Source of the DNA: Peribolospora baueri
Taxonomy: Eukaryota
Length of the DNA stretch: 64,000 nt
Assembly: GCA_029717555.1 (NCBI GenBank)
Contig: JAMDHS010000001.1
Coordinates: 372,001 to 436,000, forward strand
Reading direction: 5' to 3'
Shown here: positions 1-64,000 of the stretch, one piece after another
How the letters are laid out: each line of letters starts with the position of its first letter
Numbering within the stretch: position 1 is the stretch's first letter
Program-made: the position numbers and the translations under genes
The notes under the pieces: generated by a model
Told to the model about the DNA's origin: nothing
Seen by the model: only the letters and a program-made list of their open reading frames with translations
Databases searched by the model: none

Positions 1-118
1 TCGGATCAGAGACGGTCACGGAAGGGTGGACAGCGGCTGAAAGAGACAGACACGCAAAATCGGCTGTCAGGGGCGTGTCAGGCTGGAGAGGAGGAGAAAG
101 TGCGGCTGGGATGGCCAT
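1..118 (-). CDS. Possible 5' end of a gene running off the window (MAIPAALSPPLQPDTP...)
   Basis: ATG at 118 on the minus strand with an open frame to the window edge, divergent from SMC3. No recognisable domain. Confidence 0.3.
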   Translation of the reverse strand, partial: MAIPAALSPPLQPDTPLTADFACLSLSAAVHPSVTVSDP

Positions 119-615
119 GGTGACGAGGGTGGTTCGCGGTGGTAGAGGATGGTGCGAGGAAAGGGGTCAATGCTATAAGGAGCGTAGAAGGTCACGTCAG
201 GTCAATGTGACAATGGAGACAAAGGAAGGAGATGGAGGAAAAAGAGAAGGGCGAAGGGAGAAGGACGAAGGAAGGAGATGTCGGTTGTTCCAACTCGAAT
301 ATAGGTTGCGGCCAAGGAATGTGAGGCTGGTCGCGTGAGTGCGCATGCGGGCTGCAAATGCGCTGGCGGCGCAGGCGTACGAACCACGAAAGCGCCTAGG
401 AGACGTCCAAATGGAGGTAAAAAGCTATCAGCGAGATGGAATGCCCCTTGAAGAAACAAATGGTAGGGGCACCCAGGCCCTCTCGAGCTGCTCACGGCGA
501 TGCGCACGACAATATGAGTTGGCGGACCTGATCTGATCGGAAGATGAAACACGAACCTGGCTCTTGTCGCTACGCCGGCCGCCTATGTCCGACATGTCCG
601 AACGCCTCCGGTTTG

Positions 616-652
616 GACGCGAGGCGCGTCTCGCGCCGCGTAAACTCGCGTT
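616..652. promoter_or_regulatory. Cluster of MCB-like CGCG elements upstream of SMC3
   Basis: ggACGCGaggCGCGTctCGCGcCGCGTaaactCGCGTt lies ~75-110 bp before the SMC3 ATG. Fungal cohesin genes are typical MBF (G1/S) targets. Confidence 0.5.
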
Positions 653-726
653 CCGTCTCGGCGCTCGACATCCGTTCCCCTTCTGCCTCGACGACGACCT
701 CCAGAGGGCAACAGCTCTTCGCAGCC

Positions 727-6014
<5,288 letters not shown>

Positions 6015-6314
6015 AGAGAAACTCGTTCTTTCTCCGCGTCGACGTTCCTTTTCCTCAGTATACCCATCCCACCGTGTCCATACATATGTACCATTAGTCG
6101 GCATAGCGCCTGCGTGTTGTGCGATCGCCGCGCTATTCGCGGACGTGCATGTATTGAGATTTGTCGTACAGAATCCTATTGCCCGCCACGGCCGGAAAAA
6201 GTGGTGGACGTGCCGCAGCAATTCCTCCTGCCCGCGGATGGAAGCTTGTTCTTCTCGCCGTCGGATGTTTGGCTCCTTATCTCGTCTTCCCAACGTGGAC
6301 AAGCGTTTCTGGGA

Positions 6315-9300
6315 ATGCCAAAAGGAAGAGTGAGTATGCTAAAGGTGAAACACAGGGGCTGTGTACATTGCTGACGGTATCGAGCCCCCTGCCGTCCAGA
6401 AACCAGCGCGCGGGGGCCGTGGGCGTGGGGGAAACGTGGGGGGCCAAGAGCGTCAGGACCATCGGCGGCCTGAAGGCTGGTCTTCGGTCGATCAGCACAA
6501 CGCCAGGTTCGAGAAGTATTACAAGGTGAGCATAGTGGTGAGGGGAATTGAGCCCTAGTGGCTTCTTCTATGAGATTGCGTTTTGCTGATCGCTGCACAA
6601 CTGCCTTGCCTCTGCACTTCTACTCTCTCAGGCCCAGAACATCGTCCCTGACGACGAGTGGCAGTCTATGGTGGATGCCTTTCGCGACCCCCTTCCGACG
6701 ACATTTCGGATTACAGGAGGCCGTAAAGACAGCCAGACCATGGTACAGACAATCCAGAAGGAATACGTCCCCTTCTTGTCCGGACTCGAGTTTGATGGCC
6801 AAAAGATCGATCCGCCAAAGCAGCTGCCATGGTGCGTGGCCAAAATTTTTGGTTCGAAGTCGATACTGGTTCCGTTTTTACTCGTCCAAGATCTCTGAAC
6901 GACGCCCTCTGGCAAACTCGCTATTGACCGATGCCCCAGGTATCCCGACGGCCTGGGCTGGCAGCTGAACGTCCGTAAGACCACGATTCGGAAGTTGCCC
7001 CAGTTCCGCAAGTTCCAGAACTTCCTGGTCTACGAGACCGAAGCGGGCAACATCTCCCGCCAGGAAGCTGTCAGCATGATCCCTCCTCTCTTCTTGGACG
7101 TCGAACCCCACCACTACGTTATGGACATGTGCGCTGCCCCAGGATCGAAGACGGCGCAGCTCGTTGAGGCTCTCCATACCGAGGTCGGACGGCACCATCC
7201 TGCGAACGGACCGACCGATCCCGGCTCGGTCGCCCGTTATAACGTCTTGCCGACGGGTCTGATCATGGCAAATGACAGCGACTCCAAGCGCGCACACATG
7301 CTTGTCCACCAGTCCGCTCGTCTGCCCACTCCTAACATTATGGTGACCAACTATGATGCGAGCCAGTTTCCAAATCTGTACAGGATGAGCGACGACGGCT
7401 CCCGCAAAGTGAAGCTTGAGTTTGATCGCATCTTGTGCGACGTTCCGTGCACCGGCGACGGTACGCTCCGGAAGAACTTCACCATTTGGAAAGATTGGAC
7501 CGTGGCGGACGGATGTGGCTTGCATGGGTGAGTACCATTCATCCTCGACTCTTCTCACGTACGAGAGCCTCACACTCATGGTGCCTTCTCGCACCACAGC
7601 CTGCAATTCCGTATTCTCGAGCGAGCGATCAACCTCCTCAAGCCCGGCGGTCGGTTGGTATACTCGACTTGTTCTTTGAATCCCGTAGAAAATGAAGCGG
7701 TGGTGTCAGCAGCGCTTCGCGCACATCCCGGTGAGCACGAACCTCGATTCTTTATGGCCGCGGCAAATTTCTGACCCGTTCAAATTTGCAAATCCGGCTG
7801 TTTTAGAAATGAAGCTCGTGGACGTGAAGGACCGTCTTCCTGAGCTCATCCGCCGCGCCGGTATGACGACTTGGAAAGTCGCTCATGGCAAGGGGAGAAA
7901 GAGCCAAGACGACGACGAGATCACCTTCTACGAGAGTTACGAAGACCTGCGCAACAAGCAGCCAAGTCTTCTCGGCAAATCTTACAAGAGCATGTGGCCG
8001 CAAGGCGACGAAGAGAGTCTTGGCATCGCACAATGGTCAGCACTCGAGACGCAGTCTGTCATAAGCCTCTTCTGTCCGCGTATCCTGACCACAGTTTTTT
8101 TTATTCGCAGTGTTCGTGTCTATCCTCACCTCCAAGATACTGGCGGTTTCTTTATCGCCGTTCTGGAAAAGACAACGGAAGGACTTTCGACGGCGAGCGT
8201 CCCCGTCACGCAAGCGCAGGAAGCTGTGGAATTCGTCACCGAGACCGCGCTCCCCGCAAACGCTGACGCGACCTCTGCGCCCTCGAAGAGGTCTGCAGAT
8301 AATGCCGAGCTGGATAGCCCAGAATGCACCTCCAAGCGGGCTAAGCATGATGAGGACTCTAGTGCAAAGAAGGACGCGGACGACACCGGCATGGCAGGCG
8401 GCTTCCCGTACCGCGAGGACCCGTTCACATACGTCGACCCGAACCACGAGCAGGTCCAAAACATGCTGTGAGTCTCACGTAATGTTCGTTTCAACCGTCC
8501 TTTCTCACGTTTAACGGCATTTCTTTTCACGGACAGGGAATGGTTCGGCTTCCGCTCCGATTTCCCGCACGACCGACTACTCGTCCGCAACGAAGATGGC
8601 GAGCCCATTCGTTCAGTCTATCTCACGTCTTCGTCCGTGCACTCCATCCTGTCGGCCAATCACTACGCCCGCATGCGTCTCATCAATTGCGGCGTCAAGG
8701 TGTTCGCGCGTCAGGACTCGGGCAAGAGCGGGGAGTACGTCTGCAAATGGCGCGAGCTGCACGACGGCATGGCGGTTTTGAGGCCTTTTATGAATGACAA
8801 CGGGAAGAGAATTGTCAAGGGCAATCTCGCCGTCCTAAAGTTCCTGTTGGAGCACAACGGACCTCTCTTGGACAGCGTGCCAGAGTCGTTTGGAGACAAG
8901 CTGAAGAATGAAGGTGGGCTGTTCGGCGGGCGTTGGCATCCTATTTGAAGGAGAACCGGATCTGACTCGTTCCTTCGTCTCCAGCGCCCGGCAGCTACGT
9001 GATGGACGTCGAGGCCGACGGTCAGGAGGTTGACGGAGTCAAGTGAGCATCTTTGGCAGCTCTGACATGTTTTACAGGCGGACGTTGTGTTTCGACCGTT
9101 GGGATCCGAACGGCTCACGCTTTATGCCCGTGCACAGGCTCGAACATCCTGTCTCATACCCGCTCTGGCGCGCGAACAACTCGTGCAACCTGATGCTGGA
9201 CAAGAACGAGAAAAAGTGAGAAATGGCCGTAGTGCAAGCTTTTTTTTATCGGACAACTCCTGACGTGACATCTCTACGCCACTTCGATCGCCCTCTTTTC

Positions 9301-9519
9301 CGGTCCACAAACAGGTCTCTGTCTCTACGCCTGTTCGGCAAAGACATCACCACGCCGCCTGCAAAGGGCAACGGGCCGACCAAGCAGCAGAACGCGTCTG
9401 AGTCGGAACCGACTCCTTCCGCCACGCGCGAGGTCTCCTCCGCACCTACGGCGACGGCCGCGGCGACGACGCCGGAAGTCGTCGAAGAGGACGGCGCGGC
9501 GGCGGACAGTCAAGCTTAA
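6315..9519 (+). CDS. NCL1: tRNA (cytosine-5)-methyltransferase, NCL1/TRM4/NSUN2 family (multi-exon)
   Basis: [80 protein letters not shown]. Start inferred at MPKGR followed by a GTGAGT donor. Confidence 0.93.
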
Positions 9520-9946
9520 GTGGTTCTATCGACTCGGTAGGCTGGACGCATGTAAAATAGAAAACGCTTTCGTCGTGCCGATCGATCTAGAACTGGTTTG
9601 CCCTCGCTCGCACCCGATCGATGCGCCGCGATGAGGACCCGCCTGGCTCCTCCCTATTTAGCGCCGTCAGGAGTCAGGAGGGAGCCCCGGTCGGTGAGCG
9701 GGGAGGGGAGCGTGCCCCGAACCTGTCTGTCTCTCCGTTCTCGCCGACCGTCGTTCCCGGCCGACAATGGCGACGGCCTCATGGCTTGACTTGACGCCCG
9801 TCTCAGAGAGAGGTGGACAGTGGCCGGTCCGGGCTTGACTTCTACTTAAAGACCGGTTCGATGATCACATCACGCCCGTTTGTATTTGTGCGGGGCCCCA
9901 GACTTGGTTGTCTACAAAGTTATTTTGCACGGAAATCTGTCAGCCA

Positions 9947-9971
9947 GTCGGGTCGGGTCGGGTCGGGTCGG
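9947..9971. repeat. (GTCGG)5 microsatellite
   Basis: Direct tandem repeat in the NCL1/PARN intergenic region. Confidence 0.85.
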
Positions 9972-10455
9972 CCGCGGGGATGGGATGACAGGCGGAGGAA
10001 AAGGAAATGCTCGGTGTGGAGGGGTGGGGCACGTGTTGGAAGAGGATGGGACTGCTATCGCTCGCTCGCTCTCATCTCACACGCCCAAGGAGATGTATGG
10101 ATGGATGTCCAACAAGAGGGCGAACGGGCACATCAAGCAGGCTTCAGAAACGCGCGAACAGGACAGGACAATGACGGAGTGGAGTGGAGCGCAGATCGCA
10201 AGCGGCCTGCGGGCTTATTTTCCGTCGCAATGGCAATGCCGTATCGTATGCCCATGCGCGTCGTCAGAGCGAGCGTTCGCGAAAGAGGAAGCGACATAAA
10301 GGCGAGCGGAAGACGGAAGCGGACGCGGAAGGGTATAAAAAGGCAAAGGCATGCAATGCAGACAACCCTGGGGCAGCGCTCAGAGAGAATCGATGGGGAC
10401 TTTTAGGCCACGGATGCGGGCAGGCGGACCACCGCCACCGCCTCGCGTCGCCTTG

Positions 10456-12323
10456 TCACGACGCGGAGGAGAGGTCGAGGAAGTCTTCCTTCGTGCCACC
10501 CATGCTCAGCTTTCCTCTCCAATCCTCACGCTGCAATGCCTCCCGCACGACTGAACGAAAAAAAAAAAAACATCAACAAAAAAATCCAACATCGCGTTCG
10601 ACGACGAAACAGCTAGCTCACCTTCTTCGTCCGGCCCTTGGTCGGATCGGCGGCCGATCGCTGCGAGGGCGATGAAGACGCGGGCGGTGGCCAAGGCATC
10701 GTACCCGGCTTCGTGTTCGTAGGTGAAGCTACCGGGTCGGACTTGTTCTGGGTCTGGAGAAAAAAAGTGGTGGGGTCAGGGACTCGCTTAAGACGAAGTC
10801 GAATCGGGACACTCACATTTGTTAAATCCCTTCTCGAATTCGATTCTCGGTCCTCCCTCCTTCTGAGACGTCCATCGAACGAGCGAGCCTAGGTCGGTGT
10901 TCCTAAGAGACAAAAGGTCGCTTTTGTCGACGGCGCCGGAGCTGGCGGTGGCGATCGACTTGGCAATGTACTTGCTGTCAAAGATGGGCGAGAACTCGTT
11001 GGTGACGGCCCGGCGGAAGGCGGAGAGGTCGTCGGCGAGGGGCGAAAAGAACTGGTGGTAGATGTAGTCCAGGTCGGCAAAGACGTTGTGTCCGACGACG
11101 GGGACGCCGGAGGCGGCGAGGCGGTCGAAGAAGGAGCGTGCGCCGACGCCTCGCGCGAGGATCCTCTGCAGGACGACGGCGCCGGACGGAGCGGAGCGGG
11201 TTCACGGCCATGAAGGAGCACGCAGGTGAGAGAGGGACGGGTTGGAAACTCACATCAAACTCGTCGGCCCTTCGTTTGGCGTCGAGGTCATTGTTCTTCT
11301 GATCTGCGGGCCAAAGCTGGATGAAGCCGTTCTTGCCGACGGCGACCAACCGGTCGGCAAAAGTCTGGCGAACGGTTTGGTATATCTGGGGGGGGGAAGG
11401 GTATATATATCCTATTTTATGTATCATAATTTTATATAAATAATACTGAGAGGGGCTCACTCACCAACCGTCGCTGGTACGCATTCTGCGTCGCAACGTT
11501 CAAGAACGGAAACTCGGGGTTCGGGTCGTCAAGGAAGGCTCGAATGTCGGCTAGGGCGGCGTCGAGGAAGAGGCTTCCTGCGTCGTCGACGTCGATGAGG
11601 TCGTGCGATAGCCCGAGGTCGTTCGACGGGCTTGGTCTTGCTTTATGGAGGCCTCTTCTTGGCGGGAGAGATAGGGTATGCCTGATGAACACACGGGGAA
11701 GACAAAAGCTGGGCTGAGTGTCCGGGGAGGGAAGAAATAAATCGAGGGTGAGGAGGGACGGATCGCACCTGCTGCAAAGACAGAAGTAAGGTTGAAGCCA
11801 GATGCGACGAGAAACTCGAGTGCGGAGGCTTGGAAGACGACGTCCCTTTCGAGCCTGAGGGAGGGGTCGATGACGGGGGAGATGTTGAGGTTGAACGTGC
11901 GGGCGACGTATGAGGAGGCTAGGAGGAAAGAGAAAAAGAGGAGGAGGGGAGGCTGGGAAGGGATGACTGAGTGCGGTTGGGGGACAGGGCTCGTCCGTGA
12001 CGGGCCGCGGGTCGGTGGTCCATCGGCGCTCGAGCACGAGCCTCACCAGGCGATGGGTCCTTGGCGCGGCTGACGACGCAGAAGCCGACCTGGATGACGG
12101 CGTACTTGGCGGCGAGCGCCTTGAGCTCCCGGTACCTGTCGTCGAGCGTGTGTTTTGCCGACGGCGTGGGAGTGGAGCTGGAGGGCGGAGGAGGAGCGGG
12201 GGGGAAGCGAGGGCGAATGCCGGAGAGCTCGGTGTCGATGGCGCAGAAGAGGGTGCGAGGGTCGTTGAGGGAGGCAGTGAAGAGGTTGAGGGAGGTGTCG
12301 AAGGTGTTTCGGTAGACATCCAT
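10456..12323 (-). CDS. PARN-like CAF1-family DEDD 3'-5' ribonuclease (multi-exon)
   Basis: AIDTELSG (Exo I), YAVIQVGFC, VVGHNVFADL (Exo II), FDSKYIA, and EHEAGYDAL (Exo III, ~10695-10718). Last exon ends ...DFLDLSSAS* at TGA 10456-10458. Confidence 0.85.
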
Positions 12324-12495
12324 CGTGTATGGAGGAGGATAAGGTTGGGAAGGAGGTGTGAGTACTGTGTTCGGTAGGATATGGATATGGACATGGATGG
12401 ACGTCTTATGCGGACCCGATCGATCGCGTTCCTGGCGCGCTTATCCGTCCGCCCTCCTCCGTCCATGCATCCAAAGAGGCCGCTAGATGTACATA

Positions 12496-13116
12496 CAGTC
12501 AACCCTGTCCATAAGCATACAGGTTGTCTTGCCCGAGGGCTATGCAGTATGCGAGAGGGTGACCACAACAGAGGGGTCTATGCATATTTGCAGCAGTCCT
12601 TGCCACAGTCGATAGCGCCCATCAAGACATTTACTATAGAGTATGTACTCGTCATAGCACAACTATGTTCAAGAAGAAGCGTGTGCAGAGGCGAATTGTC
12701 GAAGATCGGTTTGTTTACGCTGCTCGTTGACATGTTCTTCGAAAGAGATGGTGAAACGCGGACAAGCACCCACGCGTAGTAATGTTAGAACTGGCGGTGG
12801 ATGGACGAAAGTGGACGTTACTGGTGCGTTATTGTTTCAGCCGCGTAACCACGGTGCTCGGCGTCGCCAATCTCCAACACCCACGAGGATGCACGTGATC
12901 CTCAACCCTAACTATGCATGCCGAGGGGGCATAGCTGGTGAGGACGGGGACCGGTGTCAGTGCTATGCAATATGCGGGTATGTTAGTATGCATATAGAAC
13001 GTGTTTTGGCTGGGATTAGTCAATTTTTGGCTGGGGAGCAAACGGGAAAGAGAGATCGCTATGCATTATGCGAAGGCATGCCTAGGGACCCGTATGCTAA
13101 CAGACAGGGTTGACTG
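12496..13116. mobile_element. Non-autonomous Tc1/mariner-superfamily (pogo/Tigger-like) MITE, 621 bp
   Basis: TIRs CAGTCAACCCTGTC(cata)AGCATAC and GTATGCT(aaca)GACAGGGTTGACTG; 14 bp perfect, 22/25 overall. TA on both flanks. Internal TATGCANTATGCG repeats near 12541, 12965 and 13060. No transposase ORF. Confidence 0.88.
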
Positions 13117-13204
13117 TAGATGGTATTGCGTCTCACGACGACCGCCGGCCGAACGAACCTCGGCCAGCGTGATCGTGTGGCCGGGAGCGGCGGTCAAGTG
13201 GCAG

Positions 13205-13227
13205 GACTGACTGACTGACTGACTGAC
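13205..13227. repeat. (GACT)n microsatellite
   Basis: gactgactgactgactgactgac. Confidence 0.8.
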
Positions 13228-14892
13228 AGACTCACGTCTGACACAACGTCGATCGCTTGCTCTCTCCTTGCTTGGTTCATCATGGAGCCCGTCGAGGCCG
13301 TGGAGAGCAGCGCCGCCGGTCCACCACTCATCTCTCCCTCCCTCGACGCCCATCGTCCTCGCCGTCGTACGCCTAGCGCAGGCCGGGCGAGGCGAGGCGC
13401 GTGGTGGCGGTGCCGGCCACGCTCGCGTGTCGCTTATTCATCCATCCAGCCACTGGCTGCCAGCCGCTGTCGAGGCCCGGGCCGGCTGCCGGCTGCTTTC
13501 CGTCGGCCTCGACGGCCGTTGGCGATGGCGATGGCGATGGCTGGCACGCGTCGGCCTACGTACGCTAGACTAGAGGTTGAGTGATGGTCGTCGTACATAC
13601 CGTATGTTCGCGTTCAGTCAATAGCTGCTCTAGCTCCCTTCGTCCATCAAACACCCCTTCCGACCCCCACCGCACTATAGCCAGCTCGACGCTCGCTTCG
13701 TCGCCGCCGAGAGAGCAGCCGCAGCAACATAATCGAAGCGCCCGGCGCAGGCTTGCAGGACATCGACGGACGGCCGGCGTGCATGTGAGACGAGCGGAAC
13801 GAGGCCACCGTTTTTGTTTTGGTAGGCTGGCTGGTTGGCAAACGGCCGATTGAGGAGGGCGATCGTCCATTCTGCCATCTGCCGTCCATCTATCCATCCA
13901 CCACTCCCTCCATCCATCCCTCCTTAGGTCGGCCGTCCACCGCACACCGGCGCTCTGCGGCACGCCGCGGCAGCTTCCGACGGGCGTAGTCAAGTCATGT
14001 ATTACATGCGCCTGTAAATGAGACGAGCAGAAGGAGCGGAAAAAAAATGTGGGCCTTGCCCTGCCCTGGCTGTCGGTTAGCCGACGACGGCAGCGACGGA
14101 GCGACGGAGAGTTGATTCGAGTTGTCCAAGGCTGAGTGAGCTGAGCTGAGCTAACGGTTGTTGTCGTTGTCGTCGTCGTTGTCGTCCGCGCTGCGCTGCG
14201 CTCGCTCGCCAGCCGCTGGCCGAGGCGCCCGCCGTCACCCGTCGCCCGTCGCACCGCCTCAGGAAAAAAAAAGCGTGTGCTGCGCGCCGCCTCTCACCAC
14301 CACCACCACCATCATCATCATCACCGCATCCCCTTTCTCCCTCCATTATCACCCCCCCCTCCTCCCCCGTTGCTTCCCCCTCCCGCTTCTTGCCCCATCC
14401 CAGCCGCGGATACTTCTCTTGTCCTTATAGCCCAAGCCCAACCCCAAATCATCGCATCGCCTCCGCCTCCGCCGCACCGCGCGCGACACGCGTCGGTTAA
14501 GTCCATTCGTCCGCACATCCGTAACTGCATCCTTCCCTTCCACAGCCTCCTCACTCAGTCCACCGCCGCCCACTGCCCCTCGTCGTCGTCGTCGAAACCG
14601 CTGGATCACAAAAAAAGTCAACAGACCGATTCTCATCCCTCCTCTTCGTTCCTTCGTTCCTCCTTCCTTCGTCCCTCCTCCTTCCTCCTTCCTCCTCCCT
14701 CCTCCCCCGTCTTTTCTTCCCTCGCCGGCCCCCGTCCCGTGCCTTACCGCCGTCATCTCGTCGCCTCCCTGCCCTGCTCGTTCGTTATTCACGCCTCACT
14801 GCACCAGTCGCCCTGCCTCTTTCGGCACACCTCCACTCCCTCCGTTCCTCATCGCCGACCGTAGTCCATCTCAGAAAGCTCCTCCACTGCCC

Positions 14893-17800
14893 ATGAGCTA
14901 CCACGGCCAGCACGGGCCCTCCAGCGGCGACATGGTGAGTCCAAGTCCGCCTTGTGTCCTCTTCTCTCTCATCGCCCGTCTCCATATGCAGAATCCGGTG
15001 GCTAGAAACGGAAGCGCACCCGTCGCCGTCCGCTCACCCGCACCCCCTCGTCCTCTCTCCCCTCCCGTCGTCGCAGGGGTACCATGACCCCCTCCGGACT
15101 AACTCCGACCACGGCCTTCAACCCGAAGCGCGCGACTATTCCCAGAACCCATTCTACGACGGCCAACCTGGCAACCCTTCCAACGCCTCCTTCGCTCCCT
15201 CTTACGGCGCCGGAGGCAACGTCGGCGCGTACTACGAAGTGGAGGATGACAAGGTCCCCCTGACCAGCGGCGAGCAGGAAAAGTTTGGTTACCAGCCGTG
15301 AGCCGTCCCTCTGCGTAACTCCCCGTCGGCTCTCGTTCCCGCCCTGACAGAGTCTCCGTCCCTCCTCATCGCCTTAGGCCCGCCGTCGATCCCAACTCCT
15401 ACGGCCCCCCTCATACCCACTTTAACAGCCTCCCTCGGGGCGGCGGCCGCGGTGGCTACAATAACCCTGCCTACTCCGTTTCCACCGCCTCCATTCACGA
15501 TTCCGAGGCCACCTCACACGCCGAATGGGCCCGTCGTCAGCGCGCTCCCAAGCGCGGCCTTACCAGAAAGGTCAAGCTCACCAAGGGAAATTGGATCGTC
15601 GAGCACCCCGTGCCGACGGCCGTCAAGAACAGCGTCGAGGCCAAGTGGATCGACGCGAGCAGTGAGTGTGCATTCCCTTCGTCGTCGGTCGGACCCGGAG
15701 GGACGACGGCATCATCAGGTCGGTGGCGCTGAACCGAACGGTCCATATCTCTCCCTCCCAGAGCGTACGACTGAGTTCACCCACATGCGGTACACCGCCG
15801 CCACTTGCGACCCCGACGAGTTCACCGCCGAGAACGGCTGGAGTCTCAGAGCGTCTCAATATGGCAGGGACACTGAGCTCTTGATCGCCATCACGTTCGT
15901 ACTCATCCCTTCCTCGCCTCTTCTTTGCTTGCCCCCCGCTGACGTCCTCGTTTCGCCTCGTCGCTTCCCCCCGCTGACTTCCTCGTTTTGCCTCGACAGC
16001 TACTACAACGAAGACCGTATCCTCCTCGCCCGTACCCTTCACGGCGTCATGCTCAACATTCGCGACATCTGCAAGTCCAAGAGTTCCAAGTTCTGGAGGC
16101 GAAGCGCCGAGGAAGGTCGCCCCGGATGGCAGAGGATCGTAGTTAGCTTGATCTTTGACGGCATCGATCCTTGCGACAAGGAAGTGCTCGACCTCTTGGC
16201 TACCATCGGCATCTACCAAGACGGCATCATGAAGAAGCAAGTCGACGGCAAGGAAACGGTGGCCCACATCTTTGAGTACACCACCCAGCTCTCCGTCGAC
16301 GCCACGCCCGCCCTCGTTCAGCCCCATGGCGACGACCACTCCAACCTCGTGCCTGTCCAGATGATTTTCTGCCTCAAGCAGAGGAACAGCAAGAAGATCA
16401 ACTCGCACAGGTGGCTCTTCAACGCTCTCGGCCGACACCTCCAGCCCGAGGTCTGCATCCTCATCGACGCCGGCACCAAGCCCGGCCACAAATCGCTCTA
16501 CTACCTCTGGGAGGCCTTTTACAACAACGCCAACCTCGGCGGCTCTTGTGGAGAGATTCACGCCATGATCAAGGGCGGAAGGAAGCTCATCAATCGTGAG
16601 TCATTTCGCTTTCTCTCCCGCTGATAATCGCGGAGACTCGCTTGTTGACCTCTCGCGTCGCTGCCTGCCTGGTGTCCTCCCCCAGCCCTGGTGGCCGCCC
16701 AAAACTTTGAGTACAAAATGTCCAACATCCTCGACAAGCCTCTGGAGTCTTCCTTCGGTTACGTCTCCGTGCTTCCCGGCGCTTTCAGCGCGTACAGGTT
16801 CCGCGCCCTCCAGGGCCGTCCTCTGCAGCAGTACTTCCACGGTGATCATACCTTGGCCGACAGGCTCGGCAAGAAGGGACTTCACGGTATGGACATCTTC
16901 ACCAAGAACATGTTCCTTGCCGAGGACCGTATCCTTTGTTTCGAGCTCGTTGCCAAGGCCGGTGCCAAGTGGACTCTGAGCTACGTCAAGCCGAGCAAGG
17001 GCGAGACGGACGTGTGAGTGCATGCTCCGCCTTCCGCGACCAGGGTGGCGACCGTGGCAATGCACTCACTCTTTGCCGCTTCGTCACGCCCAACGTTCTA
17101 CAGCCCAGAAGGCGCGGCCGAACTCATCTCTCAGCGCCGTCGCTGGCTCAACGGCTCTTTCGCCGCGTCCATCTACTCGCTTGTCCACTTCTTCCGCATC
17201 TACAGAAGCGGCCACGGCATCATCCGCCTCTTCTTCTTCCACATTCAGGCTATCTACAACGCTCTCACCCTCATCTTCTCGTGCGTCCCTCCCTCTTTCC
17301 CTTTTTTTTTCGCTCGTAGCTTACTCCCACGCACTCGTTCACGTCGAATCTACCTTCTTTTCCTTCTCGCCTCTGCAGCTGGTTTGCGCTGGCCAACCTG
17401 TGGCTCACGTTCAGCATCGTCATCAACCTCCTACCTTCCGAAAATCACAACGTCTTTGGCAATGCCGTCGTCACTCACGTCAGTACTTGCGTCCATCCGT
17501 TTCGACGAGCGCGCGCCTGGCGCAGGCGCGGTGACCGTGTGCTGAGGCATTTGTCTTGTCGTTTTCGTTCCGCAGTGGGTCAACCTCGCGCTCAAATGGG
17601 TCTACGTCGCCTTTGTCGTTCTGTCCTTTGTCCTCGCCCTAGGCAATCGGCCAAAGGGAGAGAAGGTCACTTATGTGAGCCGCTCTTCTCGCTTTCTTTC
17701 CCGTCCTTTTTCGCTTCTTCCTCTGATCGGCGTGTTTTCGGTCTTCTTTCTGCTCTTCGCTTCCACAGGTACTATCCTTCTGCGTCTTCGCATTCCTCGG

Positions 17801-18941
17801 AGGCTACCTCATCTTCTGCTGTCTCTACTTGACCGTCAAAGCGCTCGAGGGCATCCACTTGACACACCAATCCGTCGGCGCAAACCTCAAGTTGCTCCTC
17901 ACTGGCTCTAACGGCGTCTTGCTGGCCGCCCTGGCAGCGACGTTCGGCATTTATCTTATCGCCTCCATCATGTTTGCCGATCCTTGGCACATGTTCACGA
18001 GCTTCCCCCAATACATGCTTATTGCCCCGTCGTTCACGTGAGTCCTATCCGCTGCCGCCACTCATCCTTTGGCTGGTCACTCAACGGGTTGGATTTACTT
18101 TACTCTCCGCGCGCTCTCGCAGCAACATCCTCAACGTGTACGCCTTCTGCAACCTGCACGACGTCTCTTGGGGTACCAAAGGCAGCGATAAGGCCGACGC
18201 GCTGCCGTCGGTCGATACCAAGAAGCAGGTCGCTGCTGACGGCACGATCGAGGACATTGAACGTGAACAGGCCGATATTGACGAAAACTTCAAGCAAGTC
18301 GTCAGCAGGGCCGTTGCGCCCTACAACCCTCCCGAGACGGTCGAGAAGCCGACGATGGACGACCAAAACAAGACCTTCCGCACCCGTCTCGTCGCCTTCT
18401 GGCTCCTCTCCAACGGGGCGCTCACCGTCGCCATCGAGGTGGGTTGGACTTGATACGATCGAAGGCAGCGTCTATTTACGTTCACGGGCTCACCGAAACG
18501 TCTCCTGCCTCTTCCATTGTCTCTTCCCTCTCGGTGAACCCATCGAACAGAACATCAATGGCTTGAACAGCGGCGAGACACTCACGCAAGAAAACAAAGA
18601 CCTCGCCAACAAGCAGCAGCTCTACTTCAAAGTGCTCTTGTGGACGACGTGAGCGGAATTTCCCCCGTCTGCTACGTAGGCGACTGCGGACCTAAGCTGA
18701 AGCTTATTTCTGTTTCCTTTTCGTCCCTGTCGAACACAGTTTCGGCCTGTCCGCTTTCCGCTTCATCGGTGCCTGCTTCTTCTGGACGAACGTGAGCGGC
18801 CATCCTTCTTACCTTTCCGACGTCGCCGATCTATGGGCATAGGCTCTCGCTTTCCGTACTGACAGACCCTCGTGATCGTCGTTTTATCGTCGTTTCCGCC
18901 CATCACAGCGTCAACTCTTCCGCTGGTGCCGTCGCTCGTAA
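14893..18941 (+). CDS. Chitin synthase, division 1 (class III-like; multi-exon)
   Basis: [81 protein letters not shown]. Ends [10 protein letters not shown]. Confidence 0.95.
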
Positions 18942-19446
18942 CAAAGGTCGCTTTGAGAGCGTACACCTTTGTCTCACATCGATACAGTTTCGTTCGGGCT
19001 TGTCTTCCTCGCCGTCGACCCCCCTCCCCCCCACCGGCTTCCTAACCGTTTCTCATTTGGGCAATCCCGTCTAACGAAGGACATTTCGGTTCTCACTACC
19101 CGTCTCGTCTCGGTCCCGTCCAGTTCCCCCACTTCCACTACCACCCTTACCCCGCCTTTCGCGCATCTTCTATCGCTCCCACCCATGTATTCACATTCTC
19201 TCACACCCTCGATCTTTCTCGGTCGTCGATCTTTCCTCTAATAAGATGTTTGCTTCTGTGGAAAGTTTTCGACTAGGGGTCAGGAACAAGCTCGACTGCG
19301 GCACCGTGCCACCTCTCTTTGTAGCACCCCTCGAAACTATGCTACGAGGGATCGGATCTAGAGCCCAACGTCGTACGTAGTAGTATATCCGCTCCGCTCC
19401 GTGTCACCCGACAACTGTACGGTTCCGGATTCCGACTTGAGAGCCC

Positions 19447-19475
19447 GGTCGTCGTCGTCGTCGTCGTCGTCGTCG
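19447..19475. repeat. (GTC)n microsatellite just upstream of the EFM6-like ATG
   Basis: About 9 GTC units. Confidence 0.8.
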
Positions 19476-19492
19476 CTCTTTCCGCTTTGACG

Positions 19493-20969
19493 ATGGTGGT
19501 CCTCTTACCGCCCTCGAACGTGCTCTCGCCGCTCTCGAACGTGCTCGCGGCGGACGCGGACGACGTCGAGGCCATGCGACGACGGATCGAAGAAGAAGAG
19601 CGCCTCGACCTCGTCCATCCGTTCCGCCACCTCGGCGATGGATTTGAGGATTTGCCGGCTCCCGCTCTCGAAAAGGCAAAGGAAAAGGAAATGGACGGCG
19701 TGGACGTGGACGTGGACGTGCTCATCCCCCGCCAGCCGCCATCCGACTTGGGCCAGACACGCCACCTCGTCTTCGGCAAGGATTATGCTACCCACGGTAC
19801 GGGCAGAGAGGTGGCCGTTCGCTTGACCGTCGATGCTCGTAATGGGTGCGGCGGGAGCCTTTGGCCTGCTGGCGAGGTGAGCGTTCGTCTTTGCTTTTCT
19901 TTTTCTTGGTTTTGGTCCTCAAGAGCTCGTCACCCGTTCCTTCCGTCTGACGCATCGTTGCCCTATCCATATCCATCCATATCGCCCTTTCAGGTCCTCG
20001 CCTCCTACCTTTGTCAGAACGCTGAGCTGCTTGCCGGCGCTTGGGCCGGCCGAACGGTGGTCGAGTTGGGCAGCGGTACCGGTCTCGTCGGCGTCGCGCT
20101 CTCCAAACTCGAGCGGAGAGCGCGGATATGGGTGACGGACATGGAGTGAGCCAATGTGGGCTCGTGCGCATCATCATCGTTCGACTGGTCCCCGAGCCGG
20201 CCAGCGATCCGCTCACCCACCCACCACTTTGACGTCTTCTGCGCCCGGTGATCGCTGTAGACCATTGCTGCCATTGTTGAGGAAGAACGTCGCTTTGAAC
20301 GACGCTGGCGAACATGTCCGCGTCGCCAATCTCACGTGGTACGTTGGTCTGGTGCCCCTGCCGGTTGTGGACGAAGATGTTTCTGTCTGGATGTTGATCT
20401 TCGCTCCTCTTCTGCCCCACCCGTCACCCGTCCCACTGCAGGGGACTTCCCATCGGTGAAGGCCTTCCTCTCAAACCAGATGTAAGGCCGAAGTGCTGAG
20501 GTCATGCCCCGCCCGCCTTAGTGCTCACGTCCGTTCTCCACTTGGCTAACTCGTCTGTACAGGTCATCCTTGCCGCCGACTGCGTCTACCTCGAGGCAGC
20601 CTTTCGTGAGCGAGCAGTCATGGACGTTCGTATCATTCCTGATCGACGTGTCTAACGTGGTCATCTATCCGTTCCGTCTCGCCAGAGCCTCTGGTCGACA
20701 CTCTTATCGAGCTCTCGACGCCGGACACGTTGATCCTCTTCAGCTACAAGAAGCGAAGGAAGGTACGCCCCGTCTTGACTCATTCTTGCAAGTTCCGCGA
20801 CTTGAGCACTCATGCTCCTTCACCTTGCCAGGCGGACAGACACTTCTTTGTCAAGCTCAAAAAGCACTTTTTCATGGAGGAGGTGGACGATCCCGCAAGG
20901 GAGGTATACCGTCGACAAAGCATAAACCTTTGGAGACTCAGGCCGCGAACGCACAAGTCACACGTTTAG
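19493..20969 (+). CDS. EFM6: Protein-lysine methyltransferase, METTL21/EFM6 family (multi-exon)
   Basis: GCGGSLWPAGEVL, VELGSGTGLVG, VILAADCVYLE, YKKRRKADRHFF. Confidence 0.82.
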
Positions 20970-21085
20970 ATCATTGGGACTGGGGTGGACACGGGTATTT
21001 CTGGACGGAAGAGACCGTGGATCTCTACTTTTTTGGACTGAACATAGATATTGCCTCCAACGGACCGCGCTCGACTTGGAAGTTT

Positions 21086-21989
21086 TCAAAAGATGATATG
21101 CAGGTCGTGCCATTTGACCCACGCGGCGACGATGGCCAAGGAGATGCAGGCGGGAGCCAAGTCGAGCTGCACGATCGCGTATACCCACAGAGTACCGAGC
21201 GGAGGGCACTGGCGGATCACGGGGTGATATGGCGACTGGGGGAGAGAGAACGTGACCGTGAGCACGAACAGGGAGAAAAGTGAAAATGCCTTGAAGGGGG
21301 AGGGATCTGCAATAATGGACCACATGCTAATAATACGCAACGTAGCTCGACTCACCTTGTTGACCCTGTAGACCATCAAACAGCCACACCATATCGACAA
21401 CGCGAACAAAGCAAGCTGGGTGACCCATCGTCGGACGTGTCTCTTCGCTGAGAACGGTGGACCTGAGTATGAGCGTCTCGACCGGCAGCCGTGTGGTCGA
21501 CTCCCTGTAAATCGTTACAAGCTCACTGTAGAAGATGAACACGGACAGGACTGCAAATGCGATGTGGTTCGGCTCCGTGAATCTCACGCACCCACATCGA
21601 AGCCTCACACGAGATAAGGAGTCTGAATGCTCACTGGGTACTGCTTGGGCCAGACGGCCAAGTTCGTCCATAATCGTCGGGTGTTGAGCGTATTGCTGCC
21701 GGATCATTATGTCCATAAGGAGATAGACGAACGAGAACGGGATGAGGTACAGGAGCGTATCGAACATTTCCTCGAACAGCGGCGACGGCCCGTCTCTTTT
21801 CGCCTCGTCTAAAGCGCGCTGAGCGTCGCGTCGTCGCGGGCCACCACCGTCGGAAAGGCGCGCAGCAGAGGCGCCATCATTGGTCGAATCGAGCTCTTCG
21901 AAGCGAGGATGTTCGAAGTCAGGGGGCAGACGATGGAGAATGCCGGAGCTCTCGACGAGACGAATCTGCTCCGACACGGGGATGTCCAT
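21086..21989 (-). CDS. Fungal small multi-TM membrane protein of unknown function
   Basis: Spliced ORF MDIPVSEQIRLV...LLYLIPFSFVYLLMDIMIRQQYAQHP...QCPPLGTLWVYAIVQLDL...WHDLHIIF*, with hydrophobic segments and canonical introns. Confidence 0.7.
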
Positions 21990-22189
21990 GACCGGCCAGG
22001 CGCAGATATACAGATAGGACCCGAGAGATCGACGGCGAACGAGAAGATGGGGAGCCGGATTCTGGTACTGCGGTACGTGGGTGTTTTATCGTGGCCCTGG
22101 CGGCAGATCACGGACGAGCGAGCGCCGGCCGGCCTTGCCTCGCTTCTCAAGACTGTTTGCTGACCAGACTCACTTCATCACACATCGCC

Positions 22190-23175
22190 ATGGCTTCTCA
22201 GAAGGTCGCTGCCGCCGCCGTCGTGAGTAGCTGGGAGAAGAAAAAAAAGGCATGCACATACGATAGCTTCCGACCTGATCCTCTTTTTCTTGCATGCCTT
22301 AGGACTGGACGCGCGTCTACTCTTCGCTCGGCTTGGGCAAGCAGACGGTCGCCGGCTTGCAGGCCTTCCGCAAGCGCCACGATGAGGCTCGCCGCATCGT
22401 GAACTCTCTCAAAGAGCAGCGCACCGACGTTGACCTCGAGTTCTACCGCAACACTCTGAAGAATAAGGATGTCGTCAACCAGGCCGAGAAGATCCTCCGC
22501 GAGTTCAAGCCGGTCACTTACGACGTCAACACCCAAATCAAGGCCATCGACGCCTTCGAGGGCAAGGCTGTAAGTTGGACCACGATTTGCTCAAGTGGGC
22601 CGAATGTTAGGTCTCTCTGGTGTTTGATGAGGTCAGCGCTCTGATCGACTGGTATCGAACGTCGGGATGTCGCTTTACTCTCGCTTTCTTCCTCGCAACC
22701 AGGTGGAGAAGGCTCAGGCAGCGGCTGCCAAGATCGATGAGGAGTTGTCGGATCTGCAGAAGACCTTGACCAACATCGAGCAGGCCAGGCCCTTCGAGGA
22801 CCTTACGGTATGTAGAACGCCCCGAACGAATTTTGGAGGTGCCGCTCGTTGCGCTCACAAGGAGAGCGCTTCGCCCACAATCTCCTCACGCTCGTTTGGA
22901 TTGCAGATCGAGGACGTCGCCATTGCTCGTCCCGAGATTGCCAAGACTACCGACGTGCGTGCTGCATTGAAGTCAGGTGGAAGGGTGTGCTCATCCAGCT
23001 GATCAGATACATCTTTGTTCGTCTACCTCAGAACATGGTCAGCAAGGGCAAGTTCAGCGTCCCCGGTTACAGGGAGAAGTGTGAGTCCTGTTTGTCGCTG
23101 TGACGAAGCAGACGAACCATGTACTAATTTACTTCTGATGTTTTCGTTGCAGTCGGCGACCTCTCCGTCATGTAA
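22190..23175 (+). CDS. ATP7: Mitochondrial ATP synthase subunit d
   Basis: [61 protein letters not shown]. Confidence 0.95.
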
Positions 23176-23371
23176 AAGGGCCCTGTTGTCTACTATACTT
23201 AGAGCTCTATGCCCGCTCGGTTTACATTTCGGCCGGGTGGCGGGGAAATTGCACGAGTCTGACATTCGTTCATGGCGAGCTGCCTTTATTCTTAACTAAG
23301 AGAATGCGAAGACTTCTCAACCTACGACGTTGCCACGTTCAATTCGACAGACAGTATATCAGGATGGTTGT

Positions 23372-26300
23372 TTACACCGCCTGCTCCGTCTCCTCACAAT
23401 CGCTTTCGGCAAGTTGCTGCTTGACTGTGCAGTTGCAGTGATCCAGAACACCCTGCGCAGTGCCGTGAATTAGGCGGAGGGCCGACTCACTAGCTCGTTC
23501 CTGAGCGCGAGTATGCGACGTATCGACGGCTGAGCCTATTTCACGGTCGTGCATCAAAATACGGCACCGCACGCGTTCAGTTTTCATCGACTGAGGCAAA
23601 TCGCTTGTGGACATGTCGAAATGCCAAGCAAGGCAGCCCATTCCTCTGAATTTTGCCAACAGGGTGACTAAATCTGCAGAGGCGTGAAGGTGTTGAACAA
23701 AAGTCAGCCACCTAGATGAGAAACTTCTCCGAGCGTGCAGAACTCACGGTGCGGCTGATACGCCCTCGAATTCACGAACGTGGCTAGCCAAGGACGGTAC
23801 AGCTCCTCAAATACCTTCCTGGGGGCTTTCAAGTCGAAGTCGGCGTCGACGAGGACAGCACCAATTAAGCTCTCGACCACGTCCGCCATGGCCTTCGGCG
23901 GTGTCTGCTTGAGCCAGTATGGTTGCGGTGAAGCGCTGGACTCCTCTTCGAGGCGACGTTCTTCCATGATCTCGACATAGTCCGTGATAGCCACGAGCAT
24001 TGGTTCACTCTGACATTGATAAACGCAAAGTGTGAGCGACCCTCGCCGCCAAAAGAAACATCTCCAAGCTTATTTTACTCACATTATGGTTGAGAAAACG
24101 ATACTGCTCGCAGTAATTTCCCAACTAATCAGTCGTAATCCAGTCGTCTAAACTCGTCCCCTGTAAACTTAGCTCACCAGACCAGTTGCTTCACAAAGAG
24201 CCCCGTACGCGTTGTTGGAGACCATCGCGTTCTGTAAGGTCGGATCGGCATTTCATTAGGCCCCCGCCCCGATCCCAGATGTCACTACAAGGTACTCACC
24301 TTCATAGCGGTATAGTCACCCTCGGTTTGTGCACTCTGCTCAGAATAAAGCATGTCGACCACAAAGAACTTTTGTGCAAAACAAGTTTCGTCGGCGAATG
24401 GCCGTCAATCTATTTTCACTGGAGATGATCCGGGTTGCTCACGTCAAGAAGCGCGTCTCCAAGGAATTCGAGTCGCTGATAGCTCGGAAGGTCGGTGCCT
24501 AACAGCGATGGATGACACTAAGACGGAGAGAGGATGGATGCGGCTCCAAGAGGTCAGCATCCTCAGCGAAAGCTAGATGGGGAGTTCGATGTTTACCCAC
24601 CAGAGCTTCAAGCACGAGCGATGGATCTTTGAAGTTGTACCCAAGGCAGGCCTCGACCTTCTCCACCACAGGTTTGCGAGCAAGTTTGGCCCGTTCACTC
24701 CTGATGTCCCTCATTTTCAGGTCGTACTGGTAGGCGAAATCAGACCAAATTTTGACGGTCCCCAAATCTAGCCCCAATGACAACGCTGCTTTGAGGCCCA
24801 TATCTGTACCGGCAAGGCCGCCCACGGCGAGGCACGCCTCGAAGACGTCGGCAAGGCACTGAAAGACAGCGATGCAGGCATTAGTCAAGGGTCGTGACAA
24901 GACCTTTATTAATCCCTAACCTTCTCATGTAAGATCTGCTTTGTTGCTTGAACCCGTTTCTTGGATTTCTTGGACGGTGAATCGTTCGAGGTGTCGATTC
25001 GAAAGTTTGGCGGCCAGAACTCTTTTGGGTGGAATGGATCGGCTGCAATATACTCATAGAGGCCGTTATTGAGCACAAGTGGCGCCAGAGAGCGATTTTG
25101 GATAAGCTTTTTCCTATCGGTGTGTAGCTTGCCCTCGTGCGCGTCGACATCGGATACGAACACGAAAACTGAACAGCAAGCCAAGTCAAACGAGAACAGT
25201 ACATCAGAATCGTCGATCCATTTAAAGATCCTTTCTCGATGCATTTCTAGCTTACTGCTTGTCAAGTTCTTGAGAAAGCTAGGAGAGACGAAAGGCGTAG
25301 ATGTAAGCAACATTGCCGCAAGTGGACCGCTGGTATTAGTTTTCGTCTCACCTATCTCCGTACCACTCCAAAACCTCATAATTCCACTTGACGCCGTATG
25401 ACGGCGCGGTCACAGAGCATGAGAGTAAGCGATAATCGAGTTGCGCACCGAAGAGTCGCTCGTTCAACTCGTGCGCCATCAACAGGCGCTCGATCCAGGT
25501 GATGATAGAAGGGAAAAGCAGGCCAGCGCGAAAGACGGTGGCAGAGACTGCAAAACGAACAAAACAAGTCAGCCGAATCCTCCTGCGATCGCAAGCAAGA
25601 CTGATGCTCACTTGAATGCTGGTGGCTGAATTGAGGTATGACGATGCGGTTAACGGCTCTTGCGGATGGAGGCCCAGTGAGATTTGTGGACTTCAGATTG
25701 TTTATAACCTTGGTGCCGGAGCTGTTGATCTCCAGGAGTGGCTGGCTTGCGTCGCAAGCAAGGGGTGCGTCCAGTTTGATGTTTCGCTTGTTCAGATTGA
25801 AGACATACTGGTCGAAATAGGTCGTGAAGTGTGACGGTTTGACCTCGTACTGAGAGAATGGATTCAAGTCCGTCCGAAGTCTGACGACGAACGACCTCCT
25901 CGACGCGCGTGCTCCGCCGCGATCCGCCACGAGTATCTCATCCAGAGGGCTGGACAAGCTGAGCGGTACACTGCTGACGCGAGCCCCTAGCGCGACTTCG
26001 TCCCAGTCGACATCAGTTCGTGCCTCAACGAACTCTTTCTGGGCGGCCACCCTCTTGATGGGTATGAGAAAGTAAGGCATATCCTCAATGTCACATACCC
26101 ATTGGATCCTGGTGACCAACTCAAAGAGGCGTATCGTGAACTGGTGGACGTTATGAACCTCTTCCGCGGTCAAGTCGATACTGCCCACGGATCGTGGCTG
26201 CACGGCGGCAAAACGAGAAGTCCCGCTCTCGAGGACGAGATCGAAATCTGAGAGTGGGGGAAGCGGCTTGCGGGTCAAGAGAAGCAACGGACGGAACCGC

Positions 26301-29300
26301 TCCACGTCGGGGCTTCCAAGGCGAAGAAGAGTAGCGAAGAGGCGTCCAGGGAAGACGGATGTGAATCGCCAGAACCTCGTCGTCATGCGATTGTAAGCCC
26401 GGATACCTTGCAAGTCGGGCCCTGCGATAACGGCTTGCTCGTCAGAGACCATAGGACGGACGCGTCTCGGCGGTAGAAAGTGCTCGTCAAGGATTCCAGC
26501 CTCATACTGTATGCAATCCCAGAGATCAAAGTGTATCAACGGCGATGAAGCCTTTACAGTTCTGAAAGTGGGCACGCGCTTACCAGCTCTTTGCAGAGTT
26601 TGAACGCTGCCATGCGACGTGCAACGTGCATGCTGGAGTGCGGCGCAGATTGAATTCGTCGAACGTGACTGTTCGAGGGCATCTTGATGGTGCATATCCA
26701 TCCGGTCGCCTGGAAAAAGTCTAGCACTTTCTCGATCTCAAACATGGGCTTGAGTGCTGTCGTGCCGATGGGCGTAAGTGTGGTACAGTAGAGATGTACG
26801 AGCTTAACCGCGTCCTTTGGCGTCACTTTCGCCTTGGTTCGTTCGTTCTGGATGTAGCAGCGCTCATCATCGGCATCGAGGCTCTGAAGAGCAAGTTCAC
26901 GTTAGAGGTGCCACTATACTGGTTCCATGTGATGAGGAGACTCTTACCGCTTCCTCCCCCTGCTCAGCCCGAAGCCAAGCTGTGGTCTCCTCAGAAATCC
27001 GGTCATCGGGCAATGATTTAAGCCATTCCGTCATCACGGCGTCCGCCCGACCAGCTACGTTAGCGCAAAGCGCCAGCTGGTCGAGATTGTCCCGCTCGAT
27101 CATGACGATATAGTGCGAATTGGGGCGCCTAGCACGACCTCGAGATTGTATGTCTTCAATTCAAAAGGTAGATGCTGAGTCAATTGATGCCGATTTTACT
27201 TGCACCTCTCTCTCATGCGGGCCACTCACATGACACGTGAGAGGTGAACAAGTTGAAGCTGTGCAAACGGGAAAACGTGAGACTCTCGTGGCTAAAGCCA
27301 CTTGGGAAAAATATACGCTCCGCTCACCGAATGACGACGTTGCATGGCTGGATGTCGAGACCCTCTTCTGCGACGCTGGTAGCAATCAATATGTTGATCT
27401 TACGCCTCTTGAACTGGTTGACTGCGGGTAGAAGACGGTCAGAAAAGTTCGCGTCTCGCGCGGAAACCGGGGCTACTAGACGGGATACTTACGTATTTTT
27501 CTCTGCGATTTCCAGCCCATCCCCTCGCGGCCTTTACCACTTCGACCAGGATTGCCTTCGCTACCATGACCGGTAAGCGGTGAAGCCTTGATAAACGACA
27601 GTCCAGGCACGCGAGAGATGATGTCACAACTGAGCAAGACAAGCGAAGGGTGCAAGGTTTAGCGGTAATTCCCCGCGATGATGCCTTCAGCGACTTGGAT
27701 ATCCGTAAGTTACGCACAGGACGAAGGCTGCATTGCGCTGCTCCACGAATACGATCCCACAGAGTTCTTCCCGCAGCTGCGGCGTCGAGCCACAAGCTTC
27801 GAGGATCTCGAGAAGCTTGAGTAGTTTTGGCGACAGGGCTTGAGGACTGAGCTCGATCTCCGTTGGGACGGGCGGAGCCTGTCGTAGGACACTACGCAGA
27901 AAGTCAAGAACTTCCTCGGTCGCAGCCGCTTTCCGTGATTGCTTGAGGCGTGAAGCGCCGTTCCAGATCAGGTACAGGATCAGCTGGGTCATGAAAATGG
28001 AATTATGGCCGCTTCATCGCCTCGTTACCTTTTCTCGTGTTTTGGCCATTACGACTTGGTCTCCCTCCCCCTTCCTTTCGGACTCTACAGTCGGTCCAAA
28101 GATTGAGTATTCAGGATTCGTAACTATCATAACTTGGGTTTGGAGCTTTTCCTCGAGGTCGGTCACGCTTCGACGCCAGAAAAGGTCTACTGCGACGGGA
28201 CCGTATTCGCGCAGGCTGCGTGATGGGTGATTCAAGAAACTGGATCAGAATAAGCGTGTCCATAGGTCATTAAAAGCTGAGTTGCCTTGACTCACATGTT
28301 GTCAGCCTGGCTCCAAAGCCTCTTGAACACGGTATTGTCTTCGAGACTGTGTCCGATCAGGTTGGTGAGTGCCGTAGCTGGCCAGATCAATGGAGCATCA
28401 TACTAGGTGGTTGCAACCATTAAGATGTAGAGAAGCCAAGCGCTGGTCAGTCGCAATTCGCTTCGAGCTATAGAAGTGAACAGAGACCAGCAAGCACCTC
28501 CACGATGATCTCAATAGGCTTTGGAGCGAAAAGGCGAAGCTCGTCCTGGTATTCTGCCGCCGCCGTGAGAATCTTCGCGTCCATTCGAGCTTCTAGCTCT
28601 GCGAGTAGGCACAGATACGAACCAAAGTACGACAAAGACAGATCAGTAGAAAAGAACCAAAGCACAGCAAGGATAGATCAATAGAAGAGGTTTTCAAAGC
28701 GTAAATTCTGGCATACCTTCTGCAGCAATTTCAAAGTCACCAGTCTTGGAGGCCATCGGGCTCGCCGTCATGCCGAAAACCTTTGGTCTGTTCTCCGGCG
28801 CTTCGGCAAAGTAAAAATCGGACATGATTCTTGCAAAGGGATGGCTCCCTTGCTTCCCCTGACCGCCGCAGACGTGGTGTGCTTCGTCGAAGCAAAGGAT
28901 GTTAATTTGGTCGATGTTGACCCGGCCATGGACCAGTCCGTCGAGCTACTTGCAGGTAAAAGCGTTATGAGAGCATGCACGCATGTTCAGAGAAGCATGA
29001 GTAAAGAATGGACATGAAGAGCTCACCAGGATTTGCGCGGTGCATACGATGACATCAAAAGCTCTTTTAGCCTCATCCCAGTCGCCCGTGCTCCAATAAT
29101 CGATGTCATCCTCTCCGATAAGAGCCTTAACGCCTAAGGCGGAGTTCTTCTGAATGACGTGCGCTTGCTGGACTACGAGAGGAACGTGGTTGCAGACGAA
29201 GAAACTCGTGCGCTTCTGAAGGCCCTTAGCGACGCGCAGACATTCCTCGTCCCAGACGTGCTTGAGCAGGAGGACAGAAACAAGAGTCTTTCCAGATCCT

Positions 29301-29505
29301 GGAGGGCGGTGAGAAAAGTGAGCGATTCCTTTTCGCCTATTGGGTGCCACTTCGCAGGGAAAAAAAACTCGCCTGTTCCTAAGACTGAGATGACATTACC
29401 CTCTTTGGCTCTTTCGAGAGACTGAAGCTGATAGTCCCTCGGACGCTGTTCGACGTCGCCTTCTGCCTCGCGACCGTCATCGTTCGCTTGATTGATCACG
29501 ACCAT
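23372..29505 (-). CDS. DCL: Dicer-like RNase III (DExH helicase, Dicer dimerization domain, two RNase III domains, C-terminal dsRBD-like region; multi-exon)
   Basis: PRDYQL...[40 protein letters not shown], RNase IIIa YEVLEWYGD...LADVFEA, RNase IIIb [14 protein letters not shown]...[18 protein letters not shown]. Confidence 0.93.
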
Positions 29506-30086
29506 CTCCAGTGCCAGCGAAGGGGATTGCTGAGTAGCTGATCCTTTTTCGACTTCGTCAGCTCGGCGCCTTTCAAGAGAGCCAGGCCAATCCGGGCTCG
29601 CAGAGCAACGAGCAATGGAGGAAGCTGCCGCGGAGAGCCTCCAACTCTTCCTTGAAAAGGACGACAGCTACCGAGCAATGAAGGTGTAGCAGCTTGATGG
29701 GGTCGGTGGTTCACCGCAGAGTTCTTAGTTGCTCACTGCGAAGGACAAACGTTCACTCACACTTACGGCCGCCTCGATGAGGCGGCTATGGGGCGTGGCA
29801 GGCTCCCAGGCATGAGATGAGGATGAGAGGGAGCTTACGGTCTTTGTGCAATGGAGGGAGAATGGAAAGGAAAAACAGTGCAGCTGGCTGCTTCTCAGTC
29901 CACGTAAGTATGCCGCAGCCGATCAGCGAGCGTCCTTGGTTCGTCGGCGGCTCAGAAAGGACTCAGTTTTGCTGGTCGTGTGTGCTGTGCAGGTCTAGCA
30001 GGTGCAAGTCTAGCAGTGGACAAACAAGCGCTCAGCGTTGCCCCCTTCCTTCGGTCAGCCTTATATGTATCGTTTGGGATGGTCTC

Positions 30087-30124
30087 GTATCATCTCAGCC
30101 CTGGGGTATCATCTCAGCCCTGGG
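30087..30124. repeat. Perfect 19-bp tandem duplication in the Dicer/glycosylase divergent intergenic region
   Basis: GTATCATCTCAGCCCTGGG x2. Confidence 0.85.
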
Positions 30125-30347
30125 GTTCACCTCGCCCGAATGCGTCGGACATCCTTCATTCGGTTGCATGCAGGCGGATACGTATACCGGAAACAAATCG
30201 ATGCGTTCGTCTATAAGACATTCTCAACCAACAGCAACAGCTCGGCCCGAAAGCGACCTTCTTGCGTTGGCTAAATCCCATCCGTCCTCGCTCGCTCCTC
30301 AGTTTTTCTCGGAGTATCGGGTCGCCCTCGTAGTTTCCATCTCAGGG

Positions 30348-31763
30348 ATGTCTGCTCCATCCACACGCGTGTTGCGTTCTGCTTCCCGGCAATCAACACA
30401 TGTCAAAGCACCACCGTCACCGGCGACGTCGTCTCGCAAAAGGCAAAATGGCCGTGAGGCCGCCGTTGACGGCACCGGCAGCAGCGATGGGACAGCAGCT
30501 CCGACGGCAGGAGCAAGCTCTTCGAGGAAAGCTCGAAAGTTGGAACAGCTTTCACTATTCGCTTCCAGTTCGCCCTTCCCGGACTATGGTGGACCTTCTC
30601 CAGCACAGTGTCGTCAGGTGGTCGACCTCCTAGCTGAGCACCATGGCAGCAACCCACAGAGAGAACTCGGCAAAACAGCGTACGGCGGGTGTGGTGATGT
30701 GGCGAATATCCTTGACGCCCTTGTGCGCACAACGATCTCCCAGAGTGAGAGATGTGACGCAGATGGAAGCGAGGAAGGGCGAGGAAAAGAAGGACGAAGG
30801 CGTTTACTCTCACACTTGGTCATTTTCTTTGCACAGACACCACCAATGTCAATAGTACCAGGGCACATCGCTCCCTTGTGGATACCTTTGGCACACCTCC
30901 TGATTGCTGGGAGGCTATCCTCCAAGCACCGCTTTCGGATCTAGTTGGTGCTCTCCGATGCGGCGGCCTTGCCCAAAGGAAAGCGGAAACTATTCACAAG
31001 GTCATGAGTGAGGTGAAGAAAAAATATGGCAGTGACCCGATTAGCCTGGATCATCTGCACGGCCGTTCTAATGCCGAAGTGATGGAAGAGCTTGTGAGCT
31101 TCGATGGCATTGGTCCAAAGACCGCGTCATGTGTGAGTCCACTCTTGTCCGTCTTTGCAGGGGCGTACCACACCCACAATGACTGACGCATTGCACTTTG
31201 AACTGCCGAGCAGGTCCTGCTCTTCAGCATGGGAAGAGCAAGTTTTGCCGTCGATACCCACGTCCTCCGTCTCTCAAAGGCATTGGGCTGGGTGCCAGCC
31301 TCAGCAACCCGGGATCAGGCCTTCCATCACCTTGATTTACGGATTCCGGATGAACTTAAGTACCCTCTTCATGTCCTCCTCGTCAAAGTACGTCCTGATT
31401 GTACAAGAGACTTGCTTAATGACATGGTGTCTGACCATTAGTGCTCATGATTTCCAGCACGGCAGGTCTTGTCCAAACTGTGCTGCCAATGGGCAACCTC
31501 GGTGGGGAGGACGTAAGCGTCTCTCCGTAGTCACTGCTGATCAACAGTCTGTGGTCACTTCTGCATCTCCATCTGTAAAGGTGAAGCAGGAAGTGGAAGT
31601 GGGTATGAATAGTGTGCCCGACGCGGACATCAAATATAGTGTAGGTAGCAATGACATCAAAGTGGAGACGGCTGAGGCAAGGCCGATGCAGGTTGCGCCT
31701 GCAGCTTGTCCCTTGAAGTCGCACGGTCTGCTCAAATGGAGGCCGACGAAACAGGAGAAATAG
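30348..31763 (+). CDS. HhH-GPD DNA glycosylase (endonuclease III-like; multi-exon)
   Basis: ILDALVRTTISQ, LRCGGLAQRKA, HhH motif LVSFDGIGPKTASCV, FAVDTHVLRL, HGRSCPNC. Confidence 0.88.
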
Positions 31764-31838
31764 ATTGCGCTGCATTATGACGATCTTTAATACATACTGT
31801 GTAGAGGTCCCCTTCTCCTAACTGCCATGACATGGCGA

Positions 31839-33071
31839 TCAACGTGTTCCATCAAATCGTACACCCATGTTCGCGCTGGGGTTCAGTCCCAGTAGCTTCA
31901 TCCTCGCAGCCTCGATTCGCTCGTTCTGGACCTTACGAAGCGCGGCCAATTGCTCCTTGCTCATCCATGACTCTTGCTCGACGGTTGCCCGCCTGTGAGA
32001 CTTGCGAGCATTGTCCTAGAGAGCCGTCGACAGGATACACCAGTCACATCAGATGCGGAAAGCAAAGGGGTAGATGATTGTAAAATGATGCATACCTCAT
32101 CCTTCGAAAAGTCAAACTCGTCGCTTATGCCCATGCTCTCGCCCATACGTATCGCCTCCATTCGTTTATCGTGGGCCTAAAGGTAGTAGATTTGACGTCA
32201 ATCGTTTCGCCCCGCTCGGGACGCATACGAAACACCCTCGTAAGTAACACCCACATCAAGATTGTAAAATTTCTCGTGCGGCAGCGTTGCTGTGTTGAAG
32301 TCCTATGTGATAATGCGATAAGACATATATAGTGAGCCATCGTATTCCTCGAGCATGGCGGACGGACCGCTTACCTCCACAAATCTGGCGATCTCTGCCT
32401 TCTCCTTAGAACCACTGAGGCTCTCCGGATTCATCATGCGATGCTCAACGAGCCAGGCTCTGAACTCGGCTTGTTTCTCTGGAAGGTCAGCCTCGGTGAT
32501 GATGCCATACTTTCCCCATTGGTCGGTGACGGCACCAGTAGAACCCTTGTCATTTCCATTGTCCTTCCTCTGTGAAGAGCCCACGAAAGCAATTAGCGTC
32601 TGCCGGACTATCGGGTTACGATAAATAGAGGCTCACCTTGTACCGCTTATCCGTTTTACGTTTTCGTTCTCTGCCATCGTCTCCATGCTTTCGACGTTCC
32701 TTTTCCCTCCTTCTCTTCCGACGTTTCCTCGCTTCACGGTCCGAATCCGAATCCCGCCCCGTGGAGGAGTCCGACGATGGCGAGCGAGAGCGAGAGCGAC
32801 GATGGTGCCGCCGAGAGGAAGAGTGATGTGAGCGATGATGGCGGTGGTGTCGCCGCGGCGACTTCGAGCGAGATCGGGGTTGTGAATTGTGTCTATGGCG
32901 GCGGTCGGACCGCGAACGCTCCAGGGATCGAGAACGGTCGCGGGTTGCGTGCTGGTCCTCCTTCCTTTCCCGACTTAAGTGTTTGGACGAAGACGCTTCG
33001 GTCGCCACTCTCGGACTCCTGCTACGGCTTCGATGTCTGTGGCGGCTGGTCGCCGGGCTGTCCTCGACCAT
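31839..33071 (-). CDS. Uncharacterised SR/RH-rich protein, probably nuclear (multi-exon)
   Basis: RS-rich N-terminus, then WGKYGII...EFRAWLVE...FVEDYNTATLPHEKFYN; ends MGVRFDGTR* at TGA 31839-31841. Confidence 0.75.
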
Positions 33072-33255
33072 GCTGGTAAAACGTTTGACGATGAGCAAAG
33101 TGTTGTTTAAAAGATTCCTGATGCGGGGCTGGGAGTAGTCGAGGGTCACGTGCACCAACCATTCCGAATGGTGACCTTCTTTACTACTCTTAATACTGAA
33201 TTAGAAGCGCTCCGGTATATCGTACAAGTAGTCTAGTAGTACTGAGTTTCAGTTC

Positions 33256-36187
33256 TCAAGTAGTCCAAAGACGTACATCCCCATCCGAGCCAGCGGTCAC
33301 GAGCCAGGGCTCACTGGGATGCCACTTAGCATCGAGGATTCCAAGACCAGCGGTGACGGTATGTCCCCGGAGAACCTTGAGCGGCACCACTAGGGGATTC
33401 TGCGAGAGGTCGGAAAAAACAGTACCATGGAACACATTCGCAGTGCCATCGTCCGCTGTCGAAGCAAAGAGGGGGTAGCTTTTATGGTAGACGACGGAAC
33501 GTATGGCACGGGAGTGATACCTAGGTGCAAGGAGGGAAATGCAGGAGGTGAGAGAGTGTGCTATGCCGAAGTGGAAGCGAAGGGAACACGACGTACCTTA
33601 GAGTCTTATATGGCTTCGAGCTAAGGTCCATGTCGAACCAAACGAGTCGCTTGTCGTAGCTACCGACGATGATGTTGTCTCCCCCAGGATGCACGTCGAA
33701 AGAAGAAATCCACTTCAGACCGGGGGTCAACGTCTTGACGAGAGCCTGTGCGGCAAGATCGTACAATCGAACGTAACGTTGGGTCTGAACACAAGATACC
33801 GGCGAGAAAATGTTTCGATGTCATAATCATTGGCAAGTGGTCAACAGCTAGCGCGTCAAAAACACGAGTATACCACAGCCAGTCACGCCGGCTTACAGCT
33901 ACAAAAAGTTGTGGCTTGAGGGGGTGGAAGGCAACTCGCTGCACCGCTGAGCCCTTGGCGGCTCGTTTGAAAGGCGCTTGAGAGCGATGCTTAGTCAATT
34001 GGTGAATGAGAACGGAATTCGAGCCGACTGGAGGCAGAACGTAACCAATCCTTCTCAGCGCTGACCAAATACGGAAGCTGCCCCGCTACACTAATCAGCT
34101 TACCATCACCGCAGACAGTTGCAAAGTAATCCCCCTTTCCATGCCATGCTACTTGCTTGGGTGTCCCGGGAAGTTCGACATGTAGTAGAATGCCCGAAGC
34201 CCGCTCTTTTTCCGTAGCTTTGACCCACTTGACACCCTTGATCGCCTTACTGGGCTCTTGCGTCGGGTTGGAACCGGAATTCAAAGCGGACAAAACGTGC
34301 GATAGAATGGACGTGTAAACGGTGGCAGATGAGATCGAGGGAGGCGCTATCACGGTGATCCGTCCAGAGCTACAGAGACACAGAAGGTATTGGTCAGCTT
34401 TCTGGCCGGGCTTGGACAGTATGCTTAACCGACAGAACTCCGCTCGTAACTTACGACGCAGCGGCGAAGAAAGGAAGCGATCGGTTTGGACACCACTCAA
34501 CAGAGAAGACAGGTCCCTGATCGGCAGCTTTCTGATTCAGGTCCCACTTCGCGGCACATCGGCCCGTCGCGAGTTCCCAAAGTCGGAGGACGCCATCTTC
34601 GGCACCAGTCGCAATCCAGTTGCCAAAACCGTCGACCGCACAGCATCTCACGCGAGACTTGCGGGGATGCGAATAGACGACTGCCGTCGTTGTCGGGAAT
34701 GGTCGAAGTTCCTTGGGCGAAGGCAGCTTAGGGACGAGTGACTCCGGATCGATGTCAACGCGGCTCCGACGAATCCTAGGTGCGAGATACAAATCAAGGC
34801 ATCGCTCGAAGCGTTCCTGGACGAAATTCTGATAACCGGGCACGAGGCGTAAAGAGTCATGCTTTGCTGGAATAAAGTCGGTCTTGCGGTCTTCTCGATC
34901 CGCTTCGAGCCACCCCTTCCGCTCTTTGTCCGTAAACAGATATTCGGCTGGAGGGTTATACGACTGATCGTGATTTGGGAGGGCCAATTTGGGAGCTGGC
35001 ATGTGCATCGGATGGTCGGCTCGAGGTTCGTCCGCGTCGCTCCAGAGGTTGAAGAACTGTGGTCGTTGAGATGCTGGAGCCCGAGGTAAAATACGGCCTT
35101 CCCTGATAGCTCGCACAATTTTCATAACCTAGCGAAAGGAGCAACTTGCGGTAATCAGTTTCTTGGATCGGCCCAGAAGTACGTAAAAAACGGAATAGAG
35201 TCACCCGTGCTTACCTTCTTGTGCTCCCACTTGCTCGGAACGAACCTTCGCTTTGGTTCAGGACGAGCAGTAAGAGGCGTGACCATCTCTTTGCCAGGTC
35301 CGGTGAACCACTCGGTCATGGGCTCATAAGGGTCGTAAGAAGCGTCAGGTATCTCGCCTTGCTGAAGGCGCCGAATGATGTCCAGCTCTTCGTCGGTGAG
35401 CTTGGCTTGCTTGCCAAGAAGTTCGTCTTTGGCGGAAACCCTTAGGAGTGCAAAACGGAAGCCGGACATGAGCTGGTGTTGGAGCTACAAATTTAAAACT
35501 GCCTCGCTCACCAAGAGTCCGGATCTTCGACCGTCTCGAGGAACTTGTCCAATTCATCAGTGGTAGCCGGCTTCAAGAGCTTGTTGCCGTTGACATCGTA
35601 GCCAATGTGCGGCAAGTCGTCGTACCAATGGAGTGGTACGTTTCCAACTCGATTCGGCGCCTGCCAAGAAATATCGAAGCAAGTGACAGCGGAGCACATG
35701 TCAGCGAGGAGAACAGTGCAGCTGAGGCGCCATAACCACTCCACAAATCCCTTACGTCTTCCGTGGATGAATCACTATCGTAAACTGCGTCGATTTCCGG
35801 ATAAACCTTCTTGAGCTCGCCCGTGAGTGCACTTCTTTGCCAGCCGTCTCCTTGGTCGCCATCTTCCTCCTCCCTCTCGCTCTTGTTCTCGCTGTCGTGG
35901 GCGGAATTGTCTACATTCTCGCTCCCACTGATACTTTTGGCGTCGCTCTCGTCTTCTTCCTCTTCCTCCTCTTCCTCTTCCTCATCTGAGTCCCCTCCCA
36001 GATCGTGGTCACTGGCGTCAATCTCCGGAAACTCTTCCCCTTCGGAGTCGGTGCTGGCGTCCAAATCGGAACCTGGAATGCTGTCCTCTTCCGCTGCGCT
36101 TAGGTCGAGCTCTGCAAACTCTTCGCGCACAGCCGAAGGGGTAGCTGGGGTTGGCGGCGCCGGCGCGTGACGCTTGCGCTTCTCCAT
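33256..36187 (-). CDS. ERB1: Ribosome biogenesis WD40 protein ERB1/BOP1 (multi-exon)
   Basis: [68 protein letters not shown]40 repeats; ends DVRLWTT*. Confidence 0.96.
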
Positions 36188-36375
36188 TGAAGCTGATGGT
36201 GTTGAACGAGTACGGTTGTGATGGTAAGAGGACCGAGAAGAAGAGTGGAAGCCAAAAAGAAACTGCGGCAAGCTCGACGCGTGGGTTACATCCGCCGCAG
36301 CCTACTCGTCTGATCGCTGACGCGCTCACTCTCGCCTTCTCATTCCGGAGATTGTACCAGAGACGACATTGCAAG

Positions 36376-38364
36376 ATGGTGTATGGAGGAGGTAAGCCTG
36401 ATGCGTCCTATCTGTCGTTGGTGCTCTCGCGATGGATGTAGAGAATCTAACGACGCTGTTCTCGTTGTTACCTTCTCTCGTCCCGCCTCAAGACGAGATC
36501 TCGGCCGTTGTGCTTGACATCGGCTCTTCGTCGACGCGAGCGGGGTGGGCTGGGGAAGACTCACCACGCGCCGTGTTCCCTACGTCTTATGGGTACACTC
36601 TGGACGATGCGGAGATGGCTGATCAAGACGAAGATGCTCCTGCGTCGGAGCCATCGCAGCAGAAGCAGACTGCTTGGGATGGAAAACGAAGGTACTTGGG
36701 AGATGCAGGTGTTCGGATTTGGCGGCCTAACATGGAGGTGTTCAACCCAGTCCAAGACGGCATGCGTGAGTATCTGTTATTTTCAAGGCATGATTGGAAA
36801 ACGCATTTTGATTTACACGGTTTCACGTTGTCCGCCTCGAAGTGTCCGATGCGGTCTCGCTATCCGCTATCACGGACTATGCTTTCCGTGACCGTCTTCG
36901 CACCGACCTCTCTGAGCACCCGTTGCTCTTGACGGAACCCGCATGGAATACTAAGGAGAACCGGGAGAGTGCAATTGAGGTAGCATTTGAGAAGTTCGAG
37001 GTTCCAGCATTCTACATTGCCAACAATACGGTCTTGTCGGCGTGAGTTTCGCCGACGCATTCAAGGGGCTGCCGGCCTTGAGAGAGACTTTTTTGACTAA
37101 CAGGCATCTCTACCTTCAAACACAAGATTTGCGGCTGGAAAGAGCACCGCACTCGTGGTCGACGTCGGTGCGGAGAACGCGAGCGCAATCCCCGTTGTCG
37201 ATGGATTTGTCCTTCGCAAAGGTGTGTGTGGTGACCGGAAACTTTTCTTAGCAACTCCAACTCATCGTGCCTTCATCGCTATCCTAGGGATTCTGCGACA
37301 ACCCACCGCGGGATCTGCCATATCTCGCGCTCTTCTCCACTATCTCAAATCAGCGAACCCGCCTGTTCCCATCGTCCCTCAATACCTTGTGAAGAGCAAG
37401 ACTCCCGTAGAGCCAGGGCAAGCGGCGGAAGCGTCCCTACGAGAAGACCGACTAGCTGTGAGCTCTACGGCGCCTATTATGCTAGGTAGTTGAATGCATC
37501 GCTTACATTGCGAGTTACTTACGATCTCTACCCCTGCAAATCAGTCTACCACGGACTCTTTCAAGCAATTCGCGGAGATGAGCCTCATGCACGAGTTCAA
37601 GGAGGCGGTTGGCCAAGTTTACGAGAACAAATGGGACGAGAAGTGAGCCGATCCTCTTCCGTGCCAGTCCGGAGGACTATTGTAGAGCTGGAGATGACAC
37701 AAGCTGTGATTATCACCGCCTTTACGCCAACAGTTCAGCTGCCCTGAAGGTGGCGCGGCCATTCGAGTTTCCAGACGGTTACAACAACGTCTTCGGTATG
37801 GAAAGGCTTAGAGCATCAGAAGTTATGTTCTCACCTTCGGAGTTCCAGTCACTTGACATCGTGAGTGACAAACAAGGTCCCACGACATTGGTTATCACTA
37901 GTTGGGTCTTAACGACGTTTCCTTCTTCAGGTCCCTCAATCTGCTACCAACCTGACCAGCGTGACGCAGATGATCATTGACAGTGTGATGGCAACTGACG
38001 TCGACAGCCGAGCTAGTCTTTTGAACAATATTGTACTCGTCGGCGGCGGCACTTTGCTACTCGGGTTTGCGGACCGTATTAGTTACGAGTTGGGCGTTTC
38101 CATGCCGGGAGTGAGTCTCTTGTACTTGACGTGCGCAATGCTGGGCTGGACATGGCTTAATCCTTGTTGTATGCACTCCATCGTAACCGTTTCTGACAGA
38201 GCAAAATCAAGATTCACTCTCCCGGCAACCTCGTGGAGCGCCGGTACTCCTCCTGGCTTGGTGGGTCTATCTTGGCCTCCTTGGGTACCTTCCACCAGCT
38301 GTGGGTGAGCCGAGAGGAATATCAAGAGCATGGACGGGCAATCGTGAATGCCAGGTGTAAATAA
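36376..38364 (+). CDS. ARP4: Nuclear actin-related protein 4 (NuA4/INO80/SWR1; multi-exon)
   Basis: [63 protein letters not shown]; ends IVNARCK*. Confidence 0.93.
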
Positions 38365-38710
38365 ACTGTGAATATGTATGTAGAGCTGCAAAGCGTTATC
38401 GCTTAGCAAATGCTCTCCGAAAATTTTGAACAGTCGTAAGGAAAAAGGACACTTTGACTGCTTACTGTAACGGTGTGAGTGACCCGATCACCTTGGCCAC
38501 GTGGCCGACACCGCCTGTACGGTAGTCATCTCCCCGCCGCCGGGCGCTCGTCTTGGAGGAAACACCTTTTGCACATACCTTATCCTGTTACATGGCGACG
38601 CCTGGATTCGACATATCCTCATCGACATTGCGGTCCCCAAGCCGCTTCCACAACAGTTTTTTATTATTAAGGTTTTTGCAGGGGTCGGCACCCAGCCTCA
38701 CGGGCCCGGT

Positions 38711-39145
38711 TGTCATAAATGTGACCATCCAGACCCCAGATGCCAAGCCTCCCAATCCTCGCACGCCGCACGTGTCGCCCACACGTGCCTGGGAATTCCA
38801 TTATCAGCATCGCGACACCTTCGCGACAACGTCACTACCTCGTGTCCGCCTCTCGTATCCCAGCTATGTTTCCCTCGTTCGCTCTCCGCGTTCCCCCTCG
38901 CGCCCTCGGCTACTGTGGCTTGGGGCCACACATGTATATAAAGCCGAAGTTTCTGAGCCCGTCACTTCCTCTCTCCTCAGAAACTTCCCTATAAAATTAG
39001 TCACACTCCCCGATACGAGAGTATACAACTCAGAACTCGCCCTTTCCTTGATCACTTGTACGTGTGCGGTCCGTTTGGTTGAAGGCTTAGGGATACCGAC
39101 TGGCTTAACGGGTCGAGCGCCCTGAGAGCGGGTTAGTTCCTGACA
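38711..39145 (+). mobile_element. Second, nested 5' LTR (435 bp) of a chromovirus with self-priming PBS
   Basis: TGTCA...TGACA ends, TATATAAA at 38935. Downstream 39147-39161 is the exact reverse complement of 38979-38993. Confidence 0.8.
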
Positions 39146-39344
39146 CTATAGGGAAGTTTCTCAACAGTCCCTGTCCTTTTCCTTCTTCCCCGTCCATTCG
39201 GAACTTTTACCCCACACTTCTTTTTTTCTTTTCGTTCTTCCCCGTTCACTTCCGCCGGTACCCCCGACGACGACACACCTCCGTCGACGTTCCCTTCCGA
39301 CGTCGACGACGCACCTCCGTCGGCCCTCTCCCCGACGACGACGA

Positions 39345-42300
39345 TTGACCCCCGCCGGCATCCCCGACGACGACTCTCCCCAACGCCATTTCCCCGGTCC
39401 TCAGCACCAACGAGCACTCTCAGATGCAGGACCAAGATCACGAGATGGCTCCCCGACGCCCGAAGCCCCGCCGCCCAAACCTGATGCCCAGAAGGCTCTC
39501 ATCGACGCCCTTGGGTACTTCCGCGACTTCTTCCGCGCTCAGGGTTCCCGGCAGCCCTCGCAGGCCCAGGCGGCATCTCAGGCGGCTCCCCAGGCGTCGC
39601 ATCTCCGGATGGGCAACGACCCGCCGGGCTTCAGTGGTACGGACCGCTCGGCCTGCTCCGACTTCTTCTCGCATGTCGAGCTTTACTTCGAGTCAAATGC
39701 GCACATCTTCCAGAACGACGGCCTGAAGATCTTGTACGCGGCCAACCTGCTCCGTAGGCCTTCACCTGGTACTCCTCCCGCCAGGAGAAGTGGGACCTGC
39801 CCATGAATGAGTCGTTCGCCACGTTCCGTGCCGCCGTCACCGACCAATTCGGCATCCCCGACGAGCGGACGGACGTCCTCCGCCGCCTCAACCGCCTCTA
39901 CCATTAGGCTCGGTCTCCGACTACGCCAGCGAGTTCGACACCCTCGAAAGTCGGAAAGTCGGCTCAGTTGGCCCAACGAGGCCCCTTCAGAACCAATTTT
40001 ATCAGGGCCTGAAGGAGGAGATCAAGGATGAGTTGTCGCGGGTTACAGAGTTGCCGACGACGTTGAGCGGACTCGTGAGCCTGGCCGTCCAGCTGGGCAA
40101 CCGCCAACGGGAGAGAGCCGAGGAGCGCCGCGCCCCCAACTTCCACAGGGACCCGCGCTACCTCCGACCTGTGCCCAATCGGCCTTGGGCGGACCGCCAC
40201 GTCGAGCGAGCTGTCCACCCCTCAACGGCGCCCGTGCCTATGGAAGTCGATGACACGACGACGAGAAGTGCGCCTAACCACCCCCGTCGCCGCCTCAGCC
40301 CCGCTGAGAAGGATCGCCGCCGACGGGAAGGTGCCTCCACTGTGCCGCGGGTCACCAAATCGGCGACTGTCCGGAGAGATCCCGATCCCAGCGCCGCGCC
40401 TCGGGACACCTTGAGTCCGCAGGGCTCGCGCCGGCCCTCGGACGAAGCGGTCAGGCGTTCCCACCGGGCTCTGCCGGCGCCCACCGGGTCGCAGGTGCCC
40501 TATCCTGCGGCCCCGAATGGTGGCCACTTTCGCATCCAGGTGGCTCTGGTGACAAAGCCGTTCGCCCGCCCATCGATACTGTCGCCCTCCTCGATCCCGG
40601 CGCATCATCGTGCTTCATCGACCCCGACTTCTGCCAAAAGCACTGCCTCGCCCTGCGTCCGAAGCCTCACCCGATCGACATCAACGTCTTCGACGGTCGG
40701 CCCAGTGCTTCGGGCGCCATCACTCACTGGTGCTCAGCGTCAACTGGCTCCGTGAGCACCAGCCCGACGTCCGCTGGCGTGACAACGCGCTCTCCCTGCG
40801 CTGCGCGCCGTGTCTGGACCACTCTCGACCCACTACGCACGTCGTCACCGCCATGGCCACCAGCTTCGCTGTCTCCCCGTGGCCCTTGAGCCGTCGGCAC
40901 CCTTGGATGTTGCCTTCGTCAACGCCTCCGCGTTTGCAGCCCTGGCGAAGGAGGCTCCAGACGCCTCCGGCACGCTCTCCTTCCACGATGAGCCCCTCGA
41001 TTCTCTCGCCACGTTTTCCGTCGCGCCTACCCCGTTTGAGCGAGACTTGCCCGATGGTCCCGATCATGCTGCCCAGATCCGCCAGGCCAGTCCCTGCCTG
41101 TTTCCATGACCTCCTGACGGCTTTCTCCAAAGTCATGGCCGACGTGCTTCTCCCGCATCGGCCTCACGACCTTGCGATCCAACTCGAGCCCGGAGCTATA
41201 CCCCCATTCGGTCCCATCTCCGCCCTCTCGAGGCGCCCCGACCACTCCGTCGGCAGCAAGGCCAGCGACTCCGCTCCCGAGATCGTGATTCGCCCCGTCT
41301 CGGAAGCCGCCTCGAACCGCTACTCCGGCGCACTCCCGGCACCACCTGCGACTCCCGCGCTTGCGCTCGCAACCTCCTCGGACGCTCCCAACGCGGATTC
41401 CTCCGGTCTCTCCCAGCGCGACATCCTCGCTACGACTGTGACTGCCTCACCGTCCGACCCTGCCGCGATTCCCGCACATGCCCTCGCAACCTCCGTGGAC
41501 AGCCCCGAAGCGGAAGTCTCCGGTCCCTCAGCTGTGCAACCCCCGGCACTCCGACCGTGACCGCCTCGCTGTCCGCCCCTGCGCCTCGCCGTCCGACCCT
41601 CCCGCCTCGCCTTCCGGCTCCACCGTAAATCCAGATCTCCGTTCCGACATCCTGACGTACCTGCCGCACGACCCCGCCGTCGCTGAAGTCCTCACCCAGC
41701 TGCAGGCAGGAGAGGAACCGTCTCGACCCGACTTCGCATTACGAGATGGCCTCCTCACGTACAAGGAACGGGTCTACGTCCCGGATTTCGAGCCTCTGCG
41801 CGTCCGCATCCTCCAGCAGGCCCACGATTCGTCCACCGCTGGCCATCCTGGACGTGCGCGCACTTACGAGCTTGTGTACCGCAACTTTTTCTGGACTGGG
41901 CTGCGCGCTTTTGTTGATGAGTACGTTCAGACCTGCAAGACGTGCCAGCGCAACAAGCCAGTCCATCATCGCAACTTCGGCCTCTTGCAGCCGTTGCCGG
42001 TACCAAGCCGCCCTGGGGGTCCATCTCCATGGACCACATCACAGACCTCCCGCCTTCCGCCGGCTTCAATGCCATCCTCGTCGTCGTTGACCGCCTCACC
42101 AAGCAATCTCACTTCATCCCGGCCCGCAAGTCCAACACCAGCAAGGACTTGGCGCAGCAGTTCATGACCAACGTTTTCCGACTGCACGGCCTACCCGGTG
42201 ACATTGTTTCCGACCGCGGCCCGACATTCACGTCAAGGTGGTGGTCAGACCTGTTGTGTGCCCTCAACATCGAGCCCAACCTGTCGACTGCGTTCCATCC

Positions 42301-42920
42301 CCAAAGTGACGGTCAGACGGAGCGCGTGAATCAGGTGGTCGAGCAACACTTTCGCACCTTTTGCGACCACCTGCAGGACGACTGGGTGTCATGGTTACCC
42401 CACGCCGAGTTCGCCTACAACAACGCGCACCATTCGTCCATCGGCATGTCGCCGTTCTTTGCCAACTACGGTTTCCACCCGGTTTTGAGCTGACCCTCCG
42501 CGAGAGCACCAGGTACGCAAATCCATGTCCGCGGCACAAGGCACGCAAGCCAAGTACGCTAACCGGCGTCGAACGAAGGCTCCCACCTTCGAACTCGGCC
42601 AGCGTGTCTGGCTCATTCGCCGTTTCGTCCGCACCACCCGGCCCTCCGACAAGCTAGACGCAAAACGCCTCGGCCCGTTCCTGGTGCACGGACGAGTTGG
42701 TGAATCGGCATACCGGCTGGAGCTCCCCACCAATATGAAGATTCACAATGTCTTCCACGTTTCCCTCCTTGAGCCGTACCACACGAACCGACTACCCTCA
42801 AGGCCACGCTTCTCCCGCGCCGCCCGATCCCGAGGTCGACGACAACGGCGACCTACACTACGAAGTCTCGCGCATTCTCGACTCCCGTCTCCGCCGTCGC
42901 AAACTGGAATACCTGGAAGC
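39345..42920 (+). pseudogene. Frameshifted Ty3/Gypsy chromovirus gag-protease-(RT/RNaseH deleted)-integrase-truncated chromodomain
   Basis: Gag NDPPGFSGTDRSACSDFFSHVELYF; protease ALLDPGASSCFID; integrase zinc finger AHDSSTAGHPG...CKTCQ; core [26 protein letters not shown] motif; chromodomain start YEVSRILDSR. Confidence 0.9.
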
Positions 42921-43099
42921 ACGGGAAGGAGGCGAACCAGCGCGCCCTCCGCCGTCTCGAAGACGAAGCACAGCGCAGGGACGATGCTTACGTCAAGCAT
43001 GGCTTCAAGATCGGCGACAGGGTCTTACGACAGCGCGCGGCAAGAAACCACGAGTTGGAGCCCCGCTGGGATGGACCTTTCATCATCCGGTCAACCACA

Positions 43100-43535
43100 C
43101 GCTAGGGCTCCCGCCTAAGCGTAAGTGGGATCATCGCATCGACACGGGCGGAGCTCGGCAGGGGGTGCGGCCCCATTCGCCACCGGAGCATGAGGCGGTA
43201 CGGCGCTTCATTGACGAGGGTCTGGCAAACGGGACGATCGAACCCGCCGACGGCTCGCCCTGGGGATCTCGCCTATCACCCTGGTGCGGAAGAAGACCGG
43301 CGAGATTAGGGTGTGCATCGACTATCGCGCCCTGAACGCCATCACCCGCAAGAGCGCGTACCCGCTCGTCCGCATCGATGACTGCTACCAGATGCTGCGG
43401 GGTGCGCAGTTTTTTCACCTCCCTCGACCTGAAGTACGGGTACGTCCAGGTCCGCATCGCCGATGAGACAGGGAGAAGAAGACGGCGTTCGTCAGCAGGT
43501 ACGGGCACTTCCAGTTCAAGGTCATGCCCATCGCC
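43100..43535 (+). pseudogene. Reverse transcriptase N-terminal fragment, out of domain order
   Basis: LPPKRKWDHRID, RKKTGEIRVCIDYRALN, YPLVRIDD, SLDLKYGY, KTAFVSRYGHFQFKVMP, all downstream of integrase. Confidence 0.85.
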
Positions 43536-44629
43536 CCTCTGGAGGAGGAGCAACAGCAGCAAGAAGAGTCTTCCGAACTCAGTCTCATTCCTACATTTCA
43601 CCCCATTCCTTTCCTCATCTTTTTCCTTCCCGCCTTATGTCATTTCCCTCATCTTTACCCTGTTTCCTTCCCTTCTTTTCATTTTACTCCTCTTCCCCAT
43701 TTTCTTTTCCCTTTCCGCTCTCCGGGACGATCGCCTCTTCCGGACGGGGCATGTAACGATATGAGTGACCCGATCACCTTGGCCACGTGGCCGACACCGT
43801 GGGCATCGCCTGTATGGTAGTCATCTCCCCGCCGCCGGGCGCTCGTCTTGGAGGAAACACCTTTTGCACATACCTTATCCTGTTACACTTACGTGTTGAA
43901 TGCATTTGGAAATCATCAGTTCAACCTTCCAGCGTGAGCTGACAATATGTATGCAGCGCGGACCAAATTTATGCGCATGTATCTCAAACATGCGTTAAAA
44001 CACAGGAGCATCAGGCTGCACATCCATCAGCTAGAGAGGTCCTCACCAACTCAAAAAATCAACCCAGAACAATGGACTCAGAAAAACATGGTGTGACTTA
44101 TCCTCCAAGGCTGCCTTACCTGACTTGCCCAACACAAGTTGGTCCTCAGCTTAGCTCGTTGAGATCTACTGCTGGTAAAGATGTAGTAACCCAACAATTT
44201 CACGTCCTTTTCCGATCCAAAATAAATTTTTCATGTGGGGAATGTTACGTTTTTATCAAAAAATAAGAATGACTTGTGCCTCATGTAAGAGGAAGCCGTC
44301 TGTATGTTTCCTGTAAAATGGTCACTGACGCCGTAAAATTTTCTGACGGTTCCGCACCTCCTGCTTCATCCAGAATAATCCTAGCACGGCAAGTCATGAC
44401 AATCAAGCAGCTTCTCAAGTCATGGAGAAAGCACAATGGAGGGAGAGCAAGCTGGGTCGTAACCTCTATGGAAATCTAAATAATTACGCGCATGAAGGTC
44501 ATAAATTCTCTCGGAATTTTTTGCTACCATTAATCCATGCCTCCACTGGTCAGTGTCTGTCTCTCAATTCGATGGCGAACCCGTGGATATTCAAATTTTT
44601 ATGCGCATAAAAATCATTCACAGGGTAGA

Positions 44630-46085
44630 AGTAGCTATATTCGGTTGAGCGCCGCATGTCCTTCTAGTCGACTTGGCCCTTCCCTTCCCTCTCCATCCCC
44701 TTCTCCCCCAGGCTCACGCTTACGTGAGGAAGATCACTTATGGTTGCTACATAGGGGACGCTCCCCGAGCGCTCCTATATACTCGTGAGGTGTTCAGCCC
44801 TCGAATGCAGAAGAGACAGAGAGGGCGCAAGGGGTCGGGAGCTAACGGAGTGAGGAATGCTCTAACGTCCTTCCAGGGCCTGATGCGGACATAAGCGGAG
44901 ATGAACGGACCAGTGGACTGGAATCCCCGCATCACCCCCTCGTTAGGACGATTGCCCCAATCGTCACTTCGGAAACGGCTTCTATCAAACAAGAACACTA
45001 AGAGAGGCGGTTGTTCGTCGAGTGGTTAGGCGGAGGGCCACTAGCGCCGACGGTCGTCGCCGTGCTGCGTGGCTTCGTCGGCCCACCACCACTCGGCGGG
45101 TTGGGCTCCGATGGCCAGCTTGAGGCGGTCGCCGTTGACGAGGCGGCGAAGGATGTGGCCGTTGGGAGCTTCGAGCTGGTAGACCCCAGAGCTACTGGTT
45201 GACTGGATGATGAAAGGCCCATCCCAGCGGGGCTCCAACTTGTGGTTTCTTGCCGCGCGCTGTCGTAAGACCCTGTTTCCGATCTTGAAGCCATGCTCGA
45301 CGTAAGCATCGTCCCTGCGCTGTGCTTCGTCTTCGAGACGGCGGAGGGCGCGGTTGATGGGGGAGGCGCGGGTGGCGCCCGTCGTATACGAGGAAGAAGG
45401 GCGACTGGCCGTGGCTGCGTATAGCGTGCGCACGGTGCGCGAGGAGTGCGTCGCTTAGGAAGTCGTCCCATCATTTGGTGTCCTTGGTCACAAGCCTGGC
45501 GAGGATGTCGACTAGCACGAAGTTGAACTTCTCCAGCCGCCCGTTAGTCTGCGGGTGGTACGATGTGGTCGAAGGTGCCGGATGTCGAGACCACCCCACC
45601 TTCCCTGGCTTTCCTGCGGCGGCGTGTTCACGACCCTTCCTCGGCGCGGGGCGAAGAGGCCAATTGTCGACTCGAGGTCCGCGAGAGTGCGCGGGAAAGC
45701 AAGCGATCGTACTGCTTCGATCTTCTCCTCCGTTGTGGCAAGATCCGCACGATCGACCTTGTGACCAAGCATCTGGAGGCTGTGATAAGCGACGTGGCAT
45801 TTGGCTGGAGAGAGGCGAACTCCGAGTCCGCGGATGCGGGAGAAGACGTCGCGGAGGTGCTAAAAGATGCTCGTCGAACGTAGGGTTGAAGATGAAGATG
45901 TCGTCAATGTAACAGGCGACGTACTTCCAGAGAATGCCCTTGAAAGTCCATTTTGCGCTGCATCCACCCAGGACTGTTCTTGAACCCCATCATTAGGCCG
46001 ACGAAGCGTTCCTTTCCACGATGAGTATAGACGGTCGCCTTGTCACGATCATCGGGATGGATCGAGATCGGTGAGCTTGTTAAGG
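44630..46085 (-). mobile_element. Decayed Ty3/Gypsy fragment: RT piece, integrase piece, PPT and truncated 3' LTR
   Basis: IHPDDRDKAT, MGFKNSPG, YIDDIFIF; TTSYHPQTNGRLEKFN; KLEPRWDGPF. PPT GAGGGGG then LTR starting TGATGCGG at 44934, with a TATA-like motif near 44778. Confidence 0.85.
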
Positions 46086-46403
46086 CATCATTGTAGCCCT
46101 CCCCCACTTCTCTTTATGCTTTTTGTACGACACCGGAAGGCGACTGGTATCTTTAATGCGATGCCACAAACAGAAGTTGAGAATGGCAGGATGGCTCGAA
46201 GGTGTTGACGTAGACAATGTGACGTCGAAGCGGCGAAAGACCTCGAGGAAGCTGATGCAGATTATCGAGCTGGAGTCTGGTCTGGTCCCGTCTGATTTTG
46301 TTACTGAAGGTTTCGTGTTGCGATGCTCCTGAGACACGGCACGGCACGGCTGGGCAGCAGTGTCCAGTAGCTCAGAGGACCTAGAAGGCGGTAACATGGA
46401 ATT

Positions 46404-47783
46404 TCAGCTATGACCCTCTTCGTCTTCCCCAGGGCAGTCTCGGAGCATTTCCTCGCCGTTGGCGTACTCGACGCCGCACCAAAAGCAGTAGTTGTGCTGT
46501 TGGCGCAGGTAGGCAAGGGTGAGAGAGAGACGGGTGGGCGCCTAGAAGAGCCACCCGGCACAATCGATGGTTAGCTTTAGCTTTGCTCTCCATGGCGACT
46601 TGGGCCACTGTCATCGCACTCACATCAAGAGACAAAAACTTCGCCACTTCTTCGCGAAGAGAAACCCGATCCTCGGCTTTGTGGTCAAAAGTATGATCAG
46701 TACCAGCATCTTTATCTTCTGAACGAGTGGAAACCGCAAAGAAGCAAGAGTTTGAAACAGCCAGCGGAGGCGGAAGTGACACGACAGCGAGACCTACCAT
46801 CCGACCCAGTAGAGGCTATGACAGGGCTCTCTGACCCTTTCGCGACACTCCGGTCTGGCTCATCCTGATCCTCGGAGATCAGCAGAAACGAAGGAAACGT
46901 CGATGGATCTTGTGGGTCGAGCCAAAGACGATTGAACTTTAAGACAGCAGGAGCAGATTCGAAGCAGATTCACAGATTCAGTCAGCGTCTCTTAGTGAAA
47001 AGAAGCCCAGACGGATAACGAAGTTAAACAGACTTTGACTTCGCTATCCCCACCGGATCGCCTCCGGTCCAGCAACTCGCAGGTCTTTCTGGCGTCTTTG
47101 AGTCTTCCCTCGGCTCTACGCACTGCGTGTTCTCTCGCACTCCTCGCTCGAAAGTCATCTGTAGCGGCCTCCGGGAATGCAGGACTTGTGTCCGCCGATG
47201 CCGACGGCGACAACTTCGTACGTTTCGAAAGATGTCCGACACCCCCACGACCTGTGGCCATATCGGAGAGGAAGAGCAAGCTACTCAAGCTCAGTTTGAA
47301 CGATCACAGAGATGGCCCATGTGCTTTTCAGGACTGACCTGATCGCTGCTCGATACGTATTGGCTCCGCGTTTGAATCTGGATTTTTGCGTCCTAGGTCG
47401 AGGCCTGTGGGATTTGAGGGTGACTCTCGGCGTTGCTTTTTAACCGGCGGACTCTCAGCAGTCTCAAGATTCTGATCAACACTTCTTCCCAACGCCTCGC
47501 CCTGGCGATAACCCATCTTCAATAGCAGCCGCATCGCGACGCTCTGCCCCTCACTGCCTGCCTCCGATTCAAGAAGATTGCGCGCAAGGCCTTGTCTCCG
47601 GCTCTCTTCCTCTCGCTCGCGCTTGCTCTTGATCAGGCCTTTCTCGAGCGAGGCCTTCTCGGCCTGGCGACGACGCTCAGTGTACGTCTGTTGACTGAAT
47701 GCGTGCGATTCCACCGACTGAGCATCTTGCAGGAAGCGATCCGACATGAAATCCTCTTCCTCGTCTGACTCGTGGCCGGCCAT
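46404..47783 (-). CDS. G-patch domain protein with C-terminal DUF4187 (GPATCH11/CMG1-like; multi-exon)
   Basis: EEEDFMSDRFL, G-patch AMRLLLKMGYRQGEALG...GRGGVG, YLRQQHNYCFWCGVEY...CPGEDEEGHS*. Confidence 0.88.
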
Positions 47784-47915
47784 CTTGAGGAGCGTTCAGC
47801 GACGTCTGGCAATCAAAGCAGGTATGAAGCTCTTGTATAAAAGGTCTGGGAAGAAGACAGGGAAGACAGGCGGGTACGTTTTGGGGCCGTGACGGCGAGC
47901 CATCAAGCGGATGGC

Positions 47916-48091
47916 GGTGGACGCGAAAGGTCAGCTAAACTTGAAGGCCCAAACGCCACAGGACGAAATTGTAGTCCGCAGTTGGTGGGAGGCCCTTGGC
48001 AAGAGGGCAATAGTGGGGGGGAAAGCGATTGTGAAGTTCCGAGCGGGTAGGCCTTTGAAAGTGAGAAGGGAGATCGAAGGTCGGACGTAGC
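47916..48091 (+). repeat. Left copy of a ~175-bp direct duplication (partner 55090-55259)
   Basis: GGTGGACGCG...GTCGGACGTAGC in both copies; roughly 90% identical by eye, with a small indel. Confidence 0.92.
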
Positions 48092-48759
48092 TGTAACGCA
48101 CCCAAGATAGGAGATGGAGGAAGACTACTGGGTTCCATGGTGATCGGTTGGGGGCTGCAGTGGATATCACCGCCCTCTACCGACCACGTGACCTAGCCTA
48201 CATGTTGATCTGGGCCCCGTACCGTTGTGGACCACACTCCCCATCGTTCCTCCACGTCCTAGTGTTCATAGCATATATACGCCCCACGTGTATTCCTCAA
48301 TTGTTCACACAAGTCGCGCAGGCGCACGTGATTCACTCATTTCCTCTTACTCCTCCCTTGTTACTAGTCCCCTGAGCCTGGCCCCATGTATATAAGAACA
48401 GGCACTCAGGGCATCCTTGGAGGACGACCTTCACCTTACTACGACCAGCCAAATCGATCCAGTTCTCTTCATCTCGTTTCTCTCTTCTCTGTCTCTATCG
48501 CTTCCGCTGCAACAACTACTCGCTTCCATCCCATTTTCCACGACACGCGTTACATCCCCACCTTAAAAGATGCGTCGACCCGGACGCCCACGAACATGAA
48601 ATGGACGAAAACATGGGGTGAGGGAGAAACATAAAGAGAAAGATGCGAAGTCTGAGCAAAAGGGAGACAAGATGCGTCGGCCTGAACACATGAAAAGGAG
48701 CTGGAAGGGAGCAGCCGAGAGAAGATGTCCTCTTCAGTCCTGGAATTACCGCGTCTTGG

Positions 48760-49160
48760 TGATAGACAAGGGCGACGGTGCGAAGGACTTGGAGGCCGAG
48801 GAGGTTGTCGAAGAAGAGCCTGACGATCTGGAACGCGCCGAAGCCGGGGATGCTGCGCGGCGTGAAAGGTGATGAAGCTGAAGCGGATCTCGAACGATCG
48901 CGGAAAGAGAACCTTGGTGGCTTCGGCCGAGCCGTCGCCTAGGAACCGACGTCCAACGTTGTTGTCGACAAAATCGAAGAAAGGTTGCACCGATCCGGGC
49001 CTCGACTCGAAGAGCTGACGAAACTCGAGGCCGACGGTCTGGATCAGCTCGCCGTGTTGGCAGTTGCGCGTCAGCGCGGCCTGGTTGCCGATGGCCTCCG
49101 AGTCGATCGTGTCCCAGGCCTCGAGCATGGCGCCGACTTGACTCTCGTCGTGGATGGACG
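48760..49160 (-). pseudogene. RFX C-terminal dimerization-domain fragment
   Basis: QVGAMLEAWDTIDSEAIGNQAALTRNCQHGELIQ...; after a frameshift RSIPGFGAFQIVRLFFDNLL, resembling the RFX motif RSAASFGSFHLIRLLYDE. Confidence 0.7.
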
Positions 49161-49599
49161 CCGCAAAGCGCCTATGGGAATTGATACACGCCGATGTAAC
49201 GCAAGAGCAAGTGCCCGAAACGGGCGCCAAACTCGACCTCCGTCCCACCCGCCGAGCTGGGCCGAACCGGGCCCGCTGGGGAAGGCTGGGAGCGTGCGAA
49301 CGGTGACGACGGCCTCCAAACCGTCCTGCCCTCGTCCACCGCCGTGCCGTCCAGCGCGGTGCGAACCGTTTTCCGGCTGCTGCTGCTGCTGCCGCGCTGA
49401 CAAGCGACAACTCTCGTCGCTCGCAGCGCCCGCTCGATGCCGCACCGCGACCGTGCCGACGGTGTGACGGCGGAGGCTGGCGGGAGGGAGCTCGAGCGTG
49501 GTCGTCGAATCCGCGGAGGAGACGACGGCCTTGGTCTCGCGCGACGGCGCGGTCGACGCGACCGAGGGTCCGATGCTGGTAGCGCGGCGGGGCGGGCGT

Positions 49600-50340
49600 C
49601 GGGAATGACGGCGTAGGGCCTTCATGGGCACCACCCGCTGTTGCGGAGGGAGGCGTGCCGCGGCCGGTCGTCGACGCCAAGAGCGAAAGTGAGGGCGTCC
49701 GGAAGGGCCGAACATCCGGCCGGCGCGGGGAAGGCGTCCGCGCTCGAGGTCGAGGGTGAGCGGCGTGGGGGCGACACGCTCGCCGACCGCGCAGGCAGCA
49801 ACTTCTCCCGACGTAGCGCCGGCATTGACGGCGATGGGACGGGGCCCCAGATTGGAGAATAGGAGGCGAGTGGTCGAGGCGTTCACCAGAGCGTGGGCGG
49901 CGAGAATGGTGGCCTTCGGGGCGCGCGGGCGAAACGAGACGGGGAATTGAACGCCGAGGGTTGGATGCGGCCGACGTCCGCTGAGGCGAGTGTGTCGAGG
50001 CCGTATTCGGCGATGACGTCCATCCCAATGCCGATGAGAGGGGCGTAGTTCGGCAAAGGCATGAAACTCGGCTTGAAGCTCTATCTTGACGGGGTCTTTC
50101 GTCTCCGTCACGCCGTCGAGGAACGCAGTCAAAACGGCGGAGCCCTTCGTCTGGTTCGTCCCCAGGCCCTGGACCTGGACGGTGGAAGGCCGCGCGGTGC
50201 CACCCAGCCACCTGAGGAAGGCGGCGGCGATGAAGCTGAGGTACGCCGGTGTCGAGGAGCACACGGGGCCGCGTGAGTTCATGATGCGGACTGAGACGTG
50301 CGCAGGCACGCTCCTGCGGAACTCGTGGCCGCCCCCCGGG
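49600..50340 (-). pseudogene. Retroviral-type aspartic protease fragment
   Basis: VLLDTG...SFIAAAFL...VQVQGLG across frameshifts. Confidence 0.55.
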
Positions 50341-50520
50341 TTGAGCGGGGCACCGTGGTTAGAATGATATCGTCGTGATGGCGGACATGGTCAGAGGCAA
50401 GTGGAAGGGGGCGGCCGGGTTGGAATAGACGGAGTCGGCGGTGGGAGTGACGGGGTCGAGGGGGGTGACGGTGGCTTGCGGGACGTCGAGACCAGAGACG
50501 CCTCCGCCATTGCCGTTCAA

Positions 50521-51351
50521 TCATGGCGCCGGCAAAGGTTGCGGCCGCGCTGTTGGGACATCACAGAACAGGATAAGAGGCGACAGCGCGCAGACGGATC
50601 CGGCCATCCGGTGGTCGCTGTCGTCGTCCTGCTCGTCTTCGCCGTCAGAGGTGACTATGATATCGCACCGCGAGTGGCCGCCCTCTCCGCCACTGCGGCC
50701 CAGGTTGGCTTGCGCGGCGCGGGTGAACGAGCTGAGCACCTCGGCCTCGGTGGACGTCTTGGGACGAATGCTGCAGTAGTGATACTTGGAGTTGCCCCGG
50801 ACGCCCAATCGTCGTGGCTGGATGCGTGGGAAGCACAACCGGACGGCCTTTCCGAACGAGGCGCTGTTGATGCACTGGACGTCGTACTCGACACAGACGA
50901 GCTGGTACAAGTTGTAGAGGCCTTGACGAGAGACGTTGCCCTCTTCGCTAGCCACATAGCTTGCATGCAACCAAGCGTTGACGAAGCCCTGCTGTGCCTC
51001 GTCGGCGGCGCTGCTGGCGACCGCCTTTTCGACCTCGACGGACAAGCGCTCGAGGAACTCGACCCTCACGACGGGCGGCAGAGGGGGCCCGGCGGGGGTG
51101 GGAATAGGATGCAAACCACCGCCGTTGCCGTTGTCGTTGGAAGATTTATACCTCTCCGGGAGAACGCGTTCCAGGGCAGATGTCGCCCGGGCGGCAGCGG
51201 AATCGGCCGCGCTGAGGGGGGGCGGCGGGGCGGCGTCAACGAGGCCGGCGTCGGCGAAAGCCTTCAGACGCACGGTCCGGAGCCGCTCTTCGATCTCCGC
51301 CCGTCGCCTACTCTCGTCGTCGGCGCGGTCTAGTGAGGGCGTGGCCAGCAC
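50521..51351 (-). pseudogene. Uninterrupted ORF with an RFX winged-helix DNA-binding domain (Rfx1/Sak1-like), inside the retroelement mosaic
   Basis: NAWLHASY...NVSRQGLYNLY...INSASFGKAVRLCFPRIQPRRLGVRGNSKYHYCSIRP at ~50761-50985. Confidence 0.88.
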
Positions 51352-51646
51352 TGTCCGCCAAGCTGTCGATGCGCGTCAGCGTCTCCTCGTGCCGTCGGGA
51401 AAAAAAAAAAGCGGAATCCTCGGCCACGGCGCGGACGTGGACCTGGGTCGCCGCCACGAGCTCGCAAAGGCCTTGAAAACGGTCATGTCCGGTGTGTCGC
51501 CTGCGGCCGTAGCGGCCGGGTTCATCGGTCGGACGAGAGACGTGGGGTCCGAGGGACGGGAAGAAGGCCGGCTTGCCCCGACGCGGGCAGGGACATGGTG
51601 GGCGGGTCGACGACCGACGGGCGGACTGGGGAGGGCGTCAAGCGAG

Positions 51647-51761
51647 TGTAACAGAATAAGGTAAGGTGCAAAGGTGGTTTCCCCAAGACGAGCGCCCGGC
51701 GATGGGGAGATGACTACCGTACAGGCGATTCCCAGGGGTTCGGGTCACTCACCCCGTTACA
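51647..51761 (-). mobile_element. Solo mini-LTR (115 bp) of the same family as 38466-38592
   Basis: Reverse complement TGTAACGGGGTGAGTGACCCGA...CGCCTGTACGGTAGTCATCTCCCC...CCTTATTCTGTTACA. Flanks GCGAG/GCGGG, a near-TSD. Confidence 0.88.
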
Positions 51762-51769
51762 GCGGGCTC

Positions 51770-54760
51770 CGTCACCGCGATGGATATCGCCGCCGTCCAC
51801 CGCAGCCTGGCCTACCAAGATTATGTCGTCCGGGACCGTCGTCAACGTCGCTGCCTCCAATGCGTTCGCTTCCGCCTTGAGCTGATCCGGCCGCAACAGC
51901 GCCATGAAGTTCAGCACATTCGTCCGGGTCTTGCCGTTGATGGGTCGCGTGGGCGCCTCCCCCCCTCACAGACGTCGCTCCTGCGCGTCAATGCGTCGGG
52001 TTTGCCCCCCTCCAGGCCCGGTCGATAGGCGGTCGTGAAGTCGAAGTCGGCGAGCTTGGTCGCCCACCGGCTTGGCGGCGGTTGAGAAGGCGTTTCGTGA
52101 CGAACCACATCAGCGCTTTGTGATCGGGACTTCGACGGACGTGACGTTCCCTTCGCAGTATTGCCTCCATTCCAGGAGACACTGCACGATGGCGAGGAGT
52201 TTCTTGTCGTGGATCTCGTAGTTCTGCTCGGCTGGGTTCATCTTGCGGCTGTAGTATGCGATGGGATGGAACAAGCCGGTGTGCTTATCCGCTGGCTCGC
52301 AACACCCGCGATGGCCTGGTCTGACGCGTCAACCCCCGGTAGCGACGGGTCGAAGTGCCTGAGAAGCGGCGCGGACGTGAACCGTTCTTTGAGTTCGTCG
52401 AAGGACGCTTGCGTTCGTCCATCCCAGACCCAAGGCGGGCTCTTCCTGAGCAAGGCCGTGAGGGGCGAGCTTCGCGAACCCACGGATGAACCTCCGATAG
52501 AAATTGGCGAACCCGAGGAAGGCTTGGATGTCGTGCACGTTCCTCGGGACGAGTCAGTCCAGGACCGCCTGAACTTTGCTCTGATCCATCGAGATTCCGG
52601 ACTCATCCTTGAGGCGTTTGCAAAACACGGCGAACATGGTCGTCGTGCTCTCGTGACTGGCTGAGTAGACTAGGAGATCGTCTAAATAGATGATGAGGAA
52701 TGCGTCGAGCATGTCACGGAAGTGGTCGTTCATGAGTCGCTGAAACGACGCTGGCGCGTTGCAGTGGCCGATAGGCATGACCAGGTACTCGTAGCTGCCG
52801 TACTTCGTCTTAAACGCCGTCTTCCACTCGTCACCCTCCCTAGTTCGGAGATTCGCGAAGACGCGGGATTGGCGAAGTCGGTCGAGGAGTTCACTGATGA
52901 GTGGGATCGGGTATCGGGTCTTGGCCGTGATGCGGTTGAGCGTCTTGTAATCTACGCAGAGACGAAGTCCTCCGTCCTTCTTCTTGATGAAGAGTACTGG
53001 AGCTGCTCCAGGCGAGTTTGAGCTCCGAATGAAGCCCTTCGCGAGCATCCCATCCAATACTCCTTCAACATCTGACGTTCTTTCTCAGAGAGCGAATAAA
53101 TCGGGTGATTCGGTATCGTGCACCCTGGAACCAGAACCAGCTCGACTGCATGATCGTAGCTTCAGTGAAGCGGTAGCTGACTCGCTTTCGCCTTCAAGAA
53201 GACGCTCGCGAACTCGTGATGCTTGGACGGGATGAGGGCGCGAATCTCATCCTCGTCCTCGAGGGCGTCCTCCGGGTCTTCGTCGACATCCGCCACGTTG
53301 GCCGTATCCTGGGAGCTACCGAGCTCGACCAGGCTCGTCGTGCTGGCATGTCCTTCCAGCTGCACCAGCTGGTGAAACTCGAGAGCCGAGACGAACCGCA
53401 TATGGGGGCGCTGGAGCTCTGGCTAGCGCGTCATCCCTTGGTTCTGTCCACATTCGCCGGCTTCGTCGGTGTGTCGAATGGGACCATCGCGCCGTCGATC
53501 TGGTATCCTGGTACGACGAAGTCCAGCTGAATCCCGTTGTCGATGAGGAACGGCAAACTCAGCATGAGGTCCCAGCCGCGCGTCGGGGCAACCAAGAATG
53601 TCGCCTCTCTCGACCGCGGACTTCCTGCCAGCTTTACTCGGGCTCGGCACGCTTCAGTGAGCGTGGGTGCTTCCTTCACGGCTCCTCCGAACGGGGTGAC
53701 GGGGACTGGCTCGTTGAGCAAGTGCGCAAAGAGCGCGCCCGGACAAAGTCTTCGGAGACGAAATTCATGGACGCGGCGCAGTCGACCAGCGCCTTCGCGG
53801 GGATGGTCGCCCCGTGTCCCTGTATCTTTACGGTCGTGAACAGCAGCGGGCTGCTCTCCGGCTGGGCTCGCGGGGACGAAAGAGAAACAGAGTTGGATTC
53901 CTCCCCCTTGGTGACTACGTACACCGCATTGACCTTCGCCGCCGAACCCCTGGCCGCCGTCCTGGTGGGGCATTCCTTCGTGACGTGCCCCGGCTTGCCG
54001 CATGTGAAGCATAACCCTTGCTCCTGATACCTCTTCCTCTCCTCCTCACTCAACCGCTTCCGCCGTTCCACCTGGCCGCTGCCTGGCATCGTCGTGTCTG
54101 CCGACCCGACTGACGAGCATGGCAGCGGCGTGGGCCCCTGCAAGGCGATGAGGTCGTCGTGCTTGTCCGGCTCGCCCGTCCTCACCAGCTCGTCTTTGAC
54201 CTCCTCGTTGAGGCCGCTGTAGAACGCCTCGCGGACGCTGTCGTTCCATCCTGTGACTACGGCCAGTCTCCGGAAGTCGGCGGCGTGGACCGCTACCGAG
54301 CGGGTCCCCTGCTTGAGGTGCCGCAACTTGCGTGAGGCCATCCGCATCGCGTCGGGATCGCCGAAAGTTGCCCGAAGCTGCTGGGCGAACAGTTCGAAGT
54401 CGTCGATCCATCCCGGTGGGTGCATGGCCTCCAAATGGGGCTGTGCCCAACGGAACGCGGCGTCGCGCGGGAAGATGGCGTGGGCCACTTTGACTCGTCC
54501 GGCCCTGAACTTGTGGCGTTGCGTCAAGTGGACGAGTCGGAGCTGGCTGAGGAAGTCCTCCAGCTGGCCCTGGGAGGACTGGGCGCCGTCGAACTTGTCG
54601 GGGTTGCTCACGACCACACCCCCGGCGTCACCGTCGATGCTGTACTCTTTGACGACGGTCGGCGCCGTGAGGTTCTCCGGCTGCGAGGGAGCGGGCGTGC
54701 CGCGCCGGGCTGCGCGCTCCTCCTCCAGCTGTCGGAGCTGTTCCCGCTGAGTTTGCACCG
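51770..54760 (-). pseudogene. Frameshifted Ty3/Gypsy gag-protease-RT-RNaseH
   Basis: SNPDKFDG, zinc knuckle [76 protein letters not shown]. Confidence 0.92.
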
Positions 54761-54835
54761 TGAGTGTTGGTGTCGGTCGCGGGAACCGTATGAGAAATGA
54801 GGGGTGGGACTACTGTCGGGGACCGTACTGTCGGT

Positions 54836-55002
54836 TCTGGGTCGGCTCGAAGATGGCGAATTTCGTGAGTCGATCGACGATGACGAGGATGGACATGAAC
54901 CCTTGGCTGTCCGGCAACTGCGTGATGCGGTCCATCGATATCGACGTCCAGGGCAGCTCGGGGACCTCCAACGGTTTCAGCAGGCCCCCAAGGCTTATGC
55001 CG
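54836..55002 (-). pseudogene. Integrase fragment placed upstream of gag
   Basis: RHKP...[45 protein letters not shown]. Confidence 0.8.
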
Positions 55003-55089
55003 TGTAAACTTGGCGCGCATACATTCGTCGCACGTCTACCCTAGCTCCACTCTCTTCGAATAGGGTGATCTGGGCCACGTACCGTTACA

Positions 55090-55259
55090 GGTGGACGCGG
55101 AAGGTCAGCTAAACTTGAAGGCCCAAACGCCACGAGACGAAATTGTAGTCGGCAGGTGGTGGGTGGCCCTTGGCAAGAGGGGCAACAGTGGGGGGGGAAG
55201 CGATTGTGAAGCGGGTAGGCCTTTGAAAGTGAGCAGGGAGATCGAAAGTCGGACGTAGC
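55090..55259 (+). repeat. Right copy of the ~175-bp direct duplication
   Basis: Matches 47916-48091 and begins immediately after the GTTACA element end. Confidence 0.92.
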
Positions 55260-55578
55260 CCTGCTGAGCGACAGCGCTCGGGTCCCCTAAGTCGCACGGG
55301 GCTGCGGTTCGATCCCCGAGGCTGCCGATTTCATTTCCCCTCGGCCGACTTTCCGCTTGCATGCCGTGACGGCATTGCGATGGTGCAGTTAGGGTTACGG
55401 GTCGGCAGTGCGTGCGATGATGTAGCGCGGCGATCGGTTTCCGCCCCTCCACCGAACCACCAACCGACTGACGTCGACCCACGCATCATCGCCCCGCTCT
55501 GACTGACGCCGGCCAAGGCGCCGCGATAAGTTTTGTTGGCCGCGACATTCTTCCGCATCATCGACGATTCATACATTC

Positions 55579-57970
55579 ATGCTGGCCGCCAAGTCACTCA
55601 AGCAAGAGGATGGTAAGTAGCAGCGCGTCATGATGTTGCCCTCAGCCTCCAGAGGAGACGGGCGTCGAATTGCCTTGACGCACATACGCGTTCGGACGTC
55701 ACCGTCGCGCCGTTGTCGCTCTTCCTCTCTTTTGCTCTCACACACTGACTGGCTTCCCGCGTTTGAATGTTTGACTCTCTCGTCGCCCTGTTCTTACTGC
55801 CCTTGTCTTCCTCAGGTCCTTCCGGCGCATCCCGCCCGCCAGACCAGCCCGATCTCAACCGCGTGCCGTCGTCACCGCCGCCAAGGAACCCGAGCAAACA
55901 CGATCTCGAACCAAACCCCTTTGAACAGTCCTTCTCCTCCAAGGGTAAGCCTGACGGTGACGCATCTTCTCACGTCCGACGCCGCTCCGAGGGCTGTGCC
56001 CCTCTCGGTGGCAAGAGCAATGGGGCTGGGAGTGAAGGGGCAGCGCGCAAAGACGAGGAAAGGACCGCTCGGGCCGGGTCGGTAGCCTCGGAGGGCAAGA
56101 AAAGGTTCAAGACAGACACGCCGACTGCACCGTCGCCGAACAGCGCCGTGTCGACGCCGAAGCCGATTCTTCCGCCGCTTGCCTCGATCGCTTCGCCATC
56201 GCCCGCTATCGACGCCGCCCACTATCCGTGGGCTCTGGGGTCTGGTGGATTTACTGGCTCTCTTCGCTCGGGACCTCTCTCACCGGCTATGCTGGCGGGC
56301 CCTCAATCTTCTTCCCTTTCTGGGCCCGGAGGCACCAGCGGAACGACTTTCATGCACTTCGACCCATCGTCATTCCGTTCTGGCTTAACACCGGACATCA
56401 ATGGTCTCCGCACCGGCCTGACTCCTCTAGCGGGCGGGCCAATCTCCTTCCCACCGCCTTCGCCCAATACGGCGGCCTTTTTGGCTATGGTCACCAATTC
56501 TTCCTCCACCGCTCCCTCCTCGTCAGCGACTATTACTCCTAACACTCTCGCCGCTCTCACCGGAGCGCCTGGCTTTCCCGCACCCGGCAGCCAGCACCCT
56601 CTGTCTATCTCCTCGCAACCTCAGCAGCCGCCGGCACCGGCGCCTGACGGACGTAACGACGATGGTGGAAACCAAAACCATTTCGACGCTGCTTTTGCCA
56701 AGTCTACCGCCGGCGTTTTCCGAACCCACCGGGGGCCGGAGTGGAGAGCCCGTTCAGAAGCCAACAGGGGAGAATACGGGTATCACGGGGACGCGGCGGC
56801 CTCTGTATCTGATCCGTCCAGGCAAGAGGCATCAGGTCGTGGAGGACAGATGCATCCGGGGCCTCCTTCAGAGCAGCATCCCTCTCAAGGACAGCCGGTG
56901 GATCAGCAACACACTTCCCGCCCCGAGCCGAGCGCGGACGCCGCGGCGTCGGGTCTGTTCCTTCTCAGCCAAGCGCATCAGGAACTGACCAAGCGCGAAG
57001 ACGCAGCAGCTGCGGCCGCCGCCGCTGCGCAAGCCCTATCCGGAGTCGGCCATCCTCCGTCTGACCCGTCATCTCAAGCGAATAACAGTAAGGCGAACCG
57101 TGGTGGCAAAGGAGGGGCAAAGCCAGGAGGTACCAAAAGGAAAAAAGGAGGCGCTCAAGAAGACGCCAACGGGACCGTCACGAACCGCTCCCAAAACGGG
57201 GCTGCCAATAAGAAGACGCGGACTCGAGCAGCCTCCACCGCTAGCAGCACGTATCCGGATGGCGACGGGGAAGACGGCGAGGAAGATGAGTTGGGAGTTG
57301 GCAAGGAAGGCGGAGATGCCGGCGCGGAGGGAGATGCGAAGAAGGCGGGCGGTGCATCCGGAAAAAAGCTGGAGACTGACGAAGAAAAGCGGAGGAACTT
57401 TTTGGAAAGGAATCGCCAAGGTAAGAACCCGTCGTCTTGTATCTTCGTATGGTTGTGTTGCTTACGAAAATTCATGTGCAACCGCACTGGGGCCATTCTT
57501 CGTTCACACCTCCAGCTGCCCTTAAATGTCGGCAGCGCAAAAAGGCTTGGCTCGCGTCCTTGCAGGCCAAGGTCGAGTACCTCCAAACAGACAACGACAA
57601 TCTGCAGAACACCATCACTGCGCTCCGCGAAGAGGTCATGCATCTTAAAAACCTGTTGCTTGCTCATCGCAACTGCCCTATTAGCCTGGCGTCGGCAGCT
57701 GGCAGTCTCGAGCACGTTCCTGCCCAACATCCGCATGGGCATCCCATGGGCGTCATGCCGATAGGTATTTCTGGTGGCGGCATGGTCCCCTCGGAAGTGA
57801 GCGCCGTCAGTTACTCTGGTCCGCCACCACCTGGTATCCAACCTGGCATGGTGCATCCTCCACCGGGAATGCATGCCCAGTCTGGGCCCATTCCATTCTC
57901 GCACCCGCCTGCCCCACAGTCCATGGGTGTTTCGATGCCCGGCGGCCCCCCGGCACCAGTCCATGGGTAG
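55579..57970 (+). CDS. ATF1: ATF/CREB-family bZIP transcription factor (Atf1/AtfA-like; 3 exons)
   Basis: Exon 1 MLAAKSLKQED|GTAAGT splices in phase to 55816. DLEPNPFEQSF (OSA), SLRSGPLSPAML (HRA), RTGLTP (HRR), bZIP EEKRRNFLERNRQAALKCRQRKKAWL. Confidence 0.92.
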
Positions 57971-58489
57971 ACCTTCACCTGCGGTCCTCCGGCACCGGTC
58001 TACGGGTAGGCCTTCTTTTCACCTTTCATCTCCCCCTCCTTGGTGCTCTCTAGCCCGCAGCGCAGACGTGTACTTCGCCTGCTCCAGAGTCTCCTTGAGC
58101 CTTTCCTTTTTCCTTTCCTTTCTCGGCTTTGACGGCCATAGTAGTTTGGACCAACTTGAACACTTGTCTCAGTTTCGCCTTTCTTCCCCTTTCTGCTGGC
58201 GGGCGCCTTTTTTGTTTCGTTTGCGATTTTCAACCCCTCTTCTTCGCCTTCTTCCCTGTGTCTTCGCGCTCCTATACACGTCTTTTTGGAGCATGGTGTT
58301 TCTCTTGCCTTGCCATCTGATGTACCTGTACTCGCGGTGAACCCGTGTAATTCTCGCAATACGCATGGAATCTGGAATCCGTCTCAGGACGCGATCAAGC
58401 GCATGGCGCAGCGGCGGTTGCCGCAGCTCAGCGAGGTCGCACCGCCCGGAAAGCCGACCGAGTCGTAAACCCCTCTACTTCGACTGTCA

Positions 58490-58543
58490 CCTCGTCGAAC
58501 GCGCAAGTCAGACGTGCCTCGTCGAACGCGCAAGTCGGACGTG
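58490..58543. repeat. 27-bp tandem duplication upstream of the C2 gene
   Basis: CCTCGTCGAACGCGCAAGTC(A/G)GACGTG x2. Confidence 0.85.
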
Positions 58544-58673
58544 CGAAAGGCCACATCTATTTCTGTGGGCGCTTTCCGTTCTCGTTGGGTCGAGAGCAGC
58601 TGCTATCCAGCCGTCTACCTGCCCCATTTCCGTCCGCATTTCGCCATCTTCTTGTCCGCGCTGTTCTGCCGCC

Positions 58674-60925
58674 ATGGCCGCTACTCCGCCCAATGGCGAC
58701 TTCAAGAAGCTCGGCACCATGGTGTGCGTCGTCCTCAAGGGGGTGAGTGCGCTTATTTCTTATTTTCCCTCCATTTGGATTCTCACGGCAACTATGTTCA
58801 CGCCTGACTTTCCGTCCGGGTGATCGGGAATGTTTCCTATACCTGCACCCAGCGTAACCTGCCTAACAAGCGCAGCATCGTGAGTCGCGCAGCTCTGGTT
58901 TGCACGTCGGGAGACCATGGATGAATGCCTAACTACTATGAAAGGAAGTCTTACGTTTGCTCTTTCCTTCGGCTCTCCCGTCCCCATATGTTTATGAACT
59001 CCAGGGTAAACAAGATCCGTACTGTGTTGTGAAGCTCGGCCATGAAACGAAGAAGACCCGGGCGGACAAGCGCGGTGGGCAGCATCCAGTGTGGGACGAG
59101 GAGCTCCGTTTCGACATTTTCGAGGATCTTGAGGACGCTCTGAAGAAGGGTCTCGAGCCGGACGGCTCTGGTGAAACTCCGGGATCTAGCAAGTCTGCCA
59201 GTCCGGCGCCTGGAGCGAAAGCCAGCGCAGATGCGACGACGAAAAGGCCAAAGGCTAGCGCTAAGTCGCTTACCATTTCATGCTACGCCGATGATGCGAG
59301 GGATCCCGAATTCATTGGAGAAGGTTTGGTCGACCTCACGGACACGCTGAGGAGTGGGGAATTTGATGGTGAGCTTGTTGCTGTGGTTGACAGGAGTTGG
59401 TGGTGGAGAGGGAGTGAGCTAACGTTTCCCGGCGCTCCACGAATCCAGAATGGGTGCCTATCACTGCCAAAGGCCGCTATGCCGGGGAGATATACCTTGA
59501 GCTCACGTTTTACTCCGCGGTGAGTGGGCATTTATCTTCATAGCACTAGCGGAGCGGGCCTTCCCAACACAAGATCATTTTCATCGTCTCCGCAGGCACC
59601 GCCCCCAGTGAAGAAGACGGTGCGGCCCACAAATGCTGAGACTGGCACTTATGGAGGCGCCGGAACGTTTGAGCCGTTTGACGTACCCTTCACGACAAAT
59701 AAAGGCCCCTCGCATCCCCCGATCCCGTCTTCGATGCGGCCTGGACCAGCAAATCGGCGACCGAGTAATGTTGTTGCCGTAGGCTCTGACTCTCCAGTCT
59801 CTCAAGCACGCTCAGATGCGCCTGCTGGTGAAGTAATTGGAGAAATACCACTTGCGCTACGGCCAAGCTCTTCTCTGGCAAGTCTGAGCGTCTACAATCC
59901 ACCATATGCCCCTGCAAGTACTCTTCGCTCTTCAAGCCCTGCGCCTTCAGGTTTTAGCTCGATTTCAGAGCAGTCTTCTCGCCGGCTAAGTATGCCAGTG
60001 AGTGTTAGGTTCGGTTTGGTTTATTACCCTTACGCAGGACTTCAATAACTTATCTTATTTTTCCCCTTCGCTTCAGCTGGGTGACGGCTATGCCGATCGG
60101 CCCCCAAGGCCTGTCTCCCCAGCAATGCCTCAGACAACGGTGCAAGCGTCGGCGTCGGTACTTGCAAGCGATCCTCAGTTTGCTAACCCACCGCCGTTTG
60201 TGCCTTCCACGATGAATGCCCAACAATACTATCGAGCTCCATCTCCGGCCCCTCCTAGCCTTCTTGGCGCAGGATGGACGCCACCGCCAGTGTCAGGGCT
60301 TCCTCCTGTGACTTCTGCTGCTTCCACGCCGTTGAACCCTCGTCCCCTTCCAATTCCAACGTCAACCGTCTCTCATATCCCTGCATACCCAAATCACATG
60401 AACCTTGTCCCTTCCTCCTTCTCGCCTTCGCCGATGCCATTTCTGCCTGCTAGCGGCACTCCGCAAAACGGGCAACTACCGCCTCCGCCGCCTCCGCCGA
60501 CGCAGAGCTCGTGGCAACCCCCGCCGCAACAGATACAAAGCCCATGGCCACCCGCTCTGTCGTCACAATACCTGCCACCACCCCCGCCCGGACTACTGCC
60601 GCCTCCCCCTCCTCCACTCGGACAAGGATCGTGGCAATCTCCGCCACATCTGCTGCAAGGTCAGTGGCCGCCCGCTATGTCAGCACCCTACCCACCTCCC
60701 CCCCCGCATGGGTCTTTCTCGCCTTCGCCGGGTTCAGGTCCAGCTGCCAGTTACCCTCCTCCGCAAGAGGGGCAGCAGCTGCCGCCGCCCCCTCCTCCGC
60801 CGACGCAGGGTTCATGGCAACCTCCGCCGCCGCATGTACAAAGCCCATGGCAGCCCGCTCCGTCAAACCCATGGCCTCCCGCTCCGTCATCACATGCGCC
60901 CCCACCCCCGCCTCGGCCGGTGTGA
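58674..60925 (+). CDS. N-terminal C2 domain protein with proline-rich tail (Inn1/Fic1/Cts1-like cytokinesis protein; multi-exon)
   Basis: GTMVCVVLKG/RNLPNKRSI/GKQDPYC...KRGGQHPVWDEELRF...GEIYLELTFYS; PxxP-rich C-terminus. Confidence 0.85.
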
Positions 60926-61732
60926 TAAAAAAGAAAGATTGGACTCTTTCCTGGAGCAGATGCCTGCTTGCAAATACGATCGTGTCTTGTAGCATCCGCC
61001 CTATTGCGGCATAGTTTAACGTGGACTATTCTAGAAATACAACCAGTGTGTCGCCTGCGCGCACGCGCGCAGGTCCCCCCCCTTTTTTTTTTTTAAGAGG
61101 TTCGATACGACAGTCTCAACGGCCGCCAGCCTTGCGCATCTCGTCCGGTAGCGACGGCGACTGAGAATAAGCTACTGCCGACATGGTAAGAGGTTCGATA
61201 TACCGTAAGAGGTTCGATACCACAGTGTCAACAACACTGGATGAAACAGACGCGGGGGCGCTCGATCTATTTTATAACAGTCCAACTGGACCCGGCCACA
61301 GACACGCCTCGTGCGGAAGTGACCATGATGACCAATCGCCATCTTCGAATCGAGTGCAGATGACCAAGAGGAAACTCGCTGGACGGCCGCACGTGACGCC
61401 GGGAGAGAGGGGTTACCAAAAAAAGGAAGCAACGGCGGGATCAAACGAACATTTTATATTATTTAGATTTGAGCCGTGTTGGGGCCTTATCATCCAGATG
61501 GCTGTACCTGGGACTATAACCTATTCATTGCAGTACAAGCGACGAAAGCAGCCAGTAGGCAGGGAAGGTATGAAACGAGACGATAGGCAGTTGCATGGCA
61601 TGGGAGGAATCCAGTGGAAAGGAGTTGGCTCTCGCTGGAGCCCTTCGTCGCCGCATCACATAGCCGGAAATCGTCCTTGATTTGCTATCAGTCCAAGTGG
61701 CCGTAATTTGAAGCGACGCCGCAATAGTCGGA

Positions 61733-62465
61733 TCAGAACAGGAGTCGAATGACCTCGAAGAAAACTGCAACGCAATGGCCGTGGGGATGGGTAGAGGTAG
61801 CGGAAGAGAGGAAGGGAATCGTTAGTTTCATTGCTCGAGCCACATAGGAGCTACCTACCACATGATAACAGCAAGGCTGAAAGACATAGTAGCAACTATC
61901 ACACCCAACCTAGTGCTATTACCTAAACGGTCGGCCATGCAGAAACCAGACGGAGAACAGAACGAATGCCGTACCACGAGACCATTGCACTCACCCCCGC
62001 CAATGACAGCAAAGCAAATGACCAGAAGTGCCCACAGAGGAACTGGTGATTTCGTCTTTTTAAGTTCTTGCTGAGAGGGCTTGACCGGCGGACGGCCTGC
62101 GCGGACGTTCTTTACGAACTGCGTGGGGAGGTAAGACCATTACGTGTAAGTGCGGTGCGAAACGCACGCGACAGAGGGAGAGGTCAGCCGTCGCACTGAA
62201 GAAATGGTTGGCGACAAACGAAGCAAAAGCGAGGAAGAGGTTTCCCAATGACGGAGATGCGAAAAAGTCGTCCCGCTCAGCCAGCCAACTCACCTTCTCG
62301 TTCTTCCTTCGAATATCAGCTCCGGTCGGCTGGTGGCCAGGTTACGTCGTTCGGTCGGGAAAGAAAGACGATACGAGCAGAGAAGACCAGCACGTCAACC
62401 ATTAACTCTCGCATTCAAGTGAGAGTGTCGAGTTTCATGGAGAGGCATCCTTTATATCTTACCAT
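61733..62465 (-). CDS. YSY6: RAMP4/SERP1/Ysy6 ER translocon-associated small protein (4 exons)
   Basis: Spliced M|PTGADIRRKNEK|FVKNVRAGRPPVKPSQQELKKTKSPVPLWALLVICFAVIGG|VFFEVIRLLF*, with GT-AG introns and a C-terminal TM anchor. Confidence 0.85.
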
Positions 62466-62759
62466 GTTGATGGGGAGGGCAACGAAAATGAAAAGGGGAC
62501 CGAATTGTGAGTTCTTCCTGTGCAACATTCTGAGCCACGTCTAGCCACGCTGGCATGTGCGGGGAGGCACGTGACGGCGCTCAGAGGGGGAATGTCAGTC
62601 TTAACAACCATCTCGTTCGAAATATGAATCGGCTCATTCGACATATCGGCGAGTGGCAGTAGCAGTTTGTCTCATTCCTCAACTTCGATACATCTACGGT
62701 GTGAACGAGAGCTCGCACAAAGAAAAGGGAATGTGGATGGGAAAGAGTAGCTCTACATT

Positions 62760-64000
62760 TCAGAGGGCGGAGGCACCTGGAGATTTTGGAAAAGGGTGTA
62801 GAAACGAGCTTATCAATAACAAGGCGAAACGGGCACGCATGCTGTCGACTCGAGCACTCACCAGTGATAATGTCGACAAGCCTGGAAGATGACGGGACAA
62901 AAGTGGGCGTGAGCAAATGGCAAACGAACTTCGCACAGACCCGTAGCAGTGGAGGAAATGACCCACTCAGCCGTGATGGTAGCCTGGCGACCACGGTTGT
63001 ACTGCATCTGAAGGGAGACAATCATGTCACCGGCGTTCTTAGAGGCGTTGTCCATGGCGTTACGCCTGCACGCGGTTGGTAAAGAACGAGTGTGAGTAAT
63101 GAGCCAGGTACGACTGGAATCACGTCCTCAAACACGTAGACCACCAGACTCGACTCACTTGGCGTTGATCTCGGCAGCGTGACCCTCGGCGAGGGCGGCG
63201 TAGATGGCGTTGGCAAGCGAGAACTCGACGAGGTCACGAGTGACGTCGTCCTCCTGCTCGTAAGCCTTGAAGTTGGCTGAAATTGAGAGAACGCCAAAAT
63301 AAAGAAAGGAGTCTGCGTAAGCAAGAGCACGTGGGTTTTACTGACCGAGTCTCAACGTCCAGCAACTCACGGGCGTTCCGGAGCGCCTCCTCATTGAAAG
63401 CCTCCAGCTTGGCAGGCTCGTACGACAGGGCAGACACGAATCGGTTGTAGATGATTTGAACCTGGGTTAAGAATAACATCCAAGACAAGCAGAGGTTTGA
63501 GTGGATGGTCAAGGAGCCTCAGAGAAATGACAACGCACGTTGTCATACTCGACGCCGCTCTTGACGATGGTGTCGGCGATGGCACAGGCGTCAGCAAAGG
63601 TGGGCACGTCCTTGCCGAGCTGATTGAAGGACATGGCGATCTGCTGCGGCGCGGCACGGGCGAGCTGGGCCTTGCTCTTCTCGCCAAGCACGATGACCTT
63701 GGGAGCTTCCTTGCTGTCCTTGCCGCTAGCCTTCACGAGTTCAGCCTTGTAGGCCTTGGTCACAGAGGAGTGGATACCACCGCAAAGACCCTTGTCGGAG
63801 GAAACGACGACGTAGAGAATGCGGCCGCCCTCGGAAGCGACAGCTTCTGCGTTCTTGAAGACCTCTGCATTGGTCGGGCAGGAAGGCGTGCGAGGCCAAA
63901 GAGCTCGGTGTTAGCGATGTCCGATGACGGTTCCGTGTGATCGAGACCGAAGATGTCGGATCGACGAGGAGAGATGATTTGCTCCTCACCTGAGTTGGAA
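62760..64000 (-). CDS. ATP3: Mitochondrial ATP synthase F1 gamma subunit, 3' part (5' end outside the window)
   Basis: [38 protein letters not shown]...[36 protein letters not shown]. Confidence 0.95.

What the first reader, a model, noticed from the sequence alone, without database searches (positions are those of the whole stretch)
48555..51360. RFX transcription factor carried inside an LTR retroelement, directly upstream of the PPT and LTR
Seen: on the minus strand an ~830-nt uninterrupted ORF encodes an RFX DNA-binding domain (50761-50985). About 1.6 kb downstream is a frameshifted RFX dimerization-like segment (48760-49160), then a pyrimidine-rich tract, a PPT and a full 463-bp LTR. The two RFX parts are collinear and on the same strand as the gag-pol remnants; a protease fragment lies between them. 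Known: RFX proteins pair a winged-helix DBD with a C-terminal dimerization domain, and yeast Rfx1/Crt1 represses ribonucleotide reductase genes. Inference: a Gypsy family captured an RFX mRNA as an accessory ORF in the env-like position. It might act on its own LTR, or as a decoy that de-represses RNR and raises dNTPs for reverse transcription. This copy looks decayed, and a lack of introns is only suggestive because some host exons here are long.
Basis: partly seen in the sequence, partly recalled or inferred. Interest (0 to 1): 0.88.

Follow-up and report, generated by a model that had tools for sequence, protein, structure and literature searches.

The report
Dead RFX gene inside retrotransposon block
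A broken copy of a cellular RFX transcription-factor gene lies as dead cargo inside a scrambled block of jumping-gene (LTR retrotransposon) DNA between two ordinary fungal-type genes; this kind of gene capture is already known, and nothing shows the copy still works.

Summary
The main features exist. An RFX DNA-binding domain (Pfam E 6.7e-27) sits in an 855-nt open frame at 51375-50521(-). RFX B/C/dimerisation remnants lie at 49243-48759 in three frames. A purine run and a 463-nt TG..CA repeat follow at 48564-48092. The "protease fragment" is not supported.

- an internal ~115-nt LTR (51761-51647) between pol and RFX;
- a truncated 5' LTR (55089-55040);
- a 176-nt direct duplication of host intergenic DNA whose inner edges abut the two outermost LTR termini.

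So a 6,998-bp composite Ty3/gypsy block, RFX included, behaves as one insertion between a G-patch gene and an Aft1-like gene.

The RFX piece is a pseudogene. It has no ATG before the domain, about 126 profile positions of the BCD region have no match, and it carries one in-frame TAG and at least two frameshifts. Contigs of public runs show at least two further RFX-like sequences per run. At two DNA-binding-domain residues these match homologues better than the window copy does.

Best reading (about 0.55): a host RFX fragment carried as inert cargo in a recombinant LTR element, a known kind (Bs1-like). An accessory gene in the env position, LTR binding and an RNR decoy role are unsupported. Whether other copies are LTR-linked stays open because no genome is held.

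The parts
47916..48091 (.). 176-nt host intergenic segment, copy 1 of a direct duplication. Read on the minus strand it starts GCTAC right after the terminal LTR and ends CCACC.
   Evidence: 89.8% identical to 55090-55259. The similarity stops exactly at the LTR terminus 48092.
48092..48554 (-). Terminal (3') LTR-like unit of 463 nt, TGTAACGC..GCGTTACA. Its last ~135 nt (48226-48092) are homologous to the family's short LTRs.
   Evidence: 21-mer with 1 mismatch at 48226-48206; 0 expected by chance; 3 contigs per run carry LTR-then-PBS junctions at 48092.
48555..48564 (-). PPT-like purine run AAGGTGGGGA abutting the LTR.
   Evidence: Read directly from the sequence. Function is inferred.
48565..48758 (-). 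Pyrimidine-rich stretch after the last BCD match. At least one other RFX copy shares it down to about 48561. It is not detectably like element A's 3' UTR.
   Evidence: variant rows 48591-48744 and their from_end values. (z 1.7; 26 of 300 shuffles reach the score).
48759..49243 (-). RFX BCD remnants in three frames: profile 590-610 (49243-49181), 620-714 (49152-48868), 721-756 (48866-48759). There is an in-frame TAG at 49174-49172 and frameshifts near 49181-49152 and 48868-48866.
   Evidence: Exact contigs of X1 and X2 cover 48601-49269 with 0 differences.
49244..50604 (-). GC-rich linker between the DBD and the BCD. It holds a weak LPAFPS-type match (49487-49275, E 1.9). Profile positions 464-589 are not matched. 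A segment at 49954-50468 is skipped by one contig in each of the 4 runs.
   Evidence: joint 49953->50469 (skips 515 nt, 10 letters between). No Pfam family.
50521..51375 (-). Open frame of 284 codons with the RFX DNA-binding domain (Pfam 50985-50758; profile match 51054-50605). No start codon lies upstream of the domain.
   Evidence: 35 of 37 columns conserved at >=90% are kept; the window differs at L156 (S) and P187 (T).
51634..51646 (-). Possible primer-binding-site remnant after the internal LTR. Only GACGCC is shared with TGGCGACGCC of element A.
   Evidence: 759 of 20000 random 16-mers score as well, so this is weak.
51647..51761 (-). Internal short LTR, TGTAACGG..CTGTTACA.
   Evidence: 78-86% identical to 38466-38592 and 43752-43889. 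Those two flank element A with the 5-bp target duplication CTTAC.
51762..54809 (-). Ty3/gypsy gag-pol remnant: gag + CCHC (54809-53676), RT (53084-52554), RNase H (52669-52110), RNase H-integrase linker (to about 51770). The integrase is deleted.
   Evidence: PF03732, PF00098, PF00078, PF17917, PF17919..
54810..55040 (-). Displaced integrase fragment upstream of gag.
   Evidence: 64% identity over 39 aa to element A's integrase core, E 2e-14. No Pfam hit at E<=1.
55040..55089 (-). Truncated 5' LTR start, TGTAACGGTACGTGGCCCAGATCA...
55090..55259 (.). Copy 2 of the 176-nt host duplication. Its CCACC end abuts the 5' LTR start.

Best explanation
The stretch 55089-48092 (6,998 bp, minus strand) is one composite, decayed Ty3/gypsy insertion in the divergent promoter region between a G-patch gene and an Aft1/Atf1-like gene. 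It starts with an LTR start and ends with an LTR end. It is flanked by a 176-nt duplication of the target that runs from one 5-bp integration site (GCTAC) to another (CCACC).

That is the product expected from unequal recombination between two same-orientation elements inserted about 170 bp apart. Aberrant integration of a tandem cDNA would give the same picture.

Reading along the minus strand, the block holds:
- a scrambled gag-pol unit, closed by its own short LTR;
- then a unit made of LTR, ~285 nt of unknown origin, RFX, a purine tract and the terminal LTR.

The only recognisable content of the second unit is a fragment of a cellular RFX gene (DNA-binding domain plus part of the BCD region). 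That fragment is passive cargo, taken up by template switching or recombination, and it is now a pseudogene. The working RFX gene or genes are probably elsewhere in the genome.

Shown: the anatomy, the decay, and the existence of other RFX-like sequences. Inferred: how the fragment was captured, how the block formed, and that the fragment now does nothing.
For: 1. Outer termini. TGTAACGG... at 55089 is LTR-derived (21-mer with 1 mismatch to 48226-48206, 0 expected; alignment). GCGTTACA at 48092 is a repeat boundary followed by the family's PBS in 3 contigs per run.
2. The 176-nt copies (89.8% identical) lose similarity exactly at these two termini. The 5-mers next to the LTRs differ (CCACC and GCTAC) and are the two ends of the duplicated segment. 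The family makes 5-bp duplications: CTTAC on both sides of element A, 38466-43889.
3. The internal LTR 51761-51647 is 78-86% identical to element A's LTRs.
4. The RFX identity is cellular-type. The DBD scores E 1.8e-62 against a profile of 49 fungal RFX proteins, and BCD pieces score 3e-16, 1.7e-11 and 4e-5.
5. Decay:
   - no Met before the DBD;
   - an in-frame TAG and at least 2 frameshifts, confirmed letter for letter by contigs of X1 and X2;
   - profile positions 464-589 without a match;
   - 2 of 37 near-invariant DBD columns changed.
6. Other RFX-like sequences exist. 3 contigs lie at 50900 in X1, and 2-3 in X3 and X4. The 5 listed DBD differences are 3 synonymous plus L156S and L159R. 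S156 is the residue of 91% of 58 homologues.
7. Organism B has the same LTR-to-RFX-upstream junction: a 683-nt contig on 51060-51732. The arrangement therefore predates the split of A and B.
Against: - The 463-nt LTR has no partner of its own length in the window. The three LTR pieces differ in length (about 50 nt truncated, 115 nt, 463 nt), so the internal architecture is not uniquely resolved.
- The PBS remnant after the internal LTR is weak: 759 of 20000 random 16-mers score as well.
- The RFX 3' flank shows no similarity to element A's 3' UTR (z 1.7), and 51633-51340 shows none to its leader (z 1.5). Nothing ties the cargo's flanks to TE sequence except their position.
- Linkage of other RFX copies to an LTR was not seen. 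In organism B they diverge from the window above 51349, so they are not copies of this composite at the 5' side.
- The read laying tables are cut, contig depth is not copy number, and X1 and X2 may be the sample the window came from.
- No TE-free relative was available to show an empty site.
Confidence: 0.55

Rival explanations
1. Resident paralogue. A recent segmental duplicate of the host RFX gene lay at this locus. Independent LTR-element insertions and local rearrangements later hemmed it in and broke it. RFX was never inside a mobile unit.
For: - The flanks of RFX (51633-51340 and 48565-48758) show no TE similarity.
- Other RFX copies do not share the upstream junction.
- No PBS of convincing quality follows the internal LTR.
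- The region is a TE graveyard with many deletions.
Against: Both copies of the 176-nt duplication end exactly at the outermost LTR termini, and their ends are two different 5-mers next to the LTRs. A duplication that existed before the insertions would have to be hit at both inner edges by chance.
Confidence: 0.2
2. A small family of non-autonomous Ty3/gypsy-derived elements carries RFX as its internal gene. Intact members elsewhere make a protein that binds DNA or poisons the host RFX dimer, and this copy is a dead member.
For: - At least two further RFX-like sequences at 80% or more in both organisms.
- One other copy shares the 3' flank down to about 48561, a few bases from the PPT (from_end values).
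- One contig in X1 and X2 joins 48600 to 48226, where the short-LTR-like part begins (shorter side only 30 letters; letters between not known).
- In yeast, loss of RFX1 raises Ty1 mobility at high temperature (PMC3002893, abstract read).
Against: - No intact copy was seen.
- None of the 59 RFX homologues found lists a retroelement Pfam family.
- No X-box in the LTRs.
- The window copy has no start codon.
- The more canonical residues of the other copies fit an ordinary host gene equally well.
Confidence: 0.15
3. Artefact. The juxtaposition of RFX and TE pieces comes from a mis-join of repeats in the assembly.
For: The short contigs of the public runs break at the repeats and none spans the whole block.
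Against: - Exact contigs cover 48601-49269, 49924-50726 and 53766-54940.
- A contig of the related organism B bridges the internal LTR and the RFX upstream part, 51060-51732.
- Both 176-nt copies continue into unique host DNA within single contigs: 45323-47956 and 55104-59000.
Confidence: 0.05

Closest known systems
Bs1 of maize and other LTR retrotransposons with transduced host-gene fragments (as described in the review PMC13317346; passages read)
   Same: Host coding fragments, none a full-length ORF, lie between the LTRs of an element that lacks (part of) its own genes. The proposed origin is read-through or template switching between co-packaged RNAs.
   Different: - Bs1 is a plant element with several copies and an expressed chimeric ORF.
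- Here there is one decayed copy in a fungal-type genome and mobilisation of the cargo is not shown.
- The cargo here is a transcription-factor gene (RFX).
Complex or tandem LTR-retrotransposon insertions (LTR-internal-LTR-internal-LTR). Sabot and Schulman 2007, seen only as reference 39 and in the review's text. Recombinant elements whose two flanking TSDs differ are recalled from plant TE literature.
   Same: Three LTR pieces in one orientation separate two internal regions, and the outer 5-mers do not match.
   Different: The flanks here carry a 176-nt duplicated target segment, and one of the two internal regions is a host gene fragment instead of gag-pol.
Fungal RFX1/Crt1-type transcription factors (PF02257 + PF25340). 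Best matches are basidiomycete proteins of 785-1113 aa.
   Same: A winged-helix RFX domain (46-52% identity over about 150-175 aa by tblastn) followed collinearly by the BCD region.
   Different: Truncated at the 5' end, internally deleted and frameshifted, with an in-frame stop and no start codon. It is a pseudogene.
R2/CRE-like LINE elements with an RFX-type N-terminal domain, noted earlier in this scan in other genomes (e1-7499022, e1-7498021; AI notes, unchecked by me)
   Same: An RFX DNA-binding domain physically associated with a retroelement.
   Different: - There the domain is part of the element's own protein and stands alone.
- Here a cellular RFX gene with its BCD region sits as separate cargo in an LTR element, with an LTR between it and pol.

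Membership tests
RFX transcription factors | RFX winged-helix DNA-binding domain (PF02257) | tested here: met
   E 6.7e-27, 94.4 bits against a cut-off of 27. 35 of 37 near-invariant columns are kept.
RFX transcription factors | Contiguous B/C/dimerisation region (PF25340) in frame with the DBD | tested here: not met
   Only Pfam positions 135-209 and 237-268 of 270 are matched, in two frames and below the cut-off (21.5 and 12.7 bits against 24). Own-profile positions 464-589 have no match. One TAG and at least 2 frameshifts.
RFX transcription factors | Complete reading frame with a start codon | tested here: not met
   The first Met of the 284-codon frame is residue 253, after the DBD. Stops lie at 50523-50521 and 50361-50359.
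Ty3/gypsy LTR retrotransposon | Direct LTRs with TG..CA termini at both ends | tested here: met
   TGTAACGG at 55089 (truncated after about 50 nt) and GCGTTACA at 48092. Lengths are unequal.
Ty3/gypsy LTR retrotransposon | gag, protease, RT, RNase H and integrase in that order | tested here: inconclusive
   gag, CCHC, RVT_1 and RNase H are found in order. No protease family is found in this element. Integrase is present only as a displaced 39-aa match upstream of gag.
Ty3/gypsy LTR retrotransposon | Primer-binding site next to a 5' LTR | tested here: inconclusive
   The family PBS TGGCGACGCC follows element A's 5' LTR and the LTR end in 3 contigs per run. In this block there is only a GACGCC remnant after the internal LTR (759 of 20000 by chance).
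Ty3/gypsy LTR retrotransposon | 4-6-bp target-site duplication | tested here: not met
   The flanking 5-mers are CCACC and GCTAC. Instead a 176-nt duplication spans both sites.
LTR elements with captured host genes (Bs1-like) | Host-derived coding fragment between LTRs | tested here: met
   RFX at 51349-48759 lies between the LTR at 51761-51647 and the LTR at 48554-48092.
LTR elements with captured host genes (Bs1-like) | The same cargo with the same LTR junctions at several loci (proof of mobilisation) | tested here: inconclusive
   Other RFX-like contigs exist, but their flanks are not visible. No genome is held.
LTR elements with captured host genes (Bs1-like) | Cargo lacks the parental introns | not testable with these tools
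   No intron is discernible in the conserved parts, but the parental gene's structure is unknown.
   0 families at E<=10. The 8 best of 418 tblastx pairs examined were all low-complexity.
R2/CRE-like LINE with an RFX domain | RFX domain fused to a non-LTR RT/endonuclease protein | tested here: not met
   RFX is followed by its own BCD region. The only RT nearby is in a gag/RNase H gypsy context beyond an LTR.

The most novel reading that the evidence does not exclude
In this yeast-like basidiomycete lineage a small family of non-autonomous Ty3/gypsy-derived elements carries a cellular RFX gene (DBD plus dimerisation region) as its only internal gene. Intact members act in trans, for instance as a dominant-negative partner of the host RFX repressor that eases a dNTP or recombination limit on retrotransposition. 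The window holds a dead member caught in a recombinant.
Probability: 0.08. Interest if true: 0.8.

Novelty: new member of a known kind. Interest (0 to 1): 0.33.

Why it matters
As it stands this is a tidy example of two ordinary things: a retrotransposon picking up and dragging along a host gene fragment, and two nearby insertions recombining into a composite flanked by a long target duplication.

It would matter more if intact RFX-bearing elements exist elsewhere. A mobile element carrying a transcription factor known in yeast to restrain Ty1 mobility (PMC3002893, abstract) would be a new kind of element-host conflict. One genome-wide search can test that directly.

The case is also a caution for annotation. 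A well-kept RFX domain in an open frame here is not a gene.

Tried and rejected
- Whole genome: not held, so copies could not be fetched.
- Protein databases: no near-identical RFX. The best matches were 59-60% identity among 59 longer proteins and at most 66% over 23% of the query among 7 of similar length. Other copies of this organism could not be retrieved that way.
- RNA evidence: no RNA holder listed.
- Earlier notes of this scan: none on this genome and none by sequence.
- Protease fragment: rejected.
- tblastx of 48555-51640 against the rest of the window: only low-complexity noise in what I could read; the output was cut.
- Pyrimidine tract as TE 3' UTR: not supported (z 1.7, 26 of 300 shuffles).
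- 51633-51340 as TE leader: not supported (z 1.5, 30 of 300 shuffles).
- PBS after the internal LTR: weak.
- X-box in the LTRs or anywhere in the window: 0 hits.
- Terminal inverted or direct repeats around the RFX segment that would suggest a DNA transposon or Helitron carrier: none of note.
- CpG depletion or a RIP-like signature shared by TE and RFX: none. CpG observed/expected is 0.99-1.31 everywhere except the 463-nt LTR, 0.84.
- tRNA or other RNA gene near the target that could explain repeated integration: none. One sub-threshold lncRNA match was ignored.
- LTR of the TE fragment at 44.7-45.1 kb: unrelated to the LTRs here.
- The 88-nt skip 50519->50608 seen in another copy: I first read it as restoring the frame. 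On recount it runs straight into TGA and the letters between are unknown, so nothing is inferred.
- Parts of the stretch with little cover in organism B (50012-50512): not interpreted.
Full report
OBSERVATION

On the minus strand a frame of 284 codons is open from stop to stop at 51375-50521. It carries PF02257 RFX_DNA_binding at residues 131-206, i.e. 50985-50758 (E 6.7e-27, 94.4 bits). A search of longer proteins returned 59 RFX proteins. The best are basidiomycete proteins at 59-60% identity over the domain. All 59 list PF02257, most also PF25340, and none lists a retroelement family.

tblastn with ten of these proteins places the DBD at 51063-50539. The BCD (B/C/dimerisation) region falls at 49261-49139, 49128-48868 and 48866-48720, in three different frames.

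A profile I built from 49 full-length homologues (882 positions) maps as follows:
- positions 226-380 to 51054-50605 (E 1.8e-62);
- positions 590-610 to 49243-49181 (E 4e-5);
- positions 620-714 to 49152-48868 (E 3e-16);
- positions 721-756 to 48866-48759 (E 1.7e-11).

Downstream lie a pyrimidine-rich stretch, the purine run AAGGTGGGGA (48564-48555) and a 463-nt unit (48554-48092) with inverted termini TGTAACGC..GCGTTACA.

The protease fragment is not supported. Pfam finds no family in the relevant ORFs even at E<=10. The eight best of 418 tblastx pairs against the two protease regions of the window are off-frame low-complexity matches; I read only those eight.

THE RFX PIECE IS A PSEUDOGENE

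- No Met precedes the DBD; the first is residue 253.
- The frame closes at TGA 50523-50521 and again at TAA 50361-50359.
- In the BCD region an in-frame TAG (49174-49172) replaces a residue in the conserved stretch aligned to '..YQVTQAL..' of homologues, and the frame changes twice.
- Profile positions 464-589 (about 126 columns, the first part of the BCD region) have no match in any minus-strand frame between 52300 and 48000. Only 32 nt separate the weak LPAFPS-type match (49487-49275, E 1.9) from the next piece.
- Contigs of two public runs reproduce 48601-49269 and 49924-50726 without a single difference, so the defects are not consensus errors of one assembly. Those runs may be the window's own sample.
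- The DBD keeps 35 of 37 columns conserved at 90% or more in 58 homologues. It differs at L156 (S in 91%) and P187 (T in 100%).
- The open frame is not evidence of function. The same 3 kb, at 65.6% G+C, holds frames of 602 and 439 codons on this strand and 321 codons antisense.

A short repeat, TGTAACGG..CTGTTACA, occurs three times: 38466-38592(+), 43752-43889(+) and 51761-51647(-). The first two are 91% identical. They bracket a plus-strand Ty3/gypsy element with Integrase_H2C2, rve and SH3_Tf2-1. The 5-mer CTTAC stands on both outer sides, and TGGCGACGCC follows the 5' copy. They are therefore genuine LTRs of a family that makes 5-bp target duplications.

The third copy sits directly after the truncated pol of the minus-strand element, which runs gag, CCHC, RT, RNase H and the RNase H-integrase linker. 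It lies 270 nt upstream of the RFX frame. An LTR therefore separates gag-pol from RFX, and RFX is not an extra ORF of that unit.

THE ENDS OF THE BLOCK

Read on the minus strand, 55089-55040 begins TGTAACGGTACGTGGCCCAGATCA. This 21-mer core recurs with one mismatch at 48226-48206, inside the 463-nt unit, where none is expected by chance. The last ~135 nt of the 463-nt unit align with the short LTRs. So 55089 is a truncated LTR start and 48092 an LTR end.

48092 is also a true repeat boundary. In each of the four runs, three contigs continue beyond it into '...GGCGTCGCCA' (as printed on the plus strand). Its reverse complement is the PBS of element A.

Outside these termini lie two copies of a 176-nt segment, 47916-48091 and 55090-55259, 89.8% identical. 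Their similarity stops exactly at the two LTR termini. Read on the minus strand the segment begins GCTAC and ends CCACC. CCACC abuts the 5' LTR start and GCTAC follows the 3' LTR end.

This is what unequal crossing-over gives when two like-oriented elements inserted at GCTAC and at CCACC, about 170 bp apart, recombine. Non-concerted integration of a tandem cDNA is an alternative. In either case the 6,998 bp between, RFX included, came in through TE events. The site is the divergent upstream region of a G-patch gene (ATG about 47783, minus strand; PF01585) and an Aft1-like gene (55767 onward; PF11786).

About 10% divergence between the two 176-nt copies suggests the event is old. A related organism (runs X3 and X4) has a 683-nt contig bridging 51060-51732 and the same right-hand boundary near 55102.

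INSIDE THE BLOCK

The gag-pol unit is scrambled. About 50 nt of LTR is followed by a displaced integrase fragment (64% identity over 39 aa to element A's integrase, E 2e-14), then gag to RNase H, then the internal LTR.

The second unit is the internal LTR, a possible PBS remnant (only GACGCC shared; 759 of 20000 random 16-mers do as well), about 285 nt of unknown origin, the RFX fragment, the purine run and the terminal LTR.

The cargo's flanks show no detectable similarity to TE sequence. The exact history therefore cannot be fixed. It may be an RFX-only element recombined with a gag-pol element through the central LTR. It may instead be one outer element with nested pieces.

OTHER RFX COPIES

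Laying the contigs of four runs (two of organism A, two of a relative, one study) shows several contigs per run on the RFX parts. At 50900 there are three in X1, two of them with another letter. In X4 three of three differ from the window.

Summed contig depth is about 3x the flanking single-copy level on the DBD and about 2.5x on the BCD, against 4-5x on gag-pol and 7-8x on the LTR. The tool warns that this is not copy number.

Of the five DBD differences listed, three are synonymous and two change L156 to S and L159 to R. S156 is the residue of 91% of homologues. So at least one other copy is more canonical, which fits a working host gene elsewhere and free decay here.

One contig in each of the four runs skips 49954-50468. 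In organism B, two contigs of X4 diverge from the window above 51349, so the window copy is truncated at the 5' end relative to them.

There are hints, but no proof, of a second LTR-linked copy:
- a contig sharing 48561-48861;
- a joint from 48600 to 48226 in X1 and X2 with only 30 letters on its shorter side.

The tables are cut, and I could not fetch the contigs or a genome.

No X-box (consensus recalled) occurs in the LTRs or anywhere in the window: 0 hits against a mean of 1.09 in shuffles. The decoy idea has only outside support: in S. cerevisiae deletion of RFX1 permits high-temperature Ty1 mobility (PMC3002893, abstract read). This copy cannot make a protein without an upstream start.

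COMPARISON WITH WHAT IS KNOWN

Host-gene fragments inside LTR retrotransposons are known (maize Bs1; surveys in rice and sorghum; review PMC13317346, passages read). So are complex LTR-internal-LTR-internal-LTR insertions (Sabot and Schulman 2007, seen only as a cited reference there).

In the listings of my two literature searches (15 of 153 and 12 of 537 papers shown) I saw no paper on an RFX cargo in an LTR element. That is a weak negative.

Earlier notes of this scan describe RFX domains in R2/CRE-like LINEs of other genomes. Those are domains of the element's own protein, which is a different situation.

VERDICT

An accessory gene in the env position, a captured whole mRNA and a present function are not supported.

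Confidence is about 0.55 for a decayed captured fragment in a recombinant composite. The rivals are a resident paralogue (0.2), a dead member of an RFX-bearing element family (0.15) and an assembly artefact (0.05).

Noticed in passing
window 38466-43889 (+): A Ty3/gypsy element with unusually short LTRs (127-138 nt, 91% identical), the 5-bp target duplication CTTAC and the PBS TGGCGACGCC. Integrase_H2C2, rve and SH3_Tf2-1 are present and the protease match is weak. The RT is missing from its proper place, and an RT fragment (about 43336-43560) sits just before the 3' end.
   Followed up: partly
window 44700-46000 (-) and 42941-43097 / 45196-45352: Another retroelement fragment (RT tail, integrase C-terminus) on the other side of the G-patch gene. 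A 157-nt stretch is 96% complementary to element A's integrase C-terminal region. Its repeat boundaries at 44716 and 44776 are seen in 3-5 contigs per run. It has no similarity to the LTRs discussed here.
   Followed up: partly
window 49954-50468: A 515-nt GC-rich segment of the DBD-BCD linker is skipped by one contig in each of the four runs, with 10 other letters in its place. It has no Pfam match and no other copy in the window. Its origin is unknown.
   Followed up: partly
window 48555-51646: The RFX region is 65.6% G+C, richer than the TE parts (60-62%) and the host genes (54-61%). CpG is not depleted (observed/expected 1.23).
   Followed up: no
window 60472-60864 (+): Three diverged copies (70-82%) of a 90-nt unit rich in CCG/CCT codons, probably a proline-rich repeat in a coding region.
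   Followed up: no
window 48092-48554: The 463-nt LTR looks composite. Positions 1-328 have no partner in the window. The last ~135 nt begin with CACAACGG, a mutated copy of the short-LTR start TGTAACGG. In the related organism four contigs diverge from it at 48505.
   Followed up: partly
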